In this document: piece after piece, positions 1-64,000 of the stretch | How the letters are laid out: every line of letters starts with the position of its first letter | Position numbering within the stretch: position 1 is the first letter of the stretch | From: Patescibacteria group bacterium | Lineage (GTDB): Bacteria > Patescibacteriota > Patescibacteriia > SBBC01 > CAIJZX01 | NCBI GenBank assembly: GCA_038065275.1 | Contig: JBBTRH010000005.1 | Coordinates: 26,466 to 90,465 of the forward strand | Length of the DNA stretch: 64,000 bases | Direction: 5' to 3' | Translations under genes and position numbers: made by a program | Notes under the pieces: model-generated | Database searches by the model: none | Told to the model about the DNA's origin: nothing | What the model saw: only the letters and a program-made list of their open reading frames with translations

Positions 1-97
1 CAACGGCAAATTTTTTCTGATCAACGCCATTAATATACCTTTCGATTTTGGCAATCGCATCCAGAATGTGGCGTTTATAAATATCGTCTTTGTCCAT
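1..97 (-). CDS. HEPN/DUF86-family protein, N-terminal fragment (gene continues beyond window start)
   Basis: minus-strand ATG at 95-97 overlaps the stop of the upstream MNT gene; translation MDKDDIYKRHILDAIAKIERYINGVDQKKFAV matches the conserved N-terminus of DUF86/HEPN partners of MNT nucleotidyltransferases. Confidence 0.55.
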   Translation of the reverse strand, partial: MDKDDIYKRHILDAIAKIERYINGVDQKKFAV

Positions 98-383
98 AGA
101 TAATTTGAACATCTTTGGCGATATTCGTTTTTAAATAGGGATGAACGGCTTTTTCCGTCACCACATCCACTCGGCGGCCGAGGGTGGCGGACAAGGCTTG
201 CGACAAACCAACCAGATCAAAAAGGCTTTTTGGCCGCGCGTAGCGGATCATGATATCAATGTCGCTCGTGTCTTGTTCTTGACCGCGGGCGAACGACCCG
301 AAAATACCGGCAAATTCAACATCATGAACTCTTAAAATGGGTCCCGCTTTCTTTTGAATTTCTTTCAATCTGGCTTTGGTCAT
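75..383 (-). CDS. MNT-type (pol-beta superfamily) nucleotidyltransferase, HEPN-MNT pair
   Basis: ORF 75..449; GIFGSFARGQEQDTSDIDIMI = GS-x9-DxD NTase motif; start placed at M23 (MTKARLKEIQ); ORF-track start at 449 also possible. Confidence 0.7.
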   Translation of the reverse strand: MTKARLKEIQKKAGPILRVHDVEFAGIFGSFARGQEQDTSDIDIMIRYARPKSLFDLVGLSQALSATLGRRVDVVTEKAVHPYLKTNIAKDVQIIYGQRRYL

Positions 384-448
384 GCGCCAAGCATAGCAGA
401 AATATACATTTTGTCCAGGCATTTTCGTAGAGGTTTTCCCGCTATTCA

Positions 449-1021
449 CTACTGTGCCCGCCGTCGAAACATCCGCATCAACACCAAAACAACCAGCCCG
501 CCAACCAGGTTTTGGAACAAATCATGCGGCGTATCATACGGTCCTTGGACGCGGTGAGTATCGAACCAGAAATCACCGAGCCACTCGCTAATTTCATAGA
601 GCGATCCGACCAGCTGGCCGACCAGCACGCCCATCCAGGCCGCCCAACCCCAACCAGCTTGTAGTTTTCCGGTCGCCCGGTACGACAGAAAGAAGTCGAT
701 GAAGACGGCGCTAAGGGCCATCCCGCCGACGGCGTGCGTCAGGCGATCCCACCACCAGAATCCGGCGTACAGATGCTGAAAGTTGCCCAGCGCGTCAAGC
801 CAGACCGCGCCGGCCGCCAGGACGAAGGTCAGCCGGGCCAGACGGCTGCCCCGGCGGCGGAGCCAACGGTCGAAGAACAGCAGGGTAATCACGGACACCA
901 CGTTCGTCAAGGCTAAGGCGTTCTGCCGTCCAAACGTATCGTAACTAGTAAAGAGTTCGATCACCAACAACGCCGACTGAGCCACCAAAAAAATAATAAT
1001 GGGAAATCGTTCTTTCATACC
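449..1021 (-). CDS. integral membrane protein, unknown function
   Basis: ORF 449..1129 trimmed to MKERFPIIIF start abutting ATPase stop; multiple hydrophobic W-rich segments. Confidence 0.45.
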   Translation of the reverse strand, partial: GMKERFPIIIFLVAQSALLVIELFTSYDTFGRQNALALTNVVSVITLLFFDRWLRRRGSRLARLTFVLAAGAVWLDALGNFQHLYAGFWWWDRLTHAVGGMALSAVFIDFFLSYRATGKLQAGWGWAAWMGVLVGQLVGSLYEISEWLGDFWFDTHRVQGPYDTPHDLFQNLVGGLVVLVLMRMFRRRAQ

Positions 1022-3738
1022 GGCGTCGTCTTCAGGTACATCGGCCGCTCGGACCGGCGGCGAATCCACCATTTTCTCAGCTCTTCCACGCCAAATACCG
1101 GCGCCGCCGCCAAAATAATAATCAACCAATCACCAATCGTCAGCGGCGCCAGATGGAACACCGCGGCCAATACCGGCAGATAGATAATGGTGGCTTGCAG
1201 AATCAGCACCCCCACGATGGCCCCGGCCATACTCCGCGTCATGGTGGCGTGAATCAAGAGTGACCGGCGGGATGAGCGGGCGGTAATCGCATTGACAAGT
1301 TCGGCCGCCACCACCGACGTCAAGACCAGCGCGTACAGTCGCGGTTCTTCCATTCCGACCTTCAACCCGTACTGAAAAATAATTAAACTGGTCACGCCGA
1401 TGGCCGATCCGGTCAGGAGAATTCGATGCCACATTGAGGCCGGAATAATCTGGGCGCGCGGATCGTGGGGTTGTTCTTGCATCACCGACGGCGCCATCGG
1501 TTCGCGCGCCAAAGCTAAACCGAGGAACGGTCCGGTGATAGCGTTCAGCCAGATGATTTGCGTCGGCAGGAGCGGCAGCGGCAAACCGGCCATCAGGGCG
1601 GTCATGACCAGAATCAATTCGCCGAAGCTGGTGGCCAGCAAATAGTAGATCACTCGCCGAATATTGCGAAAAATACGACGGCCTTCGGCGATGGCCGCCA
1701 CGATGCTTAAAAAGTTGCCGTCAACCAGCAGTACATCCGCCGCTTCTTTGGCGGCCGCGCTTGAACCGCGGCCGACCGCAATACCGACATTAGCTTCAAG
1801 CAGGGCCGGCGCATCGTTGATGCCGTCGCCGGTCATGGCCACAATTTGACCCTCCTGTTTGAGAAGTTTGGCCAGCCGTAATTTATGTTCCGGCGTCAGG
1901 CGGGTGGCGACCGTGGTCAAAACCAATCGCCGGCGCAACGTCCGGTCGTCAAGCGCGTCGATGTCGCTCCCGTCAAGTAATCGGTCGGCCCGCTGATCCG
2001 GCAGTAGCCCCAACCGGGCGGCGACCGCTCGACCGGTATGACGATAATCGCCGGTCACCATAATCGTTTTAATCCCGGCTTGGTGCATCTCCTGAATGGC
2101 TTCCGCCGCTTCCGGACGAAGCGCGTCTTCCAATCCGAACAAGCCGACAAACGTGAACTGTCCGCCCAGCCGCTCGGCGGTCAATTCTTCAACTCGGTTC
2201 GGCCGATGGGTATACGCCACCGCCAATCCCCGGAGCGCTTGTCCGGCCCACCTTTCATAGACGGCCGTTACTTGACGCCGATCGTCGTCCGTCAGCGGGC
2301 TGGGTCCGGAGGCGGTCCAACGCTGACGACACAGTGACAGCACTTCTTGCGGCGCGCCCTTGATGACCACCAGCAATCCGGCGCCGTCGTGATGCCAGGT
2401 GATCATGTATTTCTTGTTGTAATCGAAGGGGAACTCGCCGACGCGGGGATGGGCGGCGGCGAGATCGACCCGGCTCCAGCCGATTTTTTCGGCCGCCACC
2501 AAGAGCGCCAGTTCAGTCGGGTCACCGATCGGCGTTCGCTGTCCGGCCACATCGCGGGAGAATCGGCTGTCATTATTCAACGCCCCGAGCCGGAAAGCCA
2601 GGTTGAGACCATCGTCGGCGCGACCGATAATTTTTTGGTCGTCAAGAAAAATGTCTCCCTCCGGCCGATAGCCCTTCCCCGACAGATGATACTCCCGCCC
2701 ATCAACCCAGGCTCGGGCCATCATCATCTCCCCGTAGGTCAACGTGCCGGTCTTGTCGGTCGCCACCACGGTCACCGCTCCGAGCGTTTCCACCGCGGCC
2801 AATTTTCGAACGATCGCCTGACGTTTCGACATCGCCCACATGCCGTAGGCCATGGCCATGGTGATGACTACCGGCAACCCCTCGGGGATAATTGACACGA
2901 TCATGCTGACCGCCAACAGAAACATTTGCTGGCCCGGCAAGTGACGGGCGATACCGAGCAAGAAAATAATCAGGCCGAGAAAAACCGTCACTACCGCCAG
3001 GCGCCGCGAAAAACCCGATATTTTCTTTTGAAACGGCGTCTGTTGATGGTCTATTTTTTGGAGATTCGCGACGATCGAACCGAAGCGGGTGTTGATGCCG
3101 ATCTCCGTGACCAGGAGCTTGCCCCGACCGCCGATCACTAATGTCCCCCGCCAACCCATGTTCCGGCGATCTTGGATAATCGTGCGGATCGGGAGCGGCG
3201 TCGCGATCTTTTCAACCGGCACGGATTCACCGGTCAAGCTGGATTCGTTGACCCGGACGTTGACGACGTCCACCCACCGGCCGTCGGCCGGTAAACCGTC
3301 GCCCGTTTCCACCACCACGATATCCCCGACCACTAAATCGCCGATCACCAATTCCTGTTCTTGGCCCTGGCGGATAACGTGGACGACTGGCGGCGCCAGT
3401 TGCAACAATTTGCTCATGGCCGTATTGGCCTGCACTTCCTGACGATACCCGATCGCCGCATTCAAGAGCACCACCGCGCTAATGACCAGCGCGTCCTGCC
3501 ATTCGCGCAATAGAAGCGAGATGACGCTGGCGATGAGCAAAATGTAAATCAGGGCGCTCTGGAACTGACTGCTGAACACCTGGAATCGCGTTCGTTCCCG
3601 GGGCGGCGGAAGAACATTGCGGCCGAACCGCTGGGCGGATGTCCGAACCTGATCGGGGGCTAATCCTTCCAGACTGCTCCCGGCCGATTGCAGGGCGGAT
3701 TCAACGCTGAGCGCCGACCAGAGAATCTTTTCGTCCAT
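1015..3738 (-). CDS. P-type cation-transporting ATPase (P2-type, Ca2+/Mg2+-like)
   Basis: 907 aa; TGES, DKTGTLT, TGDGINDAPAL motifs; 8-10 TM segments. Confidence 0.9.
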   Translation of the reverse strand: MDEKILWSALSVESALQSAGSSLEGLAPDQVRTSAQRFGRNVLPPPRERTRFQVFSSQFQSALIYILLIASVISLLLREWQDALVISAVVLLNAAIGYRQEVQANTAMSKLLQLAPPVVHVIRQGQEQELVIGDLVVGDIVVVETGDGLPADGRWVDVVNVRVNESSLTGESVPVEKIATPLPIRTIIQDRRNMGWRGTLVIGGRGKLLVTEIGINTRFGSIVANLQKIDHQQTPFQKKISGFSRRLAVVTVFLGLIIFLLGIARHLPGQQMFLLAVSMIVSIIPEGLPVVITMAMAYGMWAMSKRQAIVRKLAAVETLGAVTVVATDKTGTLTYGEMMMARAWVDGREYHLSGKGYRPEGDIFLDDQKIIGRADDGLNLAFRLGALNNDSRFSRDVAGQRTPIGDPTELALLVAAEKIGWSRVDLAAAHPRVGEFPFDYNKKYMITWHHDGAGLLVVIKGAPQEVLSLCRQRWTASGPSPLTDDDRRQVTAVYERWAGQALRGLAVAYTHRPNRVEELTAERLGGQFTFVGLFGLEDALRPEAAEAIQEMHQAGIKTIMVTGDYRHTGRAVAARLGLLPDQRADRLLDGSDIDALDDRTLRRRLVLTTVATRLTPEHKLRLAKLLKQEGQIVAMTGDGINDAPALLEANVGIAVGRGSSAAAKEAADVLLVDGNFLSIVAAIAEGRRIFRNIRRVIYYLLATSFGELILVMTALMAGLPLPLLPTQIIWLNAITGPFLGLALAREPMAPSVMQEQPHDPRAQIIPASMWHRILLTGSAIGVTSLIIFQYGLKVGMEEPRLYALVLTSVVAAELVNAITARSSRRSLLIHATMTRSMAGAIVGVLILQATIIYLPVLAAVFHLAPLTIGDWLIIILAAAPVFGVEELRKWWIRRRSERPMYLKTTPV

Positions 3739-3740
3739 AA

Positions 3741-4994
3741 TTATCGCCAGATGTTCATGATGGTCATCACGCCGGCGCCAGTCATGACCGCGAAGGTCAG
3801 CCAGCCCAGCCCGCGAACGATCGACGGGTGCCGGTGACCTCCGACCACATCGCGGCGATCAGCCAGGCGCAACATGTAGAACAGAATGACCGGCGCCAGT
3901 AAGCCGTTGAGCACCGCCGCCGCGATCAAAAACTGAATAGCCGCCACGCCGGTCAGGGTCGCTAACGCGCCAATGACGATCGCCGCGCTGATGGTAATGT
4001 AAAACGCTTTTGCTTGCTGAAATTTTTTTCCTAGGCCTTCCGGCCAATTAAACACTTCGGCCAACGCGTACGCCGCCGATCCGGCCAGGACCGGAATGGC
4101 CAGCAGTCCGGTCCCCAGGATCCCCAGCGCGAACAGGAAGAACGTTAGCGACCCGGCGATCGGCCGCAACGCTTCCGCCGCCTGTCGAGCGCTCTCGATG
4201 TTGGTGATCCCGGCCTGATGAAGCGTGCCGGCGGCCACGATGATAATGAAGAACATAATCACGTTCGAAAACAGCATGCCGACGACCGTATCCCAGCGCG
4301 CTTTTTTAAGTTGACCGCCAACGTCGGAATTAACCGCGGGCCGTGCCGCCTCCCGTAGTTTCTCCTCTTCCACCTCTTCCGACTCCTGCCAGTAAAATAA
4401 ATACGGCGAAATCGTCGTCCCGAGAATCGCGGTAATGAGCGGCCAAACCGCGGCGCCTTGATTCAGCGTCGGAATAACAGTCGCCCGGAAAATCGTCGCC
4501 CAATCTTGCCGGGTCGCAAACGCCGCGACGACGTAGGCCAACAGGGCCAGCGTCAACCATTTCAAAACATTGACGTACCTAACGTAGGACACGAAAATTT
4601 CCAGCAGGATGATCACCATCGCAAACAACACCAAGTACAGCCAGGCCGGCCCCGGCAACAGCAGTTGCGTGACCGCGCCCATGGCGCTCAAATCGGCGCC
4701 GATGTTGACGACGTTGACGACGAGCAGGCCGAGCGCCAAGACGAAGGCGGCGCGTTTCGAGACGTAGCGCTTGACCAGGCGGTTGAGCCCCTGTTTCGTC
4801 ACGATCCCGAGCCGGGCCGATATTTCCTGCGCCACCATCATCAACGGCGTGGTGAACAGCGACAGCCACAACAAGCCGTACCCGTACCGCGCGCCGGTTT
4901 GCGAGTAGGTCACGATCCCCGACGGGTCGTCGTCGGAGGCGCCGGTAATCACGCCCGGACCGATGTTCTTGATGAGTTTACGGAAGTGGAACAT
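3741..4994 (-). CDS. mntH: NRAMP-family divalent metal transporter
   Basis: 417 aa; N-terminal GPGVITGASDDDPSGI NRAMP signature; ~11 TM helices. Confidence 0.85.
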   Translation of the reverse strand: MFHFRKLIKNIGPGVITGASDDDPSGIVTYSQTGARYGYGLLWLSLFTTPLMMVAQEISARLGIVTKQGLNRLVKRYVSKRAAFVLALGLLVVNVVNIGADLSAMGAVTQLLLPGPAWLYLVLFAMVIILLEIFVSYVRYVNVLKWLTLALLAYVVAAFATRQDWATIFRATVIPTLNQGAAVWPLITAILGTTISPYLFYWQESEEVEEEKLREAARPAVNSDVGGQLKKARWDTVVGMLFSNVIMFFIIIVAAGTLHQAGITNIESARQAAEALRPIAGSLTFFLFALGILGTGLLAIPVLAGSAAYALAEVFNWPEGLGKKFQQAKAFYITISAAIVIGALATLTGVAAIQFLIAAAVLNGLLAPVILFYMLRLADRRDVVGGHRHPSIVRGLGWLTFAVMTGAGVMTIMNIWR

Positions 4995-5022
4995 GAGTCA
5001 AGTGAGTGTTTCTTTCGTGATG

Positions 5023-5050
5023 ATTATACCATAAAACGGCCGTTTCCGGC
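5023..5050 (-). promoter_or_regulatory. candidate extended -10 promoter (TGgTATAAT) for mntH-ATPase operon
   Basis: minus-strand TGGTATAAT 29 nt upstream of mntH ATG; weak -35. Confidence 0.35.
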
Positions 5051-5090
5051 TTTCCCATGTAGTGGACGCCGCGCATGCTACAATACCAGC

Positions 5091-5618
5091 GTGGATCGAG
5101 ACTTCCTTCGCCACCACAAAACCGCCGTTCTCGCCTTCACTATCGGCGTGGTGTTGGCCGTCCTGTACCTGACCCTGCCTGCGCTACACGATTTCTTGTC
5201 CCAAGTCAACCAGTTAGGCTATCCGGGCATGCTCCTGGCCGGCGTCATGTATGGCAGTGCGTTGACGTCATCCCTGGCCACCATTCTCTTCGTCGATACG
5301 CCGCCGCACCTCAATCCCATCATGATCGGACTGATCGGCGGTTTCGGAGCCGCGCTGTATGACCTCTCCGTATTCCTGCTTACCCGCCGCGAAGCCGAAC
5401 ACGGGTGGCTGGCCCGGGTCATCGCCCGTCTCCGCGAGCGGCGCCATGTCCCCAATTGGCTCACGGCTTTGATGGGCGTCGTCATTCTCGCCTCGCCGCT
5501 CCCCGACGAGCTGGCGGCCGGCTTGTTCGGCATCAATCGGAGCCGGAGCTTGCCGTTTTTCTTGCTCTCGTTTGCAAGCAACACGCTCGGTATCGTCCTG
5601 CTGAGCGTAGTGGTTTAA
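5091..5618 (+). CDS. small integral membrane protein, unknown function
   Basis: C-terminal ~175 codons of ORF 4458..5618; upstream part is antisense to mntH and R/Q-rich so start placed at first in-frame GTG after the divergent intergenic region; 4-5 TM helices. Confidence 0.4.
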   Translation: MDRDFLRHHKTAVLAFTIGVVLAVLYLTLPALHDFLSQVNQLGYPGMLLAGVMYGSALTSSLATILFVDTPPHLNPIMIGLIGGFGAALYDLSVFLLTRREAEHGWLARVIARLRERRHVPNWLTALMGVVILASPLPDELAAGLFGINRSRSLPFFLLSFASNTLGIVLLSVVV

Positions 5619-5952
5619 CGTAAACAATCCGAAATTTGAAGTCGGGGGGGTTTCCTCCACTTCTATACGTTTCAGTTTTTCTGCCATATTCCAGTAAAAG
5701 TGAAATGACTAGTAATGTCAGATTAACATAACGTAAAAGCCCTTCGCTTCCACCTACGCTAAAGCTTCGGTGGACGAGAAAGTCACCGACGCGCTATAGC
5801 GCTTTGGCGACGGCGCGTTACGGCTGGTCAAGCCCGAGGGGTTCGCCTGCCCCGGGCTTGTCCCGAGCTTGTCGAGGGGCTGCGGGGCGCGCCGCCTGTT
5901 GATGTTCTAACTAAGAGGGCCGGAGTAACGAACGCTACAAACTAAGGATTTT

Positions 5953-7221
5953 TTATTTCAATAAATCATTAAGCTCACAAGAAAGCAGTGCTGATTTATT
6001 GAGCACGATCTCCTCTTTCTGATTTAGATTATCCGCCGTTATTCTAATAACTTTGGTGACCATACTGTCGCCGAGCATAACTTTATTTGTTTTTTTAAAA
6101 TAGTTTTCCGTTTTATTGTAAAACAAGGTGATATACTGTTTGACCTTATTACTAAGCTGGTCTTTCGGGCTAGTGGCCACTAAGGGAATTATTTTCTCAT
6201 TAATTTTTGTCGGTAAATCACCATCTTTAAAAATTATCCAGTATTCGCTTAGTGCAAAACGGACTACCGCGCTATTTTGATCTTCAGTGTCATAGAAAAA
6301 ACCAAAATAGTATATACCACTAAGAATGTCTTTTTGAACAATAATTTCGCGTAATGTCGTTACCACATGTATTTCGTACTTATCAACCAGTTTGAAATAA
6401 CTTTCTCGCCAGTTCGCTAGCCAATTTTCAATATAGATCCGATCTACAAATAACGGGAGGAGGTCTTGTTTTAAATTTTCATCGTTTACTTCATTCATCT
6501 GGAATGTGAGTTTGTCAAAAAGCGCACGGGGATTTTTTACGTCAATGCCCTTGGCGACTAGATAATCAAAATCGGGCACAATCTTTTTGTTCATGTACCA
6601 TAAAAGATCGTAGATATCTCGCCCCTTCTCCTCATATACAGCCTTCCCCACTCCACGAGTCCCACGCAGAAAAATCGCCGCAATCTTGCTGGCCATCAGC
6701 GCCCCCATATTGTAGGTCACAATCACAAATGAAAGCTGGTCTCGGTTTATCGGTATACGTTCAGTCACCGTCTTAGAAGGCGCAAAGTGATTGAGGTCAA
6801 GTTTCACATGCACCTGTTTCGAAGGATGCCCCAGGCTTAATACTTCACCGACATTGAATTTAAGCAACAGTCCTCTCCCGGTAACAGTTTTTATGGTGAG
6901 AAAATTAGTATCAGCAGCGTAGGTGTTGGAAAAGTGCTCGGCCATATCATTCACTAATTCATCCAAATACTTCTCCGTTATCGCGTGCGCGACTTCAAAA
7001 TCCAAGTCAACTGACATACGGTTAAGATCGTGGCAGATGCGCAACGCCGAACCGCCGTACATAATCCACTTGCTGTATTCAGGATGGCGGTAAATATAAT
7101 TGAGCACGTAAAACTGTAACTCTTCTTTGAGCGCGTTGCGACGTGTCTCTACATCAATCCCACCATAAGCTATAATGTCATCGAGTTTCCTTTGTAATAT
7201 CGTTAGTATCTGTTCACTCAT
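5953..7221 (-). CDS. abiEii: AbiEii/AbiGii-family nucleotidyltransferase toxin (type IV TA, DUF1814)
   Basis: 422 aa, AT-rich; YGGSALRICHDLNRMSVDLDF matches the AbiEii NTase core; 8-nt overlap with upstream partner. Confidence 0.7.
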   Translation of the reverse strand: MSEQILTILQRKLDDIIAYGGIDVETRRNALKEELQFYVLNYIYRHPEYSKWIMYGGSALRICHDLNRMSVDLDFEVAHAITEKYLDELVNDMAEHFSNTYAADTNFLTIKTVTGRGLLLKFNVGEVLSLGHPSKQVHVKLDLNHFAPSKTVTERIPINRDQLSFVIVTYNMGALMASKIAAIFLRGTRGVGKAVYEEKGRDIYDLLWYMNKKIVPDFDYLVAKGIDVKNPRALFDKLTFQMNEVNDENLKQDLLPLFVDRIYIENWLANWRESYFKLVDKYEIHVVTTLREIIVQKDILSGIYYFGFFYDTEDQNSAVVRFALSEYWIIFKDGDLPTKINEKIIPLVATSPKDQLSNKVKQYITLFYNKTENYFKKTNKVMLGDSMVTKVIRITADNLNQKEEIVLNKSALLSCELNDLLK

Positions 7222-7831
7222 GTAAGTATTTCTTAATCATTGCATGAAACTTTTCCTGCTCGGACTTATCCATCTGATCAAAGTCAATTCGCAGGTTTTC
7301 AATCAGTGTCTCAATTTTTCCTAATGCGGGTCTGCGAAACTGGTTCGTTCTGAAATAGAGTAAGTCGAACAGTGCTTTTGATGGAGAAGCGACGAAACAA
7401 TCAAACTTCGCTTTCGCTAAAGAGAAATCTGTAAATAGTGATTTCTGGATGGACTGGTAGGCAAAATTTCCAACTCTTGTCTTATACTCCCTTGTAACTT
7501 TAGGCGTAACCGAGGTAACGGAGTGTATCGTCTCTGTGGTGAGATCATAATACTGAAGCGCCGCCCACGAGCTAACGTACGACGGCGTACGAATGACGTT
7601 TGCGAGATAGAATGAGTATGAAATGTCATTTTTGTTCTTGTCGTAAAAATCCGCAGCAACATACAGTCCATTCCTAAGCTGGACAATTTCATTGTGCTTC
7701 AAGCCGCGGCTGATGTAGGTGTTTATTGTCGCGTCGGTAAGCCCAAGCTGTTTACCAAGCTGATAAACGGTATTTTTGCCAAAATGGGGCAAGGGTTTTA
7801 GCTGTTCTATGAGGTTTTTTCGGCTTTTCAT
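7214..7831 (-). CDS. abiEi: AbiEi-family antitoxin/transcriptional regulator
   Basis: 205 aa; N-terminal winged-helix-like region; directly upstream of and overlapping abiEii. Confidence 0.6.
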   Translation of the reverse strand: MKSRKNLIEQLKPLPHFGKNTVYQLGKQLGLTDATINTYISRGLKHNEIVQLRNGLYVAADFYDKNKNDISYSFYLANVIRTPSYVSSWAALQYYDLTTETIHSVTSVTPKVTREYKTRVGNFAYQSIQKSLFTDFSLAKAKFDCFVASPSKALFDLLYFRTNQFRRPALGKIETLIENLRIDFDQMDKSEQEKFHAMIKKYLHE

Positions 7832-7929
7832 AAGTATGACAGTAGTGTATCATATATGAAAAGTGGTGTCAAATGGTACTTATTCAATGACCAAAAGCGG
7901 CCTCCATTCCCGCACGCCCTCTCCTTCCG

Positions 7930-7970
7930 GCGCCCCGCCGCCGCATTTTCCCGCCGCCCGAGGGGTTCGT
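7930..7970. repeat. IR-A left copy: 41-bp perfect inverted repeat (GC-rich junction element)
   Basis: GCGCCCCGCCGCCGCATTTTCCCGCCGCCCGAGGGGTTCGT; exact reverse complement at 11353-11393; followed by a short hairpin and GCGCCGC. Confidence 0.8.
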
Positions 7971-7998
7971 GCCCCGCTTTGCGGGGCGCGCCGCTAAA

Positions 7999-8277
7999 TT
8001 ATGGTAATAAATTACGCCTCATCCAGTCAGTCACATCTTTTGAAATATTAAAAGTCGCCCAATTACTATTTGGAACTTCGATAACCATTACTTTGTCAAC
8101 CGATTTAATTCTATCCCTAATGCCATCCCGAATTTGTGCAATATCTATAGGAGTTTTGATTATCCAAGTATTGGCACACGGTCTTGCCCATTGTGAGGCG
8201 GTTTTAAGGTACGCTATCAAATTCGGATAACTATTTTCCGTATAACTTAGCTGATAAGATATTAAGAATGATTTCAT
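7999..8277 (-). CDS. hypothetical 92-aa protein immediately downstream of the PIN-like gene
   Basis: AT-rich ORF, 3-nt gap to upstream stop; no recognisable motif. Confidence 0.4.
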   Translation of the reverse strand: MKSFLISYQLSYTENSYPNLIAYLKTASQWARPCANTWIIKTPIDIAQIRDGIRDRIKSVDKVMVIEVPNSNWATFNISKDVTDWMRRNLLP

Positions 8278-8280
8278 ATC

Positions 8281-9339
8281 CTATGTCACATTATTACCTA
8301 GTCCGCCGTCTTCTTTAGGTTCTGTACTCGATACGCTTCCAGAGCTTAAATCACCTTGATCTTGAATATCAGAAACAGTAATTGGGCTGTTGTTAGATCC
8401 AATCGAATCAGTGGAAGAGGCAACTAATCCCTCCTCAGATTTTGCCAATTCTTGGTCCGTTTGTGTTGACTCTTTTAGTTTTTTAACTTTTTCAAGTAAA
8501 TCCTTGTTAAATTTCACTTTAAAATGCTGACCAGCATACTTCATAAATTGATCTGATTGGTACATGTGAAAAGAAACATTGGCGCGCTCCTTTACTTCTT
8601 TTAACAATTCATGTCTTGCGCCAATAATCGTTGCACCATTTAATCCACTAACCTTCCACCACCAATCCTCTTTTTGTTCGTCAGTTACAAAAATAATAGG
8701 GGTTTTTGCTTCTTGTGCCTTATCAAGTATCTGCATCCAAATAATAAGGTCGCCGAATTTACTCGTTCCAGTCTTATCTTCCTTGTCCTTTCTTTTCCTA
8801 TCAGAATAACCTGGCGGTATTTCTTTTTCGTATCTAGCCTCCCCATCTTTATATATTTCATTCAGCCTTTTATTGTCAAATGGCTTTCCGACCCTATTTT
8901 TTAATATTCGATTCAGCTCGATCTCTACTTTATCTTTATTCAAAAAGTCACAATACTTATTTTTTGATAAAACCACTTCTTTTTGAATAGTTTTAAAATT
9001 TAGTGATATTTTTTTTAGAATCAATTTAGAATCAAAAAGTTTATCAATTTCCTGTTCTGTAGTATTTAAAAGGCTAATACTTTCGTGGTGAGCCTTTTCT
9101 TGGGAGTGAATTACATACAGTCTATCTCGATAATATTCCAAAGCCACCTGGTGAGGTATCCAAACCCTCCCTCTTTTTTGTAACTCTTTAAGAATGATTA
9201 TTAGCTTAGCCCTTGCTTGTTGTGGGATGCGATATAGACTTAAAAGTACATTTGTGTCAAAAACAAACGTTGCTTCATCCCAAAGCTTAATAAAACTTCT
9301 CTTTGATGGCTTATTATACTCCGGAAAAAGATCTCTCAT
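8281..9339 (-). CDS. PIN-like domain protein (DUF4935-like)
   Basis: N-terminal FVFDTNVLLSLY PIN motif, further acidic residues, DEQKEDWWWK block; low-complexity S/T/D-rich C-terminal tail. Confidence 0.55.
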   Translation of the reverse strand: MRDLFPEYNKPSKRSFIKLWDEATFVFDTNVLLSLYRIPQQARAKLIIILKELQKRGRVWIPHQVALEYYRDRLYVIHSQEKAHHESISLLNTTEQEIDKLFDSKLILKKISLNFKTIQKEVVLSKNKYCDFLNKDKVEIELNRILKNRVGKPFDNKRLNEIYKDGEARYEKEIPPGYSDRKRKDKEDKTGTSKFGDLIIWMQILDKAQEAKTPIIFVTDEQKEDWWWKVSGLNGATIIGARHELLKEVKERANVSFHMYQSDQFMKYAGQHFKVKFNKDLLEKVKKLKESTQTDQELAKSEEGLVASSTDSIGSNNSPITVSDIQDQGDLSSGSVSSTEPKEDGGLGNNVT

Positions 9340-9438
9340 GCTTGGACTATTTAACTTCAGATGGGTTATCTCTCATGGGCTTGTTGTGCCAATGTTATTA
9401 CAAATCACAGAATAAACTCACAAAAACATTACATGTGT

Positions 9439-10236
9439 CTAAAAAATAGTAGTGACTTTATTGTACAACATTGACAAACAATCCTGCTTCATACGGAATT
9501 TCGTCCCATGATTGTGTCCGGTGCGAGCATCAAAATCAACGAGTATTTTTCCCTCTTCAAGTGCTTTCAAAAACCCTTCAAAACTGAATTTCTGTAGCAT
9601 CATCACTTTTGTATAATGATAGTATTCTTTCTTTTTATTAACATAAACTTCGGCCTGGACGTAAAAGGTATTTAAAAGCTTTGTACCCGCTTTATGCTCT
9701 AAGTCATCGAATCCCCAGTACGGCTGTGGATTTAATTCGCCAAGCCCAACACGTTTTTTAACCAGTTCAAGCCATCCCTTGTGTCGTGCATCAACTCCAG
9801 ACGCTTTAAATGAAATTAAAATTTTACGCTTATTTCGGTCGATTACGACTTTGAAACCTCGATCACTACGCGATTGTCCATGGATTGTTTGCCTAAAACT
9901 CATTTCTCCTGCTGGATACTTTTTTCCGTCCTCTTGGTGAGCCCATCCATATTGTGGTAATAAAACCTGTGGGACAAAGCGAATCGCTCGTGGTGACGGT
10001 TCAATATGAAAAAGTGTCGTGAGTGAAGTAGAGTTAAGTCTTTGAGTTTTTAACTCCCACTCAGCGGCATTAGGGATTGGTAGGTTATTTTCCTTAATGC
10101 CCAGTAAATCTTCAAGTGTATTCCCAATGCCACCGGCGTTTCCTCGACGTGCATTTGGGACCCACCCCAATTCTGAAATCTCTTTTAGCCGCTCAACTAG
10201 TGCTTCTTTAGTATAAATGACTGGTTTCTTTGCCAT
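9439..10236 (-). CDS. type II restriction endonuclease, MvaI/BcnI-like
   Basis: ORF 9439..10323 trimmed to MAKKPVIYTKEAL; last gene of C-M-R operon; family assignment by recall, not search. Confidence 0.5.
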   Translation of the reverse strand: MAKKPVIYTKEALVERLKEISELGWVPNARRGNAGGIGNTLEDLLGIKENNLPIPNAAEWELKTQRLNSTSLTTLFHIEPSPRAIRFVPQVLLPQYGWAHQEDGKKYPAGEMSFRQTIHGQSRSDRGFKVVIDRNKRKILISFKASGVDARHKGWLELVKKRVGLGELNPQPYWGFDDLEHKAGTKLLNTFYVQAEVYVNKKKEYYHYTKVMMLQKFSFEGFLKALEEGKILVDFDARTGHNHGTKFRMKQDCLSMLYNKVTTIF

Positions 10237-10240
10237 ACAG

Positions 10241-10996
10241 TTATAAAAGTTTTGACTGGGATTGATGTTGCTTAATCCTTTTACGCGCCATTTCACAGTA
10301 ATCGGGAGAAATATCAATGCCAATATACTTGCGTTTATGGTTAATTGCGGAAATGGCCGTCGTCCCTGACCCCATAAATGGATCTAAAACTACTTTAGCG
10401 TCTGTTGCCGAAATTATTCGGTCAATTAACTTTACAGGAAACGCGGCAGGGTGTTTATTGTTCATTTCTTGGGTAAACTCCCACACATCTCCGAGAGCAT
10501 TTGCTTTATCGGCAAGCTTAAATTTTGGTTTAGCAATCAAATAAATTACTTCGTAAGTCGGTAAAAAGTAACCGGCGTTAAAATTCAACCCACCTTTTCT
10601 TTTCCAAATGATTATCTGGCGCACGGGAAAACCAGCCACAATATCTTGTCGATCTTGCAAAAGTCCCGCCTGAACACGCCATTTATGATTGTAAAAAATT
10701 GCGCCATTCTCAGGAATAATTCTTAGCATTTCGGTAAGGGAGTCTCTTTGCCACTTCACATACTTTTCGTGCGGCATACTGTCATCATGATGAGAGTACC
10801 CATTTTGAAGTGCCGCGTTTGCCCATTTTCCACCCCGACCATCTTTCATTCCGTTTCCAGTTGAATTTTTTAGGTTATACGGAGGCGAAGTAACGACTAA
10901 ATCTACCGACCCGTCGGGTATTTGTTTCATTACATCAACGGCATTTCCGCAAATATTTTTGTTGATAAAATCTAATGGATAGTTGAGCTTTTTCAT
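10241..10996 (-). CDS. DNA methyltransferase, beta-class amino-MTase (N4-cytosine or N6-adenine)
   Basis: DLVVTSPPYN (motif IV) N-terminal and FDPFMGSGTT (motif I) C-terminal = beta-class order. Confidence 0.8.
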   Translation of the reverse strand: MKKLNYPLDFINKNICGNAVDVMKQIPDGSVDLVVTSPPYNLKNSTGNGMKDGRGGKWANAALQNGYSHHDDSMPHEKYVKWQRDSLTEMLRIIPENGAIFYNHKWRVQAGLLQDRQDIVAGFPVRQIIIWKRKGGLNFNAGYFLPTYEVIYLIAKPKFKLADKANALGDVWEFTQEMNNKHPAAFPVKLIDRIISATDAKVVLDPFMGSGTTAISAINHKRKYIGIDISPDYCEMARKRIKQHQSQSKLL

Positions 10997-10997
10997 A

Positions 10998-11273
10998 TTA
11001 CTTTAGAAGATCATCACTGGAAATTTCTAACGCTTGAGCAAGTCTTGCCACTGTCGAAAGAGTCACGTTTCTTTTACCATTCTCAATGCCACTAATGTAC
11101 GCTCTGTCAGCGCCAATTTTCGAAGCAATGTCTCCTTGGGACATTCCTTTCTTCGTCCGTATCTTTTTGAGATTATCGCCTAAACGGGAATTGATCGTAT
11201 CGGTATTCACTTGACCAATATACTCCCTTGTTGCACTATAGAGCAATAGTGTACTATAGTACACAAAGCACAT
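10998..11273 (-). CDS. controller (C) protein, XRE-family HTH regulator of the R-M system
   Basis: MSQGDIASKIGADRAYISGIENGKRNVTLSTVARLAQAL HTH; first gene of C-M-R operon; true start probably internal (GTG ~11210). Confidence 0.65.
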   Translation of the reverse strand: MCFVYYSTLLLYSATREYIGQVNTDTINSRLGDNLKKIRTKKGMSQGDIASKIGADRAYISGIENGKRNVTLSTVARLAQALEISSDDLLK

Positions 11274-11352
11274 TGGGGAGCCGAAAGCGCGCGCACGGGA
11301 GGGCGGGGCAAGCGCTTATCTCTACAGGCGGCGCATCCCGTAGCAACGGGAT

Positions 11353-11393
11353 ACGAACCCCTCGGGCGGCGGGAAAATGCGGCGGCGGGGCGC
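11353..11393. repeat. IR-A right copy (reverse complement of 7930-7970)
   Basis: 41/41 identity in inverted orientation. Confidence 0.8.
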
Positions 11394-11486
11394 GGGCGGG
11401 CGGAATTCCCCCTTAGACCCCCTTCCGCCCGCCCGAATCGCCTAAAACTGCCCTTCAAAATAGGTTCGAGCGGCGTTCAGCAATTT

Positions 11487-11580
11487 CCACCAAATGAAAC
11501 TTCCGCGAAAGTCTACGGTCAAATTCCAGGGTTTAGCCAATATCCACCGCACGCTTTTATCCACCAGGCGGCGGTTCGTA
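11487..11580. repeat. IR-B left copy: 94-bp inverted repeat
   Basis: reverse complement of 13901-13994 with a single mismatch; creates artefactual ORF 11442..11672 (-) that mimics the recombinase C-terminus. Confidence 0.85.
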
Positions 11581-11736
11581 GCCCCAGAAGGGGCTAGGTA
11601 TGAAAATGGTCGTGTGATATTACCATTTTCGTACCTTCCAATTTTTTCCGGTTCCGCTCCGAAGCGGAACACGAAGCAAGTTTTTCCGAATCCCGCGCTT
11701 CACTTCCAGTAGTAAGAATGGTTAACTAATAGCACT

Positions 11737-12534
11737 ATGAGCATAAGAATTATCATGCGAGACAATAGCGGTAATAAGTTCTGGATTATTACCCCAAACA
11801 TTAGTATGTATAGCTTTGCGTCCAAATCAAAAAACGTGACTTTCTTGGAAATCTTTTATCGCTTTGCACAGGTTCTAGTTAAACCGCGGAAAGGGCTAAC
11901 AAAGGGTGAAGAGGAGAAGATACTTTTGTCGAGAAAACGGGTCTTGGTTGAGTTAAACAATAAGGTAATGGCGTTAAAATACCTTGCCAACGAATGTAAA
12001 AAGCAGGGCGAGAAATTAATTGCGAGAAAAGATAGCAAAAAGAGAATATACGACTATAAACCATATCAAGTTTTTCTGGCTCTTTGTGAAAGTTATCTGG
12101 ACACTGTACACAGTACCTACGATTGCATCGCTGATCTGGACGGGTTTTTAGGCAAGAAATATGCCCGTGCTATCAATAAAGAACAATGGTTTAAGATCGA
12201 TATGGATTTAAGAAACGTTTTTCATCACAACCAAAGCCCTCTAGTTACTATTGAGAAAGGGAAGGTAGATTTCACCATAGAAAAGCTACCAAGGAGCCCA
12301 AGATTTTTGACTCCGGCAATGAAAAACCCACACGGACGATACGAATTCTCTTTAGACCCAAAGGATTTGGGCGAAGACATTCTTACATTTCTTGAAAAAT
12401 GGGCAAAGCAATATTTGGATTTGATTGATGGCAACGAGAGCATTGACGCAATTGCGGGTTATAAAAAAGATGGTGGTGTAAGAACCAAGAAAGTCACCTT
12501 AAAAGAACTTATGAAACGAGTCGTTGCTACCTAA
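11737..12534 (+). CDS. hypothetical protein (265 aa) upstream of serine recombinase
   Basis: AT-rich ORF 6 nt upstream of recombinase start; no motif recognised; start may be an internal Met. Confidence 0.4.
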   Translation: MSIRIIMRDNSGNKFWIITPNISMYSFASKSKNVTFLEIFYRFAQVLVKPRKGLTKGEEEKILLSRKRVLVELNNKVMALKYLANECKKQGEKLIARKDSKKRIYDYKPYQVFLALCESYLDTVHSTYDCIADLDGFLGKKYARAINKEQWFKIDMDLRNVFHHNQSPLVTIEKGKVDFTIEKLPRSPRFLTPAMKNPHGRYEFSLDPKDLGEDILTFLEKWAKQYLDLIDGNESIDAIAGYKKDGGVRTKKVTLKELMKRVVAT

Positions 12535-12539
12535 AAACT

Positions 12540-14030
12540 ATGCGGTATTTTCTTTACGCTCGAAAATCAACCGAGGATGAAGAACATCAGATCATGTCCA
12601 TTGAGGCACAGCTCTTTGAGTTGTCCGAATATGCCAAGCGAGAAAAGATAACCATTGCCGAAAAGTTTATTGAAAGTAAAAGCGCGAAAAGTCCCGGTCG
12701 GGAAATTTTCGGCCAGATGATTGTCAAAATACAGGAAAGTAAAGAACCAATCGGCATTCTCGCTTGGCATCCTGATCGCTTGGCCCGAAATAGTATTGAT
12801 GGTGGTCAAATTATCTACCTCGTCGACGGCAAGAAAATCGCGGCCTTGCGTTTCCCGACATTCTGGTTTGAACCGACACCGCAAGGGCTATTCATGCTCC
12901 AAGTCGCGTTTGGCCAATCGAAATACTATTCGGACAACTTAAGCGAGAACGTGAAGCGCGGGATTCGTCAAAAACTCAGACGTGGTGAGTCCCCAAATTA
13001 TGCGGCAATCGGGTACGTCAATAATTTTAAAACCCGGACAATTGAACCCGATCCGTTCAAAGGGCGTGTCATCGCTAAAGCATTTGAAGAATATGCGAAA
13101 GGAATGCACACCCTCGAAAGTCTAGGCAAGCGTCTGAGTTTTTGGGGTATAGTCAGTCGGACCGGAAAGCCGCTCCCAAAAGCAACGTTGAGCCGAATGT
13201 TGACCAATCCGGTTCATTGCGGATTGATTCGGCATAATGGCGAAACATATCCGGGCGGTTTTGCCGCTAACGTCTCGATGGAGTTATTCGAAAAAGTCCA
13301 GAAAGTCTATAAGCAAAATCAAAAAGGTCATCATTTTCGTAAGCGTCATCATTTTGCTTTAACTGGACTATTGAAGTGCGGAGAATGTGGCGCGGCAATA
13401 ACCGCCCAAAATACCAAAGGTCATGGCGGTTGGTATGTGTATTATCGCTGTACCAAACGTCTTGGTCCTTGTAAGCAAGGATACATTCAACAAGAGCGGC
13501 TTTCCGATCTGATCCGCGCAAAGGTTCGAGAAGTTGCAATAAGCGAAGACTGGGCGAAGAAAATGTTGGATAAGGTAACGATGTGGGAAAATGAGATCGC
13601 CCAGTCTTCGCAGTCTTCCGCCCAAAATCTCAAAACAAGGATGAAGGAAACAGAATTACAGCTTGACCGCATAGTGAATGCTTTCCTTGATGGCTCTATT
13701 GAAAAGGCTGTTTATTTGGAAAAGAAAGATGCATTGATTAAAACTCAAACTGGCCTTGAACAGAAAAAGGCGGATTTTGGGCGGAAGACCCTTTATTGGA
13801 TCGAACCTTTGCGCCAGTGGATATTAGACGCTCAAAAGGCCGAAAAACTTGCTTCGTCGAACGATTTACCTGAATTGAAATCGTTCGCGGAAAAAATTGG
13901 AACGAACCGCCGCCTGGTGGATAAAAGCGTGCGGTGGATATTGGCTAAACCCTGGAATTTGACCGTAAACTTTCGCGGAAGTTTCATTTGGTGGGCCCCC
14001 CGGGACTCGAACCCGGAACTCTCAGCTTAA
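12540..14030 (+). CDS. large serine recombinase (resolvase/invertase N-domain + recombinase domain + zinc-ribbon)
   Basis: YARKSTEDE...SIEAQ catalytic Ser motif near N-terminus; 496 aa; Cys cluster CGECG...C..C; 3' end runs through IR-B and into the tRNA-Lys gene on the opposite strand. Confidence 0.8.
   Translation: MRYFLYARKSTEDEEHQIMSIEAQLFELSEYAKREKITIAEKFIESKSAKSPGREIFGQMIVKIQESKEPIGILAWHPDRLARNSIDGGQIIYLVDGKKIAALRFPTFWFEPTPQGLFMLQVAFGQSKYYSDNLSENVKRGIRQKLRRGESPNYAAIGYVNNFKTRTIEPDPFKGRVIAKAFEEYAKGMHTLESLGKRLSFWGIVSRTGKPLPKATLSRMLTNPVHCGLIRHNGETYPGGFAANVSMELFEKVQKVYKQNQKGHHFRKRHHFALTGLLKCGECGAAITAQNTKGHGGWYVYYRCTKRLGPCKQGYIQQERLSDLIRAKVREVAISEDWAKKMLDKVTMWENEIAQSSQSSAQNLKTRMKETELQLDRIVNAFLDGSIEKAVYLEKKDALIKTQTGLEQKKADFGRKTLYWIEPLRQWILDAQKAEKLASSNDLPELKSFAEKIGTNRRLVDKSVRWILAKPWNLTVNFRGSFIWWAPRDSNPELSA
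13901..13994. repeat. IR-B right copy (includes CCA end and 3' flank of tRNA-Lys)
   Basis: 93/94 identity to reverse complement of 11487-11580. Confidence 0.85.
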
Positions 14031-14063
14031 AAGGCTGATACTCTACCATTGAGTTAGGGACCC
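13992..14063 (-). tRNA. tRNA-Lys (anticodon UUU), CCA encoded at 13989-13991
   Basis: cloverleaf on minus strand: acceptor GGGUCCC/GGGGCCC, D-arm, anticodon loop CUUUUAA, T-arm CCGGGUUCGAGUCCCGG. Confidence 0.8.
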
Positions 14064-14308
14064 ATGTTGTAAACACTGCTTGCTTTAGAAAGGACGAGAT
14101 GTGTTTCACGTTGAGCCCCGACGTCCCGCTTACGGCGGGAGTCGGGGTCCCGAATCCCGCTTAGCGGGACTTCGGGATTAGGGACCCAAAACTGCGCTGA
14201 TGCTAGCATATTCAGCGTTATGGAGCAAGCGTCGCCGGTCCCCGATTCCCTTGACGCTCAAGCGACTGGGGCTTATGCTTCATCTGCAAACACTAACATC
14301 AGATCAAT

Positions 14309-15238
14309 ATGAACATCCCGCCAGCCGCAACCCCGCCGCAGAATCCCGTCCGTCCATCGATCGGTAAGGCTTCTCTCAAAGCGCTTGGTTTTGGTCTCCT
14401 GCTCGCCATTCCGATGACGTACGTCTTCGCGTATGGCGCCTTCTCGTTCATCTCGTACTTCCGGTTGAGCTACAACTGGGGCCTAGCCGGGATGTTCATT
14501 CCCTTCATCATCCTCTTCTATGGTTTCGCCGCCAACGCCATCATCATGGGCCTCACCACCTTCATCACCCTCGAACGGTCGCGCCGACCCTACCTCCACG
14601 CCGTCCTCATCGGCTTGATCGTCAACCTCCTGTTCATCATCGGCGGCTGGGGCTACAACCTCTATGCGTATCAAGGCCGGTTGACCGAGTTAAAGGCCCA
14701 ACGGAACAATGACAGTTACGTCACGGCTAAGGGTATTGCTGATTGCGCTAAGCTGACTGATGTCCAGTACTGGCGGGTGTGCATCAATAACAAGGTTGCC
14801 ACCGCCGCCGACAAAGCCGCCTGTGACACCCAAGCGATAAAATACGCCGCTCAATCCGGCGGAGCGACGAGCGAGTGCGCGCAAGAGCTGGCGATCAGTT
14901 CCGGATCGACTGCCCTCTGCGCCGATGTGCCGCTCAACGGCAACGCCTACGCCAATCAACGCGATTGCCTGTCCAAAACGATTCAGAAATCTTGGGAGAA
15001 GAACGACCGGAAAACGCCGCTGGCGATTGTCGAAGGATGCGCCGCCATCACCGATCCCCAGGAGAAGCAGTTCTGCTACGTCGTCTCGCTCCGTCAACTT
15101 ACAAAAGGCGATCCGGCCGCGACTGTTGCTTGCCAGCGCCTCGATCCGCACTTGTGGTTCGGCCCAATCAGCACCGCTGACAACGACCTGACGAATATCA
15201 AGAATGTCTGCGGTCTGACTATTACCCCGACTTCGTAG
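14309..15238 (+). CDS. membrane-anchored cysteine-rich protein, unknown function
   Basis: N-terminal ~3 TM helices then Cys-rich soluble domain. Confidence 0.45.
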   Translation: MNIPPAATPPQNPVRPSIGKASLKALGFGLLLAIPMTYVFAYGAFSFISYFRLSYNWGLAGMFIPFIILFYGFAANAIIMGLTTFITLERSRRPYLHAVLIGLIVNLLFIIGGWGYNLYAYQGRLTELKAQRNNDSYVTAKGIADCAKLTDVQYWRVCINNKVATAADKAACDTQAIKYAAQSGGATSECAQELAISSGSTALCADVPLNGNAYANQRDCLSKTIQKSWEKNDRKTPLAIVEGCAAITDPQEKQFCYVVSLRQLTKGDPAATVACQRLDPHLWFGPISTADNDLTNIKNVCGLTITPTS

Positions 15239-15241
15239 CGA

Positions 15242-15781
15242 CTACTTCTTCCCCTGCGCCCGTTCGATAAGTTTGTAGAACACCTCCCGGGTGGTAATCA
15301 CGTCGACCAAGGCGCGGTGGGCGCTTGGCTGGGGCACCTTGAGGTAGGCCGCGACGTTCGACAGTTTGTAGCTGGCCAGGATCAGGTAGCGCTTGGCGAT
15401 TTCTACGGTGTCAATATACTGGTTCGTCAGCGCCGGCCGGCCGAGCCGTTTCAAGTGTTCGTTGATGAACCCCAGGTCAAAGGCGACATTATGGCCGACT
15501 ATGACCGATGGGCCGATGAAGCTGACGAGCTCGGGCACGACTGCATCGGGATCTTTACCTTCAGCGTTGAGCAGGTCTTGAGTGATGCCGTGCTTGGCGT
15601 GGAAATCAGCCACGTCGGTTGGCAATGGTTTAGCCGGTTTAACCAGGCTGACGAACTCCCCGACCACGTCGCGGCCGTGGATTTTCTGGGCGGCGATTTC
15701 GATCACGTCGTGGCCGGCGGCCGGGTCGAGGCCGGTAGTTTCTACGTCGAGGACGACGAAATTGAGGGGGGTAGGTGACAT
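15242..15781 (-). CDS. DnaQ-like DEDDh 3'-5' exonuclease (Pol III epsilon family)
   Basis: VVLDVETTGLDP exo I motif, HNVAFD exo II, C-terminal YxxxH. Confidence 0.8.
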   Translation of the reverse strand: MSPTPLNFVVLDVETTGLDPAAGHDVIEIAAQKIHGRDVVGEFVSLVKPAKPLPTDVADFHAKHGITQDLLNAEGKDPDAVVPELVSFIGPSVIVGHNVAFDLGFINEHLKRLGRPALTNQYIDTVEIAKRYLILASYKLSNVAAYLKVPQPSAHRALVDVITTREVFYKLIERAQGKK

Positions 15782-15914
15782 CCCCGTTAGAAATGAAGGA
15801 AGCTAGTCAAAGCCTCACGGTTTCCTAAGCTAATTCGCTGGAGAAGATTAGTCATTGGATTGATTATCTATAGCCACAATTACCTGCTCTTCGTCAGATT
15901 CATTTCTAACGGGG
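15782..15914. mobile_element. MITE-like element copy A (TIR CCCCGTTAGAAATGAA / TTCATTTCTAACGGGG; TSD CAT)
   Basis: 16-bp perfect terminal inverted repeat; flanking CAT duplicated at 15779-81 and 15915-17. Confidence 0.7.
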
Positions 15915-16101
15915 CATCGAGTCGAATTATATAGAATTATCATCGTCGGTTCAAGCCCCGATGTTCCGCGAAAGCGGGAATTTGGACCCGACCCGACGTA
16001 TTTAGGAGGTGTCGGGGCTGTGGACGGGCGGTGTGGACGGTGTGGGTGTAAGTCGGCGTTGCGGCTATCGCCGCCACCTTGTACAATAACCTTAACTATG
16101 T

Positions 16102-16270
16102 CCCGTTAGAGGTTACCGTTCTATCTAGAAATAATTCTCAATGAACCGCCAGGACAAAATTTTGCGCCGTCTTCCGGCCTCAAAAGCCCGCGAGTGGCAT
16201 CAAGAGCTAACCATAGATAAGTCTTTTATTGGGCACCTGGAACCGGATAATTTGTGTAACCTCTAACGGG
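16102..16270. mobile_element. MITE-like element copy B (TIR CCCGTTAGAGGTTAC)
   Basis: 15-bp TIR; right terminus directly abuts dnaB ATG at 16271. Confidence 0.65.
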
Positions 16271-17644
16271 ATGGCCACCCCTGCTTCGACCGACATCCGC
16301 ATCCCACCCCAGCAACTCGAGGCCGAACAGGCCGTCTTGGGGTCTTTGCTGATCGACCGCGACGCGGTCATCCGCATCGCCGACACGCTGGTGCCGGAAG
16401 ACTTCTACGCCGACAAACACCGCTACGTCTTTGACGCGATGCTGACCCTCTACCAGCGGCACGACCCGATTGACATTGTGGCGCTGTCGAACCTCCTGCA
16501 GGAGCGCCTCCGTCTCGACGTCATCGGCGGACGCAGTTTTCTCGTCTCGCTCTCGAACGCCGTCCCGACGGCGGCTAACGTCGTCCAGTACGCCGCCATC
16601 GTCCAGAAAAAGGCCACCCTCCGTCGGCTGATCGACGTGGCCGGCACCATGCTGCAAAGCGGCTACCAGGAAACGGAGGACGTTTCGGCCCTGCTCGACA
16701 AAGCCGAGCAATCGCTGTTCAACGTCTCCCAGCGCTATCTCCGCCAGAATTTCATCAACATCCGCGACGTCCTCGACGAAGCCTTTGACCGGATCGACCA
16801 GCTCCACCACGAATCCGGCCAGCTCCGCGGCGTGGCGACCGGTTTCACCCGCCTCGACTCCCTTCTCGGCGGGCTCCAGAAGTCCGACTTGATCATTCTG
16901 GCCGCCCGGCCGTCGGTCGGCAAAACCTCGCTGGCCCTCGATATCGCCCGGAACGTGGCGGTCAAGTCGAAACTGCCGGTCGGCCTCTTCTCACTCGAAA
17001 TGTCGAAGGAACAGCTGGTTGACCGTTTACTCGTCGCGCAGGCTGACGTTGATCTTTGGAAGATGCGCACCGGCCGGTTGAAAGACGACGAAGACTTCCA
17101 GCGCATCGGCCACGCCATGGGCGTCTTGGCCGAAGCGCCGATTTTCATCGACGACAGCGCCAGCGCCAACATCATGGAAATCCGCACCAAGGCTCGCCGG
17201 CTCCAGTCCGAACATAAGACCCTCGGCCTGATCGTCATCGACTATTTGCAACTGATGGAAAGCCGGACTGGCGAAAACCGCACGCAAGAAGTTTCGGAAA
17301 TCACGCGCGGCCTCAAATCAATCGCCCGCGAGTTGAACGTGCCGGTGCTGGCGCTGTCCCAGCTGTCCCGCGCCGTTGAACTCGAACGGCCGCCGATCCC
17401 GAAACTCGCCCACTTGCGCGAATCCGGTTCAATCGAGCAGGATTCCGACGTGGTGATCTTCATCTACCGCCCGGCGGTTTACGATCACGACCTGCAAGAC
17501 GACAAGAAGAACCTGGCCGAAATCCATATCGCCAAACACCGCAACGGCCCGACCGGCCGCGTTAACCTGTCCTTCGTCGAACGCCGCGCCAGTTTCGACA
17601 ATCGTGATGAGCGGATGGGTGAACCGGAGTTTCAGGGGGAGTAA
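16271..17644 (+). CDS. dnaB: replicative DNA helicase
   Basis: ORF 16229..17644 trimmed to MATPAS; Walker A ARPSVGKTS, RecA-like C-domain, N-terminal DnaB domain. Confidence 0.9.
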   Translation: MATPASTDIRIPPQQLEAEQAVLGSLLIDRDAVIRIADTLVPEDFYADKHRYVFDAMLTLYQRHDPIDIVALSNLLQERLRLDVIGGRSFLVSLSNAVPTAANVVQYAAIVQKKATLRRLIDVAGTMLQSGYQETEDVSALLDKAEQSLFNVSQRYLRQNFINIRDVLDEAFDRIDQLHHESGQLRGVATGFTRLDSLLGGLQKSDLIILAARPSVGKTSLALDIARNVAVKSKLPVGLFSLEMSKEQLVDRLLVAQADVDLWKMRTGRLKDDEDFQRIGHAMGVLAEAPIFIDDSASANIMEIRTKARRLQSEHKTLGLIVIDYLQLMESRTGENRTQEVSEITRGLKSIARELNVPVLALSQLSRAVELERPPIPKLAHLRESGSIEQDSDVVIFIYRPAVYDHDLQDDKKNLAEIHIAKHRNGPTGRVNLSFVERRASFDNRDERMGEPEFQGE

Positions 17645-17657
17645 CCTCCCCCTCGTT

Positions 17658-17681
17658 CCCCCTCCTTAATTAAGGAGGGGG
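17658..17681. repeat. anti-SD/SD hairpin CCCCCTCCTT-AATT-AAGGAGGGGG
   Basis: perfect 10-bp stem, immediately after dnaB stop; no U-tract. Confidence 0.6.
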
Positions 17682-17741
17682 ATGTCCGCAGGACAGGGGG
17701 AAGTGATTGCCCCCTCCAGCGTTTTTTGATACACTACCCCC

Positions 17742-18041
17742 ATGTTCAACAAGCTCAAACAATTCAAAGACCTCCGTCACCAGGCCAAGGAAATGCAACA
17801 TACCCTGGCCCAGGAAACGGTCTACGCCGATAGCGCCCGCGGCAAGGTGCAGGTCGTGATGGACGGCAATCAGCACGTCAACGGCCTGACCATCGACCCG
17901 GAGTTACTTAAGCCGGAGCGCAAAACCGAAACGGAGAGGGCCGTCCAGGACGCCTTCAACGACGCGGTCAAGAAGTCGCAGATGGCGATGGCCAAGAAGG
18001 CTCGTGAGATGGGCCACCTCAACCTACCGGGATTGTCTTAA
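17742..18041 (+). CDS. ybaB: YbaB/EbfC nucleoid-associated protein
   Basis: 99 aa, MFNKLKQFKDL... family signature; classic ybaB-recR pairing. Confidence 0.8.
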   Translation: MFNKLKQFKDLRHQAKEMQHTLAQETVYADSARGKVQVVMDGNQHVNGLTIDPELLKPERKTETERAVQDAFNDAVKKSQMAMAKKAREMGHLNLPGLS

Positions 18042-18139
18042 CCCCGTTAGAAGTTTTCTTGATTGCCCTTGTAGCTGGTTTAACAATCATGCTCGTATGC
18101 GCATAAGGCGGTCGTTTATAGACAATAACTTCTAACGGA
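18042..18139. mobile_element. MITE-like element copy C (TIR CCCCGTTAGAAGTT)
   Basis: fills the whole ybaB stop to recR GTG interval. Confidence 0.6.
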
Positions 18140-18739
18140 GTGGCGACCTACCCGCCAGCGATTGCCCGTCTGCTTGATGCATTGACGACGCTCCCCGGCG
18201 TCGGCCCGAAAACCGCCGAGCGGTATGTGTTTTCGCTCTTGCGACAATCGCCGCAACGCTTGCATGAGCTTTCGCAAGCGGTTGAACACCTGCGCGATCG
18301 GATCGTACTCTGTTCGCGTTGTCATACTTTCGACGAGCAGAATCCCTGCCGTTACTGCGCCGACCAGAACCGCGATCAGTCGATTATTTGCGTCGTGACT
18401 GACTCCCCTGATGTCTTAGCGATCGAACACACCGGCGCCTACAAGGGCCAGTACCACGTTCTCGGCGGAACGGTCAGTGCTATGGAAGGCCGCGGGCCGG
18501 ACCAGCTCTTTATCCGCGATCTGGTCGTCCGCATTCCGAAAGAAAACGTAACTGAGGTCATCCTCGGGATGAATCCAGACATCGAGGGCGAGACGACGAC
18601 GCTGTATCTGAAAAAAGCGCTCGAGGGACTACCAGTAAAAATTACCCAGCTGGCTCGGGGCATACCGCAGGGCGGGGATGTAACCTACCTGGATGAAGCT
18701 ACTCTATCCGAAGCCATAAATCACCGACAAACGGCCTAA
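18140..18739 (+). CDS. recR: recombination protein RecR
   Basis: HhH LPGVGPKTAER, C4 zinc finger CSRCHTFDEQNPCRYC, Toprim domain; GTG start. Confidence 0.9.
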   Translation: MATYPPAIARLLDALTTLPGVGPKTAERYVFSLLRQSPQRLHELSQAVEHLRDRIVLCSRCHTFDEQNPCRYCADQNRDQSIICVVTDSPDVLAIEHTGAYKGQYHVLGGTVSAMEGRGPDQLFIRDLVVRIPKENVTEVILGMNPDIEGETTTLYLKKALEGLPVKITQLARGIPQGGDVTYLDEATLSEAINHRQTA

Positions 18740-18774
18740 GACGACGGGGCCGGTCGGCAATTGGCGTGGTTTTT

Positions 18775-18984
18775 TTACTCAAAGTCGTTTTCGTTCAACT
18801 GTGCTTGCCTGATGATAGATCGAAAAGTGCCGAACGGGACTTCTTTACGATTCATTGGAACAATGACGGTCAATGTCGTCGGACTGGCGCGCCGAAACTT
18901 GGCGTGACTTCCTTTTTGAGCTACAAAAAAACCGTGCTGTCGGAGCACATGGGTTATCTGCTTTGAGGAATACCGTTTAGGCAT
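18775..18984 (-). CDS. hicA: HicA-family mRNA interferase toxin
   Basis: 69 aa; QKGSHAKF and VPMNRKEVPFGTFRSIIRQAQL match HicA/YcfA. Confidence 0.75.
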   Translation of the reverse strand: MPKRYSSKQITHVLRQHGFFVAQKGSHAKFRRASPTTLTVIVPMNRKEVPFGTFRSIIRQAQLNENDFE

Positions 18985-19192
18985 AGGCGAGAGAGCGAAC
19001 GATTTCCGCTCTCTCTACCTGAGCCACCGGCGGACGCTTCGCGTCCTCGAAGTAGAGTTCTAAGGCTTCGTTAAGATTTCGTAAGGCCGACCGTCTTGTC
19101 CGTCCAAAGCTGGATACGTCAACGTTAAGACATTGAGCTACGTAGTGCTTGCCCTCTTTCCAGACGACGTTTTGGAGACGCAAAGGCTTCAT
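18977..19192 (-). CDS. hicB: HicB-family antitoxin
   Basis: 71 aa; overlaps hicA start by 8 nt; UPF0150-like N-terminal fold (YVAQCLNVD...ALRNLNEALELYFED). Confidence 0.6.
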   Translation of the reverse strand: MKPLRLQNVVWKEGKHYVAQCLNVDVSSFGRTRRSALRNLNEALELYFEDAKRPPVAQVERAEIVRSLAYA

Positions 19193-19359
19193 AGTTTCTG
19201 TACAATATCAAACCACTTGCCGCTTGTCAAATGACAATTTTTACCGGTTGCGACGTTACTTATATGGACATCGTCACGCTGTTCGAAGCAGAAAGCTATC
19301 GGCAGGCAGTGCAACCGCCGCACCTCAACCTGGTGGTCAGGAAACCGGCGCGGTGTTTG

Positions 19360-20034
19360 TTACTTCGTGAAGGTGAGGGTGGAGAGGATTGCTTTCGAGC
19401 GCGTTTGAGCAGAGGGGTGCCAAAGCAGGTATTTATTACCTCCGTACTCGACGATGTAGTATGTATGTTCTTCATTGAGGACGTAACCTCCGTCGCCGAT
19501 GTAATCCTTGAATGAACCGGTTACGGTGAGCGAGTACGCAACCTGCCCAGCTACTGTCGTTTCTGTCAGATCACCGACTTCCTTGTTCGGAATATTCGGA
19601 TTTTTATCGTTTTTATTGCCCTCCCAAACCTTCGTAGCGAAATCCTTGAGTGAGAGCTTCAGCGCGGCATCGTTCGGATTGCTGTACCGAGGATTAGCCG
19701 CTTCGACACTAAACAACGCGCTCTGCCTTACGTTGTTAACGAGAGAGCCGGGTACTCCGACGCTCGAGGCGACCGATGCCTGCTTCCCGTACTCGTTACC
19801 ATACACATCACTATCGACATCGTTCGGGTACTTGAAGGTGTAGCCGTAGGCAGTGTTGGTGAACGTCTTCCACCCGGCAGTGGGGCCGGAGACATGAAAC
19901 GTTGACAGCATCTGGGTGAACGTTTCGGTGTATCCATCAAGGGCGCTCGCTAACTCCCAAACATGACCGCTAATGTTGACATAAACCGTATCGTGGAGAA
20001 ATGTCCCTCGTCCGCTGAGCGTCGGATCGGTCAA
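19360..20034 (-). CDS. hypothetical protein (possibly C-terminal half of a frameshifted secreted protein)
   Basis: starts with TTG overlapping the stop of 20031..20600 in +1 frame; no RBS. Confidence 0.4.
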   Translation of the reverse strand: MTDPTLSGRGTFLHDTVYVNISGHVWELASALDGYTETFTQMLSTFHVSGPTAGWKTFTNTAYGYTFKYPNDVDSDVYGNEYGKQASVASSVGVPGSLVNNVRQSALFSVEAANPRYSNPNDAALKLSLKDFATKVWEGNKNDKNPNIPNKEVGDLTETTVAGQVAYSLTVTGSFKDYIGDGGYVLNEEHTYYIVEYGGNKYLLWHPSAQTRSKAILSTLTFTK

Positions 20035-20600
20035 AACTGTGCCGACAACTCGGTAACCCGTTGTCCATCAACGATGATAGTCGTCGTCTTTGCGTCAGAG
20101 AAATTTTTCGCCTGAGCCTGGGCATATGCGAGGGGCGTGGCTGAAGGTCTGGGGATGATGCTAATCGCCTGCAATCCGGCGTCACATTCAATTGTGGATG
20201 GAGCCAGATATATGGTTGGATCATTTTCTCCGCAAACCTTTGTCTTCGTCTGCCACGCCGGTGGGTACTTCAAGCTGAAGCTAAGCGTTCCGTCAACGTA
20301 CATCTTCCAATCCTTCGTCGCATCGTTGGTAGTGTTCGTGTTTGTAGCCACATTCGTATTTCCATTTGCCATCGGACAAGCGGCAAACCCACACTTCGGC
20401 GGAACACGTCCGACCGACGATCCGTCCGGGCAGACTTTTGCGTCCATGATGCACGCCACTTCATTCGTGTCGGCGGTATTGCTGTTCGTGACCGTCTTCT
20501 TCGGCGCGGTAATCGCTAAGTTCAAGACCAACAAAAACGCCGCCACGGACATGACCGCGACGACGACTGGGATCAGGATGTTGCCTTGGCGCATGTGCAA
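20031..20600 (-). CDS. signal-anchored secreted protein, N-terminal half
   Basis: N-terminal TM anchor, Cys and Asn/Thr-rich. Confidence 0.45.
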   Translation of the reverse strand: MHMRQGNILIPVVVAVMSVAAFLLVLNLAITAPKKTVTNSNTADTNEVACIMDAKVCPDGSSVGRVPPKCGFAACPMANGNTNVATNTNTTNDATKDWKMYVDGTLSFSLKYPPAWQTKTKVCGENDPTIYLAPSTIECDAGLQAISIIPRPSATPLAYAQAQAKNFSDAKTTTIIVDGQRVTELSAQF

Positions 20601-20652
20601 AAAGTTATCCGAAAGTGGCCGGACCGTTCGTAAAAAAATCTTCCGCCGTTAA

Positions 20653-20790
20653 ATTGCGAAGTTCAGAACGAGCAAGAACGCGGCGATCGCCAAGAACGCT
20701 ACCACGACCGGGATCAAGTAATTGTGCTCGGCCTTTTTCCCTTGTGGCGCGGGTGCGATTGGTTGAGCAACCACTGGTTTATTCATGTCC
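20653..20790 (-). CDS. small membrane-anchor ORF (45 aa), paralogous to N-terminus of 20031..20600
   Basis: MNKPVVAQPIAPAPQGKKAEHNYLIPVVVAFLAIAAFLLVLNFAI; below ORF-track size cutoff. Confidence 0.3.
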
Positions 20791-20970
20791 TCCATACGTT
20801 TTTGTGTAAGTTGTTCGTGTGAATAAGTATAGCAAAAAACAGACGTTAATGGTAGTAGCTATCGGCTGGTTCTCATCGGGCAAAACTGCTTTTTTTACGT
20901 ACCAGCGGGTTTAAACCCGCTGGTACGCCCACAAAATAATTAACGTCTATCACGTGCTGACCGAGCCGTC

Positions 20971-21279
20971 TTACGCCGAGATCTTGGTGATCTTGACGGT
21001 CGTCACCTGTTGACGGTGGCCGAATTTGCGGTGGTAACGGACTTTATTGTGGAACTTCACGCCGATCACCTTGTCCGTCCGTTCTTGGGTCAGTACCGTG
21101 CCTTCCACCTTGGCGCCATTGACCGTCGGATTGCCCAGTGTCGCCTCGGTGTCGCCAACGAGCAACACATCGTCGAACACTACCGGCTGGCCGGCTTCGA
21201 TCGCAAGTTTCTCAATGGTGATGGTTTGCTCCGGAGCGACCAGATATTGCTTGCCGCCGGTGCGGATGACTGCGTGCAT
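20971..21279 (-). CDS. rplU: ribosomal protein L21
   Basis: MHAVIRTGGKQYLV N-terminus. Confidence 0.9.
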   Translation of the reverse strand: MHAVIRTGGKQYLVAPEQTITIEKLAIEAGQPVVFDDVLLVGDTEATLGNPTVNGAKVEGTVLTQERTDKVIGVKFHNKVRYHRKFGHRQQVTTVKITKISA

Positions 21280-21316
21280 AGGGAATAGGAAATTGTGCCC
21301 GGGCAGTATAGCGGGG

Positions 21317-21817
21317 TTATTCTGTCATGTCAACTCTGGCCTCATCCCCAACGCGCAGGCCGTGCCGGCTGGCAAAGCCGGCCGCGACCTCCAGCACCCT
21401 ATCGACGGGAACGATCGGTTCGATAATCGGCATGTTGGTCGACGACGGGTCGATCGGCGGCGATACATCGCTGGTCAGGTCGACGATCCGGCCGCTATTC
21501 AGCCAGACGAAATCGAGCGGGATAATCATGCCCTTCATCCAGAACGAGGGGCGTTGGGGCGGGTCGAAGATCCACAACATGCCTTCGACGTCGGTCAGCT
21601 GCGTCCGGCCGGCCAAACCTAGTTCCTGCAAGGCGGTTGTCGTCGGCACCAGGGCGTGAACGCTCGCATCGGAAAAGACCACCGTGGCCCGGCCGTACCC
21701 GTTGGCATCAACGGCTAGCCGCCCGGAGGCGGCCATCTGTTTTTCCACCGGCCAGAATAAGGCCACCACGAACAGGTAGAACGACCCGGCCACGGCGATA
21801 AACCAGCCGGTTTTCAT
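21317..21817 (-). CDS. DUF192-family protein
   Basis: GMLWIFDPP...MKGMIIPLDFVWLNSGRIV conserved DUF192 blocks; N-terminal TM. Confidence 0.55.
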   Translation of the reverse strand: MKTGWFIAVAGSFYLFVVALFWPVEKQMAASGRLAVDANGYGRATVVFSDASVHALVPTTTALQELGLAGRTQLTDVEGMLWIFDPPQRPSFWMKGMIIPLDFVWLNSGRIVDLTSDVSPPIDPSSTNMPIIEPIVPVDRVLEVAAGFASRHGLRVGDEARVDMTE

Positions 21818-22920
21818 TGGCTGATGGAGTCAGGACGGCGCCGCGAACTGCGGTGCATGACCCACCACACCAGCAGGGCCATGACCACCAACAACCCGCC
21901 GAGCACCTCAAGTTTCTGCACGCCCCGGACGTAGAGCGTGCTCAAACCAAACAGCGCTACCAGCAGGTAGATGAGCAGTACGCTTTGCCGCGTGGACAGG
22001 CCGGCGTCGAGCAAGCGGAAGTGGAGGTGGAGGCGGTCGGCGCTAGCGAACGGCGACTTACCCGCCCGTAGCCGCTGGACAATCACCCACAGCAGGTCGA
22101 GGATCGGTAAGCCGAGGATGAGCAGGGCGGTCGCGATCTTGCCGCCGGATATAATCGACAGGACGCCGAGCAGGAAACCGATGTATAGCGACCCGCTTTC
22201 CCCCAGAAACACCTTGGCCGGATGCCAGTTCCAAATCAGGAACCCGGTTGACGCGCCGGTCAGGCTTAAGGCCAGTAATCCGACTCCGGTTTGGCTGACC
22301 TCCGGACGCAACGTCAAGAGAAAAATAATCAGCGATCCGATTACCCCCAGGCCGCTGACCAGTCCGTCGAGTCCATCGAGAATCTTGGTGGTATAGGTCG
22401 CCCCCATCAGCCACAGGAAAGTGAACAAGTCGGCCCACAGCGTCAGGTGGTAAGGCTCGCCGCGCCAGGTAAAGAGCGTCAATCGCACTCCGGTCAAGTC
22501 GAGGAAGCCGCCGAACGGATTGGTGATGAATTGCACGCCGATCCCGGTCGCGATGGCCACCCCCGCCGCCATGACCACCCACCCTATTTGTCGTTTGGCC
22601 GGCAGTCTGAACCGGTCATCAAGCGCCCCGCCGATCGCGATCAACGCTCCGGCGGCGGTCAAACCGACCAGGTACTTGACCGGCAGTTCGCCGCTGATGA
22701 GCGCGCCCATCTTCGACAGCACGAACCAGGTGATCCACGTGGCGGCGATGATCGCCAGCCCGCCGAGTAACGGCACCGGGCGACGGTGGAGCTTCCGATC
22801 CGGCGCTTGGGCCGGATCATCAACGACTGACCAGCGGCGGGCCACGGCCATGACCACCGGCGTTATTCCGCCGGCCGCCGCCAGGCTCACGCTAAGCGCG
22901 ATGATTTGCGCCGTGGTCAT
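21814..22920 (-). CDS. polyprenyl-phosphate HexNAc-1-phosphate transferase (MraY/WecA family, GT4)
   Basis: DDRF..K and KILDGLDGLVSG motifs, ~10 TM. Confidence 0.7.
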   Translation of the reverse strand: MTTAQIIALSVSLAAAGGITPVVMAVARRWSVVDDPAQAPDRKLHRRPVPLLGGLAIIAATWITWFVLSKMGALISGELPVKYLVGLTAAGALIAIGGALDDRFRLPAKRQIGWVVMAAGVAIATGIGVQFITNPFGGFLDLTGVRLTLFTWRGEPYHLTLWADLFTFLWLMGATYTTKILDGLDGLVSGLGVIGSLIIFLLTLRPEVSQTGVGLLALSLTGASTGFLIWNWHPAKVFLGESGSLYIGFLLGVLSIISGGKIATALLILGLPILDLLWVIVQRLRAGKSPFASADRLHLHFRLLDAGLSTRQSVLLIYLLVALFGLSTLYVRGVQKLEVLGGLLVVMALLVWWVMHRSSRRRPDSISQ

Positions 22921-23324
22921 ACCGGCTCGCTTAGATAGGATTCGAGCAATAATTGGGCGGCCAGACTGTCTTCCTGGCCGCGGGCAAGCGGGCGGTCGGC
23001 CTGGTGTTGTTCGCGGCGGACGGCCTGTGATGAATGTCGCTCATCGCGTTTGATGATCGGGATAACGACACGGCGTTCCAATTCATTGATAAAATGTTGC
23101 ACCCGCTCGGCCTGCGGTCCGGTCGTGCCGTCGTCGTTCAGCGGCCAGCCGACCACCACGCGTTCAATCCGTTCACGATCGATCAGCCCAACCAGCGACG
23201 CCCAGGCGGCGCTCCATTGATCAACCAGCAACGGCGGCCGGATAAAGGCCAGACCGGTGGATGTGTCGCCGACGGCCAAGCCGATTTTCCGTTCGCCGAC
23301 ATCAAGGCCCAGGATCTTGCCCAT
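22917..23324 (-). CDS. ruvX: Holliday junction resolvase-like RuvX/YqgF
   Basis: LGLDVGERKIGLAVGD N-terminus. Confidence 0.8.
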   Translation of the reverse strand: MGKILGLDVGERKIGLAVGDTSTGLAFIRPPLLVDQWSAAWASLVGLIDRERIERVVVGWPLNDDGTTGPQAERVQHFINELERRVVIPIIKRDERHSSQAVRREQHQADRPLARGQEDSLAAQLLLESYLSEPV

Positions 23325-23325
23325 C

Positions 23326-24075
23326 TTACGCCGTGGTTAAAATGTCGCATCCGCGACCGGTCACCATGACCGTATGTTCGAAATGCGCGGCCGGCTGGCG
23401 GTCGGATGTGATAATCGTCCAGCCGTCCGTCAAAGTCTCCACGGCCGATCCGCCCAGGGTGACCATCGGTTCGATGGCCAGTACCATCCCCGCTACCAGT
23501 TGCGGTCCGCGGTCCGCCTGGCCGACGTTGGGAATGATCGGCGGCTCATGGACGGCCCGACCCAGACCGTGACCGGTCAATTGAGTGACGATGCCGTACC
23601 CGCGCGGGCGCAGGTGGGATTCGATGGCGGCGCTGATGTCCCCGACCCGTCGTCCGGCTTTAACAGCTGTGATGCCGAGATGAAGCGCGGCGGCGGTATC
23701 ATGCAACAGACGTTGCCGCGGCGGGGTAACCTGGCCGACCGCCACCGTCACAGCGTGGTCAGTGAAGAACCCCCGGTAATCGACGCCGATATCGAGGCCG
23801 ATGATGTCGCCGACTCGGAGCCGTCGGTTGTCGGATGGGATCCCGTGCACCACTTCGTCGTTGATTGACGTGCATAAACCTGTCGGATATTCGGCGAACC
23901 CTTTGAACGACGGCCGGCCGCCGAGTTTAGAGATGGTTGATTCGGCCATGGTATTTAGTTCAGCCGTACTAACACCCGGTCGGACGGCTCGGACCACCGC
24001 CTGTAACGCTTGGGCAGCGATCCGGCCACTTTGCCGGAGCTTGGCTACTTCTGCTGGAGCCGTGATGATAGCCAT
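23326..24075 (-). CDS. map: methionine aminopeptidase type I
   Basis: 249 aa, pita-bread fold metal-ligand residues. Confidence 0.9.
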   Translation of the reverse strand: MAIITAPAEVAKLRQSGRIAAQALQAVVRAVRPGVSTAELNTMAESTISKLGGRPSFKGFAEYPTGLCTSINDEVVHGIPSDNRRLRVGDIIGLDIGVDYRGFFTDHAVTVAVGQVTPPRQRLLHDTAAALHLGITAVKAGRRVGDISAAIESHLRPRGYGIVTQLTGHGLGRAVHEPPIIPNVGQADRGPQLVAGMVLAIEPMVTLGGSAVETLTDGWTIITSDRQPAAHFEHTVMVTGRGCDILTTA

Positions 24076-24719
24076 GGGATGCGCTTCAGCTGGCTAAGGA
24101 GATGGCGGTAAACCGTGGGAATCGGCCAGCGCGCCTCAACAGAAATGATCATCACTCGCTTTCTGAACCAACGCAACACCGGTTCAGTTTCACGGTGATA
24201 AATCCGTAGTCGCTGACGAATGGCCGACGGCGTGTCATCGTCGCGCTGCCAGAGCCTCAGACCATCGCGATCGCAGTAGCCGCGTCGTTTCTTCGGCGGA
24301 TCATAGCGTAGGTGGTAGACATGACCTTGCGGACACACCCGCCGGCCCGCTAAGCGACGAACCGCCGCCTGATCAAGTAAGTGAAGAACAATCAGCACAT
24401 TCGGCCGGCCGAACCGAGCAAACGGCCTAGCCTGGGCCATATTGCGAGGGTACCCATCGCAGATCCAGCCCAGACGGCAATCCGGCTGTGATAACCGCCG
24501 CCGCATCACCTCGTTCGTCAAGCGGACCGGAATCAACCGCCCGCGATTCATCGTCGTCGTGATGCGTTGGCCGAGAGATGTGCCGCGTGCCATTTCATCC
24601 CGTAGCAATTGGCCGGTGGATATGTGCGGGATATGCCAGCGCCGCGCTAAACGATCAGCCTGGGTGCCCTTACCTCCGCCCTGGGGTCCGAGGATAACGA
24701 TGCGGGGAACCTTCTTCAT
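24045..24719 (-). CDS. adk: adenylate kinase (zinc-lid type)
   Basis: ILGPQGGGKGTQA P-loop, Cys pairs in lid. Confidence 0.9.
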   Translation of the reverse strand: MKKVPRIVILGPQGGGKGTQADRLARRWHIPHISTGQLLRDEMARGTSLGQRITTTMNRGRLIPVRLTNEVMRRRLSQPDCRLGWICDGYPRNMAQARPFARFGRPNVLIVLHLLDQAAVRRLAGRRVCPQGHVYHLRYDPPKKRRGYCDRDGLRLWQRDDDTPSAIRQRLRIYHRETEPVLRWFRKRVMIISVEARWPIPTVYRHLLSQLKRIPWLSSRLQQK

Positions 24720-24831
24720 GTAAACGAAGTATACACTAGTTAGCGACTCATTAGCCAGTTAGTGCGTGAGTTAACTAGCTCGTTAGCTAACGAGCTAATG
24801 AGCTAATGAGCTAAATACTAAACCGCTAATC

Positions 24832-26109
24832 TTAAAACCCTTCGTAGTCCCGGACGATGAGCTGGGATTCGATCTGCTTGACCGTTTCAATCACCACGCT
24901 GACCACGATTAACAGCGAGGTGCCGCCAACGATCAGGGTCGTCACGCCGGTGAAGCGCTGGACTAAGTTAGGCAGGATGGCGATGGTCCCCAAAAAGAAA
25001 GCGCCGGCCAGCATGATCCGGTTGGTCACGTAGCCGAGATAATCGGCGGTTTGTTTGCCGGGCCGGAGGCCGGGAATAAAGCCGCCCTGCTTTTGGAGAT
25101 TCTCGGCAATCTGATGCGGTTGGAAGACAACGGCGGTGTAGAAGTAGGTAAACGCGAACACCAACAGGAAGTAGAGCGAATCATAGACCAATCCGCCTTG
25201 TTGGAAAAGTCTGAGCGTGGTGCTGGCCAGGTGTTGTAACCAGGGAATCGGCGAACCGACGAAGAATTGCGCCGCCAGCGACGGCATCAGGACGATGGAC
25301 ACGGCGAAGATGATGGGGATGACGCCGGCCTGATTGACGCGCAGGGGCAAGAAGGTGTCTGAACCGCCGACCATTTGCGTGCCGCGGACGCGCCGAGCGT
25401 AGGCGACCGGAACTTTACGCACCGCCTCGGTCACGAAGACTACGGCCAAGATCGTGACCAGTCCGAGGCCGATAAAAACGAGGGTCTGGATCAGCTTACT
25501 GCTGTCGAAGACGGCCGCGGTTTGTTGCAACTCGGTCGGGACGCGAGCGACAATACCGGCGAAGATCATCAGGGAAATGCCGTTACCGATTTTCTTCTCC
25601 GAAATAAGTTCACCCAGCCACATCAGGAAGATTGTGCCGGCGGTGATGGTAATCAAGGCGGTCACGAACTGGTAGGTGGTCAGGTTCGGCAGAATAGCGG
25701 CGCTGGAACGACGGATGAGAGTAATGGTGCCGTACCCTTGCAAGGCCGCCAGCGGGACGGACAGGTAGCGCGTCCATTGATTGATCTTTTCTTGGCCGCG
25801 CTCTCCTTCTTTTTGCAACCGCTCCAGGGACGGAATGATCATCGTCAGCAACTGGAAAATGATCGACGAGGTGATGTACGGCCCCACTCCCAGCATGACC
25901 ACCGAAAAGGTGTCGAAGCCGCCGCCCGAGAAGACGTTCAGCAAGCCCAGGAATTGGTTGGATTGAAAAAAATTTCTCAGGGCTGTAATGTCGACGCCGG
26001 GGATGGGAATGTGCGCCGCCAGCCGAAACACCAACAACAACCCGAGGACAAAGAGAATTTTGTTCCGGACTTCAGTAATTTTCCACACCAGGGCGAGCTT
26101 CTGCCACAT
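24832..26109 (-). CDS. secY: preprotein translocase SecY
   Basis: 425 aa, 10 TM, position between rplO and adk. Confidence 0.9.
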   Translation of the reverse strand: MWQKLALVWKITEVRNKILFVLGLLLVFRLAAHIPIPGVDITALRNFFQSNQFLGLLNVFSGGGFDTFSVVMLGVGPYITSSIIFQLLTMIIPSLERLQKEGERGQEKINQWTRYLSVPLAALQGYGTITLIRRSSAAILPNLTTYQFVTALITITAGTIFLMWLGELISEKKIGNGISLMIFAGIVARVPTELQQTAAVFDSSKLIQTLVFIGLGLVTILAVVFVTEAVRKVPVAYARRVRGTQMVGGSDTFLPLRVNQAGVIPIIFAVSIVLMPSLAAQFFVGSPIPWLQHLASTTLRLFQQGGLVYDSLYFLLVFAFTYFYTAVVFQPHQIAENLQKQGGFIPGLRPGKQTADYLGYVTNRIMLAGAFFLGTIAILPNLVQRFTGVTTLIVGGTSLLIVVSVVIETVKQIESQLIVRDYEGF

Positions 26110-26123
26110 GGGCGTCGATGAAG

Positions 26124-26609
26124 TTAGGTGGCTGAACGACGAGGCTTCGGCAGGGTCCGCGACGGACGAGTTAGCGTGACCGCTTGGCCGCCGCTGTCGT
26201 TGATGGCCGCCAACGCGGAGGCCGAGAACTTCTCCGCCTGGACGGTCAATTTCTTTGACAGCCGGCCGCGGCCGAGCACTTTTACTCCCGGCCAGGCGGA
26301 CGGAATCAGTCCGGATTTAACCAGGTCGGCGGGGGTCACCAGGGCGCCATCGGTAAAGCGCGACTGAAGTTGATCCAGGGTCACGATCTGCAGTTTCGGT
26401 TTATGACTGCGGAAACCCCGCCACTTCGGGGTCGGCAGAATCAGCGATTTGAGACTGCGCCGGGTGAGCTTGTTGCGACCCCCGGTGCGAGCGCGTTGCC
26501 CCTTCGTGCCGCGACCGGCCGTGGTACCCTTGCCGGATGAGTTGCCGCGACCGACGCGCTTGGGCTGACCACGACGGCCAGCCGGCCGAAGCGATGACAG
26601 GGTAATCAT
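26124..26609 (-). CDS. rplO: ribosomal protein L15
   Basis: Gly/Arg-rich N-region GRGNSSGKGTTAGRG; start trimmed to MITLSSLRPAG. Confidence 0.85.
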   Translation of the reverse strand: MITLSSLRPAGRRGQPKRVGRGNSSGKGTTAGRGTKGQRARTGGRNKLTRRSLKSLILPTPKWRGFRSHKPKLQIVTLDQLQSRFTDGALVTPADLVKSGLIPSAWPGVKVLGRGRLSKKLTVQAEKFSASALAAINDSGGQAVTLTRPSRTLPKPRRSAT

Positions 26610-26718
26610 ACTCCGCACCACAATAGTGAACAAAAGGATTTCAAAAACAAAGGCTGATTCACCCGGCGAATATGGTTAATATGCGGATCGGTCATATTGT
26701 CTCGATGGTGGGGCGAGG
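26610..26718. repeat. X-family palindromic spacer X3 (rpsE stop to rplO start)
   Basis: left terminus CCGCACCACAATAGTG shared with X1; degenerate right arm. Confidence 0.45.
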
Positions 26719-27252
26719 TCATATTGTTTTCCCCCGCCGGGCGGCCGCTTGTTCGCGGGTGCGCAGTTTCTTCAAAGCCTCCATCAGCGCGTAGACGTTG
26801 TTAATTTTATTCGACGAACCGAGGATCTTGCTGACCACGTTCTTGACGCCGGCCAGTTCCATAATCGCTCGAATCGGTCCGCCGGCGATAACGCCGCTTC
26901 CCTTTGGGGCCGGCTTCAGCATTAAGTAAGCACCGCCGGATTTAGTAAAAATTTGGTGCGGGATGGTGTCGTTGACGATCGGCACGCGAATCATGGCTTT
27001 CTTGGCGGCCGTGACCGCTTTCTGAATCGAATTGGAAACGTCCGAACCCTTGGCGATGCCGACGCCGACCCGGCCCTTTTGATCGCCGATGGCGACCGTG
27101 GCCCGGAAACGCATTCGCTTGCCGCCGGCCACTACCCGGGTGACGCGCGACAAATCAATGGTCTTTTGCTCAAATTCACGCGGCTCGCGCGGGCCGCTAC
27201 GGCGTCCTCGCCGTTGACCCCCGCTCCGCCTCTGTCCTGAAGGAAGTGCCAT
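26719..27252 (-). CDS. rpsE: ribosomal protein S5
   Basis: S5 dsRBD and C-terminal domain; start trimmed to avoid overlap with rplR. Confidence 0.85.
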   Translation of the reverse strand: MALPSGQRRSGGQRRGRRSGPREPREFEQKTIDLSRVTRVVAGGKRMRFRATVAIGDQKGRVGVGIAKGSDVSNSIQKAVTAAKKAMIRVPIVNDTIPHQIFTKSGGAYLMLKPAPKGSGVIAGGPIRAIMELAGVKNVVSKILGSSNKINNVYALMEALKKLRTREQAAARRGKTI

Positions 27253-27262
27253 AGAAGAACTG

Positions 27263-27610
27263 TTAAAAAATGAGTCCGCCGGCGCGAGCCGCTTCGGCCA
27301 GGGCTTTGACCCGGCCATGGTACTGGTAACCGCCGCGGTCGAAGACCACGGTAGTAATCTTCTGGGTGCGCGCTTTGGCGGCCAGCTCAGTCCCGACAGC
27401 GGCGGCCCGTTCGGTCTTGGTGGCCTTGGCGTTCAGTGGCCGATCCGTCGCCGACACCAAGGTGTGGCCGGCCACATCATCGATCAGCTGGGCCTCAATG
27501 TGCGCGTGGCTACGGAAAACCGCCAGTCGCGGTCGATCAGCCGTGCCGCTGATGCGGGCGCGGACGCGGCGATGCCGGCGGATTCGAGCGGGGGGCGTGC
27601 GGACAGACAT
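27263..27610 (-). CDS. rplR: ribosomal protein L18
   Basis: family match. Confidence 0.85.
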
Positions 27611-27614
27611 ATGG

Positions 27615-28166
27615 CTATTTGGCGCCGGCGGCTTTCACCACCTTGCCGGCTTTGCGGCGGATAACTTCATCAAGATACTTGATCCCCTTGCCTTTATAGG
27701 GTTCGGGTTTTTTTAACCGGCGGATGGTAGCGGCCGTCTCGCCGACCAGTTGTTTATCGATGCCGCCGATGGTGGCCACGTTCTTTTCAACCGTGATAGT
27801 GATGCCGGCGGGAATGGGAAAGTTGACGGGATGGGAAAAACCGAGGTTTAGGATCAGGTTTTGACCGCTCACTTGGGCCTTGAAACCGACGCCGTTAATT
27901 TCCAACTGTTTCTGGTAGCCGGCGGTCACTCCGGTGATCATGTTGGCGACCAGCATCCGCGTCAAGCCCCACAGCGCGCGGTCGGACTGCGCCTCGGCGT
28001 CCACCACGCTAACCGTCAGCTGTCGCTCGGTCAGGTGCAATGACACCCGCCGGTGGACGGTCATGGTCAGCGTGCCTTTCGGACCGGTAACGTTGACCGT
28101 CTGGCCGTCGACGTTGACTGTCACACCGTCCGGAACGAGAATTGGGAGTTTACCGATGCGCGACAT
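27615..28166 (-). CDS. rplF: ribosomal protein L6
   Basis: [10 protein letters not shown]-terminus. Confidence 0.9.
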
Positions 28167-28169
28167 AGA

Positions 28170-28553
28170 TTACGAGATTTCACAAATCACTTCTCCGCCG
28201 AGTCTGGCTTTCCGCGCTTCATCGCTGGTCATCAACCCCTGCGGGGTAGAAATAATGGCCGTGCCGAAGTTGTTCATGACGTGCGGCAACTGGTGGCGAT
28301 TGACGTAGACGCGGCGGCCGGGTTTACTGATGCGTTTCAGGGCGCCGATCACCGGCTGATTCTGGTCGTACTTCAATAACAGCTTCAATTTCGTGTTCTG
28401 CTCCAGGGCGGCCAATCCGATAATCCAGCCCTCTCGTTCGAGCACCTTGGCCAGGGCGTACTTCAACTTGGCGTATGGCAGGATGACCTCGTGCTGGCCG
28501 GCCAGCTGGGCGTTGCGGATTCGGGTCAGCATGTCAGCAATGGGATCGTTCAT
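28170..28553 (-). CDS. rpsH: ribosomal protein S8
   Basis: MNDPIADMLTRIRNA. Confidence 0.9.
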   Translation of the reverse strand: MNDPIADMLTRIRNAQLAGQHEVILPYAKLKYALAKVLEREGWIIGLAALEQNTKLKLLLKYDQNQPVIGALKRISKPGRRVYVNRHQLPHVMNNFGTAIISTPQGLMTSDEARKARLGGEVICEIS

Positions 28554-28675
28554 ACCCAGCTCCACAATAGCGAATACATCATATCGGAATTCATGTGCAG
28601 TTGAGAAAGAAAAATATCCATGGCGTGGCGATTAAGCTTCTCACTATTGTGGGGCTGGGTCATAAGCGGATAATC

Positions 28676-28861
28676 TTACCACGAGGCTTTGTGGACGCCG
28701 GGCACGTCGCCCTTGTTCGCCAGTTCGCGGAAACAAATACGGCAGAGTTCGAAATCGCGCAAATAGCCGCGTTTGCGCCCGCAACGCCAGCATCGGCGGA
28801 CCAGGCGGGTCGAGTACTTGGGCTTTTTCTTAGACTTGGCAATTTGGGCGGCGGTGGCCAT
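28676..28861 (-). CDS. rpsZ: ribosomal protein S14 (Zn-ribbon type Z)
   Basis: 61 aa, CxxC...CxxC. Confidence 0.9.
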
Positions 28862-28865
28862 AAGG

Positions 28866-29411
28866 TTAGGGGCGGCGGAAAGGGAAACCGAGGTGGTGAA
28901 GCAAGGCTTGGGCCATCTGACGATGGTTGGTCGACGTGACGATGGTCACTTCCAGGCCATGGAGATGTTCGACCTCATCGCTCCGGATCTCCGGGAAGAC
29001 GATGTGTTCTTTGATGCCGACGGTGATCGTCCCGCCCTGGCCCATGGCTTGGGGATCAAGGCCGTGAAAGTCGCGGATGCGGGCCAGGGTGACATTAATG
29101 AACTTGTCGAGGAATTCCCACATCCGCTGGCCGCGCAGGGTGACCGTCGCGCCGATGACCATGCCTTGGCGGACTTTGAAGGCCGCCACCGACTTCTTGG
29201 CTTTAGTCTGGACCGGTTTCTGACCGCTCACCCGTTCCAGCGTCTGGAGCACGGTGGCGGCGTGCTTGGGATCTTTCAAGTGCTTGCCGAAACCGGCGTT
29301 GATGACGATCTTGGAGACCGTCGGCACGGCTAAAGCATTCGTCAGACCGAACTGCTGTTGGAGGGCCGGGATGACCGTGTGACGATAGCGCTGATGAAGA
29401 CGGGAGATCAT
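28866..29411 (-). CDS. rplE: ribosomal protein L5
   Basis: family match. Confidence 0.9.
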
Positions 29412-29412
29412 A

Positions 29413-29730
29413 TTACGACAGAGGTTCTTTCGAGCGGACCGCGGTCCGGACCTTTCGACCGCCGACCATGACCGCGCCGACGCGGGTCGGGTGGCCGGAC
29501 TTCGGGTCGATCAGCATGACGTTCGACAGGTGGATCGGGCCGTTGAACTGGACCCGTTGCCCGGCTTCCTTCTGGCGCCGAGCCCGAACGTTCTTAGTCA
29601 TCTGGTTCACGCCTTCAACCACCACCCGTTGCTGTTGGGGAAAGACCTGCAGGACCTTACCCTTCTTCCCTTTGTCCTTGCCGCTGAGGACCAGGACTTG
29701 GTCGCCGGTTTTTATCCGTGAGGTGGGCAT
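29413..29730 (-). CDS. rplX: ribosomal protein L24
   Basis: KOW motif GDQVLVLSGKDKGKKGKV. Confidence 0.9.
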   Translation of the reverse strand: MPTSRIKTGDQVLVLSGKDKGKKGKVLQVFPQQQRVVVEGVNQMTKNVRARRQKEAGQRVQFNGPIHLSNVMLIDPKSGHPTRVGAVMVGGRKVRTAVRSKEPLS

Positions 29731-29733
29731 AAG

Positions 29734-30105
29734 TTAGAGCACTTCGGGGGCCAGTGAGATAATCTTGGTGAACCCTTTGGTTTTGAGTTCACGGGCGATA
29801 GGGCCGAAAATACGCGTGCCGCGCGGTTCTTTCGTTTCAGGGTCAATGATCACGCCGGCGTTCTCGCTGAACCGGATGTAGCTCCCATCGGAGCGGCGGT
29901 ACTCTTTCCGCTGACGAACGATGACCAAATGCACGACATCGCCTTTCTTAACCAGGCCGTGCGGGGTCGCTTCTTTGACCGAGCCGGTGACAATATCGCC
30001 GAGTTGGCCGTACCGTTTCCGGTGCCCGCCCCAGACCCGGAAGACGGCGACGCGCCGGGCCCCGGTGTTGTCGGCCGGTTTGATGATGGTGCGGAGTTGA
30101 ATCAT
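29734..30105 (-). CDS. rplN: ribosomal protein L14
   Basis: [18 protein letters not shown]. Confidence 0.9.
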
Positions 30106-30211
30106 GCCCCGCACCACAACAGTTGATCAGGCGTCACCGAGGGTGAAGTATGCGGATGAAAATGATATGCGGATATTTGGTACATCATAGTCTGGCGGTT
30201 GTGGTACGGGG
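30106..30211. repeat. X-family palindromic spacer X1 (rpsQ stop to rplN start)
   Basis: termini CCGCACCACAACAGTTG / CGGTTGTGGTACGG; fills the entire intergenic interval. Confidence 0.55.
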
Positions 30212-30457
30212 TCATACTTTTTTCACTACTCGCCAGCGTTTAGTAGCCGACAGCGGACGGGTTTCTTCAATCACCACCCGGTCCCCGAGGTGGTACTGGC
30301 GCTGTTCGTCATGGGCGGGAAACCGTTGGCTGACGGTAAATTGCTTGTGGTACTTCGGGTGACTGACGGTCCGATCGACGCGGACAACAACCGTCTTCGT
30401 CATCTTGTCGGAGACGACGATCCCAATCAGTTGACGTCGTTTAGCGGTCGTGGGCAT
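30212..30457 (-). CDS. rpsQ: ribosomal protein S17
   Basis: start trimmed to MPTTAKRR. Confidence 0.85.
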   Translation of the reverse strand: MPTTAKRRQLIGIVVSDKMTKTVVVRVDRTVSHPKYHKQFTVSQRFPAHDEQRQYHLGDRVVIEETRPLSATKRWRVVKKV

Positions 30458-30461
30458 GGGT

Positions 30462-30665
30462 TTAGGTGGTCGGTGGTGAGGCGGTCCGAGTCTGAAGTTT
30501 AGTGAGCACCCGGGCAATATCGCGCTTCAACTCGCGCAACTCGCGGACGTCTTGGTGCTGTCCCAGCGCAACTTTGAACCGGCGATCGCGGAGCAGTTCG
30601 CGTTTCTCCTGCAGTAGGCGCTGGAGCTCGGTCGGCGATTTCTGCTCGAGTTCGGACCAGTCCAT
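30462..30665 (-). CDS. rpmC: ribosomal protein L29
   Basis: start trimmed to MDWSELEQKS. Confidence 0.8.
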   Translation of the reverse strand: MDWSELEQKSPTELQRLLQEKRELLRDRRFKVALGQHQDVRELRELKRDIARVLTKLQTRTASPPTT

Positions 30666-30669
30666 GGAG

Positions 30670-31080
30670 TTAGCTGGCGCGCTTAATAAATCTGCTGGTG
30701 ACCGGTAATTTGTAGGCGGCCAGTCGCATCGCCTGTCGAGCAACATCTTCCTTGACGCCGTCCATTTCGAACATGATCGTGCCCGGTTTGACGATGGCCA
30801 CGTAGTGATCGACGGCGCCCTTCCCGCCGCCCATCCGAATTTCGTTGCCTTTAACGGTGACCGGTTTGTCGGGAAAGATGCGAATCCAGATTTTCCCGCC
30901 CCGTTGGACGAAGCGGGTGATGGCTCGACGGGCGGCTTCGATTTGGCGGGCCGTGACCCAGCGCGGTTCGAGCGCCTTCAGTCCGAAAGCGCCGAAACTC
31001 AATTCGAGTTTGTCGGTGGCCCGACCGTGAATCCGTCCGCGGTGCCACTTTCGGTGTTTGACTTTTTTTGGCATCATCAT
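30670..31080 (-). CDS. rplP: ribosomal protein L16
   Basis: family match. Confidence 0.9.
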
Positions 31081-31083
31081 AGG

Positions 31084-31752
31084 TTAGGCGGAGCGTGAAG
31101 CGGCGGGTGAATCCTGGGCGAAAATTTCACCGCTATAAATCCAGACTTTAATGCCGATTTTCCCGTAAGTGGTGTGGGCCTCGCCGCGACCGTAGTCGAT
31201 ACCGGCCCGGAGCGTCTGCAACGGCAGGCTACCCTGACCCAGCACTTCGGTGCGAGCGATTTCCGCGCCGTTCAACCGTCCGGCCAGGGCGACCTTGACG
31301 CCTTTGGCCCCGGCTTGGAGCACCTGTTCAATGGTATTCTTCATTACCCGCCGGAAGGGTAACCGTTTCTCGATTTGTTCGGCGATGTTGCCGACTACGA
31401 TTTGGGCGGATAGTTCCGGTTGCTCGACCTCCTGGACGTTGAGCTTGACGTTGTACTTGCCGTGGCCCATGTGCAAGCGGCGGATGGCTTGACGGAGGGA
31501 CTCGATGCCTTGTCCGCCGCGGCCGATCACCACGCCGGGCTTGGAAGTGTGAATAGTAACCGTCAGATTCTGAAGCGACCGTTCGATATCAATCCGCGCC
31601 AGGCCGGCGTTCGGCAACTTGCCGATCAAGTACTTCCGGATTTGGACGTCTTGTTTCAGCAGGGCCGGGTAATTACGCGGGCTGAACCATTTCGAATTAT
31701 AGGTGGCGGTGACACCGAGGCGAAAGCTCTTGGGATGGACTTTTTGACCCAT
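31084..31752 (-). CDS. rpsC: ribosomal protein S3
   Basis: start trimmed to MGQKVHPKSFRLG. Confidence 0.9.
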   Translation of the reverse strand: MGQKVHPKSFRLGVTATYNSKWFSPRNYPALLKQDVQIRKYLIGKLPNAGLARIDIERSLQNLTVTIHTSKPGVVIGRGGQGIESLRQAIRRLHMGHGKYNVKLNVQEVEQPELSAQIVVGNIAEQIEKRLPFRRVMKNTIEQVLQAGAKGVKVALAGRLNGAEIARTEVLGQGSLPLQTLRAGIDYGRGEAHTTYGKIGIKVWIYSGEIFAQDSPAASRSA

Positions 31753-31756
31753 AGGA

Positions 31757-32287
31757 TTAGGATGTGCCTTGACGGCGAATGGACGGATCTTCGGCCCCCC
31801 TGGCCTGCGGCTTGGCGGTTGGTGATTTAGATGGTGGCTTGAAGGCGGCTTGGCCGGGGACAATCGGCGCTTTCACCGGCGCCTGTTTGACCGGGCCTTT
31901 GGTCGCCGTCACGGCCGCCGGCTTGGTGGGCGCGGCTTTGAGCGGCGCCGTTTTAGCCAGGTCTTCCAGCACCACGGTGACATGGGTCATCCGCTTGAGG
32001 ATTTCAGCCGCTCGGCCGAAGGCACGAGGCCGATACCGTTTCAGCCGCGGGCCTTCGTTGGCGACGATTGATTTGATGCGGAGTGATTTCCGTTCAAGTT
32101 TGAAATTGTGCTCGGCGTTAGCCACGGCCGAATTCAACAGCTTCAGCACCGGCCGGGACGCCCGCTTCGGCAGGACGGTCAGCTGGTCGACGGCTTGGTC
32201 GATCGGCAACCCGCGCACCAGGTTGACCACCAGTCGAACCTTGCGCGGAGATATGTGGAGATAGCGGAGATGGGCGCGGACTTCCAT
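31757..32287 (-). CDS. rplV: ribosomal protein L22 with ~60-aa Ala/Pro/Lys-rich C-terminal extension
   Basis: MEVRAHLRYLHISPRKVRLV. Confidence 0.85.
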   Translation of the reverse strand: MEVRAHLRYLHISPRKVRLVVNLVRGLPIDQAVDQLTVLPKRASRPVLKLLNSAVANAEHNFKLERKSLRIKSIVANEGPRLKRYRPRAFGRAAEILKRMTHVTVVLEDLAKTAPLKAAPTKPAAVTATKGPVKQAPVKAPIVPGQAAFKPPSKSPTAKPQARGAEDPSIRRQGTS

Positions 32288-32400
32288 ATCCAGTACTACA
32301 ACAATGAGTAAATAATAGACTGAAAAAACATATGGCTGTCTGCACGAATAATTGCGCGGCGTGTGTTCAGATAATGCATTGTTGTAGTACCGGGCATAGG
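32288..32400. repeat. X-family palindromic spacer X2 (rpsS stop to rplV start)
   Basis: termini CAGTACTACAACAATG / CATTGTTGTAGTACCGG. Confidence 0.55.
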
Positions 32401-32736
32401 TTATTTCTTGTCTGGAGTCGGCGCGGCGGCTGGAGCGGTAGCGGGCTTTTCTTGGGCCGCCATTTCCAGCTCTTTCTGCATCCGACCGCCGTGACGGACG
32501 AACTTGCGGGTCGGGGAAAACTCGCCCAGCCGATGACCGACCATGTTCTCGACGATGAAGACGGAGATATGGTTCTTTCCATTATGGACGCCGAAGGTGA
32601 ATCCGACCATCGTCGGCGTGATGAGCGAATCTCGCGACCAGGTTTTCAACACCGTCTTGTCGCCGACTTTCAGCTTGGCTACTTTAGCCAGGAGCTTCGG
32701 ATCGGTGAAGGGAGCTTTTTTTAGAGATCGTCCCAT
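32401..32736 (-). CDS. rpsS: ribosomal protein S19 with C-terminal extension
   Basis: family match. Confidence 0.9.
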
Positions 32737-32740
32737 AGCG

Positions 32741-33577
32741 TTACGGGCGGCGACGGCTAATGATTAGGCGACTAGAGTATTTTTTCTTGTTACGGGTGCG
32801 GACGCCGAGGGCATGGCGGCCCCACGGTGTTTTCGGGTATTTCATGCCGATCGGTTGGTTGCCTTCGCCGCCGCCGTGCGGGTGGTCGACCGGGTTCATG
32901 GCCTTGCCGCGGACCGCTGGCCGCCGGTTCCGCCACCGCATCCGGCCGGCTTTTCCCCAGCGGATGTTGCCGTGATCGACGTTCGAGACCTGGCCGATTG
33001 AGGCCATCGCTTCTTTTAAAACTTTACGAATTTCACCGGAGGGCATCTTCAACAGCGCGTACTCTCCTTCAATAGACATGATGGTGGCCGCGTTGCCGGC
33101 CGATCGAACGATGGCGCCGCCGCGACCCGGCCTCAGCTCGATATTGTGGATCGGCACACCGGCAGGGATGTGAGCGAGCTTGGTCCGGTTTCCAAGGCCG
33201 ACATCTACGCCCGACGGCGAGCTGACCACTTGCTGTCCGACCCGCAAGCCGCTGGGGGCAAGAATGTAGCGCTTTTCATGGTCGGCATACTCAACCAGGG
33301 CGACATGGGCAGAACGGTTCGGGTCGTACTGGATGCCGAGGACGGTCGCCGATTGACCGTGACGCTCCTGGTGAAAGTCGACCTGGCGATACAATCGCTT
33401 GTTCCCGGCACCGCGATGACGGACGGTGATTTTCCCTTGGACATTGCGGCCGGCATCCTGCTTGATGGTCGACAGCAACAACTTGTGTGGACGCTGGACG
33501 CCGCGCAGTTCGGCGTAGTCGTTGACCGAGGACTTGCGGCGGCCGGGACTGGTGGGTCGGTAGATGCGGACAGCCAT
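32741..33577 (-). CDS. rplB: ribosomal protein L2
   Basis: family match. Confidence 0.9.
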
Positions 33578-33581
33578 CGGG

Positions 33582-34070
33582 TTAGGCGCTCACGACGTCA
33601 ATGGTTTTTCCCGGCGGCAGGGTGACAATCGCCTTCTTGCGGTCGGCGGTCCGGCCGTAAGTGCGGCCGAAGCGGACTACCTTACCGCGCAGTACCATGA
33701 TGTTCACCGCGACCGGCGCGATGCCGTAGAGATGACGGACCGACTGGCGGACGTCGGCCTTGGTAGCCGCCAGAGCAACTTCGAACGTATACTGCGAGCC
33801 GGAGCCGCCGCGGGTTGATTTTTCGGTTACCAAGGGACGCTGGAGGACACGGTGGGCCAGATGAGCGGTCGATGAGGATGGCTGAGTAGTCGCCGAGGTA
33901 GTTTTCTCCGGTTTTCCCCGGGCCGGCGGCGTCTCGTTCTTACCCGCCGGGACGGCGGCGAAGGCTTTCCGTTCGGCCTCTTTTCCCGTGGCTGGTTTGA
34001 GTACGCCGCGCTTCGGGCCAGTGGTCTGGTCCTTGCCTTTTGTGCTCTTGAAGCGGTCGAAAAAGCCCAT
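33582..34070 (-). CDS. rplW: ribosomal protein L23 with ~65-aa low-complexity N-terminal extension (start uncertain)
   Basis: C-terminal core VLQRPLVTEKST. Confidence 0.75.
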   Translation of the reverse strand: MGFFDRFKSTKGKDQTTGPKRGVLKPATGKEAERKAFAAVPAGKNETPPARGKPEKTTSATTQPSSSTAHLAHRVLQRPLVTEKSTRGGSGSQYTFEVALAATKADVRQSVRHLYGIAPVAVNIMVLRGKVVRFGRTYGRTADRKKAIVTLPPGKTIDVVSA

Positions 34071-34075
34071 GAGAA

Positions 34076-34702
34076 TTATTTAACGTAGGTGGAACGGATG
34101 ACGTCCAGCGCCGGCTGGAGGACCAGGAGCTGGCCGGCGTTCACCACATCATAGGTATTCAAACTGTCCGCGCGGATGAAGGATACTCCGGGAATGTTGC
34201 GACCGGCCTTGACCAGCATCAAGTTCGTAGTCGGCAGGATGACCAGGGTCTTCGGCTGGCTCGGGACGCTCTTCAGGACCTGGGCGAATTCTTTGGTCTT
34301 CGGGGCCGGCCACGCCAGCTGATCGACGACGGTCAGCCGGTCGCTGATGGCTTTATCGCTCAGCGACATTAGCAACGCCTTTCGCTTGGCCGTCAGGTTC
34401 ATCTTCAGCGCGAAATTGCGGTTCTTCCGCGGGCCGAAGATGACGCCGCCACCCTTCCACTGCGGCGACCGGATCGAGCCTTGACGGGCGCGGCCGGTGC
34501 CCTTCTGGCGCCACGGTTTCTTCCCCCCGCCGCGGACTTCGCCGCGGGTTTTAGTGTGGGCGATAGCCTGGCGCCGATTAGCCAGGTGGGTGGTAATGGC
34601 TTGTTCGATCAAGCCGGCCTGGGGTTTAACGCCAAAAACGCGTTGGTCAAGTTCGATCTCGCCGATGACCTGGCCGGTTTGGTTGTACAACTTGACTTTC
34701 AT
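34076..34702 (-). CDS. rplD: ribosomal protein L4
   Basis: family match. Confidence 0.9.
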   Translation of the reverse strand: MKVKLYNQTGQVIGEIELDQRVFGVKPQAGLIEQAITTHLANRRQAIAHTKTRGEVRGGGKKPWRQKGTGRARQGSIRSPQWKGGGVIFGPRKNRNFALKMNLTAKRKALLMSLSDKAISDRLTVVDQLAWPAPKTKEFAQVLKSVPSQPKTLVILPTTNLMLVKAGRNIPGVSFIRADSLNTYDVVNAGQLLVLQPALDVIRSTYVK

Positions 34703-34703
34703 A

Positions 34704-35309
34704 TTATCCCTTTATTACCACCAGGCCGTTCCGCGGTCCGGGCACGGCGCCGGAGAGCCACAGTTCATTCGCTTCCGGCTTGACGGCCATGACCGTCAGG
34801 TGCTTGACGGTAACTTTAGCGTTACCCAACCGACCGGCCATTCGGGTGCCCTTCATGACGTGTTGGGGGAAGGTCGCGCCGATCGAACCGGGCGCGCGGA
34901 GGTTGTCTTTGTGGCCATGGCTAGCGGGACCGCCTCTGAAGTGATGGCGCTTGACCACGCCGGCAAACCCCCGACCCTTGGAGGTGGCGGTGACTTGAAC
35001 ATGATCGCCAAGTTGAAACACCGCCACGTCAATCTTGGCGCCGCGGGCCAGTGTGGCGCCAGTCACGGTGGCCTGGCGCGAATAGCGGAAATTCCCCAAA
35101 CCCTTTTGCTGGCCGCGTTGCGGTTTCGCGACGCGCGATTCCTTGGTCGGCACCCCGGCGATGTGGACCGTCGCTGACCCGGCCAGGCCGACGGGCCGGA
35201 CGTCAGTCACGACGTTCGGTTCAGCCTTGATGACGGTCACCGGCACGACCGTCCCGTCGTCCTGGAAGACCTGGGTCATCTGCATTTTTTGTCCAAGCAG
35301 GAACTTCAT
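34704..35309 (-). CDS. rplC: ribosomal protein L3
   Basis: family match. Confidence 0.9.
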   Translation of the reverse strand: MKFLLGQKMQMTQVFQDDGTVVPVTVIKAEPNVVTDVRPVGLAGSATVHIAGVPTKESRVAKPQRGQQKGLGNFRYSRQATVTGATLARGAKIDVAVFQLGDHVQVTATSKGRGFAGVVKRHHFRGGPASHGHKDNLRAPGSIGATFPQHVMKGTRMAGRLGNAKVTVKHLTVMAVKPEANELWLSGAVPGPRNGLVVIKG

Positions 35310-35417
35310 CCCGTTAGTCCCGTTAGAAATGAATGAAAGTAAACCATCGGTACATATGAGATTGTAATTGCTACTAATGCTTTTTCCGAAAATACGGTGA
35401 TCGTCATTTCTAACGGG
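35310..35417. mobile_element. MITE-like element copy D (TIR CCCGTTAGAAATGA; extra half-TIR CCCGTTAG at 35310-35317)
   Basis: sits between rpsJ and rplC; terminus directly abuts rplC ATG. Confidence 0.6.
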
Positions 35418-35613
35418 ATTAGAAGTCTATTTGAGAAAAACGGAATTAATTCGGCAGGTTGGAGAGATTGGTCAGAGATATAACACCGCTGTGCGGACCA
35501 ACGTCCACCGCAGCGGTGTCAACGTTGGCACGTGTTGTCCGGGATTACGGCGACAGGAGCTGGTCTTGTCATCCGCGGAACTAGGTGCCGTTAAAAAGTA
35601 TTGGCGGGAAGAT

Positions 35614-35967
35614 TTAAGACTTGATTTCGATGTCCACGCCGGCCGGTAAATTAAGGTTGGTTAGAGCATCGACTGTCTTCGGCGTCGGATCGAGGATGTC
35701 GACCAGGCGCTTGTGCGTCCGCATCTCGTACTGTTCGCGGGAGTTCTTGTGGGCGAACGAGGAGCGGATGACGGTGTAGGTACTGCGTTCGGTCGGAAGC
35801 GGCACCGGGCCCTTGATCTTGGCTCCCGTCCGCGTCGCCGTATCAATAATCGTCTTGGTCGACTGGTCGATGATCTTATGGTCGTAGGCGCGGATCTTGA
35901 TCCGCAACCGCTGGTGGACTTCCTCGTCGGGAGCGGTCGTCAGCGGGACCGGGGTGACAGCGGGCAT
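35614..35967 (-). CDS. rpsJ: ribosomal protein S10 (start probably internal)
   Basis: [17 protein letters not shown] core. Confidence 0.85.
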
Positions 35968-35998
35968 CGCCAGGGTAATCAGGGGGTCAGGCCGGGCG

Positions 35999-37183
35999 TT
36001 ACTTGATGATCTTCGTCACCACGCCGGCGCCGACCGTATGGCCGCCTTCGCGGATGGCGAAGCGTTGCTGTTCTTCCAGCGCCACCGGGGTGATCAGCTT
36101 AATGACGAATTTCGATTGATCGCCGGGCATGACCATTTCCGTGCCGGCCGGCAGTTCGATCTCGCCGGTCACATCCGTAGTGCGAACATAGAACTGCGGT
36201 TTGTAGCCCTTGAAGAACGGGGTGTGGCGGCCGCCTTCCTCCTTGGTCAGGATCAGAACTTCCGCCTCGAACTCCGCGTGCGGGGTGACGGTGCCGGGTT
36301 TGGCCAGGACCTGGCCGCGCTCGACCTCTTCCTTCTTGGTGCCGCGCAGGAGCAACCCGGCGTTGTCGCCGGCCAGGCCGGAGTCGAGTTGCTTGTTGAA
36401 CATCTCGATGCCGGTGATGACCGTCTTCGCCGTCGGGCGGAGGCCGATGATTTCCACTTCGTCGTTGAGCTTGACGGTGCCGCGCTCGATCCGGCCGGTG
36501 ACCACCGTGCCGCGGCCCTCGATCGAGAAGATGTCTTCAATCGGCATCAGGAACGGTTTGTCCGTTTCCCGTTTCGGCGCGGGGATATACTCATCGAGCG
36601 TCTTCATCAATTCCATGATTTTCTCCTGCGCGGCCGCATCGCCTTCCAGCGCTTTCAAGGCCGAGCCGCGGATGATCGGGGTGGTGTCGCCCGGGAATTC
36701 ATATTTCTTCAGCAAGTCGCGAATTTCGACTTCCACCAGGTCGATCAGCTCGGCGTCGTCAACCGTGTCCACCTTGTTCAGGAAGACGACGATGTGCGGC
36801 ACGCCGACCTGTTTGGCCAGTAAGATATGTTCGCGGGTCTGGGGCATCGGGCCGTCGGCGGCGGACACGACTAAAATAGCGCCGTCCATTTGGGCCGCTC
36901 CGGTGATCATATTCTTGACGTAATCGGCGTGGCCCGGACAGTCGACGTGAGCGTAGTGCCGTTTGGCCGTTTCGTACTCGACGTGAGCAGTGGCGATGGT
37001 AATGCCGCGGGCCTTCTCTTCCGGCGCGTTGTCGATGTCGTCGACGCCCTTGTGCTGGGCGATGAAACCCTTGTTAGACAGGGTTTTCAAAATCGCGGCC
37101 GTGAGAGTCGTTTTGCCGTGGTCGACGTGGCCGATGGTGCCGACGTTGATGTGCGGCTTGCTACGATCAAATTTGTCTGTCAT
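35999..37183 (-). CDS. tuf: elongation factor Tu
   Basis: [19 protein letters not shown]-motifs; 394 aa. Confidence 0.95.
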
Positions 37184-37237
37184 AGGACGATTCCGAAAAA
37201 TGAGTTAGACGAAAAAAGTGAGCACAAATGCTTGCCG

Positions 37238-37266
37238 ATTATAGCAGGGTGGAGGAATCCTGACAA
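37238..37266 (-). promoter_or_regulatory. sigma70-type promoter for tuf (TTGTCA -17- TATAAT)
   Basis: minus-strand CTTGTCA-N17-TATAAT about 55 nt upstream of tuf ATG, preceded by terminator-like CCGGGGCCGG+T6. Confidence 0.55.
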
Positions 37267-37326
37267 GTCTCGAGGGAAAAAACCGGCCCCGGACATGCAT
37301 GATGCATGAACTTTGGCTAAGGTTAG

Positions 37327-37427
37327 CCCCGTTAGAGGTGAGAACGATTAAGGATAATATATATTCAACAACAATGGTAATAACTACGGCCTAACAAAAA
37401 ACTTAACTATCCTCAGCTCTAACGGGG
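37327..37427. mobile_element. MITE-like element copy E (TIR CCCCGTTAGAGGTGAG; TSD TTAG)
   Basis: TTAG at 37323-26 and 37428-31. Confidence 0.65.
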
Positions 37428-37542
37428 TTAGCCTGGTTGGATGCTGGTGAGACGCACTTACAAAAAAGTTTATTTGGTTGCAGAAAGCAGAAATATGAAA
37501 TTCGGTAACAAATAACGTATAAGCCGCCTCCAATGGGGCTAA

Positions 37543-37579
37543 GAAAAAAAACAGACCCCTTTGCCGAAGCATTGGGGTC
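37543..37579 (-). terminator. intrinsic terminator (GACCCC-loop-GGGGTC + U8) on minus strand
   Basis: hairpin followed by UGUUUUUUUU on minus strand. Confidence 0.6.
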
Positions 37580-38040
37580 CGAGGCACAGAACAAGGAAAA
37601 GGTGCTGGTGGCTAAGTTGAGGCTGGACCTTGAGTGAGAAGGTATCACTCAACCTGGTCCGGGACCGTTCGCCTGATTGGGACTACATGGCTACTTGGTT
37701 GTTAGGGGTTGTCCTTCACTCGGACCCCGTGGCTCCGCTGCAGGCAGAGACCGGTCGATCCTGGACAATCTTCCTGGCGCAATAAGCGCTGGTTCCCTTT
37801 CCCGAAGCACCCTCCTTACTCCGTACCAGCATAGTATCCCGATGAAAAAATCCGGTAAAGCCGGTTTCTCCCCACCTCATCGACACCCTTTTCCACCGAT
37901 TTGTACACAGGTTGTCCCGAGGGATTATTGTAAGTGGCTGGTGTCGTTGAGGACAACCATCAAAAGTTTTCCTGATTCATCGAAATCGATTACTGAAATA
38001 CCGGCGTTGTCATGGCTACGCTCTGGAATGATGACCTTTA
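37580..38040 (-). ncRNA. candidate structured non-coding RNA locus, identity unresolved
   Basis: ~460 nt without credible ORF, three minus-strand terminator-like hairpins (38042-77, 37845-64, 37543-79), long local hairpins; no RNase P/tmRNA/SRP consensus recognised by eye. Confidence 0.3.
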
Positions 38041-38041
38041 C

Positions 38042-38077
38042 TCAAAAACACACCGCGCAGGTTTCAAACCTGCGCTG
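38042..38077 (-). terminator. intrinsic terminator for 38121..38633 gene
   Basis: GCGCAGGTT-loop-AACCTGCGC followed by GUGUGUUUUUGAG on minus strand, 40 nt after stop. Confidence 0.55.
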
Positions 38078-38120
38078 TGGAAAATGTATAGAGGCTAGCG
38101 GTTGTCTAATGGGATTCATA

Positions 38121-38633
38121 TTATTCGGCCGGCTTCCAATGACCCTCGGGCAAATCGCGAACGTAGACCGATAATTGTTCAATATCACAGCTTCCGCTCA
38201 TTCGTTGCTGACGGATGTTCTCCCAAACCGATTTGAACTGGTCATTGGGAATATGACTGACGACTGTGACGTGGTAGATATGACTTTTCCCCGGCATGTA
38301 TCGTCCATTATCAAACGCTGTTAATTCCGGAAAATCCTGGTCGAGCGCTTGAGCTACACGACCCGCTTCCTCTTGCCCGGGATCAACCCAAATAACATGA
38401 GCACCGGGATTACGAAACGCTTGCCAATCCTGAAACGTGATGCGGAAGGGATAGCGCAATGAAGATAGGCGCTGTTGAAGCTTAGCCGGTAGCGCTCGTA
38501 ACGGCCGGACGATGGTGATGTGCGGCGGGAGTGCGTTGGTTGTCCACCGATCATACGTTTGTCGCAACTGCGCAAGTTCCGTTCGAAATGGTTCGGGTAG
38601 GACGGCGACGATGATAAACTCTTGGTTCATCAA
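38121..38633 (-). CDS. 2H phosphoesterase (LigT/ThpR-like 2'-5' RNA ligase family)
   Basis: two H-x-T/S-x motifs (PHITIV, YHVTVV), 170 aa. Confidence 0.65.
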   Translation of the reverse strand: MMNQEFIIVAVLPEPFRTELAQLRQTYDRWTTNALPPHITIVRPLRALPAKLQQRLSSLRYPFRITFQDWQAFRNPGAHVIWVDPGQEEAGRVAQALDQDFPELTAFDNGRYMPGKSHIYHVTVVSHIPNDQFKSVWENIRQQRMSGSCDIEQLSVYVRDLPEGHWKPAE

Positions 38634-38697
38634 AAAAAGTATACCACAACCGCGTAGCCGCGGGCTGGAAAGCCCGCGGCTCTACTTTTCTTAAGCT

Positions 38698-38719
38698 CTC
38701 CTCCTTTCGTAAGGAGGGG
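38698..38719. repeat. anti-SD/SD hairpin CCTCCTT-TCGT-AAGGAGG
   Basis: second perfect hairpin AGCCGCGGGCT-GGAA-AGCCCGCGGCT at 38655-38682. Confidence 0.55.
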
Positions 38720-38767
38720 TGACCCACAATCTCCAGCACCATGTTCCGCGGAACTTTAGTAACATTT

Positions 38768-39439
38768 CTAAAAGCTTTTCTTTGGTTTCCGAACTGACTG
38801 TAATCGTGACTTAATACCGCTTGATAAAGTTCGGATACTTCCCAGATATGAAGTCTCATTGAGGTGAACGACTTCCGTTCGACCTTCGGGATGAATATTC
38901 AGTATCGTCAATCCTCCGTTAGACATAGAGAAATCTTCTCGTTCCACATCGGCTCCTCCTTCGACCATCAATTCGAGTACGGAGTAAAGAAAAAACCCGT
39001 GACTGACTACGAGAATTGTTTCATGGTCAGGTCGCTCTTTCACTCGCGTTAACCAGGTAGCCGCTCGATGTTTGACGTCGCGTAAAGATTCACCACCCTC
39101 TGGCTTCCAATCCCGAAAACCAAGACCTGAAGATTTTTCGGCTTCTTCACGTTCGGCCACCGTCCGTGATGCGAACACCCCCGTGTCACGTTCGCGGATG
39201 TCCCGATCGACGAGACGCGCGGTTTGCGGGTGATGTTCTGCTATGATGTCTGCGGTCTCTTGCGCCCGAGGTAAATTACTACAATAAATTACATCGATAT
39301 GCTCGTCGCGCAATCGTTGGGCGACAGCCTTAGCTTGTAACCTTCCGGTATCATTGAGACCAATAGTACTTGCTACGCCAGGGGCATGTTTATTTTTATT
39401 TCTATCCGTTTCGCCGTGGCGCACTAAAATACATTTCAT
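38768..39439 (-). CDS. histidine phosphatase (phosphoglycerate-mutase-like) family protein
   Basis: LVRHGET RHG motif; ORF trimmed to MKCILVRHGETD. Confidence 0.7.
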   Translation of the reverse strand: MKCILVRHGETDRNKNKHAPGVASTIGLNDTGRLQAKAVAQRLRDEHIDVIYCSNLPRAQETADIIAEHHPQTARLVDRDIRERDTGVFASRTVAEREEAEKSSGLGFRDWKPEGGESLRDVKHRAATWLTRVKERPDHETILVVSHGFFLYSVLELMVEGGADVEREDFSMSNGGLTILNIHPEGRTEVVHLNETSYLGSIRTLSSGIKSRLQSVRKPKKSF

Positions 39440-39646
39440 GCTTGGAATGTACCACACTTGGATAATATTTGACACCACACACCGCGGGTTCAGCCCTCCT
39501 GCCCTGCCTGTCTCGAGCTTGTCGAGGGAAGGAGGGCGCGGGGTGGCGGGAGAAACCCGCGGTGTGTGGAATGATAAAAGCATGGGCAGGCCAGTGATTA
39601 GGCCTTCGCCTTGCCGCCGATGCCATTGTCTGGGAGCCAATCGAGG

Positions 39647-39701
39647 ATCAGATAGACGCGCGTCCGCGATCCGGCATCAGATAGACGCGCGTCCGCGATC
39701 C
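39647..39701. repeat. tandem duplication, 2 x 26 bp with 29-bp period (ATCAGATAGACGCGCGTCCGCGATCC)
   Basis: two identical copies forming the last ~17 codons of the GNAT gene. Confidence 0.7.
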
Positions 39702-40139
39702 TGCCTGCCGACGGACGCGTCCAGTCAGATGAAAACCGAATTTCTTCCCCAGGGCAATGGACCTTTTATTCCGGCGCCACACAAACATCCGAGCGCGTTT
39801 AATACCGAGCTTTTGTATCCGGACACGAAGTTGGGTGGCAATAGTAGTCCCGTATCCATGTCCCCAAAGATTGGGACGGCCAATCATGATTTGGATTTCG
39901 GCCGGATCATGTCCGCGGACAGTGACATGGCCGATGGGCTGTTTTCCCTCTATGACCATCCAGTGACGAGCGCGGCGACTATGTGCCAACTGCCCGAAAA
40001 GCCGGTGCACATCGGTGGCGGATAGTGGCCGGTGGTCTCCGCTCGTTAAGTGAATCAGCCGCGGGTCGCGCCACCATCGGGAGAAATAGCGTTCATCAGA
40101 CAACCGAACACGTCGTAATGACAGTGAGGTTCGCTTCAT
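39648..40139 (-). CDS. GNAT-family N-acetyltransferase
   Basis: R/Q-x-x-G-x-G/A-like block RGHDPAEIQIMIGRPNLWGHGYGTT, 163 aa. Confidence 0.7.
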   Translation of the reverse strand: MKRTSLSLRRVRLSDERYFSRWWRDPRLIHLTSGDHRPLSATDVHRLFGQLAHSRRARHWMVIEGKQPIGHVTVRGHDPAEIQIMIGRPNLWGHGYGTTIATQLRVRIQKLGIKRARMFVWRRNKRSIALGKKFGFHLTGRVRRQAGSRTRVYLMPDRGRASI

Positions 40140-40272
40140 GATTCAACTATATCAACACGGACACACCCCGGGAAAGGAACGTCTGGAAGAAAATGAAACG
40201 TCGGACTAATCATGCCTTGGCCCTATCCCCCACAATCGCCTCGGCTACGTTTTGGGGTGGACTGGAGATTCC

Positions 40273-40695
40273 TTATTCCTTCTTCTTTTCGAATGTGCGT
40301 TTGAGTTCGATTCTCTTGGCCGCGTGGTCGAAGGTAACCTTGAAAAACTCAAAGAATCCAATCTGCCCAACCACGCCATGTGCTTGGCTACCCATATCCG
40401 GCATGAATCCGGCTTCAGTTTTGAATCTCCACGAACCGCCGATAATCATGGTTACCGGATGAATGTAGTATGTCCGAACGTCACCAGTGATACCGGCCAC
40501 TTCGTGACGACGTCCGCCCGTGACATCAAAACCCATGATCTCGGCCAACTGCGCGTCGAAAATGTTACGGTCGGCTCCGGAATCAACCAGAACTTCATAC
40601 GACACTGTCACACCAGCCCGCTCGATTTCAACCGCAACCACCGGGCGATAGATACCCGGTCCGTAGTTCTTGTAGTCAAATTTTAGTTCGGCCAT
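40273..40695 (-). CDS. retropepsin-like (clan AA) aspartic protease
   Basis: LVDSGADRN catalytic D-S/T-G-A motif; 140 aa. Confidence 0.6.
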   Translation of the reverse strand: MAELKFDYKNYGPGIYRPVVAVEIERAGVTVSYEVLVDSGADRNIFDAQLAEIMGFDVTGGRRHEVAGITGDVRTYYIHPVTMIIGGSWRFKTEAGFMPDMGSQAHGVVGQIGFFEFFKVTFDHAAKRIELKRTFEKKKE

Positions 40696-40886
40696 CCCGA
40701 ACCGACGTACGTCACCAGGCGCTCAGGCATTCGGGCTAACACTGGTTTTTTGTGGCCCTTGCGCTGGGCTTCATCCCAAGCCTGCTTCGCGGTTTTGCCG
40801 CTGCCAACCACCGTTCGTTCATCTGACTTTAGGGCGACCCAAAGCCCCTGATAGCGCTTGTATATTTCGGACCAATCGATGGCCAT
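40683..40886 (-). CDS. small hypothetical protein (67 aa) overlapping the retropepsin-like gene
   Basis: 13-nt overlap with downstream gene, suggesting co-translation. Confidence 0.4.
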   Translation of the reverse strand: MAIDWSEIYKRYQGLWVALKSDERTVVGSGKTAKQAWDEAQRKGHKKPVLARMPERLVTYVGSGWPN

Positions 40887-40945
40887 AGTGTATCAAGATT
40901 ATCGCCAAACTCCCAACATGTCAAGGCCCTTTGAAGGAACCTGAG

Positions 40946-43024
40946 TTAGGCCTTAACCCTTTCACCGATGATGGCCTCGGCCACATTCCGCGGCACGGCT
41001 TGGTAGTAGGCGAACTCCATCGAGTATGAGGCGCGGCCTTGGGTCATTGAACGCAAGGAGGTGGCGTAGCCGAACATTTCGCCCAAGGGCACGTGGGCGT
41101 CGACCACTTTGGCCAGCCCGCGGTTGGTCATGGCGTTGATCACCGCGCGTTTGCTGTTCAGGTCGCCGATGACGTCGCCCATGTTCGCTTCCGGCGTGAT
41201 GACCTCGACCTTCATGATCGGCTCGAGCAGGACGGGCTTGGCCCGGCGGGCGGCTTCTTTGAAACCGATGGAGCCGGCGACTTTGAAAGCCGCTTCGCTC
41301 GAATCGACTTCGTGGTACGACCCGTCAAAGACCGTGGCCTTGATATCAACCATCGGGTAGCCGGCCACTACGCCGCTGTCCATCGCCTCTTTTATGCCTT
41401 TATTGATCGGGGTGATAAACTCGCGCGGGATGACGCCGCCCTTGACTTCGTCGATGAATTCGTAGCCTTGGCCCGGCTCGTTCGGCTCGACGCGGATCCA
41501 GCAGTGGCCGTACTGACCGCGGCCGCCGGACTGCTTGATGTACTTGCCTTCGCCCTCGGCGGTGTGGGTGATCGTTTCGCGGTAGGCGACGCGCGGCCGG
41601 CCGACGTTGGCTTCGACTTTAAACTCGCGCTTCATCCGGTCGACGATGATTTCGAGGTGGAGCTCGCCCATGCCGGAGATGATGGTCTGGGCGGTTTCTT
41701 CGTCGGAGCGGACGCGGAAAGTCGGGTCTTCCTCGGCCAAGCGTGACAACGCGATACCCATTTTCTCCTGGTCTTGCTTCGTTTTCGGCTCGATCGCGAT
41801 GTCGATCACCGGTTCGGGGAAGACGATGTTCTCCAGCTTGATTGGGTGGTCGGGGTCGCACAGCGAATCGCCGGTAACCGTCCCTTTCAGGCCGACCGCG
41901 GCCGCAATTTCTCCGGCGAACACTTCGTCGACGTCCTCGCGGTGGTTGGCATGGAGCCGAACGATGCGGCCGATTCGTTCTTTGTCGCCGGTCGTGGTGT
42001 TGAGCACATAGGAACCGGCGGCTAAATGTCCGGCGTAGACGCGGAAGAAGACTAGCTTGCCGACGAACGGGTCGGTGGCGATTTTGAAGGCCAAGGCGGT
42101 AAACGGCGCGTCATCGCTGGCCGGACGCGTTATCTCGGCCGCGGTGGTTGGATCAATACCGGTCACCGGCGGAATGTCCAGCGGCGAGGGCAGGAAATCA
42201 TTGACCGCGTCGAGCAGGAACTGGACGCCTTTGTTTTTGAGCGCCGAGCCGCACAGCACCGGCACGAGCTTGTTGGCAACGACCGCTTTGCGCAACGCGG
42301 CTTTCAGTTCGGGAATCGTCGGCTCGGTGCCGCCGAGATATTTTTCCAACAACACGTCGTCGGTTTCACTAATCGCTTCGATAAGTTTGTGACGGTACTC
42401 TTCGACCCGATCCTTCATGTCGGCCGGGACGTCGACGTGTTCCCACTCCTTGCCCAGGTCATCTTTGTAGATCTCCGCTTTGCGCTCGAACAGGTCGATA
42501 ATGCCGGTGAATGTCTCGGCCGCGCCGATCGGCAGTTGAACCGGGTGCGCGTTGGTGGTCAGCCGCTCGTAGATGGATTTGATGTCGAAATAAAAGTCGG
42601 CGCCGATCCGGTCCATTTTGTTGATGAAACAAATGCGCGGGACGCGATACTTCTCGGCTTGGTGCCAGACGGTTTCCGACTGCGGCTCAACGCCGGCCAC
42701 TCCGTCGAATACGACCACCCCGCCGTCAAGCACGCGCAAGCTACGTTGGACTTCAACGGTGAAGTCGATGTGACCGGGAGTATCGATGATGTTGATGCGA
42801 TGGTCTTTCCAGAAGCAGGTCGTCGCCGCGGCGGTAATGGTGATGCCGCGTTCTTTTTCCTGCTCCATCCAGTCCATTTCCGCCGCGCCTTCGTGAACTT
42901 CGCCAATTTTATGTTTTTTACCCGTGTAGAATAAAATGCGTTCCGATACCGTGGTTTTCCCGGCATCGATATGCGCAATAATGCCTATGTTGCGCGTTTG
43001 TTCTAGAGAATATTCGCGGGGCAT
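40946..43024 (-). CDS. fusA: elongation factor G
   Basis: [18 protein letters not shown]; 692 aa. Confidence 0.95.
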
Positions 43025-43035
43025 AAAATTACTAT

Positions 43036-43929
43036 TTACCAGGGCACCGGAGCGGGACGACTGGTGTTGGGCTTTTTCACAAAATCAATCAGTTGCGGCA
43101 GGGAAAATTTCGTTGGTTGATGCCCGCTTGATGGATCGACGTTCGAGGTTAAAATCTTTTTACTCTGGTGCAAGTACCACGATCCCGGTTCAAGGGCATT
43201 GAGTTTCTTGGACAGGTCGGTCAGGTCGACTTGGCTGTTCGCCGGCGCGCGGTAATCGCCGAAGGCTTTGGTCGGGTCGGTCTGGACGCGGAGAATAAAG
43301 TGATGATGATAGGCCATCGCGTCGGAGCCGCGGAAACTGCTGTGCACGGCCACCGCCTTTCCCCACTGCGTTTTAAACTCAATGCGCTTATCCCAATCGA
43401 GAAGGAACTTCGCGCGTTCATCGAGTTGCGCCGCGACCGCGGCGATAATCTCTAAACCTTTCTGCATTAGTACTTGGTCGTCTTGATGTACCATCCAGAT
43501 GCCTCGCAGGATGGCCGGGATGGAGAAACTGGTGTAGTTCGGATCGGTGATTTCCCACTGTCCGGTGTCTTCTTTGTGGGCGTAGTCGACCAGCCACTCA
43601 ATGGCTTTATCCTCGAAGCGATCGTTGGGAATCAAACCACGATGCAACAAGTCCTGGTACACCAATTGACAACAGGAATGGCCGACTTGTAGACGATGCT
43701 CGTCAAATTTTCCCCGGCCGACGCCGATGGCAACGTACTGCTCACCGGTCGGGACATTACTGCCGTCAGTCGTGTAGCCGACAAATTGAAAGGCGGCGTC
43801 TTTAAGCGCCGGATCGAACGTGGTCAGCAACCAAGCGGCCACGACTTCGTCGAGGTGGGGTTTGCGGTGGGTGACGATAGTTAGCCTGGGCGGCTGTCGG
43901 TTGGGGTTGTCCATGGCCGAATCGTTCAT
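43036..43929 (-). CDS. hypothetical protein, possibly MYG1/UPF0160-like metal-dependent hydrolase
   Basis: N-terminal [19 protein letters not shown] resembles the THxGxFHxDE block of MYG1 family; weak recall-based. Confidence 0.35.
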
Positions 43930-43938
43930 GTCCTGGCG

Positions 43939-44688
43939 CTATCCCGCCTGGCCATGAGTGTATAGTTCGACCAGGTCGGCCAGCGGCTTGATCCGGCCGC
44001 GGAGCTTGGACGCTCGCGTGACCAGTTTTTTCCACGTTTCCAACGAAGCTTGGCGAGGGTCACGTTGCAGTTCTTCGACCGGAACGTCCTCAAGCAATCG
44101 GTCGTAGTCCTGTCGGATGGAGACATGGATTGTCGCCAGCGTCGTCCGCGTAATACTGGCCGGGAGCGGATCGATTTTTACCCACAGATGCGATATTTCA
44201 CTTTCCGTGTCGGACAACTGGTTAAAAAATACCCGGGCCAGCTCTTGCCGCAGATCGTCGTGTTCGCGCAGTAAATTTTCTTTCTCATTAGTTACAGACT
44301 GCCGGGCGCCGTTTTCAACTGCGGTTTCTAACATCGCCTCAATTTTACCGGCTAACGTTTCCTGATCGCGTTGGATTTGGCCGATTTTTCCCGCCACCAC
44401 CGCAATTTCCTTTTCGAACTCCGCCCATTCCTCAGGCGATGCATGGTCTTGTTGGGTTAATAGTTCGCCATACTTGTCAAGCAACGGATCAAGCTCCGCC
44501 ATTTGCGAATTAACTGCCCGGAGTCGTTTTAACTCTTGTTCTGCCTCGGTCATGATCGATAAAGCCTCCCGGACATTCGGTTCGAGGTCCATCAGATGAG
44601 TTTCTCGCTCTTCGGTTCTGGTGCGGTCTTGTTCCTGTTCAGGAATTCCTTCTCGTGCGACCATATTACGCGAAGTGGGCGAAGGCAC
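43939..44688 (-). CDS. coiled-coil hypothetical protein (true start likely internal)
   Basis: E/Q/L-rich heptad-like sequence; first ~9 codons are a duplicated copy of the rpsG 3' end. Confidence 0.4.
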   Translation of the reverse strand: MPSPTSRNMVAREGIPEQEQDRTRTEERETHLMDLEPNVREALSIMTEAEQELKRLRAVNSQMAELDPLLDKYGELLTQQDHASPEEWAEFEKEIAVVAGKIGQIQRDQETLAGKIEAMLETAVENGARQSVTNEKENLLREHDDLRQELARVFFNQLSDTESEISHLWVKIDPLPASITRTTLATIHVSIRQDYDRLLEDVPVEELQRDPRQASLETWKKLVTRASKLRGRIKPLADLVELYTHGQAG

Positions 44689-44757
44689 GGCTGGCCTGCC
44701 GAAGCCGGCATGGTACTCTGTCCGCGGAAATAACGATTGTCTGTCGACCGGTCATAT

Positions 44758-45222
44758 TTATGCGAAGTGGGCGAAGGCACGGTTGGCCTCGGCCATGCGA
44801 TGAACGTCCTGCTTTTTCTTGATCGCGTCGCCCTGGTTGGTCGAGGCCAGGACCAGTTCTTCGGCCAGCTTGACGGCCATCGGACGGCCCTTTTTTGAGC
44901 GGGCGGCGTTGATGATCCAGCGGAAGGCCAAGGCTTGGCGGCGCTTCGGCGTGACTTCAATCGGCACTTGGTAGTTCGAACCGCCGACGCGCCGGGACTT
45001 GACTTCGACGATCGGGGCCACGTTTTTGACCGCCGCTTCGAAAATGCCGAGCGGCGCTTGTTTGGTCTGCTCGGCAACCTTGGTCAGGCCGGCGTAGACG
45101 ACCTTGCGGGCCACCGACTTCTTGCCCCGGGTCATGACGTTATTGATAAATTTCGCCAATAATACCGAATCGTACCTCGGGTCGGGAAGAATTTCTCGGG
45201 TCGGTGCTTGTTTACCGCGCAT
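44758..45222 (-). CDS. rpsG: ribosomal protein S7
   Basis: family match. Confidence 0.9.
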   Translation of the reverse strand: MRGKQAPTREILPDPRYDSVLLAKFINNVMTRGKKSVARKVVYAGLTKVAEQTKQAPLGIFEAAVKNVAPIVEVKSRRVGGSNYQVPIEVTPKRRQALAFRWIINAARSKKGRPMAVKLAEELVLASTNQGDAIKKKQDVHRMAEANRAFAHFA

Positions 45223-45256
45223 GAAGATTTAGGATTTAGGGATTAGGATTTAAGAG

Positions 45257-45685
45257 CTAGGATTTTTTCTCGCTCGGGCGCTTGGCGCCGTAGATCGATC
45301 GGCTTTGCCGTCGGTCTTGGACGCCTTGGGTGTCGTAGACGCCGCGGACGATGTGGTACCGAACGCCGGGCAGGTCTTTAACGCGGCCGCCGCGGATTAA
45401 TACAATCGAGTGTTCCTGAAGGTTGTGGCCGACGCCCGGGATGTAGGCGGTTACTTCCTGGCCGTTCGACAGCCGGACGCGAGCGATTTTCCGTAAGGCC
45501 GAGTTCGGTTTCTTGGGGGTGGTGGTCGTGACTTTGACGCAGACGCCGCGCTTGAACGGACTGCCTTTCGGCAGGTAGGTCCGGCGACGCCGGACAGCGT
45601 TCATGATCGACTCTAGCGCCGGCGTCTTCAACTTTTTCGGCGTGACCTGGCGGCCGCGGCGGACGAGTTGGCTGATGGTGGGCAT
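45257..45685 (-). CDS. rpsL: ribosomal protein S12
   Basis: [23 protein letters not shown]. Confidence 0.95.
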
Positions 45686-45847
45686 AATGATGCGAAGCGG
45701 ATGAGATTCTAACGGTTCTGGCGAACCGTGTCAATGGCGAGGAGTATTATCAAAAGCCGCTACTGGAGCGACGATAAAACGAATAAAACCTCAATCACTA
45801 TACCATCACCCCCGTCGATCCGTCAAACATTTAACAGCCGCCCACCC

Positions 45848-46483
45848 CTACAGGAGAGCGCCGAGGCCGACCGCTCGCAAGACAAGTGATATTCCGCCGA
45901 CGATGTAGGCGCTCAACAATCCCCCGCCCAATACCAACAGGAACAAGAGCAGGAACATTCCGTACTGACGCAAGGTCCGCACCAGCGGGTTTTCCGGTCC
46001 CAACCAAGCCTCCAAGATATGTGAGCCGTCGAGCGGCGAAATGGGGATGAGGTTAAACACCGCTAAGGCGGCATTGAGCATGACCAGGGTCTGCAAGAAC
46101 AGCAGCAGCAGATTGCCCTTCGGCAGTCCCGCGCCAGCGTAGAGCAGAAAATAACCGGCGGCCGTGGCAATAATCAGGTTGGAAATCGGGCCGGCGATGG
46201 CCACTAACAGCGGCCCCCAGCGGCGGCTCCGTAGATTATACGGATTATACGGCGCCGGCCGGCCCCAACCGATGCCGGCTACCACGATGGCAATCGTCCC
46301 CCACGGGTCGAGGTGCCGGAGCGGATTAAGCGTCAGTCGTCCCAGCGCCTTGCCCGTCTGATCGCCTTGGAGGTAGGCACTCAAGACATGGGAAAATTCG
46401 TGGACGCCGATCGACACCGCCAGGGCGATGAAGCCGACGATGAAAGCCGGCGGATTAGAGAACAGGGTGCTGAGGGTGAACAT
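45848..46483 (-). CDS. site-2 protease family (M50) zinc metalloprotease
   Basis: HEFSH HExxH in TM helix, [10 protein letters not shown]. Confidence 0.75.
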
Positions 46484-46524
46484 GAGATGAATATTGCTTA
46501 GTTTAATCTAATATCGCGTGTATG

Positions 46525-48615
46525 TCAGGCCCTAATCGTTGGTGCCTCGACCCTGAATCGGGGTAGTGACCATAACGCTAAGGCATAAAGCACGGCCACC
46601 ACGATGACGAGTGTTTGGTACCCGATAATAAGCGAGGTGTATTCCAGCACTCCGCCGACCATGGCTCCAATCAGGTTGGCCGCCATCGCGTCCGTTGAGG
46701 AATCGCTGGCTCGTAAACGCGAAGCAAAGATGCAATTCGCCAGAAAGATTGGCAGAAATGCAATTACGACCGCCATCATAAATCGCGGCACCACCGCATA
46801 ACTCAGCAACCACGCTTCCGGTACAACCCAGGCAATTGCCAGTGAGGCGAAGAGCGCGAGGTACCAAGGCAGATATCGTTTGATGGTTAATCGCCGCGCC
46901 AAGGTAACGGTCAGGAAGACGACCATCAAGATGCCGCCGAAAACCAGCGCGTTGACAAACCACGTGGTTCCGAACAAGAGCGCAAAGTGAACTACGTTTT
47001 TTGTTTCTAGGGCCATGAACGCCGCGCCCATCCAAAAAAGATCGGCGTAGGGAGATAAACGACGCCAAGTACCGCCGGTTAGGCGTACTGAAAAAAACGA
47101 CACGAGTAAGATGCCGGCAATCGCCAACAGATAAAATTTTGGAATTGATCGATAATGGAGGTACAGGAATGGATAGGTATCTGCCACCGGTTTGATTGAA
47201 GCTTCAGTTGCCACCCACGTCTCCGGACACGTCACCGGGCGATCAGGTTTCGCGACCGAAAGTACAGCGAAGTTATCTCCTTGACCCTTGGTCTCAACGC
47301 ACGGCGCCCGATGAAAGACCTGGTTCATGGTGGCTTCCAGCCGATCAATCAGCCACGGTTGGCGATAATAATTGTACATCGAGAACATCCCGCCCGGTTG
47401 AAGATGGCGAGCGACCGTGGCCACCGCTTCTTTAGTGAACATGTAACTTTCGAGGCGCAGTGACGACTGGCCAGCCACGAGCGTCAGTGAATCCGGGAGG
47501 GCAAAAATAATCAAGTCATACATTTCTTTCGTTCGTTCCAAATATGAACGACCGTCGTTGATATAGAGACTGACGCGAGAATCATCGTACGGACGATCAG
47601 GGTTTTTTTCCCGACCCAGCCGCGCGAGCACCGGATCAATCTCCACTGCATCAACATGCTCCACGCCTTGATTTAGAGCAACGGCCACATCTGTTCCGGT
47701 ACCGGCCCCGATAATTAAGACCTTCTTCGGCGGCATCGCGCCGTAGCGTTGATAAGGAATGGTGTAAAACGATTCGTATTGGCGTAGCAAAGCTAGCGGA
47801 GTGATCTGCTGATGCGGTATGCCATTAACTAAAAACAGCGTCGTGTCTTGGTCAATGCTCTGATCGTGATGCGTTTTGGTAGTGATTTTGTAGTACGGTG
47901 ACCACTGGGTATTTGATTGGAGCGACTCAAGGCCGAGAAATCCAACTATGGCCAGAATCGGCACCACCATCAATCGACGTTGCGGTCTGGTAGCGAGTAT
48001 CAGCAAACAGCCGCCGACAATCGCTCCCCACACGAATGGGGGCCAACCAAGAAAGGAAATACTGCTGAACACCGCGATACCAGCCAAACTCCCTAGCAAG
48101 TCCAATCGATACGCTTGGAGCGACGGTAATTGGGAAAATGCCTGAGCCAGCGTTTGTGCCAAGGTGGCAAATATCGCGGCCACGCAGACAAAAATAAATG
48201 GCAGTATTGCCCAGATAGGCAATCCAGTTAGTTTATCGCCGACGGCGCTAAAGAAGAGGAGGCTGGTCGAATCCCTGACAATTTGGACCGGGAAGAAGTA
48301 AACGATGGCCACAAACGAAACTAGAATGTACGGTACGAAAGTCAACAATGACCGGTACCGGCGCCAGAGAAAACCAAGCCCAATACCAAGGAAACTTCCT
48401 AACAAGATGAAATTGGTGAAGTAGGAAAGGTGAACAATATTTGCACCTGCCCAACGAATCAGCGATAACTCAAGAAACAGGATCAGGCCGCTGGTAAGAC
48501 TAACAATAAAACTCGGTCGCAACTGACGACCACCACCCGCCTCCGTTGACATCAATTTTTGTGGGGCTTGAATTTCCATACGCCCTATGATACTATGGCT
48601 CGGCTGAACTTTCAA
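46525..48615 (-). CDS. polytopic membrane protein with C-terminal spermidine-synthase-like (aminopropyltransferase/class I MTase) domain
   Basis: VLIIGAGTGTDVAV...VDAVEIDP...IIFALPD; >12 TM N-terminal. Confidence 0.6.
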   Translation of the reverse strand: MKVQPSHSIIGRMEIQAPQKLMSTEAGGGRQLRPSFIVSLTSGLILFLELSLIRWAGANIVHLSYFTNFILLGSFLGIGLGFLWRRYRSLLTFVPYILVSFVAIVYFFPVQIVRDSTSLLFFSAVGDKLTGLPIWAILPFIFVCVAAIFATLAQTLAQAFSQLPSLQAYRLDLLGSLAGIAVFSSISFLGWPPFVWGAIVGGCLLILATRPQRRLMVVPILAIVGFLGLESLQSNTQWSPYYKITTKTHHDQSIDQDTTLFLVNGIPHQQITPLALLRQYESFYTIPYQRYGAMPPKKVLIIGAGTGTDVAVALNQGVEHVDAVEIDPVLARLGREKNPDRPYDDSRVSLYINDGRSYLERTKEMYDLIIFALPDSLTLVAGQSSLRLESYMFTKEAVATVARHLQPGGMFSMYNYYRQPWLIDRLEATMNQVFHRAPCVETKGQGDNFAVLSVAKPDRPVTCPETWVATEASIKPVADTYPFLYLHYRSIPKFYLLAIAGILLVSFFSVRLTGGTWRRLSPYADLFWMGAAFMALETKNVVHFALLFGTTWFVNALVFGGILMVVFLTVTLARRLTIKRYLPWYLALFASLAIAWVVPEAWLLSYAVVPRFMMAVVIAFLPIFLANCIFASRLRASDSSTDAMAANLIGAMVGGVLEYTSLIIGYQTLVIVVAVLYALALWSLPRFRVEAPTIRA

Positions 48616-48633
48616 TCATTTAAGGTTTCAAAT

Positions 48634-48819
48634 ATGGCTCGAACTTGTACTGTCTGCGGACGCGGCGCGATGAACAGTCTGACCCGCAGTCACTCCAACA
48701 TCGCCACCAAAGTCAAGCAACACGTCAACCTGCAGACCGCCCTCCATGGAGGCAAACGCGTTAAGGCTTGCGCGTCTTGTATTCGCACCGAGACCAAAAG
48801 ATTGAAGGCAAAAACTTAA
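48634..48819 (+). CDS. rpmB: ribosomal protein L28
   Basis: ORF 48559..48819 trimmed to MARTCTVCGR...RSHSNIATK. Confidence 0.8.
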   Translation: MARTCTVCGRGAMNSLTRSHSNIATKVKQHVNLQTALHGGKRVKACASCIRTETKRLKAKT

Positions 48820-48863
48820 CCCCGCTTAACGTCAACATCCCAACCTGGCGAGGTGTTTTTCGT

Positions 48864-49895
48864 TTACGGCTTCAACACCCGCCACTCCAAGAACAAGAGC
48901 GCAAACCACCCGACCAACTGGACGTACCACAGGATCTGTTGAACCTGTTCGGCGCGGCGTTCGGTGGTAATAGTGAAATGACTGCTGGCCACCGAGGACA
49001 TGTCTTCCAGGCTGGCTAAAACCTGGCGGATGCTCTGGCGCCAGCGGTCGAGGTGGAGTTTCTTGCCCACTAAGGCGTACAGCTGACCGGCGTACCAGTC
49101 GCCGATCAGCTGGATGTCGCGTTCGGCGTGCTCGAATTCGGCGATCGACTGCGTCCGCAGGCGCATCAGTTCGGTCATCATTTTCCGCACTTCCCGCGCG
49201 GAGATTTTCGGCACGCGATGCAGGATGTCAACCATGGCGTCCAGCCGCTGATCGAGCAGTTGGTCGAGGCGGCGTAAACGCAGGAGGTTGACGTTGGCCA
49301 CTTCCAGGACATCGATTGTGTCCTGCCAATCGCGGTGGATGTCGAAAATGAAAGCGCCGTCCCAATCGATGATGGTTAAATCATCTTTGGCGTACTGTAA
49401 ACTCGATTCGTGCATCGTCTTGTCGATTTCCGTTTGGCTGAGCTCAACGTTTTCGCTCTTGAGCAGGGGCACGATGCGATCGCCGTGGGCAAAGAACCGG
49501 TGCGGATCGCCGCGGTAGTCGGCTACGCAATAACAAGTAAACTCTTCTTTAAAGTCCGCTTCGACCGCTTGTTTGAACAGCATCGTCTCGGCCGCGGCCA
49601 ACAAGTGATCTTTGAACGCTAAAACGTCGTCGGCCAAGAGATTGTCGTGTTCAGCGGCTGCCTCGACGATGTAGTTTTCCGGCGGGACGGCTTTAAGCGT
49701 TAACGTTACGGGCCGGTCGTCAATCTTCGTTTTGGCTTGCGACAATTGTTTATACTGCGGCAGGCGGCTGGCGTAGGTCGGAAAACTGCGGATCGTTTTT
49801 AGCGGCGTGACGCCTTGCGCCGAAACATCGGCCTGGCTCTGGCCGATGACGATGGCCACGATCGTACCGGGTAATTTTGTTTTCGCTTTGAGCAT
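48864..49895 (-). CDS. hypothetical protein with C-terminal TM helix (possibly RMD1/DUF155-like)
   Basis: 343 aa; weak recall only. Confidence 0.3.
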   Translation of the reverse strand: MLKAKTKLPGTIVAIVIGQSQADVSAQGVTPLKTIRSFPTYASRLPQYKQLSQAKTKIDDRPVTLTLKAVPPENYIVEAAAEHDNLLADDVLAFKDHLLAAAETMLFKQAVEADFKEEFTCYCVADYRGDPHRFFAHGDRIVPLLKSENVELSQTEIDKTMHESSLQYAKDDLTIIDWDGAFIFDIHRDWQDTIDVLEVANVNLLRLRRLDQLLDQRLDAMVDILHRVPKISAREVRKMMTELMRLRTQSIAEFEHAERDIQLIGDWYAGQLYALVGKKLHLDRWRQSIRQVLASLEDMSSVASSHFTITTERRAEQVQQILWYVQLVGWFALLFLEWRVLKP

Positions 49896-49901
49896 GACCG
49901 C

Positions 49902-50132
49902 CTATTCAGTTTTCAGCGGTGTCGGCAGTTTCTCCCACATCTCCTGGCCCTCAACGAATTCCTCATGTTTTCCTTCCGGCGTCCCGCTCAAACACGACAT
50001 GCACTCGCCGAAAATTTCACCGGGTTTATAACGGTGCTGGTAACCGCACGGCACACAGACGTAGTCCGCTTCTTCGGGCACGGTGTCGCCTTTGCTGAAT
50101 GGCTTTTCTATGAGGGTGTTGGTGTTTTCCAT
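49902..50132 (-). CDS. small zinc-ribbon protein
   Basis: CVPCG...CMSC. Confidence 0.4.
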   Translation of the reverse strand: MENTNTLIEKPFSKGDTVPEEADYVCVPCGYQHRYKPGEIFGECMSCLSGTPEGKHEEFVEGQEMWEKLPTPLKTE

Positions 50133-50164
50133 GTCGAAAGATTTAGGTTGAAAGTTATAAGTTA

Positions 50165-50689
50165 TCAGTTAATAGCTGGGGCTAGAACCAGCCGTGGTCC
50201 GGGAATAGTATGACGGTCAGCCACCTTTGAGGCGGCAAACGATTCCGGCTTGGTCCGGGCTTGGTACCCATGAGCGATAATCATCCCGACTAGCTCCTGG
50301 ATCATCTCCCGCGTCGGGCCGGCCTCGCCGACGTCGACGTGGATCTCGATGTTCCGGCGCAACAGCGGTTTGAGGTCGGCGATTGATTCCAGTCGTTGGG
50401 CCATGGCGATCGAGGCCAGCGCTTCGGCGTACATTCGGTCGCGGAGGGAGTGCAGTTTGGCTGACAGTCGGCGGCGCCAGAAGTAAATCCCGCCGTTGCC
50501 GACGCGGTGCAGGACGATGGCCGTCACCAGGTAGACCTGGCCGTCGCCGTTCGGCAACGAATCCGACCCGATGATCAACCGGTAATCGCGTTCGGTGTTC
50601 GACAGCACAAAACCGCGCATCCGCGTCACCAGTTGCGGTTGATCGATCTGGCCGTAGGTTGGACTGTTGTACTGTTCGGGTGAGCCCAT
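50165..50689 (-). CDS. hypothetical protein (174 aa)
   Basis: ORF only. Confidence 0.35.
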   Translation of the reverse strand: MGSPEQYNSPTYGQIDQPQLVTRMRGFVLSNTERDYRLIIGSDSLPNGDGQVYLVTAIVLHRVGNGGIYFWRRRLSAKLHSLRDRMYAEALASIAMAQRLESIADLKPLLRRNIEIHVDVGEAGPTREMIQELVGMIIAHGYQARTKPESFAASKVADRHTIPGPRLVLAPAIN

Positions 50690-50796
50690 CAGACGCGCTA
50701 CTTATTCACCGGAACCGCTAAAGGCCAGGATTCCGCATTGAAAATACAGTATAGCGTTTTCCTTACACTTTCGCAAATCAGGCTCGCCCCAACCGG

Positions 50797-50819
50797 CCCC
50801 CTCCTTAAGTGAGGAGGGG
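50797..50819. repeat. anti-SD/SD hairpin CCCCTCC-TTAAGTGA-GGAGGGG
   Basis: 7-bp stem. Confidence 0.5.
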
Positions 50820-50961
50820 TTAGGGGGTGGTGACGAAACTTGAGGCCTAGTAATTGTCGACCTCTGAGGTATCGCCAGAGAATATGTTCAGCCGGCGAAA
50901 GATCGTGGCGTAGTTGGCGACGTTGATCTTTGAGTTGTGGTAAATTGAAAACACGGCGCAT
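50800..50961 (-). pseudogene. DUF559 (very-short-patch-repair-like endonuclease domain) remnant
   Basis: QRRQLRHDLSPAEHILWRYLRGRQLLGLKFRHHPL matches DUF559 N-terminal block then diverges; flanked by two SD hairpins. Confidence 0.35.
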
Positions 50962-51032
50962 AGGTCGTTTGGGTGCGCCAAGCCATATCTGGAGGCTAGT
51001 GTTAATTAAACTTTTTGTCAACCACCCCTTCG

Positions 51033-51055
51033 CCCCTCCTTCCGCGAAGGAGGGG
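51033..51055. repeat. anti-SD/SD hairpin CCCCTCCTT-CCGCG-AAGGAGGGG
   Basis: 9-bp stem, just downstream of tgt stop. Confidence 0.55.
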
Positions 51056-51107
51056 GCCGGAAATCCAAACGTTACGCTGTTTAGCAAAGAGACGACATAT
51101 TATTTTG

Positions 51108-52310
51108 TTATAATTGCGTGCCGCCTACAATCGACGGACGACGCTTTTCAATGGCCGAGAGTTTCTTCTGTTTGAAATTTTGCCACCGCCCTTCAGCTAT
51201 CGCCGCGCGAATATCCCCCATCAACCGCATCATCATCCGCGTGTTATGGATGGCTAAGGCGCGACTGCCGCGATAGTCGTGCGCGCGGCACCACTGTTTA
51301 ATGTCCGCCGTGGACAGCCGCGTACAACTTGAACAGTCGCAATCGTTCACCAACGGACCGTCGCCTTGCTGACGGGCCAGCGGGACGATGTCAACGTAGT
51401 GGGTATCGGTCAGAACGTGCTGGTGACGCGCCCGGCGGACCGGTTCAACGCAGTCGAACAGGTCAACACCGCGATTGACCGCTAGGAGAATATCTTGAAT
51501 CCAGCCGATGCCGAGCAGGTGCCGCGGTTTTTCTTCCGGCAGGAACGGGACGACCCAGTCGAGCGTCTCCACCATTCGCTCTTGGCCGAAGGAGCCGCCG
51601 ATCCCGATACCGTCAAACGGCATCGCTCCAATGGCCCGCGCGCTCTCAGTTCGCAATGCCTCGAACGTTCCGCCCTGGACGATGCCGAACATCAACTGGT
51701 CAGTTCGCGTCCGCGCTTCGAGACAGCGCCGCGCCCAAGCGTGTGTCCGTTCCATCGCCTGTCGGTTATAAGTTTCGTCGTGAAGCGGCGAGGTGCATTC
51801 ATCAAAGGCAAAAATGATGTCCGCCCCGATCTCTTCCTGCCATTGCGTGGCAATTTCCGGAGTTAAACGCACTAATTCCCGTCCGTCGGAAAAAATCACC
51901 CCGTCTTCATCGATCGTCGCATGGGCAGTGGTCAACGCCTTGGTCTGGTGTGGTCGGGCATTGATCCCGCCGGCGACTTTTCCGATGCCATGGACCATTC
52001 CCCACCCCAAACTGAAGACCTGGAATCCGCCGGAATCGGTAGCCAGCGGATGGTGCCAGCCGATAAATTGATGGAGTCCGCCGGCCGCGGCGATCGCTTC
52101 GATGCCGTGCTGGCGGTTCAAGTGGTGCGTGTTACACATCAGCACCTCAGCCCCGCACTCCCGCACGTCATCCAGTGACAGCCCGTGGAATATCCCCCGC
52201 GTCGCCACCGGCATAAAGTTCGGCGTCGCGATATCGCCGTGCGCGGTGGTTAAAATACCGGTGCGGGCCCGTGAGTGCCGGGCGGAATGTTCAATGCGCC
52301 AGCCGGTCAT
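51108..52310 (-). CDS. tgt: queuine tRNA-ribosyltransferase
   Basis: TIM-barrel TGT motifs, C-terminal CxCxxC...H zinc site (CDCSSC). Confidence 0.85.
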   Translation of the reverse strand: MTGWRIEHSARHSRARTGILTTAHGDIATPNFMPVATRGIFHGLSLDDVRECGAEVLMCNTHHLNRQHGIEAIAAAGGLHQFIGWHHPLATDSGGFQVFSLGWGMVHGIGKVAGGINARPHQTKALTTAHATIDEDGVIFSDGRELVRLTPEIATQWQEEIGADIIFAFDECTSPLHDETYNRQAMERTHAWARRCLEARTRTDQLMFGIVQGGTFEALRTESARAIGAMPFDGIGIGGSFGQERMVETLDWVVPFLPEEKPRHLLGIGWIQDILLAVNRGVDLFDCVEPVRRARHQHVLTDTHYVDIVPLARQQGDGPLVNDCDCSSCTRLSTADIKQWCRAHDYRGSRALAIHNTRMMMRLMGDIRAAIAEGRWQNFKQKKLSAIEKRRPSIVGGTQL

Positions 52311-52352
52311 CGATCGTCATCGAGCATGTTTCCCGCCCGCCGGCAATTCTAA

Positions 52353-53669
52353 TCAGAATTTCGTCGCGTAATGATCCGCTTCGTGGGCCGGTCGTTCCTG
52401 ACGCCGCACCGGATGCGACGGGCGGTGGCCATGGTGCGGTGGTCGATGTCGCGGCGGTCGGTGGGACGGCGGGGAAACCAGCGGCTGGCGGCGGTGGATT
52501 GGATGAGGATAAAAGGTGGTTGGAGCTGGCAGTCGCCGGGCTGGCGCCAGAGTCGGCAGGGCGGAGATCGGCAACGCGACCCGGATCAGGCGTTCAATGT
52601 CCCGGACATCGCCGCGCTGGTCAAAGGTGGCGAAGGAAACTGCCCGGCCGGTGCGGCCGGCCCGCGCGGTCCGACCGATGCGATGGACATAGTCTTCCGG
52701 GTTGCTCGGCAAATCGTAGTTGACCACGAGTTCAATGCCAGAAACGTCAAGGCCGCGGGCGGCGATGTCGGTCGCGACCAGCACCCGGTATTTCCCCGAC
52801 TTGAATCCCTCCAGCGCCTCGCGCCGCTGGGCTAAACTGCGATTGGAGTGAATGTCGGCGGCGGTACAGCCCATGGTTTTGACCTGCCGTGCCAGCTTTT
52901 TGGCCCCGTACTTCGTTCGCGTGAAGACCAGGGCCGGGCCCGGGATTTGGTTGAGCAGTGTTTCGAGCAGTTGCGGCTTCGCTTCCTTGCCGATAAAAAA
53001 CAGCTCCTGGGTCACTTTGTCAACGGTCGTTCCCGAACGGGTGATTTCCACGCGAATCGGCAGATGCATGTGCCGCTGGGCGATGGCCACGATGGCGTTG
53101 GGCATGGTGGCCGAGAAGAGCATGGTCTGACGTTGACGCGGCACCACCTCCAGAATACGGTTAATCTGCGGCGCGAAGCCCATGTCCAACATCCGGTCGG
53201 CTTCATCAAGGACCAGGATGCGCACGTCTGACAAGTCAACGGTGCGCTGTTCGAGGTGGTCGATCAAGCGGCCCGGCGTCGCGATGATGATATGCGGTTT
53301 CCGCCGGAGCGCCTGGTGCTGGAGATACATCGAGGCGCCGCCGATCAGGACGGCCGTCCGCAGGCCGACGCTCCGACCGATAGCATGGAGCGACTCATCG
53401 ACCTGGATGGCCAATTCGCGGGTCGGCAACACGACTAAGCCGCGCCCCTTGATCTGGGCTAACCGCTGGATCATCGGGATGCCGAAAGCGAGCGTCTTGC
53501 CGGTGCCGGTTTGGGCCACGCCGATCAGGTCCTTGCCTTCGATCGCGACCGGAATCGAGCGGCGCTGGATGGGAGTCGGTTCGGTGAACTTCAGGCGCTC
53601 AACCGCGTCGAGGAGACTGGGAGCGATACCCAGACCGGAAAAATTAATAGATTCGGAGCTGGATGACAT
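52353..53669 (-). CDS. DEAD-box ATP-dependent RNA helicase with P/H/R-rich C-terminal tail
   Basis: Q-motif, AQTGTGKT, DEAD, SAT, HRIGRTARAG; start trimmed to MSSSSE. Confidence 0.85.
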   Translation of the reverse strand: MSSSSESINFSGLGIAPSLLDAVERLKFTEPTPIQRRSIPVAIEGKDLIGVAQTGTGKTLAFGIPMIQRLAQIKGRGLVVLPTRELAIQVDESLHAIGRSVGLRTAVLIGGASMYLQHQALRRKPHIIIATPGRLIDHLEQRTVDLSDVRILVLDEADRMLDMGFAPQINRILEVVPRQRQTMLFSATMPNAIVAIAQRHMHLPIRVEITRSGTTVDKVTQELFFIGKEAKPQLLETLLNQIPGPALVFTRTKYGAKKLARQVKTMGCTAADIHSNRSLAQRREALEGFKSGKYRVLVATDIAARGLDVSGIELVVNYDLPSNPEDYVHRIGRTARAGRTGRAVSFATFDQRGDVRDIERLIRVALPISALPTLAPARRLPAPTTFYPHPIHRRQPLVSPPSHRPPRHRPPHHGHRPSHPVRRQERPAHEADHYATKF

Positions 53670-54099
53670 GGGTGAAGTGTACCACGGCCACGGCGAAAGA
53701 GATACGCCTCGGGCTGGACAGTCCGACGCCTGGTGCGGTAGTGTGACAGTCGGAAACTTGAACCGGAGGGAAGATGACACAACGTCGTTCTGTTCGGAAG
53801 AAGCGTCGAGCCTCAACCAGGCCGGCGCCCCCCGTCCCCGACTTGCCGCCGGCCAGCGGCGTGGCTGATTCCGCCCAGGGACCGGAACGTCTGATGCCTA
53901 AACTGCCGGCGCCACCCAAGCGCCCCAAGCGCAAAACCCGAGGCCGTCCATGACCTCGGGTGTTTTTTTAGTTTGCGTAATTATCGGAGAATTATAGTTA
54001 ATAGCTAAATCTAGTTGCTGATTCTACTATACTGAGGCTCGATTATTGACTAATCTCATAAAAAACTCATGCGCATTAATAAATAATTACATTTCTAAA

Positions 54100-54612
54100 T
54101 TACGCTCCTGTTACGCGATAATGTATGCGCGCTACCGTTTCGCCCAGCGTTTTATTTTCTATTAGTCTCAGTTTCGGCATCGGCACGGCTACATCAAACA
54201 GCCGCTTCCCGCTCCCGAAGAACACCGCTTCGACATCGAGAATGATCTCATCGATCAGTCCGGCTTGCAGGAACACTGTATTGGCCGCCGTTCCTCCACC
54301 GAGCACCGCGGCGGTGAACCCTTGGCCCTTCAGCACCGCCATCGCCTCATCCGGCGTCTTGGCGAACATGGTTTTCCCATCCGGCGAACCGCTCCGCGAT
54401 TCGGACAGAACCACGGTAAACGGGCGACTGATCCGTTCAAACTCCCCGGCCGCCTTCATCATCTCGTACGTCCGCCGACCGACAATGAGATTTCCTTTAG
54501 ACTTCACGAACTCAGCGTAGGCCGTCCACTCCGTTTCCGACCACGGCGTTGAATCATCGTCGCGGGCGATGAAGCCGTCAATGCTGATCGCCATGTAGAG
54601 GGTGAGTTTCAT
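54100..54612 (-). CDS. dihydrofolate-reductase-like (RibD C-terminal domain) family protein
   Basis: 170 aa; GRRTYE, GGGTAAN blocks. Confidence 0.6.
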   Translation of the reverse strand: MKLTLYMAISIDGFIARDDDSTPWSETEWTAYAEFVKSKGNLIVGRRTYEMMKAAGEFERISRPFTVVLSESRSGSPDGKTMFAKTPDEAMAVLKGQGFTAAVLGGGTAANTVFLQAGLIDEIILDVEAVFFGSGKRLFDVAVPMPKLRLIENKTLGETVARIHYRVTGA

Positions 54613-54817
54613 GATCGCGAGGTAAGTTGTCGGTAGCGGCGTATCTTATGGGTTGGGGCGAACCGGCGTATGACAGTATTGTCCCATAGTCAGCAACAAC
54701 TTGACAACCGGCCGCCGCTATGCCACTATTCGCGGCTGTCAGTTCTGCCTGTAACTTTTGTTGATAATTCGCGTCCGTTGACAACTCGATAGCAACACAA
54801 CCGGAGGGGAGAGGTTT

Positions 54818-55558
54818 ATGGGCAAGCCATTTAAGGGCACGACCGAAGAAGGCTTGGCGCATTACCTGGCGAGCCTGCCGCGCGCGACGACTCGAGCCGG
54901 ACATCAGGCTCGGCAACCGATCATCGCCTATTGCCGTTGCACCACGTCGACCGTCCGGCGCTGGACGAAGGGCGAAATCAAGCCGCTGGGGCTGATGCTG
55001 GTCCGGGTACGGTATTTCCTGGCCAGCCAAGGCTACTGTGTCGTCGAGCTCGAAAGACTCGATCCTGCGGTCAGGAGACTCGGCCAATTGATCGCTGAAG
55101 AGGCGCTGACGGCGGATGAAGCACGGGTGGCACTGAAATATGAAGCCAACAACGTCATCCTGGAACTGCTTCACGGGCGGCGGCAACTGAACGACGTCCG
55201 CCAAGCAATACTCGTGTCACTGCTGGCTAGGCATCAATCGCATTCGGCTCCGCCGCCCGATGCAACTTCAGCGGCGACGGAATCATCGCCTCCGACCGTG
55301 CCGCCGACGACGGATGATTGCAAGACCTCCGTCATGGCGATGCTGGCCGGTTTTGTCCAGGGGGCGATACCGCTGGCCGAATTTGCGGCTTCCGATCGCT
55401 TTACTGACGCCGATCGAGAACGGCTCCGCCAGCTCTGCGGCGGCGGCGGAATGTTTCATCTGTCCAATCTGACCGCCGCGCTTTGCAGTGCGGACGCTCG
55501 TCAGGATCAGTTGGCAACCAGCCCGAACAATCGGGCGATACGAAGGAGAAATCAATGA
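54818..55558 (+). CDS. HTH-domain protein, first gene of GHKL cassette
   Basis: IIAYCRCTTSTVRRWTKGEI helix-turn-helix; stop overlaps next gene start (ATGA). Confidence 0.5.
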   Translation: MGKPFKGTTEEGLAHYLASLPRATTRAGHQARQPIIAYCRCTTSTVRRWTKGEIKPLGLMLVRVRYFLASQGYCVVELERLDPAVRRLGQLIAEEALTADEARVALKYEANNVILELLHGRRQLNDVRQAILVSLLARHQSHSAPPPDATSAATESSPPTVPPTTDDCKTSVMAMLAGFVQGAIPLAEFAASDRFTDADRERLRQLCGGGGMFHLSNLTAALCSADARQDQLATSPNNRAIRRRNQ

Positions 55559-57270
55559 AGAAGTCAGCCGATCGCAGCTTCGTCAGCGAAATCGCCGTTC
55601 ATCTCGGCGAAGCACTGCGGAGCGCCGCCATTCACTACGAAACGATCGCCGAGGTCGCGTATGAGGAGGTTCAGAATGCTCTGGACGCCGGCGCGCGAAC
55701 CATTCGGGTCGAGATCGACCTGCGCCGGATGTTCATGCGGGTCGCCGACAACGGTCGAGGGATGAGCCGCGAGCAGATGGAAGCGGCGCTACGCACCATC
55801 TACCGGTCCTTGAAATCCGGCGCGGCGCTGGGCGAAAAGGGCATCGGCATGATGGCGCCGATGGGGAAGAGCGATTATTTCACCATCACCACGACGCCGG
55901 AAGGTGGCGACGAATACCGCGTCTGGAGATTCGTGCCGGAAGAAATTTTCCGGGAGCGAGACAGTGCCAAGGTGCCGGCCGAGGTTTTGCCGGATCTTCG
56001 GTACAATCCGAAGACGTCCGACAACCATCCGACCGACCGCCGCTGGCGAACGGAAGTGATGATCGTCGGGCTGACTTCCGACCGTTCGCTCAGCCGCATG
56101 ACCATCGGCCAGGTGGCCGAGGTGATCAAGGGCCGCTACGGTGCCGCCATGCGTCGCCACCGCACGACTATCACCCTAAGAATCACCGATAAGCGCGGGC
56201 GATCGGAAACGACGACGTTCAACGCTCCGGATTTCGTCGGCCAGCCGCTTGGCAAGTGGCAAGGTTCCGACCTGCGCACCGAGACAGTCGAGTTCCGAAT
56301 GTTCTGGGTCGGGCGATCGCCGAAGGGCAAGCACGGCGAGCATCACGTCTACTTCCGCGAACAGGATCGCGATTACCGCTTGAAGTTCGAGGATTTCCTG
56401 CGGAATCTTAAGTCCTACCTGCGCGAGGACGTTGCCGCCTGTCTCGGCTCAGGCGAGTTCGAGGGTGAGATTTTCTATCCATCTTCGCTCGTTCTGCGCG
56501 ATGACCGGCTTGGCTTCCTGAAGAGCGACGCCCTGGACGGACTGTGCAAGATCATCGAGCGGTGGTACGACGAGATCGGCCAGCAGTATCTCGAGGAAGC
56601 CCGCACCAGTTCGTCTTTGCGCGAAGATCAGCGTCTATGCCGCGCCGCGCTGAGCCACCTGCGGCAGATGTTCGAACGGCCAGAATTCGCCGACTGCCGC
56701 GAGCTGGTGTCGTCGTTCGCCACCGGCTCAATCGGGGGCGGCCATTCACCGGTGGCGAAGGGGCGCGTCATCGGCCCCGACATCATGCCGTCGCTGACTG
56801 ATCATCCGGGACGTGGTCAGAAAACCGCTGACTCGGGCAATGGTCGAGCCGCGGCAGCGCGTTTCGAGCATCCCGGCCTGATTCACCTGGCTGCTTTGGG
56901 TCCGGAGGGGCAGAAGCGCCGGATCGTCAAGCATGGCAGTTTTTCGCTCCGGATATGTCCCGACCAGATGCAGTGGTCGGAGCGACGGGACCGGATGTGG
57001 GAGCTGGTGCCGGAACAGGGCATCATGTTCATCAATAACCGCCATCCGCGGTGGGCAGATTGCAAGGCGGCGCGTAACAGCGAGGCTGTCGTGAACCGGC
57101 TGGTGTCATTCATAGCTGTCAACGCCCTCCGGCTCCACGCCGTCAGGGACAGCGCCCACTATCCGGCCTTGATAGAGTTCTTCGACCGCTCGCTGGAACC
57201 GTACTGCATTTGCCTCCTCAGCGGCAACACGCCGGTCCCGAAAGCAACCAGAACGAAGAAGGCAAGGTAG
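55555..57270 (+). CDS. GHKL-superfamily (histidine-kinase/MutL/MORC-like) ATPase, 571 aa
   Basis: N-box EVQNALDAGA and G1-box VADNGRGMS of the Bergerat fold; RBS AGGAGA 6 nt upstream of ATG 55555. Confidence 0.6.
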   Translation: MKKSADRSFVSEIAVHLGEALRSAAIHYETIAEVAYEEVQNALDAGARTIRVEIDLRRMFMRVADNGRGMSREQMEAALRTIYRSLKSGAALGEKGIGMMAPMGKSDYFTITTTPEGGDEYRVWRFVPEEIFRERDSAKVPAEVLPDLRYNPKTSDNHPTDRRWRTEVMIVGLTSDRSLSRMTIGQVAEVIKGRYGAAMRRHRTTITLRITDKRGRSETTTFNAPDFVGQPLGKWQGSDLRTETVEFRMFWVGRSPKGKHGEHHVYFREQDRDYRLKFEDFLRNLKSYLREDVAACLGSGEFEGEIFYPSSLVLRDDRLGFLKSDALDGLCKIIERWYDEIGQQYLEEARTSSSLREDQRLCRAALSHLRQMFERPEFADCRELVSSFATGSIGGGHSPVAKGRVIGPDIMPSLTDHPGRGQKTADSGNGRAAAARFEHPGLIHLAALGPEGQKRRIVKHGSFSLRICPDQMQWSERRDRMWELVPEQGIMFINNRHPRWADCKAARNSEAVVNRLVSFIAVNALRLHAVRDSAHYPALIEFFDRSLEPYCICLLSGNTPVPKATRTKKAR

Positions 57271-57424
57271 TTGATGTTCCTTACCCCGATAGGCGACTAT
57301 CGGGGTTTTTCTTTGCAACTTGACAAAAATCACGGTTTCCCGCTAAGGTAGGCGCGGCTCACGTCGCACCTCCTAACCGATTTGCAGGCTGGAGCCGAGC
57401 CTCAAATCCCCAGCTGGAGGGTAT

Positions 57425-57871
57425 ATGGCCAAGCGTCACGGCGGACGGCCGCTTATTCCGACCGCCCTCAAGAAGTTCATCCGCGCCAAGCTGTTGGGTG
57501 CGGACAAGAAGGCCCCCCTGGCCAGGCAAATCAGCGCTTGGCACGCCGAGTTGCGGCGGGATCATCCCGACTTGCTCGGCAAGCGGAAGCCTGGGACCTT
57601 CTCGACTCTGGTCTACAAGATCCGTCAGCAGGACGCCAAATCGAGCGGCGCGAAGAAGTCGCGAGCTCGTAGCCGGCCGCGCTCCCGGCGGAACGCCCAG
57701 GCGGCCAAACCGGCCCGCGAACTCAGCCAGGAACTCGCCCGGAAGCTGGGGTTCCTGCAACAGGTTCGGATCGCCGTCTCCGAGGCGGAGGAGATCGTCA
57801 AGGAGCTCCGCCGCGTCAACCTCGAAGTGGTCTATCGGCACGACGAGGTCCTGCTCAAGCCGCTGAAGTAG
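57425..57871 (+). CDS. basic hypothetical protein (148 aa), third gene of cassette
   Basis: Lys/Arg-rich, followed by terminator. Confidence 0.45.
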   Translation: MAKRHGGRPLIPTALKKFIRAKLLGADKKAPLARQISAWHAELRRDHPDLLGKRKPGTFSTLVYKIRQQDAKSSGAKKSRARSRPRSRRNAQAAKPARELSQELARKLGFLQQVRIAVSEAEEIVKELRRVNLEVVYRHDEVLLKPLK

Positions 57872-57892
57872 GCACCGTACCATACGTTCAAC

Positions 57893-57928
57893 ATCCGGAT
57901 CTTCCAGCCGGGTGTTTTTTTATCAACC
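57893..57928 (+). terminator. intrinsic terminator (7-bp stem incl. G-U, 9-nt loop, then T7)
   Basis: CATCCGG-atcttccag-CCGGGTG TTTTTTT. Confidence 0.6.
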
Positions 57929-57952
57929 CAGCCTCACTTTGGTTGGCTGATG

Positions 57953-58450
57953 CTAGTAGACTAGCCGTTTCACCCACGCCGGTACCTTGGCTCGACGGAC
58001 GGTGTCATACTGGGGCGAGTACGGCTTGAGATCAAGGATCGGCGTGCCGTTGAGGATATCAAGTCCCTCCACCCGAACGACATTCCCGCGCCGGGCGAGA
58101 AGCCGAACGGTTGAGACGGCAATCGGGTTAGGACGTTGCGGGCAGCGACAGGCGAACACCCCGACGAACGGCACATCCGCGCGGTTCTGCGGATGATGCC
58201 GAAGATGACATTCTTTCTCCTGATTCATCCAGTAGACGACCATAACGTGCGAGTAACGCTCAAGACCCTGCAGTCCCTTCGCCAACCGCCGATTGATAAC
58301 CAAATCTGTTTTGCGGGAGCGCCAGCCGGTCAGCGTCGGTTTCTTGACGTTATTCACGGCCGTACCGATCGATTTCAGCGTAAAGCGTCCAGCGGCAGTG
58401 CGGCGACCGAAAAAAGAGCAGTATTCTGTGCGCAAGGTTTTTTTCTTCAT
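57953..58450 (-). CDS. tsaA: TsaA/YaeB-family tRNA methyltransferase-like protein
   Basis: GLDILNGTPILDLKPY C-terminal signature. Confidence 0.7.
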   Translation of the reverse strand: MKKKTLRTEYCSFFGRRTAAGRFTLKSIGTAVNNVKKPTLTGWRSRKTDLVINRRLAKGLQGLERYSHVMVVYWMNQEKECHLRHHPQNRADVPFVGVFACRCPQRPNPIAVSTVRLLARRGNVVRVEGLDILNGTPILDLKPYSPQYDTVRRAKVPAWVKRLVY

Positions 58451-58597
58451 TGCTTTCAGGTGATGATGTCCATAGAGTTAACCAAAATGTTCAAACACGG
58501 TTTCCGGCCCGCCGGTCCGGATCTTGGACTTTAGGGATGACGGCCCGCCGAACGAAGAGTTGCCATATTCCTTATGATAGCATAGTATTGAAACCGG

Positions 58598-58915
58598 TTC
58601 GGGGTATGGCGCAGTTTCCCGCCATGCGGCGGGATAAAGTCCGCGCGCATGAATGACCTCGAGCAACCCTCGCGCGGCTCAGGCGTGCGGGGCAAGGGTG
58701 CAATTTCTTTCCAACCTTCAGCTCGTCGGGTCGGGGTATGGCGCTAAAAATGCGCGTCCCGCCCCACTGTCGGGGATTAGCGCAGTTCCCCGCCATGCGG
58801 CGGGATAAAGTCCGCGCGCATGAATGACCTCAAGCCGGTAATTATATACTGGTTCGGGATAAAATGATGTGGGCGGAGTCGGGGTGTGGCGTAGCTGGTA
58901 GCGCGCTTGCATGGG
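58598..58915 (+). repeat. array of tRNA-Pro 5'-end fragments with two 55-bp direct repeats (58610-58664, 58777-58831)
   Basis: GTCGGGGTATGGCGCAG-like tRNA 5' segments at 58598, 58728, 58768, 58877. Confidence 0.6.
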
Positions 58916-59042
58916 GGTCGAGACGGCCGAAGAGCGAATGAACTGCTTCATTCGCGTGCCGTCGAGACGGGCAGCGCCGTGTTCCAAAGGAACAGGCGAT
59001 GCCCCGGAGCATGAGGTCGTTTACATTTTGGCGGCGGCGAGT

Positions 59043-59115
59043 CGGGGTATGGCGCAGTTGGTAGCGCGCTTGCATGGGGTGCAAGAGGTCGTGGGTTCGA
59101 GTCCCGCTACCCCGA
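59043..59115 (+). tRNA. tRNA-Pro (anticodon GGG)
   Basis: 73-nt cloverleaf: acceptor CGGGGUA/UACCCCG, D-arm GCGC-AGUUGGUA-GCGC, anticodon loop AUGGGGU, T-arm GUGGG-UUCGAGU-CCCGC; no encoded CCA; acceptor helix extendable by 9 further flanking bp. Confidence 0.75.
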
Positions 59116-59460
59116 CTCGCCGCCGCATCACATCAATTCGAGTCTCGCTACCCCGACCAAATAAGAAAAGTTAAGTCGAGTACCCGCGAAGGCTCCCGAA
59201 AACTTGACTTTTCTTATTTGGTCGAGTATTCTCAAAAGAGTCCAAACGGGGAGACGCAACGAGTCAGAAACTCCGCCGCCCTCATCAAAACCGCCAACCC
59301 CGCACTATGAATCTTGCGGATTCAAGTACGGGACAAGAGAACCCCCGCACCGCTTCGGGTGCGGGGCAGGCCGGAGAAAAATACCTGCCCCGTCGTTTTA
59401 CGGGGTCGGCTCGAACCACATTTTAAAAACAAATTTATTCATTATGAGCAATCTAAAATT

Positions 59461-60534
59461 ATGAAAAAGGGATTTGCATACGTCCCAGTCCTTGTTGTTA
59501 TATTTTTGGTCATTGCAGCTGGGGTCGTAGGATACTTTGTCGTAACGGCTAACAAAAAATCCACAACCAATGCTAATTCTATAGTTAGGAATGTCGGTAA
59601 TAATGTAAACATAATTTCCAACTCTGGTACCTCCGCCACAAACACGACTCCATCAAGCAATTCGAACAGCAGAACAAAATCTCTACCGATGCCAGTACCT
59701 TTAGCAAAATGGGATACTTCATACAATTCAGGTCTTAAAAATCCCCCCTCAACCCCAGCCGAAGGCCAAGCTTTGTGTGATTCGATAAATGATAATAATA
59801 CCAACACATGGCTTGGACCATTAGTAAATAAGAGTAAGTGTTTTGAAATGATGGTTGGCGGTTTTCACGATCCTAAATTCTGCGAGAAACTTGAATTTTC
59901 AACTGCCCCCGATACTCAACGCAGTCAACCATTTGACATTGGTATGGGCTGCATTGAGGACTACATAAGTCTTTACAAGAATTATGACTGCGCCTACCAT
60001 CAGAAAGTTGAAATTCGTGACCGCTGTTACTATGTTCTAGGCGTGCCAAACATGGTTAGTGATCCGGTTCGAGATTGTTTAAAAATTACTGATACGTTTC
60101 TAAAGAGTAGTTGCGAATCAGTGAACAAAGATTTTGATGCCGCTACTCCGATGCGACAGAATATTCAGGACTCCGTGATGGTTAGCTGTTTGCTTGGGCT
60201 TGAACCAAGTGAAGCTAAATATTTTTCCTCAAGCGGTACCATCTATAATGATTTTGTGAAAGAAGCAAGCAATCAAGGAAATATCGATAACTGTTCACAA
60301 TCAAGTTTCTTTCCTGATTCTGAACGGCAACGCGTGAAAGTACTGGTGGAAACGGACAAAGACCAGGATGGGTTGAATCTCTTTTTAGAAAATGTTTTTG
60401 GCACGGATGATTCGAAAGCTGATTCAGACGGCGACAGTCATCCTGACCTTCAAGAGATTCAAAATGGCTACAATCCTCTTGGTCCTGGTAAGTTAGAGGA
60501 TGCTGAAATTCTAGAAGCCAATACAAATTCCTAA
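59461..60534 (+). CDS. secreted/membrane-anchored cysteine-rich protein with C-terminal Asp-rich calcium-binding-like repeats
   Basis: ORF 59314..60534 trimmed to MKKGFAYVPVLVVIFLVIAAG signal anchor; DSDGDSHPDLQE near C-terminus. Confidence 0.5.
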   Translation: MKKGFAYVPVLVVIFLVIAAGVVGYFVVTANKKSTTNANSIVRNVGNNVNIISNSGTSATNTTPSSNSNSRTKSLPMPVPLAKWDTSYNSGLKNPPSTPAEGQALCDSINDNNTNTWLGPLVNKSKCFEMMVGGFHDPKFCEKLEFSTAPDTQRSQPFDIGMGCIEDYISLYKNYDCAYHQKVEIRDRCYYVLGVPNMVSDPVRDCLKITDTFLKSSCESVNKDFDAATPMRQNIQDSVMVSCLLGLEPSEAKYFSSSGTIYNDFVKEASNQGNIDNCSQSSFFPDSERQRVKVLVETDKDQDGLNLFLENVFGTDDSKADSDGDSHPDLQEIQNGYNPLGPGKLEDAEILEANTNS

Positions 60535-60689
60535 ACTTTCACTTAGAACTATTCCTAGAGAAAGATAGATTTGTAATTTTCAACGATCTAAGCGGAATCG
60601 CCGGCTCGTTGCGGCGCCCCGTTCGAACTTTCTCTAAAATACTCGACTGACGGGTGACCAATGCTCGAGTCCGGTATCCCCGACTCTGG

Positions 60690-60727
60690 TACATGAAGGT
60701 CGTGGGTTTAAGTCCCGCTACCCTGAC
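60690..60727 (+). repeat. degenerate copy of tRNA-Pro 3' end (att-like)
   Basis: GGTCGTGGGTTTAAGTCCCGCTACCCTGACC vs tRNA GGTCGTGGGTTCGAGTCCCGCTACCCCGAC; another copy at 59130-59160. Confidence 0.6.
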
Positions 60728-60952
60728 CAAAAAGATTTGATGATTTTTGTCCCTGGCTCACCGCGTCCTTTACGAATGTAAGCAGGCTTGATTCCCGAGG
60801 CCGAACAAAGGCCTGAGGCCGCTGCTGAACGACTCCGGTACTTCGCGAAGGAGCACTTGAGCGTCCTGAAGCAGTGTATTAGCCGCTGGGTCCGCTAGAT
60901 CCTGACCCCACGGGGTCAAGAGATATCGACCTCCCAAGGACGATGTATAGAA

Positions 60953-61054
60953 CCCCGTTAGAAGTGGAACGGATACTGCCCTCCGGATTCGTTTGAGGTC
61001 ATCCTGAAACTCTTTCTCACAACACATGCATAGTTCTCGCCACTTCTAACGGGG
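60953..61054. mobile_element. MITE-like element copy F (TIR CCCCGTTAGAAGTGG; TSD GAA)
   Basis: 15-bp perfect TIR. Confidence 0.65.
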
Positions 61055-61167
61055 GAACAACGATGAGGCCGGGGACACCGCCAGCGTACTCCGACTATAC
61101 CTCTTTGGCAAGAAAAAATGGCCGGCTCGTTTGAGCTGGCCACGCTGTTCCTTTCGGTGGAGCAATA

Positions 61168-61410
61168 CTACCCCTCCGTCACCTGGCGCCGCGCGCTTGA
61201 GGTCAGGCCGCCGAGCCGGCCGATCCGTGCCATGTGTTCGCGGTCCCGGCTAACGACCTGGCCGCCTTTGCGACCCGCCCGGCGCGCCTCTTCCGAGGTG
61301 TATTGGCGAGTCTTGCCGCTCTGGTGGGCGGCCCGGCCGCCGCGGCGGGCAACATCACGCAACTTCTCGGGGTCCCAGCTGGCGAATCCTCGTCGCGACT
61401 CCGATGTCAC
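61168..61410 (-). CDS. KGG-repeat general stress protein (YciG-like)
   Basis: RGFASWDPEKLRDVARRGG...RKGGQ...RLGG repeats. Confidence 0.65.
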   Translation of the reverse strand: MTSESRRGFASWDPEKLRDVARRGGRAAHQSGKTRQYTSEEARRAGRKGGQVVSRDREHMARIGRLGGLTSSARRQVTEG

Positions 61411-61650
61411 CTGGTCCTCCTTCGTGAAGTGAGAACAAAATGGTTGGTGCGGCCGGCCTACTTAAGCACAGCACCCCGACCATGTCAACCCAGCATCACT
61501 TCGGTTCAAACCAGTGTTAATATACTTCCAGCCATTTAATTATAGGTAAATGGTAATTTCCCATATACCCTCGAGCCAACCAAAGTGGTGCTGGGTCAAG
61601 CGCGCGGCGGGAAAAAAACCGCTTCGCGAGAAGCGGACTGAGGGCGGGAG

Positions 61651-62079
61651 CTAGAGACCATCGATTTTCGCATCTGGAAGCGGCGGCGTTTCGGCATGCG
61701 GCACGGATTGCCCAGGGGGTCGCTTGAACCGGCCCCCGTGGTGTCGATCAATCTCCTCGGTGCGTCGGATCGTCTCGACGGGGAGGTGGGCGGACTGCAG
61801 CTGAACAAGCATCTCGGCCGCCAGCTGTTTGCGCTGTAAAGCGTCGTCCGGAGCGACAATGAGACGGCGGAATCCGTTCGTCACGGGCAGGGTGACGATC
61901 ACCGTTGCCTCACGCTGCCGGCATTCGTAGCTGACGGTCGTGACGGATTGGTCAGCCTCGACCGCCGGACCGATAGTGATGCTGGCGATGCCGTGACAGC
62001 GCTCGACGATGATCTTCACTGCGGCATCGGCCAGGCGCGATGAACCGAGCGGCGCCGAGACATGGACGGCGGAATTCAT
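61651..62079 (-). CDS. hypothetical protein (142 aa)
   Basis: start trimmed to MNSAVHVS with GAGGAGG RBS 6 nt upstream. Confidence 0.45.
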   Translation of the reverse strand: MNSAVHVSAPLGSSRLADAAVKIIVERCHGIASITIGPAVEADQSVTTVSYECRQREATVIVTLPVTNGFRRLIVAPDDALQRKQLAAEMLVQLQSAHLPVETIRRTEEIDRHHGGRFKRPPGQSVPHAETPPLPDAKIDGL

Positions 62080-62160
62080 TGGTGTCCTCCTCGGGTAAGG
62101 AACGGTTGGCGGGTACAGACCCAATGACGCGAGGCTACCAGAGGCCACGGCGGTAGTCAA

Positions 62161-62261
62161 CCCCGTTAAAAGTGAAGGTGGGCGGGATGCCATTTACGCT
62201 CAGTCAACATCATATCCCCGATTGAACTAATGATTACTTCGCGGGATCACTTCTAACGGGG
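62161..62261. mobile_element. MITE-like element copy G (TIR CCCCGTTAAAAGTGA / TCACTTCTAACGGGG)
   Basis: one mismatch in the left TIR. Confidence 0.6.
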
Positions 62262-62310
62262 CTAAGAGGAAAAAAGAAAATCCCGGGCGTGAGCCAAGGA
62301 CTTTCGCTGT

Positions 62311-62520
62311 TTACTTCCCCCCGAGGGGGATCAAGCGCGCAGCGCCCGCAACGACAATACCCAGGCCGAGAACCAAGGGTACGATCGCGAGGGGGCCGAA
62401 CTTACGGCCCGAGAGCGCTGCTAAGACGAGCATGGCACCGGCGACCATCAGACCGTACTGATGCCCGAAGGCGATCAGCGGATCGAGGTACGGCGCCGTC
62501 ACAATGTTGATGTGCAGCAT
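62311..62520 (-). CDS. small membrane protein (69 aa, 2 TM)
   Basis: hydrophobic, G/A-rich. Confidence 0.4.
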   Translation of the reverse strand: MLHINIVTAPYLDPLIAFGHQYGLMVAGAMLVLAALSGRKFGPLAIVPLVLGLGIVVAGAARLIPLGGK

Positions 62521-62617
62521 ATAGGTATAGCCTTGGAACTGGCTAATGAGTATTGAGTTGGGAAGGTGCGAAGGAGCGATTGGGAAGTAAACTTACAACA
62601 ACCAAGAAAAAAGTCAA

Positions 62618-62715
62618 CCCCGTTAGAAGTGGATTGATCTTAACTCCAGCAATAATTAAGAAGAATAGGGGGCTTCCTTGTTTCGGGAAAACATGGTCTG
62701 GCCACTTCTAACGGG
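62618..62715. mobile_element. MITE-like element copy H (TIR CCCCGTTAGAAGTGG; TSD TCAA)
   Basis: TCAA at 62614-17 and 62716-19. Confidence 0.7.
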
Positions 62716-62774
62716 GTCAACCCAGCACCACCCCCCGCCCCCAGCTCTTTCTGGAGCTCCCCCTCCCGAAATGT

Positions 62775-62794
62775 CCTCCTTCGGCTTAAGGAGG
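62775..62794. repeat. anti-SD/SD hairpin CCTCCTT-CGGCTT-AAGGAGG
   Basis: 7-bp stem. Confidence 0.5.
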
Positions 62795-62948
62795 GCAACC
62801 CCGCGCACGGGGAAGAGGAGGTCGGGAGGGGGAAACGGCGTAGCCGAGGGGGTGGGGATGGTGCTGAGTCAAACTAAAAACTCCGCCCTGAGACGATTGT
62901 ATGTTTGTAACAGTGTGTTGCCGAAAAAACGGGAAACGCGTCCGCGCT

Positions 62949-63539
62949 CTAGCCGAACATCACATCCTCATCGGCCCGCTTGTAGTCGTGAATTTCTTTT
63001 GGTTTGAACCACAGATCGGTTTCATAAGTTGCTTCGGCCACGTTGCCGGAGGCGTGTGCCAGATTACGGACAGGCCGCTTTCGGGTTGTCGCTAAGGCTG
63101 GTGAATCGATCGATAAATCACCGCGAATCGTTCCGGGCTGAGCCATGCTTGGTAACGTGTGGCCGACAATCATCCGAACGCTGTCAATGGCATGAATGCC
63201 CTCCAGCACCACCGCTACCACCGGCCCGGACGACAAGAAATCTTTATTCCACTGGTTCGTCATGCGACCGATATCAACGGCGTTGGCAGTCCCAAGAACT
63301 TTTTCTGGTTCAAGACCGTACTTTTCGAACGTTTCGAGCGTCCGCTTCCCAATCGCTTCCATTAAATCCTGTCGTGAATCCGGATAGTGCTTGGCGACAT
63401 GGGCTTGATCAACCCAAACCATCTTCATGGCCACAATTTTCAATCCGGCCTGTTCGAAACGGTGGATGATATTGCCAACCAGCCCGCGCTTGACGCCGTC
63501 GGGCTTGACCAGGACCAGGCTCCGCTCGATCAGCTCCAT
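62949..63539 (-). CDS. ndk: nucleoside diphosphate kinase (with insertions)
   Basis: LVLVKPDGVKRGLVGNIIHRFE, active-site His in NLAHASGN. Confidence 0.75.
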   Translation of the reverse strand: MELIERSLVLVKPDGVKRGLVGNIIHRFEQAGLKIVAMKMVWVDQAHVAKHYPDSRQDLMEAIGKRTLETFEKYGLEPEKVLGTANAVDIGRMTNQWNKDFLSSGPVVAVVLEGIHAIDSVRMIVGHTLPSMAQPGTIRGDLSIDSPALATTRKRPVRNLAHASGNVAEATYETDLWFKPKEIHDYKRADEDVMFG

Positions 63540-63540
63540 C

Positions 63541-63924
63541 TTAGGCCAATTTCAAGACCTGCTTGACTTTCTGCACGACCTCGGCCGGGGTGTGGTTCGC
63601 CTTGACGAAATAATCGGTCGCCCCCAACTGTCTACCCTTCTTAATGTCTTCCTCCTGACCGAGATTGGTCAGTAGGATGATCGGCACATCCTTCAGCGTT
63701 GCTTCGTCCTTGATCATCTTCAGGACGCCGAAGCCGTCGATCTTGGGCATGATGATGTCGAGCAGGACGATGTCGGGCTTGACGGTTTTCACCAACTCGA
63801 AACCGGACGCGCCGTCGTTGGCCTTCTGGGCGTCAAATCCCTCCATCGCAAACTTGGTGGCGTACATATCGGCCAGCATCTTCTCGTCTTCGACGATGAC
63901 GACCTTGGTTTTATTGGTGGGCAT
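63541..63924 (-). CDS. single-domain response regulator (CheY-like receiver)
   Basis: VVIVEDE...D (phospho-acceptor)...LT..G...K pattern, 127 aa. Confidence 0.75.
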   Translation of the reverse strand: MPTNKTKVVIVEDEKMLADMYATKFAMEGFDAQKANDGASGFELVKTVKPDIVLLDIIMPKIDGFGVLKMIKDEATLKDVPIILLTNLGQEEDIKKGRQLGATDYFVKANHTPAEVVQKVKQVLKLA

Positions 63925-64000
63925 AGGACTGTCAGAATAGCAAAGATATCGGGGTTTGGCAATGTCAGGTCGGCGGAGACTTAGTATGCCAATCAGTCGC

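Follow-up and report, generated by a model that had tools for sequence, protein, structure and literature searches.

A phosphatase gene remnant and a probable accessory structured RNA gene upstream of tuf in a Patescibacteria group bacterium

Results

Genes and features of the locus

We analysed a 64,000-nucleotide stretch of DNA from a Patescibacteria group bacterium (the window), in which a gap of 938 nt separates a LigT-like 2H phosphoesterase gene (38121-38633; its protein is NCBI MEK7637017.1) from tuf, the gene for EF-Tu (35999-37183). Both neighbours lie on the minus strand, and rpsJ and the ribosomal protein operon come after tuf. An earlier reading made from the sequence alone (the sequence-only reading) had described a non-coding locus of about 500 bp, a candidate for one or more structured RNAs, with three stacked minus-strand terminators and with no credible ORF between the LigT-like gene and the element downstream. 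We likewise find no credible ORF in the LigT-tuf gap. The longest one (37677-38174, plus strand, 165 aa) is fragmented in the homologous locus L002, and a six-frame pseudo-protein query of the locus, designed to detect spurious ORFs annotated over homologous RNA loci, found no match among 5.8 billion proteins. The minus strand is indeed the relevant one, and two of the terminators and a downstream RNA-like unit stood up to analysis; the middle terminator and the upstream unit did not. The locus that emerges combines a terminator for the upstream operon, the stub of a phosphatase pseudogene and a probable accessory structured RNA gene of ~280 nt. We refer to the stub and its former 3' flank as unit 1 (about 38041-37876), to the candidate structured RNA gene as unit 2 (37827-37544) and to the fast-evolving stretch between them as the linker (37875-37828), all of which are given as read on the minus strand.

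The top relatives by EF-Tu, at no more than 94% identity, bear the names Candidatus Kerfeldbacteria or Patescibacteria, which places the window in a CPR bacterium. A groundwater assembly from Hainich (L094) contains a copy of the locus identical to that of the window, and assemblies ERZ1292631 and ERZ1292638 also have this sequence. The LigT family is rare, with four matches among 5.8 billion proteins, and through these matches we reached three contigs: L001, L002 and L003. The entire intergenic region is present in L002 (Logan SRR22387783) at 85% identity to the window. L003 retains just a hairpin repeat and the tuf promoter beside tuf, with the RNA part absent, and the sequence of L001 stops 100 nt past LigT. 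The fusA-tuf interval is a variable cargo site in Kerfeldbacteria: in the relatives it holds varying small genes, including one or two LigT genes, one to three His_Phos_1 genes, GNAT, DUF5678, TPR and others. LigT and His_Phos genes are also found in relatives without the unit 2 RNA.

When the window is aligned with L002, identity changes from segment to segment. It is 81% across the leader and the first terminator (T1), 95.9% in unit 1 (38045-37876), 35% in the linker (37875-37827), 87.3% in the unit 2 core (37826-37582), 87% in the terminator of unit 2 (T2) and 53% in the spacer after T2. Once its outer helix and an 8-nt indel are set aside, unit 2 is ~93% identical, as read by eye from the alignment. 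As comparators, the LigT DNA is 82% identical to that of L002, with 62% identity at four-fold degenerate sites, and the third positions of the first 21 codons of tuf are 81% identical. The neighbouring stub beats unit 2 in conservation, and high identity alone is no sign of RNA function here.

Two conserved terminators

T1 is an intrinsic terminator on the minus strand, with its stem at 38079-38051 and its U-run at 38048-38044. It consists of CAC-A-GCGCAGGUU-UGA-AACCUGCGC-G-GUG, then UGUUUUU, and folds at -18.7 kcal/mol (z = -3.75); its counterpart in L002 folds at -16.3 kcal/mol. A terminator scan detects T1, and the suggestion that a hairpin at 38042-38077 serves the upstream gene is supported. 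That gene differs between the two genomes, as T1 in L002 comes after an intact His_Phos gene and not after LigT. An intact His_Phos gene, present in L002 between LigT and T1, has been lost from the window, with the breakpoint at an AACC(G/C)C microhomology. This loss accounts for the differing upstream neighbours without a mobile element.

T2 is a strong intrinsic terminator on the same strand (stem 37581-37552, U8 37551-37544). It is made up of CGGACCCC-AA-UGC-UUCG-GCA-AA-GGGGUCUG plus the U8 run, begins 2 nt past the closing helix of unit 2 and has a folding energy of -18.5 kcal/mol (z = -4.5). L002 retains it, with a compensatory change from A-U to G-C, so that the strong terminator with a U8 tract called at 37543-37579 in the sequence-only reading is both real and conserved.

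The middle hairpin (37864-37852, U-tract 37850-37845, minus strand) had been called a weak terminator. It has a 4-bp CCGG stem and folds at -8.9 kcal/mol, overlaps the promoter-like -35 of unit 2, and lies within the stretch that is 35% identical to L002, where its counterpart is absent (-3.1 kcal/mol, z = +0.35). Given this absence and the low identity of the stretch, it is not a conserved terminator. T1 and T2 are each a conserved GC-rich hairpin followed directly by a U-tract, as expected for an intrinsic terminator, and the structure at 37864-37845 is not. For 1.8 kb, both strands included, a simple scan is expected to yield 1.9 ± 1.8 sites that resemble terminators; T1 and T2, two strong conserved sites on one strand within 540 nt, exceed this chance expectation.

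Unit 1 contains the remnant of a His_Phos_1 gene

A remnant of a His_Phos_1 gene (38041-37925, minus strand), recognized by tblastn, a clade-specific HMM and alignments, occupies the 5' two-thirds of unit 1. It holds 38 sense codons (VKVIIPERSHDNAGISVIDFDESGKLLMVVLNDTSHLQ) followed by a TAA stop codon at 37927-37925. About five of the surviving codons are N-terminal and 33 are C-terminal; roughly codons 6 to 165 (~160 codons) have been deleted, and with them the catalytic core of His_Phos_1 (PF00300), including the RHG motif. The remnant has no start codon, and an in-frame TGA lies immediately upstream (38044-38042). Given the loss of ~160 codons, the missing start codon and the upstream TGA, we conclude that the stub is a pseudogene.

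Its origin was traced with 1339 ORFs from relatives used as tblastn queries against the locus. The last ~30 residues of four clade His_Phos_1 proteins, from the fusA-tuf intervals of relatives, align to 38023-37928 in a single minus-strand frame, C-terminus to C-terminus, with E-values of 2e-5 to 1.3e-4. Among the tblastn matches, only those of the four His_Phos proteins to unit 1, all in one frame, make up a consistent family; other matches with similar E-values are unrelated. Five clade His_Phos proteins were then used to build an HMM, which was searched against 1883 six-frame segments. It matched 38041-37928 with an E-value of 9.7e-6 (22.1 bits), the next background match having an E-value of 0.5, and it matched the L002 counterpart with an E-value of 3.8e-6 (23.4 bits); the alignments cover HMM positions 168-199. 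The general Pfam model for the family (PF00300) found no match on the 38-aa stub. The stub carries the C-terminal signature of the clade, N-x-G-[IV]-[ST]-[IV]..EGK...LNDTSHL, followed by the stop codon. At its other end, its first five codons and the bases before them can be aligned with the start regions of intact His_Phos paralogs at the same genomic position (ATG AAA CTC ATC ATC). Thus, the ~170-nt upstream unit that had been proposed as an RNA aligns to a degraded His_Phos_1 coding gene, an outcome that the sequence-only reading had itself named as evidence against an RNA.

Seven differences separate the stub from its L002 counterpart, five of them non-synonymous and two synonymous, indicating that no protein is being preserved here. 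What was once the 3' flank of the gene (37924-37876, minus strand, 49 nt) is 100% identical to L002, and the stub together with this flank is far more conserved than neutral sites. A 13-nt inverted repeat is formed by 37888-37876 with 37952-37940 inside the remnant (92% complementarity). Unit 1 folds no better than its shuffles on either strand (z = +0.34, -0.27 and +1.03).

Promoter-like site, anatomy and predicted fold of unit 2

Unit 2 is delimited by a promoter-like site, a closing helix that surrounds internal hairpins, and T2. The promoter-like site lies in the linker on the minus strand and was read by eye in the aligned sequences: a -35 element TTTACC (37859-37854), a 17-nt spacer and a -10 element TACTAT (37836-37831). 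The corresponding site of L002, in the same register, reads TTTACT-17-TAGCTT. The linker is almost fully diverged, yet TTTAC(C/T), a spacer of exactly 17 nt and TAnnnT are common to both genomes. From this consensus-level reading of a promoter, transcription is predicted to start at ~37827-37824, at the foot of the closing helix; a +1 at ~37824 would remove the two to three outermost pairs of that helix.

As defined by folding and by the window/L002 alignment, the core of unit 2 spans about 37827-37583 (245 nt, minus strand). Its first and last ~23 nt are joined by a closing helix between 37827-37806 (GGUACGGAGUAAGGAGGGUGCU) and 37606-37583 (AGCACCUUUUCCUUGUUCUGUGCC), which has a UU bulge and comprises 21-22 bp in both MFE structures. 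Internal hairpins on the minus strand include H1 (37789-37777), H3 (37751-37731) and H5 (37652-37630). H5 lies inside the long local hairpin pointed out earlier at 37621-37670, and the latter is real, as its inner stem shows a compensatory change from U-A to C-G. One loop varies in length, with 8 nt fewer in L002. On the minus strand, the fold of unit 2 has z = -3.21 in the window and -3.65 in L002, and none of 200 shuffles was as stable; the plus-strand values are -1.45 and -1.43, respectively.

Substitutions between the two genomes spare the pairs. In the outer part of the closing helix the letters differ and pairing is kept, through changes from G-C to A-U, G-C to U-G and U-G to C-G together with a 1-nt indel. 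Four of the 14 outer pairs are G-U pairs, which would be C-A mismatches on the opposite strand. The consensus of the curated window/L002 alignment has 85 pairs; six are double-changed and kept, two are single-changed and kept, and none is broken, with the proviso that this covariation is one informative comparison, between two distinct sequences, which also served to derive the consensus. Two of the six double compensations are in the closing helix and one each is in H1, the base of H3, H5 and T2, and two of the six hinge on the chosen placement of a 1-nt gap in the closing helix. Fourteen of the 25 substitutions in unit 2 fall in pairs, always with pairing preserved, and the other 11, like the 8-nt deletion, fall in unpaired positions. 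When the same 25 substitutions were placed at random 300 times, double compensations averaged 0.79 and reached a maximum of four, as compared with the six observed. The observed consensus energy of -109 kcal/mol was reached in none of the 300 simulations (mean -83).

If each genome's own MFE structure is used in place of the consensus, the substitutions break eight pairs and keep four. We therefore regard only the closing helix, H1, the base of H3, H5 and T2 as well supported, and the interior fold as only partly defined. By the general test for a structured RNA, that substitutions keep pairs above chance, unit 2 with T2 behaves as such an RNA in the two sequences compared. Unit 2 is therefore likely to be an independent structured RNA gene. 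One or two RNA units of ~170-300 nt had been proposed for this locus; the downstream one, at ~280 nt, looks like an RNA gene, and the upstream one is a gene remnant.

Searches for known families and homologs

At the gathering score, Rfam found no match at the locus, and its only matches in the whole window are two tRNAs. Searches at E <= 10 on segments of 1.1 kb, 296 nt and 251 nt, with the units taken singly and lax filters, returned only microRNA-type noise on hairpins, and a search of the corresponding loci of 17 relatives returned nothing beyond one 16S rRNA. ARAGORN found two tRNAs, both distant from the locus, and no tmRNA. These negative results agree with the earlier failure to match RNase P, tmRNA, SRP or 6S RNA by eye. 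Diagnostic features of these RNAs were also sought in the structure. The 6S rod consists of a closing stem, a central bubble and a terminal stem; unit 2 has the closing stem and, in both genomes, several hairpins. SRP RNA has a helix 8 with a GNRA loop and conserved symmetric and asymmetric loops; the candidate hairpin (37652-37630) has instead a 7-nt loop, UACCUUC. The RNase P covariance models, which cover CR-I to CR-V and the P4 pseudoknot core, gave no match, and no P4 partner strand was found. The tRNA-like domain and tag reading frame of a tmRNA were likewise not found.

Homologs were sought by sequence and by structure. In a metagenome scan, the 21-mer GGTGCTTCGGGAAAGGGAACC had three matches, all of them chance matches in coding DNA (LGASGKGT) with dissimilar flanks. 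A core 20-mer of unit 2 had no match in a genome collection, two scans of viral collections yielded no matches, and blastn against phages found none. The window itself was the sole match of an nhmmer profile searched against 93 loci (860 kb), and a covariance model of unit 2 (R1) found no match in 20 CPR loci, or in L092 with filters off. When the DNA upstream of tuf was compared with that of the five closest EF-Tu relatives with available DNA (91-94% identical), only the tuf promoter and 5' UTR aligned. Unit 2 is missing at the corresponding site in six close relatives (L003, L087, L088, L090, L092 and L093), whose EF-Tu, wherever its gene is complete, is 91-94% identical to that of the window. 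Unit 2 has so far been found in two sequence variants from one Kerfeldbacteria lineage, the groundwater copy being the same as that of the window. The sequence-only reading had suggested that such a locus might hide an essential RNA. This is unlikely, as the six close relatives do without unit 2 at the site, which makes it probably not a hidden housekeeping RNA, and the exact-word scans found no true copy.

Searches for partners gave no lead. Among the 20 ORFs of the window that were scanned, none encodes a Ro/TROVE protein, a reverse transcriptase, a Cas protein or TnpB/IscB. Short complementarity between unit 2 and potential targets within the window is at chance level, and Pfam found no match in any of the six frames of unit 2. 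A search of the literature on non-coding RNAs of CPR bacteria and Patescibacteria found nothing relevant. We also considered an internal duplication relating unit 1 to unit 2, and rejected it; the four collinear short matches are about what chance gives and are not kept in L002.

Discussion

The reading that we prefer, with somewhat more confidence than doubt, is that the locus is a composite of T1, a His_Phos_1 stub and an independent, accessory and lineage-restricted non-coding RNA gene of ~280 nt that is not a housekeeping RNA. T1 would terminate transcription of the upstream LigT/His_Phos operon. A second His_Phos_1 gene would have lost ~160 internal codons and so become an untranslatable stub, and this deletion would be older than the split between the lineages of the window and L002. 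A sigma-70-like promoter in the linker would start transcription of unit 2 at ~37827-37824. In the resulting RNA, the first and last 22-24 nt would form a long irregular helix around a multi-hairpin core, and T2 would halt transcription 2 nt past that closing helix. Our best guess as to function, drawn from anatomy only, is that unit 2 may act as a stable folded RNA, for example as a protein-binding scaffold or decoy, given that paired ends and constraint along the full length are typical of RNAs that work through a folded body and not of antisense regulators with a short seed.

Conservation could also be had without function. The block might be the decaying tail of a His_Phos gene, consisting of a stub, a 3' UTR and a terminator, with its identity to L002 due to a recent recombination or sweep. 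We consider this unlikely, while recognizing what speaks for it: unit 1 is dead as a gene and still 96% identical to L002, with predominantly non-synonymous changes; the block is absent from other close relatives; and the site is a rearrangement hot spot, as the loss of the intact His_Phos gene at a microhomology attests. A recent transfer, however, predicts even identity. It would fit poorly with stretches of 35% and 53%, only tens of bases long, that alternate with blocks of 93-96% and whose borders coincide with helix and terminator boundaries. Decay would also not be expected to spare pairs to a degree reached in none of 300 random trials, or to leave a fold stability that is specific to one strand. 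A different account accepts RNA function and extends it, making units 1 and 2 a single transcript of ~500 nt (~38041-37544) in which the stub has been co-opted to form a 5' domain, with the diverged linker serving as a variable loop and not as a promoter. It would explain why unit 1 is strongly constrained at the nucleotide level without coding and why there is no conserved terminator between the units. Moreover, five of the seven substitutions in unit 1 keep minus-strand pairs, by wobble, as compared with one of seven on the plus strand, and only nine of 300 random placements equalled the minus-strand figure; a perfect 9-nt complementarity, GGUUGUCCU in unit 1 with AGGACAACC in unit 2, also links the two. 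Against this account, unit 1 folds no better than shuffles, no promoter is visible from T1 to unit 1, the two units fold independently in full-length folds, and the register of the promoter in the linker is kept in both genomes. We regard a single transcript as doubtful, a little more so than the decaying tail.

A highly divergent 6S, RNase P, SRP or tmRNA that evades covariance models is a natural thought for a stable-looking RNA with paired ends, located beside the ribosomal protein operon of a reduced genome in a window whose only Rfam matches are two tRNAs. By eye, GAGGAAAGGUC in L002 resembles what we take to be CR-I of RNase P, and GAUGAAU...ACGACA in unit 1 resembles what we take to be J18/2 and J2/4. 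We tried to thread RNase P through these words and rejected the attempt: the words lie inside the phosphatase remnant, their order is wrong and they allow no P4 helix. The lack of any Rfam match at E <= 10 and of an ARAGORN tmRNA, the multi-branched core that is unlike a 6S rod with its central bubble, the absence of unit 2 from the site in the closest relatives and that of its core 20-mer from the genome collection together make a housekeeping identity very improbable. Equally hard to credit is the idea that a small protein drives the conservation, encoded either by a 39-aa ORF within unit 2 (37810-37691) or by a 46-aa ORF (37956-37816). Both genomes keep the 39-aa ORF open, and its GTG start directly follows a perfect Shine-Dalgarno-like AAGGAGG. 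The spacing between GGAGG and GTG is zero, however, its four non-synonymous and two synonymous substitutions look neutral, and conservation runs ~110 nt beyond its stop codon; the 46-aa ORF is truncated and altered in L002, and neither homologs nor a Pfam signal were found in any frame.

If unit 2 is an independent RNA gene, as we prefer, its nearest likenesses in architecture are among the orphan "ornate" non-coding RNAs, such as the raiA motif RNA (~200 nt). It shares with them a size of a few hundred nucleotides, a long-range helix that closes a multi-stem core, and the arrangement of a stand-alone gene with its own terminator and no nearby partner gene that explains it. Unit 2 matches none of the Rfam models of raiA, OLE, ROOL, GOLLD and HEARO. 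Whereas raiA is widespread, the distribution of unit 2 is extremely narrow, with two sequence variants that do not as yet allow invariant junction nucleotides to be named. A passage in one account of raiA puts it in over 2700 species (PMC12968392).

With 6S RNA (RF00013), unit 2 has in common a long irregular helix that closes 5' and 3' ends, a stand-alone gene of the abundant type, and fast sequence evolution with the helix preserved. It differs in that its core is predicted to form five to six separate hairpins in place of a central bubble and terminal stem, in the length of that core (245 nt, longer than usual), and in the lack of a covariance model match. The bacterial Y RNA YrlA, which is encoded beside RNA-repair genes (rsr-yrlBA-rtcBA), offers another comparison, for it too has a long terminal stem and neighbours that process RNA ends, which at this locus are histidine phosphatases and a LigT-type 2H phosphoesterase. 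The 10-mer GGUCCGAGUG is shared with the 5' terminus of human Y3 RNA, though in unit 2 it lies in an internal hairpin and not in the terminal stem. No Ro/Rsr (TROVE) gene is present among the 20 window ORFs and no Y RNA model of Rfam matches.

If real, unit 2, with more than 240 nt, paired ends and many hairpins, would join a short list of large bacterial orphan RNAs. To our knowledge, almost no non-coding RNAs have been described from its CPR lineage. It would also be a case of an RNA gene beside a dead coding stub that outdoes live genes in conservation, which bears on how RNA genes originate. The locus also shows that the combination of terminators and no ORF in a reduced genome need not mean a missing housekeeping RNA, as half of it is a pseudogene and the remainder a probable accessory element absent from this site in close relatives. 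A bolder proposal, which we offer as a long shot, is that unit 2, possibly with the stub as its 5' domain, represents a new class of large structured RNA that was born 3' in a dying phosphatase gene and partners with LigT and histidine phosphatases as Y RNAs accompany Rtc genes, the region upstream of tuf being a nursery of accessory RNAs with fast turnover in CPR bacteria.

At the equivalent position upstream of tuf in one of the relatives that lack unit 2 (L092), we observed a separate and unrelated RNA-like element with a 19-bp closing helix and z = -5.2. This element hints that the site may gather RNA genes of this kind.

Gene content of the fusA-tuf gap

The gap between fusA and tuf is, as a rule, a tight operon junction. 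We compared this gap in the window (38121-43024) with that of loci L001, L003, L088, L093 and L094, the last of which is identical in sequence to the window, and observed that in this clade it holds between one and six accessory genes, the set of which varies among close relatives. These genes include LigT, His_Phos_1 paralogs, GNAT, DUF5678, retropepsin-like, TPR and adenylate-kinase-like genes. An intact His_Phos gene lies between LigT and the terminator T1 in L002, the sole divergent homolog of the RNA locus, and is absent from the window. When window 38100-38125 is compared with L002:620-735 and L002:1375-1400, the sequences flanking the missing gene are seen to meet at a short shared motif, the microhomology AACC(G/C)C, and this junction is consistent with a precise deletion of the His_Phos gene.

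The region upstream of tuf

A predicted tuf promoter with a near-consensus extended -10 (TTGTCA, 17 nt, TG-n-TATAAT) lies on the minus strand at 37238-37266, and both this promoter and the 5' UTR are kept in every Kerfeldbacteria relative examined. The interval between the RNA locus and this promoter carries a copy (37323-37431) of a hairpin repeat family with the core CCCCGTTAGAG / CTCTAACGGGG, named element E in the sequence-only reading; further copies are found at 18028-18154, 60947-60966, 62155-62174 and 62612-62631. As read from the alignment, the tuf-upstream copy is ~97% identical between the window and L002. It is found in L003 too, and more distant relatives have a shorter hairpin, GGCTAACCTTAGCC, in the equivalent position.

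In L092 (ENA ERZ978390, groundwater), whose EF-Tu is 91% identical to that of the window, the equivalent tuf-upstream position (L092:170-430) holds a ~230-nt RNA-like element other than unit 2, the candidate structured RNA of the window. Neither Rfam nor the unit 2 covariance model matched this element, and no sequence similarity to the window was found. Its 19-bp closing helix (CUGAGCUAAGGUAGUAG / CUACUACCAGCUUGG) is immediately followed by a strong terminator, GCAA and GAAA loops cap its hairpins, and its folding z is -5.2.

tRNA-associated features elsewhere in the window

Several direct repeats that are tRNA-like in sequence surround tRNA-Pro (59043-59116) within 58592-60727, among them a copy of its 5' half (58876-58923) and copies of its 3' end (59127-59157 and 60697-60727). 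The repeats resemble fragments of tRNA genes or scars left by integration. Adjoining tRNA-Lys (13989-14063) is a probable mobile or defence island (5953-14063), which encodes an AbiEii-type nucleotidyltransferase, a PIN_8 protein, an MvaI/BcnI restriction endonuclease and a large serine recombinase, and is flanked by a 93-nt inverted repeat (11487-11579 / 13902-13994) with 99% complementarity.

Follow-up and report, generated by a model that had tools for sequence, protein, structure and literature searches.

A conserved gene pair encoding an HTH protein and a GHKL ATPase in Patescibacteria

The genomes of Patescibacteria are tiny, and the genes specific to their lineages are mostly without known function. 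One locus in this group raises the question of which neighbouring genes form a unit and what that unit might do. In the window (the whole 64-kb stretch of DNA analysed here), the original prediction described a plus-strand cassette of three genes, encoding an HTH protein, a GHKL-type ATPase and a basic protein, as a candidate undescribed defence system. The three open reading frames are real: gene 1 (positions 54818–55558, 246 aa), gene 2 (55555–57270, 571 aa from its ATG) and gene 3 (57425–57871, 148 aa) lie on the plus strand between minus-strand genes, with a RibD_C gene (54100–54612) upstream of gene 1 and a TrmO gene (57953–58450) downstream of gene 3. The AT-rich spacer said to flank the cassette (53935–54100) also exists, at 34% GC, but does not border it because the RibD_C gene intervenes. 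The unit is gene 1 plus gene 2, not three genes, and the unit to study is corrected to two genes, or three where a small gene 0 is present. What is new here is a large family of MORC/MutL-like ATPases with a fixed HTH partner and a new C-terminal domain, in a pair that is kept syntenic and in some lineages evolves as slowly as GroEL.

Transcription signals at the locus separate the pair from gene 3. As originally predicted, the stop of gene 1 and the start of gene 2 overlap in an ATGA (55555–55558), and the RBS of gene 2, AAGGAGA, lies within the 3′ end of gene 1 (55543–55549), 6 nt 5′ of the start. Approximately 117 nt 5′ of gene 1, a plus-strand AACTTGACAA box (54698–54707) contains the −35-like element TTGACA (54701–54706); read from the sequence, this box is likely the promoter of the gene 1–gene 2 operon, with a putative promoter/operator function. 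Further TTGAYAA boxes occur 5′ of gene 1 at 54761 and 54778, a distant relative (L001) carries three TTGAC boxes with similar spacing, and TTGAC is enriched 5.4-fold upstream of gene-1 homologues. The operon is closed by an intrinsic terminator (57283–57306) with a 10-bp perfect stem, a 4-nt loop and a TTTTT run (about −18 kcal/mol). This terminator, the strongest of the region and overlooked in the original prediction, has an equivalent 3′ of gene 2 in L001. Beyond it, 5′ of gene 3, lies a candidate promoter, TTGACA-N18-TAAGGT (57320–57349), and a site with identical hexamers and spacing precedes gene 3 in L001. Together, the terminator and the promoter-like site divide the claimed cassette into two transcription units. 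The strong terminator predicted after gene 3 is present (57890–57925) but only moderate: its 9-bp stem, which includes G-U pairs, its 9-nt loop and its T-run give an RNA fold of about −12 kcal/mol, and it was uncalled by a consensus scan.

The pair is conserved well beyond the window. At 30 of 33 loci in other genomes (genome_contigs), the gene directly preceding a gene-2 homologue, on the same strand, is homologous to gene 1, and the same layout is found in L048 and L050–52; nearly all of these loci come from Patescibacteria MAGs. The distance from the gene 1 stop to the gene 2 start falls between −11 and +68 nt in all 28 of 28 loci, seven of which have ATGA overlaps. The identity matrices of the two genes are correlated (Mantel r = 0.66), a value reached in none of 2000 permutations. 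We conclude that genes 1 and 2 are a co-transcribed, often translationally coupled module that is inherited largely vertically and occurs almost only in Patescibacteria (CPR). Its spread appears sparse and patchy, with about 32 loci found by search patterns that capture 34% of the family. These patterns were drawn from a 10-member subset, the 56-sequence alignment being too diverse for pattern extraction; a genome_contigs scan with a 2-sequence alignment and a metagenome_contigs scan with a gene-1 alignment used peptide patterns that were too specific and returned no loci. Literature searches on GHKL, MORC or HATPase_c_3 proteins in Patescibacteria, CPR or defence turned up no account of the pair. 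Gene 0, an optional small protein at some loci, has no Pfam match; in L050, an ORF of 160 aa that precedes the pair was rejected as a gene 0.

Gene 1 encodes an XRE/Cro-C1-type protein with a lambda-repressor-like five-helix HTH, in agreement with the HTH identity first assigned to it. The HTH region (about residues 1–142) is followed by a disordered linker (143–164) and a conserved C-terminal helical domain (165–246) with invariant R200, R204 and R228. Gene 1 is ∼3 times longer than the XRE regulators of mobile and defence modules (C-proteins, Aca, CapH, Cro/CI), from which it differs in its extra post-HTH helices, its linker and its conserved C-terminal domain. Despite its conserved sequence, this last domain is modelled with low confidence when predicted alone, which is consistent with a domain that folds on a partner; structures were predicted with database homologues of gene 1.

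Gene 2 encodes a GHKL ATPase in which a GHKL domain and S5-like transducer (about residues 1–320) are followed by a long helix (325–386), a beta-rich segment (390–495) and a helical bundle (498–557); its AF2 model has a pLDDT of 90.5 and a pTM of 0.81. Gene 2 carries the Bergerat motifs (E37..N41..D44, D65xGxG69 and G93xxG96xG98), which confirms the N-box and G1 box reported previously. Residues E37, N41, D44, D65, G67, G69, K87, G93, G96 and G98 are each at least 93% conserved across 147 family members, R318 is 100% conserved, and all are present in the window protein. The Pfam HATPase_c_3 model matches gene 2 with 43.2 bits (cut-off 25) as well as 56 of 56 family members, which together with motifs I–III places gene 2 in the GHKL (Bergerat-fold) superfamily. 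It also belongs to the GHKL plus S5 transducer clade (MutL/MORC/type II topoisomerase B/Hsp90), defined by a second alpha/beta domain that packs on the GHKL domain and contributes a conserved basic residue at the ATP site. The ATPase module is an intact, MORC/MutL/SMCHD1-type GHKL plus transducer. A word-indexed protein search with gene 2 alone returned only itself and one 41% relative; its apparent orphan status was overturned by an exhaustive profile search, which places it in a large family without a name (at least 327 clusters at 50% identity). Within this family, the window protein departs from the consensus at ∼10 otherwise conserved positions (e.g., C106S, H442L and G464S).

The C-terminal region of gene 2 is more difficult to place. 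The original prediction called ∼420 residues unrecognisable; this holds for ∼245 of them (roughly 325–571), while the residues up to ∼320 are GHKL plus transducer. A profile search of the PDB with residues 322–571 returned nothing real, and no Pfam model matched this domain in 56 family members. Neither Pfam nor the PDB profile shows a PD-(D/E)xK, HNH or PLD signature, a check for a cryptic nuclease that the original prediction had proposed, and family-model searches bear out the earlier impression that no nuclease or methylase is evident. The domain contains conserved H397, R455, N494 and H497, residues that could form an uncharacterised catalytic site, that of a nuclease included.

Comparison with characterised relatives narrows the identity of gene 2. 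It is neither a canonical histidine kinase nor a MutL paralogue, the two identities that the original prediction had set against its own proposal. The architecture of a sensor histidine kinase, with DHp/HisKA N-terminal to a C-terminal HATPase_c, is absent. The MutL N-terminal domain is its best sequence-level match (PDB profile E about 1e-7, covering the N-box and G1 box), and NCBIfam TIGR00585 (MutL) matches with an E of 1.9e-8; however, that match spans residues 30–79 only, reaches 33.7 bits where the cut-off is 180, and is accompanied by neither DNA_mis_repair nor the MutL_C dimerisation/endonuclease domain. Like MORC/SMCHD1 and prokaryotic MORC proteins, gene 2 has an N-terminal GHKL and S5-like transducer followed by coiled-coil/helical elements, and its HTH partner may, by analogy, correspond to the sequence-specific DNA-binding partners with which MORC/SMCHD1 proteins work. 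In contrast, its identity to MORC/SMCHD1 is 12–15%, its C-terminal half is unrelated, and it lacks CW, SMC-hinge or other chromatin-reader domains. MORC2 appears in the PDB profile search at an E of about 5e-4 over the N-terminal 80 residues only, and no MORC-specific Pfam or NCBIfam model matches the window protein or 56 relatives. Prokaryotic MORCs accompany SF2 helicases and nucleases (PMC2292703), which are absent around the pair. The paraMORC1–5 families (Iyer, Abhiman and Aravind 2008) are defined by R-M linkage and carry extensions with an RE-fold nuclease, TIR or HxH domain (PMC2292703). Gene 2 resembles them in its GHKL with intact motifs, S5 domain and family-specific C-terminal extension, but this extension has no RE-fold, TIR or HxH signature, and the constant partner is an XRE-HTH protein with no recurrent R-M genes. 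We provisionally class gene 2 within the paraMORC-like ATPases, the specific paraMORC families being compared by description only.

The reading that we tentatively favour is that an HTH adaptor recruits or regulates an ATP-gated clamp that acts on DNA. The HTH of gene 1 would bind specific DNA while its C-terminal domain would dock onto the gene 2 ATPase. A gene 2 dimer would be held together by the long helix (∼60 residues) and the C-terminal domain, and ATP binding would shut the gate at its N terminus, in the manner of MutL, MORC and Hsp90. The resulting clamp could then be recruited to, or released from, DNA sites, and would help to manage the chromosome or foreign DNA through compaction, silencing or signalling of a repair type rather than through nuclease-based restriction. 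Gene 1 would probably also autoregulate the operon. If the HTH protein does target the clamp to DNA, the pair would offer a simple bacterial model of MORC-type ATPase recruitment and open a new side of CPR biology, concerning the chromosome or foreign DNA. A more specific proposal, which we regard as unlikely, is that the pair is a Patescibacteria-specific counterpart of MORC/SMCHD1 silencing: the adaptor would load the clamp, chosen DNA (own or incoming) would be compacted or silenced uncut, the C-terminal domain would serve both to dimerise the clamp and to entrap DNA, and gene 0 would be an optional third subunit. The apparent sparseness of the family counts against a clamp, since such a distribution would be expected of accessory systems more than of core chromosome machinery, and so do the departures of the window protein from the family consensus and the possible catalytic site in its C-terminal domain. 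Moreover, judging from the structural model, Hsp90-type protein remodelling would fit the gene 2 fold equally well.

Alternatively, the pair may be a two-gene conflict or defence module of the abortive-infection or TA-like type, which we consider possible though rather doubtful. Here gene 1 would be a repressor, sensor or antitoxin and gene 2 a paraMORC-type effector with a toxic or nucleolytic C-terminal domain; such a module would represent a new effector type without a recognisable nuclease. Prokaryotic MORC and paraMORC ATPases occur mostly in R-M and conflict systems (PMC2292703), and Shedu type I-D VcSduA, a defence nuclease fused to GHKL with a clamp-like middle domain, sets a precedent (PMC12137116). 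An upstream HTH gene that overlaps a larger downstream gene is a common TA/defence layout, and the patchy distribution among species and the conserved His, Asn and Arg of the C-terminal domain also fit a defence role. An N-terminal GHKL ATPase is common to gene 2 and to VcSduA, MzaB, TmtA (Tiamat) and BbrUII/HgiDII. However, matches to these proteins are limited to about 60–100 N-terminal residues (E from 1e-9 to 0.03), partners and size differ, and gene 2 has no DUF4263/PD-(D/E)xK or other effector domain; in particular, no DUF4263 Pfam match was found in 56 members, and the C-terminal profile is empty in the PDB. Searches of PADLOC-DB v2 give the same picture: window gene 2 has weak, partial N-terminal matches to TmtA (2e-4) and MzaB (4e-4), REase_II is likewise matched, the best match among relatives reaches 1.3e-9, and genes 1 and 3 have no matches. 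These matches are restricted to generic GHKL motifs over about 60–90 residues, and membership in a PADLOC system (MZA, Tiamat, type II REase or others) was rejected. No PADLOC-DB v2 model matches at full length with its partners.

Genomic context also weighs against a defence role. Across 30 loci, the 131 proteins surveyed around the pair have mostly housekeeping functions, with no recurrent partner, nuclease, methylase or helicase; the R-M neighbourhood that characterises paraMORCs is absent. Synteny is kept between L030 and L031, between L006 and L007 and between the window and L001. The evolutionary rate of gene 2 is as low as that of its housekeeping neighbours, with conservation at or above that of GroEL and other flanking genes: identity is 84% between L030 and L031 (GroEL, 75%; PGI, 48%), 71% between L006 and L007 (flanking genes, 41–55%) and 41% between the window and L001 (TGT, 43%). 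A search of 50,697 phage records found no relative, one of 72,556 plasmids found none of full length, and a phage or plasmid origin was rejected on these searches; the one IMG/VR match lies on a contig of 354 kb, and the genes around it are not phage structural genes. The GC content of the module shows no anomaly. Housekeeping neighbours, synteny, slow evolution of gene 2, absence from the phage and plasmid collections and normal GC make a typical mobile defence island less likely. The original defence framing rested solely on the GHKL analogy, and nothing shows the pair to be a defence system.

An improbable alternative to the DNA clamp is that gene 1 is an autoregulator only, like a controller protein, and that gene 2 alone acts as an Hsp90/HtpG-like remodeller or MutL-like matchmaker in reduced CPR genomes. 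The Hsp90 middle domain has an invariant Arg, with which R318 of gene 2 is compared, and the two proteins share a three-part layout and a similar length. In Foldseek, full-length Hsp90s give the longest of the best alignments (400–470 columns, E about 4e-14), albeit with a TM-score of only about 0.38. Strong purifying selection, housekeeping neighbours and the TTGAC boxes 5′ of gene 1 are likewise compatible with a chaperone or matchmaker. At the level of family models the likeness fades: HSP90 and MutL models match only ATP-binding motifs, the HtpG model NF003555 reaches 15.6 bits where 371 would be needed, and PF00183 does not match, so that the likeness to HtpG is structural only and HtpG identity was rejected. 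Hsp90 proteins do not come with a dedicated HTH partner, and a simple repressor would not need the conserved domain of ∼80 residues that gene 1 carries past its HTH. The covariation and translational coupling of the two genes also argue against independent roles, as does a sparse distribution against a general chaperone or repair function.

It is very improbable that genes 1, 2 and 3 work together as a three-component system (HTH, GHKL and basic protein) in the lineage of the window. Gene 3 is indeed a basic, Lys/Arg-rich protein, as originally predicted, and has a GGAGG RBS. L001, the sole other genome with gene 3, has counterparts of all three genes, identically ordered (37%, 41% and 36% identity), and the junction of terminator and promoter that lies between genes 2 and 3 in the window is conserved there as well. 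The exact 10-mer AACTTGACAA occurs in the 64-kb window only twice, 5′ of genes 1 and 3, and analogous but non-homologous basic/winged-helix-like proteins follow gene 2 in L009/L011 and L026/L027. Nevertheless, with one mismatch allowed, AACTTGACAA is not rarer than chance (4 matches; 2.8 expected), and a strong terminator stands between the pair and gene 3. The three-gene architecture did not survive wider comparison, being confined to strain variants of the window and L001, while about 30 loci keep the pair without gene 3. Among 5.8 billion proteins gene 3 has a single homologue, in L001, which aligns over its C-terminal 67 aa; it has no significant Pfam, NCBIfam, PADLOC or PHROG match. The genes downstream of the pair in other loci are unrelated between lineages by phmmer, BLAST and hhalign (hhalign probability 0.8%), and the idea of gene 3 as a third component conserved with the pair was rejected. 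Gene 3 is a neighbour specific to its lineage rather than a conserved member of the module, most likely a separately transcribed DNA-binding-like protein with a tentative link to the pair. Synteny between the window and L001 extends to TGT, so the adjacency of gene 3 to the pair in these two genomes can be plain synteny.

Genes 1 and 2 are a co-inherited, co-transcribed pair of an HTH protein and a GHKL/transducer ATPase that is restricted essentially to Patescibacteria and is under strong constraint. In the window, gene 1 (54818-55558, plus strand) encodes 246 aa and gene 2 (55555-57270, plus strand) encodes 571 aa counted from the ATG. The original prediction grouped them in one cassette with gene 3, a basic protein of 148 aa (57425-57871, plus strand). 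Three plus-strand ORFs are indeed present amid minus-strand genes. Of the neighbours, TGT (51108-52310), a DEAD-box helicase (52353-53816, minus strand) and RibD_C (54100-54612, minus strand) lie on one side, and TrmO (57953-58450, minus strand) on the other, with tRNA-Pro(GGG) (59043-59116) beyond it. Gene 2 starts, as predicted, in an ATGA overlap with the gene 1 stop, and a good RBS, AAGGAGA, lies directly 5′ of the overlap. The AT-rich spacer described as flanking the cassette (53935-54100) exists and has 34% GC, but the RibD_C gene stands between the two. Inside this spacer, between the helicase and RibD_C genes, a plus-strand hairpin (CCCGAGG...CCTCGGG, then T7; 53936-53968) could be a bidirectional terminator; no plus-strand gene lies upstream of it. 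The cassette has no GC anomaly (62% GC versus 57-62% in flanking genes). At NCBI, hypothetical proteins recorded for a ‘Patescibacteria group bacterium’ MAG match the products of genes 1 and 3 exactly, and Hainich groundwater assemblies hold identical DNA.

The conserved unit is the pair of gene 1 and gene 2. A genome scan yielded 32 full-length loci (L005-L036), nearly all from Patescibacteria MAGs (Paceibacterota, Minisyncoccia, Vogelbacteria, Sungiibacteriota, Taylorbacteria and Saccharibacteria); as deposited, five records are labelled Gammaproteobacteria and one Acidobacteriaceae. When L001, the only other genome with gene 3, is added to these 32, 30 of the 33 loci have a same-strand gene 1 homologue immediately preceding gene 2. 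The exceptions are L028, which begins at a contig edge, L035, where a divergent gene-1-like ORF was spotted by eye, and L032, where the gene 2 match is partial and a gene 1 homologue was not detected. L048 and L050-L052 carry the pair too. The distance from the gene 1 stop to the gene 2 start is between -11 and +68 nt in 28 of 28 loci, seven of which have the ATGA overlap, and the pairwise identities of the two genes co-vary (Mantel r = 0.66, reached by 0 of 2000 permutations). Since the two search patterns of the scan recognise 34% of known family members, the 32 loci suggest that the pair is sparsely distributed, in roughly a hundred of 185,579 species representatives.

Searches of Pfam, NCBIfam, PADLOC and PHROGs returned nothing significant for window gene 1. 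The family alignment contains a canonical XRE-type HTH (TV.RW..G...P.GE.L.RLR.FLE..GY), four of 22 family members match HTH_3/HTH_31 and the gene 1 profile matches XRE proteins in the PDB, in agreement with the phage-style HTH first read in this ORF. The alignment continues past the HTH with more helices, then a linker that is variable and of low complexity, and a C-terminal block that is conserved (PLAE...SD.FT.EER..LR.L.G.DGVF.LSN.L..LCSE.AR). The AF2 model is confident for residues 1-142, disordered for 143-164 and of low confidence for the C-terminal helices.

The Bergerat-fold/GHKL motifs proposed for gene 2 are borne out by a match to Pfam HATPase_c_3 (43.2 bits, cut-off 25, residues 32-120) and by intact catalytic motifs. 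A word-indexed protein search with gene 2 found a single relative (P0002, 41% identity). A profile search run exhaustively against 1.84 billion representatives returned 327 clusters at E ≤ 1e-30, nearly all 550-590 aa and matching end to end, which rules out gene 2 as an orphan. Among 147 members, the ATP-binding motifs are near-invariant (E37, Q40, N41, D44, D65, G67, G69, K87, G93, G96 and G98), and conservation reaches the C-terminus (R318 (100%), an SGxFEGEI strand, H397, R455, N494 and H497). No Pfam family was found past the N-terminal GHKL domain in 56 members.

AlphaFold2, given 56 relatives, models gene 2 with confidence (pLDDT 90.5, pTM 0.81). The structure-comparison values of this model are to the SMCHD1 ATPase module (20.2, 314 residues aligned), MORC3 and MORC2 (20.0 each), the MutL N-terminal domain (19.0), TRAP1 (17.4) and Topo VI-B (16.2); histidine kinases and SpoIIAB score below 7. 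Foldseek aligns 400-470 columns with full-length Hsp90 at E ~4e-14, but with a TM of only ~0.38. By these comparisons, residues ~1-320 are a MutL/MORC/Hsp90-type module in which GHKL and transducer domains are combined. Beyond them, the model places a ~60-residue helix (325-386), a beta-rich domain (390-495) and three helices (498-557). The C-terminal region had been called unrecognisable; this holds for residues 322-571, whose profile found nothing real in the PDB, but not for the sequence up to ~320. As candidates for the full-length protein, MutL, HtpG and histidine kinase were rejected, their family models all falling far under cut-offs.

The window ATPase has a non-consensus residue at about ten sites whose conservation in the rest of the family is 82-97% (R59M, F95K, C106S, S113T, G243E, G268R, R357E, H442L, P444H and G464S) and retains all ATP-binding motifs; with its L001 counterpart it belongs to a divergent branch of the family. 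Thaumarchaeal ORFs of ~520-635 aa from Nitrosopumilaceae and Nitrososphaera MAGs (L037-L042) have the N-terminal GHKL region alone in common with the family (phmmer E 1e-6 to 1e-8) and, judged by sequence, could be a sister family within the GHKL proteins.

Synteny is kept between close relatives, and gene 2 is conserved as much as its neighbours or more. Identities for gene 2, neighbours and gene 1, respectively, are 96%, 72-98% and 81% between L020 and L024; 71%, 41-55% and 50% between L006 and L007; 59%, 42% and 41% between L013 and L014; 46%, 59-60% and 36% between L020 and L022; and 41%, 43% (TGT) and 37% between the window and L001. The Saccharibacteria MAGs UBA6572 and UBA2952 (L030 and L031) share 84% in gene 2, 75% in GroEL, 48% in PGI and only 51% in gene 1 of the same operon, a contrast that reflects either unusually uneven constraint within the operon or recombination limited to gene 2. 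No gene 2 relative occurs in 50,697 phage records, a plasmid collection gave a 155-residue N-terminal match and nothing more, and IMG/VR holds one 354 kb contig that bears the pair among non-structural genes.

Fold and overall plan group the gene 2 ATPase with the MORC/paraMORC radiation of Iyer et al. (PMC2292703). Its likeness to GHKL-fused defence proteins such as VcSduA (PMC12137116) is confined to the N-terminal module. Literature searches found no description of the pair. We regard gene 2 as a new family within a known kind of ATPase, distinguished by its fixed partner and its C-terminal domain, both likewise new. What is notable is the conservation pattern of the pair and its restriction to the CPR; its function we infer. 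We tentatively favour an HTH adaptor joined to an ATP-gated clamp acting on DNA. The HTH protein would bind DNA and dock on the ATPase via its C-terminal domain, a conserved region that models poorly by itself. The gene 2 dimer would be held through the helix and C-terminal domain, and ATP binding would close its N-terminal gate, as in MutL, MORC and Hsp90.

We think it rather unlikely that the pair is a defence or TA-like module with the novel C-terminal domain of gene 2 as effector. No nuclease, methylase or helicase is recognisable within or beside the pair, and PADLOC gave gene 2 weak, N-terminal matches alone (to TmtA, MzaB and REase_II), consistent with the original view that no named defence system fits. 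Among 131 flanking proteins from 30 of the pair's loci, no family recurred and PADLOC matches were scattered and generic; most of the genes are housekeeping ones (aminoacyl-tRNA synthetases, GroEL, P-type ATPases, PGI, MraW, pseudouridine synthase and RmuC). One further locus reads DnaB-RecR-x-gene 1-gene 2-L21-RmuC. An autoregulated remodeller resembling Hsp90 or MutL is less probable still; on sequence or context tests the ATPase belongs to neither family, nor to MORC proper, histidine kinases, R-M-linked paraMORCs, Shedu or PADLOC systems.

That gene 3 completes a three-gene system in the window lineage, as first proposed, is very improbable: the triad is not a conserved unit, since gene 3 has one homologue among 5.8 billion proteins, in L001, where the C-terminal 67 residues alone align, and the pair recurs elsewhere without it. 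TGT adjoins the cassette in L001 as well, so the adjacency of gene 3 there can be simple synteny. In other loci, gene 2 is followed by S15, MraZ, enzymes or unrelated basic proteins. Gene 3 has no significant match in Pfam, NCBIfam, PADLOC or PHROGs. The hairpin predicted after gene 3 is real but moderate (~-12 kcal/mol); the strongest terminator of the region lies instead between genes 2 and 3 (57283-57306, plus strand; 10-bp perfect stem, ~-18 kcal/mol, then T5), followed by a TTGACA-N18-TAAGGT site (57320-57349, plus strand) before gene 3. In L001, too, a terminator follows gene 2 and the identical site precedes gene 3; in both genomes, therefore, gene 3 forms its own transcription unit. 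The 64 kb contains just two exact copies of the 10-mer AACTTGACAA, at 54698-54707 and 57317-57326, 120 nt 5′ of gene 1 and 108 nt 5′ of gene 3; with one mismatch allowed, its count in the window is no higher than chance. Additional TTGAYAA boxes lie at 54761 and 54778, and three similarly spaced TTGAC boxes precede L001 gene 1. An antisense 174-aa ORF without a family match (57359-57883, minus strand) covers all of gene 3; the RBS and the L001 homologue support the plus-strand frame.

Basic proteins (pI ~10-11) also follow the ATPase in L009 (4437-5087) and L011 (9793-10296), with a winged-helix-like N-terminus and an Arg/Lys-rich linker, and in L026 (2760-3452) and L027 (2736-3500), with a coiled coil. 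These are gene-3-like in type, with no detectable homology to gene 3 (hhalign probability 0.8% for the L009/L011 protein against that of L001 and the window); the likeness is either coincidental or the mark of an analogous third component that changes rapidly. Gene 0, a ~90-120 aa protein, lies directly 5′ of gene 1, often overlapping it, in 12 loci (L005, L006 (6839-7144), L008, L009, L010, L012, L013, L017, L019, L021, L023 and L036). It carries the motif ITFSLxxWxGxxxPxKGQVVxLxxxxxFxKGWRAxxARP, has no Pfam match and occurs in a single clade of the gene 2 tree; the clade of the window and L001 lacks it. In L023 the opposite strand carries another copy.

Downstream of the cassette, at least three partial copies of the 5′ end of tRNA-Pro lie ahead of it (region 58590-59230), including a 66-nt repeat (58599-58664 and 58770-58835, 92% identical) and 58876-58923 (88% identical to its first 48 nt). 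Its 3′ end is duplicated (59096-59116 and 59137-59157), and a 23-nt inverted repeat follows (59154-59176/59202-59224). From their arrangement, these look like scars of repeated integration at the tRNA. In a strain variant (L003, a contig of GCA_964359265.1), 99.98% identity to the window stops at 57942, just past the gene 3 terminator, and resumes near 60744 at 92-97%; a beta-helix gene replaces TrmO, tRNA-Pro and a low-GC 406-aa ORF. The segment (57942-60744 in the window, 4172-6164 in L003) is either hypervariable or a chimeric join. That ORF (59314-60534), which has no Pfam match, marks a low-GC island at 59.3-61 kb (42-47% GC, window mean 55%). A second island (6000-14000, 35-47% GC) has tRNA-Lys (13989-14063) at its border, and both are possible integrated elements.

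Follow-up and report, generated by a model that had tools for sequence, protein, structure and literature searches.

The stretch of DNA analysed here (64 kb, referred to below as the window) belongs to a groundwater Patescibacteria genome and contains a tRNA-Pro(GGG) gene that lies among several partial copies of itself (Table 1). ARAGORN places the gene at 59043-59116 and Rfam model RF00005 at 59043-59115, with 64.7 bits, in agreement with the original prediction. No second tRNA was found by Rfam between 57500 and 61500 at E<=1, and ARAGORN and Rfam gave no other RNA families in the region; since only the intact gene is called, the fragments are ruled out as additional functional tRNAs. ACTC follows nucleotide (nt) 72, so that the gene has no encoded CCA, unlike the tRNA-Lys gene of the same window, a difference that had been predicted.

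Upstream lie at least four partial copies of the 5' part, starting at 58600, 58732, 58771 and 58880 (each of these starts being the predicted coordinate plus 1-3 leader bases), and a weak fifth copy starting at 58854. The 14-mer TCGGGGTATGGCGC occurs exactly three times, always in this region. Downstream there are three partial copies of the 3' part, namely the two that had been foreseen (59137-59159 and 60696-60727) and a weaker third (60664-60686). Alignments distinguish two interleaved 'alleles' among the fragments: a native type, with the leader ACYGGT and the 3' end GACCAA, and a helix type, with the leader GGCGRGT and the 3' end GACTC. The two alternate on both sides of the intact gene.

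Table 1. Features of the tRNA-Pro(GGG) locus (positions in the window).
Feature	Position	Strand	Basis
Native promoter-like site of the ancestral tRNA-Pro, TTGCCA-17-TAGTAT	58560-58588	+	Consensus scan
psi1: T(-1) and nt 1-17 of the ancestral tRNA-Pro, native-type leader ACCGGT	58599-58616	+	Exact 18-nt match to intact gene; upstream context orthologous to L017
48-nt non-tRNA sequence joined to psi1, opening with palindrome TCCCGCCATGCGGCGGGA (58617-58634)	58617-58664	+	Repeat; 43-nt core identical in both copies
psi2: nt 1-13, helix-type leader CGTCGGGT, altered D arm, then TCCCGCC	58732-58763	+	Repeat and alignments
psi3: nt 1-17, diverged, with second copy of 48-nt sequence	58770-58835	+	66-nt repeat, 92% identical to 58599-58664
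psi3b: native upstream context and first ~8 nt of tRNA	58836-58861	+	ACTGGTTCGGGATA versus ACCGGTTCGGGGTA; weak, may be chance
psi4: helix-type leader GGCGGAGT and nt 1-38; weaker similarity to about 58927	58872-58917	+	Repeat, 88%; blastn 93% over 41 nt
Piece matching tRNA nt 39-50, GCATGAGGTCGT	59009-59020	+	Repeat/alignment; ~90 structured nt from psi4
Leader arm of leader-trailer helix, GCGGCGGCGAGT	59031-59042	+	19-nt perfect inverted repeat with 59108-59126; fold
Only intact tRNA-Pro(GGG), no encoded CCA	59043-59115	+	ARAGORN; Rfam RF00005, 64.7 bits
Trailer arm of helix, ACTCGCCGCCGC; first base is discriminator A73	59115-59126	+	Inverted repeat, fold, cross-genome comparison
3'A: tRNA nt 54-73, CCA and AATAAGA, native/CCA type; left direct repeat of AT-rich segment	59137-59166	+	One mismatch in 19; alignment; fold
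AT-rich hairpin, 71 nt, 23-bp stem, beginning within tRNA 3'-end copy; terminator-like or att-like	59154-59224	+	96% complementary; DNA fold z -5.9
Left arm of 56-nt inverted repeat flanking cargo gene	59221-59276	+	75% complementary
Cargo gene, 357 aa, membrane-anchored or secreted, Cys-rich, C-terminal TSP3-like Asp-rich repeat	59461-60534	+	ORF; composition; weak NCBIfam match
Right arm of inverted repeat flanking cargo gene	60592-60647	+	Repeat scan; comparison with L015
3'B: copy of tRNA nt 54-73, then TC, helix type	60664-60686	+	61% over 31 nt; alignment; weak
3'C: ancestral tRNA-Pro nt ~34-73 and encoded CCA; right direct repeat of AT-rich segment	60687-60729	+	blastn 91% to L017 tRNA 3' end
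Native downstream DNA, kept in relative	60730-60953	+	CTCACCGCGTCCT block; 71% identity over 215 nt

The ancestral gene and its fragments

The syntenic relatives L016 and L017, whose flanking genes match those of the window (a DEAD helicase at 75% and a response regulator at 74% amino acid identity), carry a single intact tRNA-Pro with encoded CCA, and have neither helix nor insert. The unoccupied site sought by the original prediction is thus found, and the uninterrupted gene in a syntenic relative means that the state of the window is derived. The L017 promoter and the first 17 nt of its tRNA align to 58560-58616 (block 58575-58616; blastn 79% over 57 nt), while the 3' part of this tRNA and the DNA downstream align to 60687-60790; the ancestral gene is therefore split, with its promoter and nt 1-17 now about 2.07 kb from nt ~34-76 and the downstream DNA. 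Fragment 3'C shares T-loop A57 and GACCAA with the L017 tRNA, and an 85-aa ORF beside this native 3' end has no protein homologue. When TrmO was used as a synteny anchor in GTDB genomes, only relatives at 54-57% were obtained, with no tRNA nearby. In the relatives at 82-88% (L007-L012, L020), TrmO lies in other contexts, so these do not show the empty site; two further TrmO contigs (L021-L023) have no tRNA.

By these alignments, it is the outermost fragments that are the ancestral gene, and not the intact tRNA-Pro. The locus as a whole appears to be a single ancestral tRNA-Pro gene that ~2 kb of inserted and duplicated sequence has split; within this sequence are a functional replacement tRNA and one foreign gene for a surface protein. 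The interrupting DNA has three layers: the AT-rich foreign segment, the helix-type version of the tRNA, and the interleaved 5' fragments. Fragment psi4 matches the tRNA as far as nt 38, inside the anticodon loop (its local alignment scores 77, while shuffled sequences reach at most 52), and in an RNA fold its 5' strand pairs with 3'A around the intact gene. Psi4 and 3'A are the two halves of an older tRNA copy, and the intact tRNA-Pro is a replacement copy nested within it.

Short reads of low coverage, derived from several strains or from related species, might also have been collapsed or chained at the conserved tRNA, giving a false mosaic. The coverage of the source assemblies is only 3-4x, and two contigs from independent assemblies, L002 (52706-59079, 4 mismatches) and L004 (59053-62406, 3 mismatches), both end inside tRNA-Pro; three of the mismatches of L002, at 58890, 58895 and 58906, fall in psi4. 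Such an artefact is nevertheless very improbable, as L002 contains the whole 5' array, including both copies of the 43-nt exact repeat, and L003/L004 contain the AT-rich segment and the native downstream DNA entirely, in each case at >=99.9% identity to the window. The 18-nt exact repeat is shorter than the usual assembly k-mer sizes, and synteny of both flanks with the single L017 locus supports the join across tRNA-Pro.

Fragments psi1 and psi3 have an identical junction to the common 48-nt sequence. Together they form a 66-nt pair (58599-58664 and 58770-58835) in which 52 nt have one mismatch; zero such repeats are expected by chance. The identical 55-bp repeats of the original prediction thus correspond to a real pair, but one that is only 92% identical outside and inside its 43-nt identical core taken together, and whose second copy lies ~4 nt out of register with the predicted coordinate. 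The 48-nt sequence derives neither from the tRNA nor from its flanks, and the 48/55-nt repeat core has no match in metagenome and viral contigs. Beyond the two units the DNA does not align; after the first unit its alignment score against the tRNA equals the shuffle mean, and its reading as a decayed tRNA remainder was rejected as unsupported.

The identical junctions between nt 1-17 and the 48-nt sequence are as would be expected from repeated site-specific insertion; they may represent two D-loop insertions by one element type. For these 5' fragments, local duplication has to be taken seriously as a rival. On this view, the tRNA would have been copied together with its leader in several local duplications, through unequal crossing-over or template switching at the long leader-tRNA-trailer palindrome; the copies would then have decayed as deletions and small insertions accumulated, and the AT-rich gene alone would be foreign. 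In the 5' copies the tRNA does come with its leader, and the native promoter context recurs in psi3b; the copies are also only ~110-170 bp apart (109-171 bp) and carry no recognisable element genes. The included leaders, the short spacing and the lack of element genes count against repeated insertion. In L007, likewise, an old tRNA-Gly fragment and the intact gene 109 nt further downstream share their 12-nt leader. No donor element was found either: the 48-nt sequence and the helix-type flanks have no match in metagenome or viral contigs. Local duplication is, however, rather unlikely as an explanation of the locus: 66-nt units that are 92% identical and yet followed by unalignable DNA are unlike a recent tandem duplication, and the complementary break points (35/36 in the L007 tRNA-Gly, 50/54 in the window) are more readily explained by insertion into a gene than by deletions arising independently in a tandem array. 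It also provides no source for the 48-nt sequence, and leaves two alleles with different 3' ends unexplained.

The AT-rich segment and its gene

Fragments 3'A (59137-59166) and 3'C (60687-60735), both on the + strand, flank a segment of ~1.5 kb with a GC content of 43.1% (59161-60690), compared with 58-60% in the flanks. [quoted passage not shown] The GC deviation, the absence from the relative and the bracketing repeats make a strong case that the segment is foreign. Its sole ORF is the cargo gene, and no integrase is present on it; the predicted arrangement of 3'-end copies bracketing one gene without an integrase is borne out by the ORF list and by tblastn with a tyrosine recombinase, which also give no recombinase gene at the tRNA-Pro locus. 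The segment may have entered as a circle, by a single crossover in the part of the tRNA between T-loop and 3' end. This crossover could have been site-specific or guided by tRNA homology, and the recombinase would have been lost afterwards.

In the cargo protein a hydrophobic segment lies at the N-terminus, and the sequence contains 10 Cys and 28 Asp, consistent with the secreted, Cys-rich protein with Asp-rich repeats that had been predicted. It has no match in Pfam and a weak thrombospondin-3-type match in NCBIfam, while its distant matches carry PF18884. Three close homologues (79-84% amino acid identity) are found in contigs of 42% GC; at the nucleotide level the nearest are 75-77% identical. 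The first 30 nt of the right inverted-repeat arm are identical in L015, though the coding DNA is only ~76% identical. Searches of viral contigs with this 30-nt cassette element, with the helix-type and CCA-type 3' ends and with the tRNA itself gave no match. For the AT-rich hairpin, the sole Rfam match was a chance one to a plant microRNA (30 bits against a threshold of 83), and a microRNA-like RNA was discarded.

In integrons, the attC site at the 3' end of a cassette has the organisation R''-L''...L'-R', with the core GTTRRRY. In L013 and L014, inverted repeats of 26-27 nt flank the cargo homologues, and the ends of these repeats are related to those in the window. In both contigs there are arrays of one-gene units with palindromes ending ...AAC/GTTR..., adjoined by a divergently oriented IntI/Xer-like tyrosine recombinase; the L013 homologue is one unit of such an array, and between the units lie 67-nt attC-like palindromes, 90% identical to one another. 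The best NCBIfam match of the L013 recombinase is the integron integrase (222 bits, against a cut-off of 265), and the protein is ~40 aa shorter than this model. From their sequence context, the cargo homologues thus appear to be units of integron-like cassette arrays in low-GC Patescibacteria. The segment in the window, a single ORF with inverted-repeat ends related to these arrays, resembles integron cassettes and also CALINs, which are clusters of attC sites without an integrase (PMC9024848). Unlike an integron, it has no integrase, no array and, near the cargo gene, no AACGTTR core of the kind found at the L013/L014 junctions, and no clear palindrome follows its right end; the missing core would count against repeated insertion.

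A second AT-rich island, with a recombinase, is present at tRNA-Lys in the same window, which favours the insertion reading. This recombinase, the only one in the window, is of the serine type (12540-14030) and part of the tRNA-Lys-side island; no displaced tRNA-Lys 3' fragment was found at the far end of that island.

Leader-trailer helices and nested tRNA genes

The sequences next to the intact tRNA-Pro form perfect 19-nt arms (59031-59049 and 59108-59126) that extend the 7-bp acceptor stem by 12 bp, T(-1):A73 included; the fold has -66.6 kcal/mol and a z of -6.3. The pairing beyond the acceptor stem that had been predicted is therefore real, although longer than the 9 bp given for it. The helix, described there as an unusual precursor structure, is not peculiar to tRNA-Pro: four other tRNAs in the relatives L007 and L011 have helices of 11-16 bp, whereas none was found at six tRNAs of other genomes, the L017 orthologue included. 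By our own calculation, the chance of 11 consecutive pairs (G-U counted) at this base composition is ~2e-5.

The arms are unrelated in sequence from tRNA to tRNA (L007, L011 and the window), and the helix of the L007 Pro(TGG) has three G-U pairs, valid solely on the tRNA strand. Pairing kept despite sequence change points to RNA-level selection on the helix. Because the arms differ and contain G-U pairs, their interpretation as terminal repeats of a transposon was rejected. In the L007 tRNA-Arg and tRNA-Gly genes the pairing takes in the encoded CCA.

In retaining flank pairing that extends the terminal stem while the sequence changes, these helices resemble the leader-trailer stems of precursor rRNA, which are cut by RNase III (PMC11404451), but they enclose single tRNAs. 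No report of a bacterial tRNA leader-trailer helix was found in the literature searched. A further likeness is to leader-3'RCCA pairing in RNase P substrates, where base pairing of the 5' leader with the discriminator and the bases after it makes the acceptor stem longer. In E. coli, this pairing involves a few bases and slows RNase P (PMC9433436); here it covers 11-16 bp and sometimes reaches about 35 bp. Pairing of 11-16 bp or longer implies an extra cleavage or unwinding step before RNase P. The helix might serve as a processing stem by which the tRNA is released from a long precursor full of junk, whose transcription may start at the old promoter 445 nt upstream.

The picture is extended by L007, where the tRNA-Gly and tRNA-Arg genes have the same layout as the tRNA-Pro of the window: an old 5' part, an intact helix-flanked tRNA, and an old 3' part. 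A (T)CCCGC palindrome directly follows the readable 5'-fragment junctions (psi1, psi2, psi3, the tRNA-Lys 5' copy, and psi-Arg and psi-Gly of L007), and the 192-nt insert in the L007 tRNA-Gly starts with TCCCGC and ends with GCGGGA. These observations would suit a process in which a tRNA enclosed by leader and trailer, often with TCCCGC/GCGGGA palindromes at its edges, is inserted into the resident copy and takes over its function. This process is doubtful, and we assign it a low probability: it draws on three loci in two genomes only and has no candidate enzyme, arms that differ between tRNAs and contain G-U pairs indicate RNA-level selection rather than a DNA recognition site, the inner module of the window is without TCCCGC ends, and the palindrome motif shows no enrichment across the whole window (11 sites, with 6.2 expected). 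A broader proposal, that one clade of Patescibacteria keeps its tRNA genes in long leader-trailer stems and renews them by insertion of helix-flanked modules, along with small TCCCGC/GCGGGA palindromes, into the resident copy of the respective tRNA, with the old halves left on either side, is quite unlikely.

History of the locus and its significance

Genes for tRNAs are classic landing sites of mobile DNA, and the locus is a dense variant of this known behaviour. In tRNA-integrated genomic islands (Islander), the tRNA and a displaced direct repeat of its 3' end enclose foreign DNA of deviant composition, and relatives have an empty site, as seen here. The ends of islands are marked by displaced pieces of tDNA; of 3919 Islander islands, 159 have 5' fragments and 4 have tandem arrays of three or more (PMC4383910). 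The likeness includes the correctly oriented 5' fragments upstream and 3' fragments downstream, several fragments suggesting repeated use (PMC4383910). Unlike Islander islands, the locus has no integrase, its segments are tiny (about 0.1 to 1.5 kb), and 5' and 3' fragments occur at one gene with variable break points. Moreover, its outermost pieces are the ancestral ends, and a complete replacement gene is nested in an older copy.

Several rounds of integration followed by decay, as originally predicted, are strongly supported for the AT-rich segment, by its GC content, the empty site and the direct repeats, and less so for the 5' fragments, where local duplication competes. On balance we regard the locus as probably a scarred tRNA-Pro(GGG) gene into which DNA with tRNA-Pro segments recombined repeatedly, most of it being deleted later. 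The ancestor would have had one tRNA-Pro gene with its own promoter, encoded CCA and terminator. Incoming DNA carrying tRNA-Pro segments would have recombined several times into the resident gene, and most of this DNA would subsequently have been deleted. At present, the locus would supply tRNA-Pro and one surface protein, the fragments being scars.

Several points count against repeated insertion. There is no recombinase at the locus, and tblastn with a tyrosine recombinase gave no match anywhere in the window. The direct repeats, at only ~84% identity, would count against it, as would the break points, which differ (17/18, about 38, 50/54), so that one site-specific enzyme cannot account for the whole locus. 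A perfect leader-trailer match would also be hard to obtain had leader and trailer come separately.

The locus would represent an extreme outcome in a streamlined, uncultivated lineage, in which the original gene was destroyed and replaced while scars of both its ends were retained. If confirmed, integron-like cassette genes move across Patescibacteria of very different GC content and can reach tRNA genes. A whole clade would have rRNA-like stems around its tRNAs; since these should block RNase P until cut, they would indicate a different order of tRNA maturation steps. The recurring nesting of tRNA within tRNA would hint that tRNA genes are replaced by a specific mechanism. Should all three fail, this is an ordinary, heavily decayed integration site. 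The leader-trailer helices and the nested layouts in relatives are the most novel lead; module insertion, if true, would add both a route by which tRNA genes turn over and a mode of pre-tRNA processing in bacteria, neither of them described before.

One working tRNA-Pro gene among partial copies

Every element named in the original prediction, which described a tRNA-Pro integration hotspot with gene fragments, 55-bp repeats, a single cargo gene and an extended acceptor helix, exists at the locus. ARAGORN and Rfam recognise a single intact tRNA-Pro(GGG) gene and no further tRNA-like feature between 57.5 and 61.5 kb. This gene has no encoded CCA. Leader, trailer and acceptor strands form perfect 19-nt arms that extend the helix 12 bp past the stem, and the 116-nt precursor has a predicted fold of −66.6 kcal/mol (z = −6.3). 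Partial 5' copies (psi1–psi4, and a weak psi3b) lie upstream, and partial 3' copies (3'A, 3'C, and a weak 3'B) downstream. The repeat consists of the same 48 nt behind psi1 and psi3; fragment and 48 nt together make a 66-nt repeat of 92% identity with an identical 43-nt core, where chance would produce none.

Features of the tRNA-Pro locus and of related loci (window coordinates unless a contig is named)
Feature	Position	Description
Helicase-to-promoter interval	54818-58450	246-aa protein, 571-aa HATPase_c_3 protein, 148-aa protein, TrmO
Upstream alignment	58560-58616	partner of L017 promoter-like region and tRNA start
psi1	58600 (start)	native type
psi2	58732 (start)	helix type
psi3	58771 (start)	native type
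psi3b	58854 (start)	native type, weak
psi4	58880 (start)	helix type; reaches nt 38, inside anticodon loop
Hairpin stretch	58918-59008	~90 nt, three hairpins, direct repeat GTCGAGACGG twice
nt 39-50 piece	59009-59020	
Intact tRNA-Pro(GGG)	59043-59115	helix type
3'A	59137-59159	native type, nt 54-76
AT-rich segment	59161-60690	GC 43.1% vs 58-60% in surroundings
5' element	59244-59273	partial reverse complement of GCGGAATCGCCGGCTCGTTGCGGCGCCCCG
3' element	60592-60621	GCGGAATCGCCGGCTCGTTGCGGCGCCCCG, 30 nt, GC-rich
3'B	60664-60686	helix type, weak
3'C	60696-60727	native type
Downstream alignment	60687-60790	partner of L017 tRNA 3' part and downstream DNA
Conserved element	60744-60953	71% identity to L016 DNA downstream of tRNA-Pro
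tRNA-Lys island	5920-14063	GC 35-47%
tRNA-Lys 5' copy	14120-14190 (minus)	10-12 nt, ~125 nt upstream of tRNA-Lys
Helix-enclosed tRNA regions	L007 9430-9700, L007 12900-13185, L011 4930-5150	
Integron-like arrays	L013 1-6100, L014 1-3617	

When all copies are aligned together with their flanks, they fall into two types, which interleave along the locus. The native type has the leader ACYGGT, as in the syntenic relative L017, and the 3' end GACCAA; the helix type has GGCGRGT and GACTC. The intact gene, together with its arms and about 10 nt beyond them at either end, is enclosed by the nt 39-50 piece and 3'A, and in the predicted fold of 58870-59235 3'A pairs with the 5' strand of psi4; the working tRNA-Pro is thus nested within an older copy. 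Break points of the copies vary (17/18, about 38, 50/54), which argues against one site-specific enzyme. The stretch that separates psi4 from the nt 39-50 piece is rich in hairpins (table).

The window stems from a Patescibacteria (CPR) MAG from Hainich groundwater, and its proteins recur in the ENA assembly ERZ1292631 (Hain_H32_02um), the Logan assembly of ERR3858126 and a 183-kb NCBI MAG contig. Contigs of independent assemblies match it at ≥99.9% identity, L002 over 52706-59079 and L003/L004 from 59053/59069 on. All three break within tRNA-Pro and coverage is only 3-4x, as might be expected if the layout were an assembly artefact. Both flanks are syntenic with L016/L017, which supports the join, and such an origin is unlikely. 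Within psi4, L002 differs from the window at 58890, 58895 and 58906, which may reflect strain variation or consensus error at this coverage.

The ancestral gene and the AT-rich segment

An exact search of metagenome contigs with the first 45 nt of tRNA-Pro retrieved L016/L017, where a DEAD-box helicase (75% aa), a response regulator (74% aa) and further adjacent genes keep the window's order. This relative has one intact tRNA-Pro(GGG), with CCA encoded and no leader-trailer pairing. Its promoter-like region (TTGCCA-17-TAGTAT kept) and tRNA start align at psi1, and its tRNA 3' part and downstream DNA at 3'C. By these alignments, the outermost fragments, psi1 and 3'C, are the beginning and end of the ancestral gene, now separated by ~2.07 kb. 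Beyond them lies a conserved element that may be non-coding, since a search of 5.8 billion proteins gave no homologue of its 85-aa minus-strand ORF. The 5' side is also variable, as the genes between helicase and promoter are missing from L016; the TrmO among them is 82-88% identical to proteins in other genomic contexts.

Against a GC background of 55-63%, the window has two AT-rich stretches, at 6-14 kb beside tRNA-Lys and at 59.2-60.7 kb beside tRNA-Pro. The latter is bracketed by 3'A and 3'C, which have in common the tRNA from T-loop to end, CCA and AAA(T)AAGA, unlike the intact gene, which ends in GACTC. Such brackets are the hallmark of Campbell-type insertion into the 3' end of a tRNA (PMC4383910).

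The only ORF in the segment, the cargo gene, encodes 357 aa, among them 10 Cys; a hydrophobic segment lies at the N-terminus and an Asp-rich TSP3-like repeat at the C-terminus. Pfam gave no match for it; PF18884 is present in more distant homologues. A 56-nt inverted repeat flanks the ORF on both sides. The three homologues closest to it (79-84% aa, 75-77% nt) all come from 42%-GC Patescibacteria contigs, and those on L013 and L014 are also set between inverted repeats, with ends GTTRRRY.../...RYYYAAC (the third contig, L015, is cut close to both gene ends). The 30-nt element 3' of the cargo gene is identical in L015, at only ~76% identity of the coding DNA.

L013 and L014 carry integron-like arrays. 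On L013 the homologue belongs to a series of at least five units of one gene each, with attC-like palindromes between them that end in GAAACGTTR (two 67-nt copies are 90% identical). Upstream of the units, in divergent orientation, an IntI/Xer-like tyrosine recombinase (274 aa) adjoins tRNA-Met; it matches the integron-integrase model best, at 222 bits, below the cut-off of 265. No report of integrons in Patescibacteria genomes was found in the literature searched, and these arrays in low-GC Patescibacteria are a side finding worth follow-up. Around the window's cargo gene neither a recombinase nor an AACGTTR core was found, so the gene is best regarded as a stranded cassette-type gene within a decayed tRNA-integrated segment.

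The other AT-rich island adjoins tRNA-Lys(TTT). [quoted passage not shown] One report states that recombinases of the serine class are not known to use tRNA genes as targets (PMC4383910). A search for a displaced tRNA-Lys fragment at the island's far end found none.

Leader-trailer helices and nested copies in relatives

The TrmO beside the locus has 82-85% identity with proteins of L007, L011 and L012, contigs on which the other gene contexts differ. All four distinct tRNAs of L007 and L011 have leader-trailer pairing: tRNA-Arg (13 bp, lengthening to about 35 bp if internal loops are allowed), tRNA-Pro(TGG) (14 bp, including three G-U pairs) and two tRNA-Gly genes (11 bp; 16 positions with two mismatches). 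Such pairing occurs at none of six tRNAs of other genomes, including the L017 orthologue and the window's tRNA-Lys. The arms have no sequence relation among tRNAs, and the G-U pairs are valid on the tRNA strand only; both points indicate that pairing is under selection at the RNA level. Bacterial RNase P is known to be slowed by leader-RCCA pairing (PMC9433436). In rRNA, long helices of leader and trailer are established (PMC11404451); for bacterial tRNAs, the literature searched yielded no report of them.

Older copies also surround L007 tRNAs. An old 5' part of tRNA-Gly (nt 1-35) is found 109 nt upstream of the intact gene and shares its 12-nt leader, and a 10-nt match, CAAGCTGATG, starting about nt 35-36, lies 53 nt downstream. 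At tRNA-Arg, an upstream copy of nt 1-13 is split by a 32-nt hairpin; a possible anticodon-arm remnant downstream was seen by eye and not recovered by local alignment. A (T)CCCGC... palindrome directly follows each 5' fragment with a readable junction (psi1, psi2, psi3, the tRNA-Lys 5' copy, and the L007 tRNA-Arg and tRNA-Gly fragments), and the motif has no general enrichment across the window. The tRNA-Lys copy, GGGTCCCTAA, is directly followed by two GC-rich palindromes, TCCCGAAGTCCCGCTAAGCGGGATTCGGGA and CCCCGACTCCCGCCGTAAGCGGGACGTCGGGG, the pattern also seen behind the 5' fragments of tRNA-Pro.

Origin of the locus

The best-supported reading is a scar field: tRNA-Pro-bearing DNA would have recombined repeatedly with the resident gene, deletions coming afterwards, with the helix-type gene as a replacement tRNA-Pro and the AT-rich segment as the clearest putative integration event. 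The predicted history of integration and decay has partial support, which is strong for that segment; for the copies upstream, and possibly for the nesting, local duplication is the main rival, favoured by the short spacing of the copies, by leaders duplicated along with the tRNA fragments and by a search for a donor sequence that found none. The locus belongs to a known phenomenon, the tRNA gene as a hot spot of integration and rearrangement. On a less likely reading, the helix-flanked tRNA modules of this clade may themselves be insertable units. The leader-trailer helices and nested tRNA copies of these Patescibacteria are a side finding worth follow-up.
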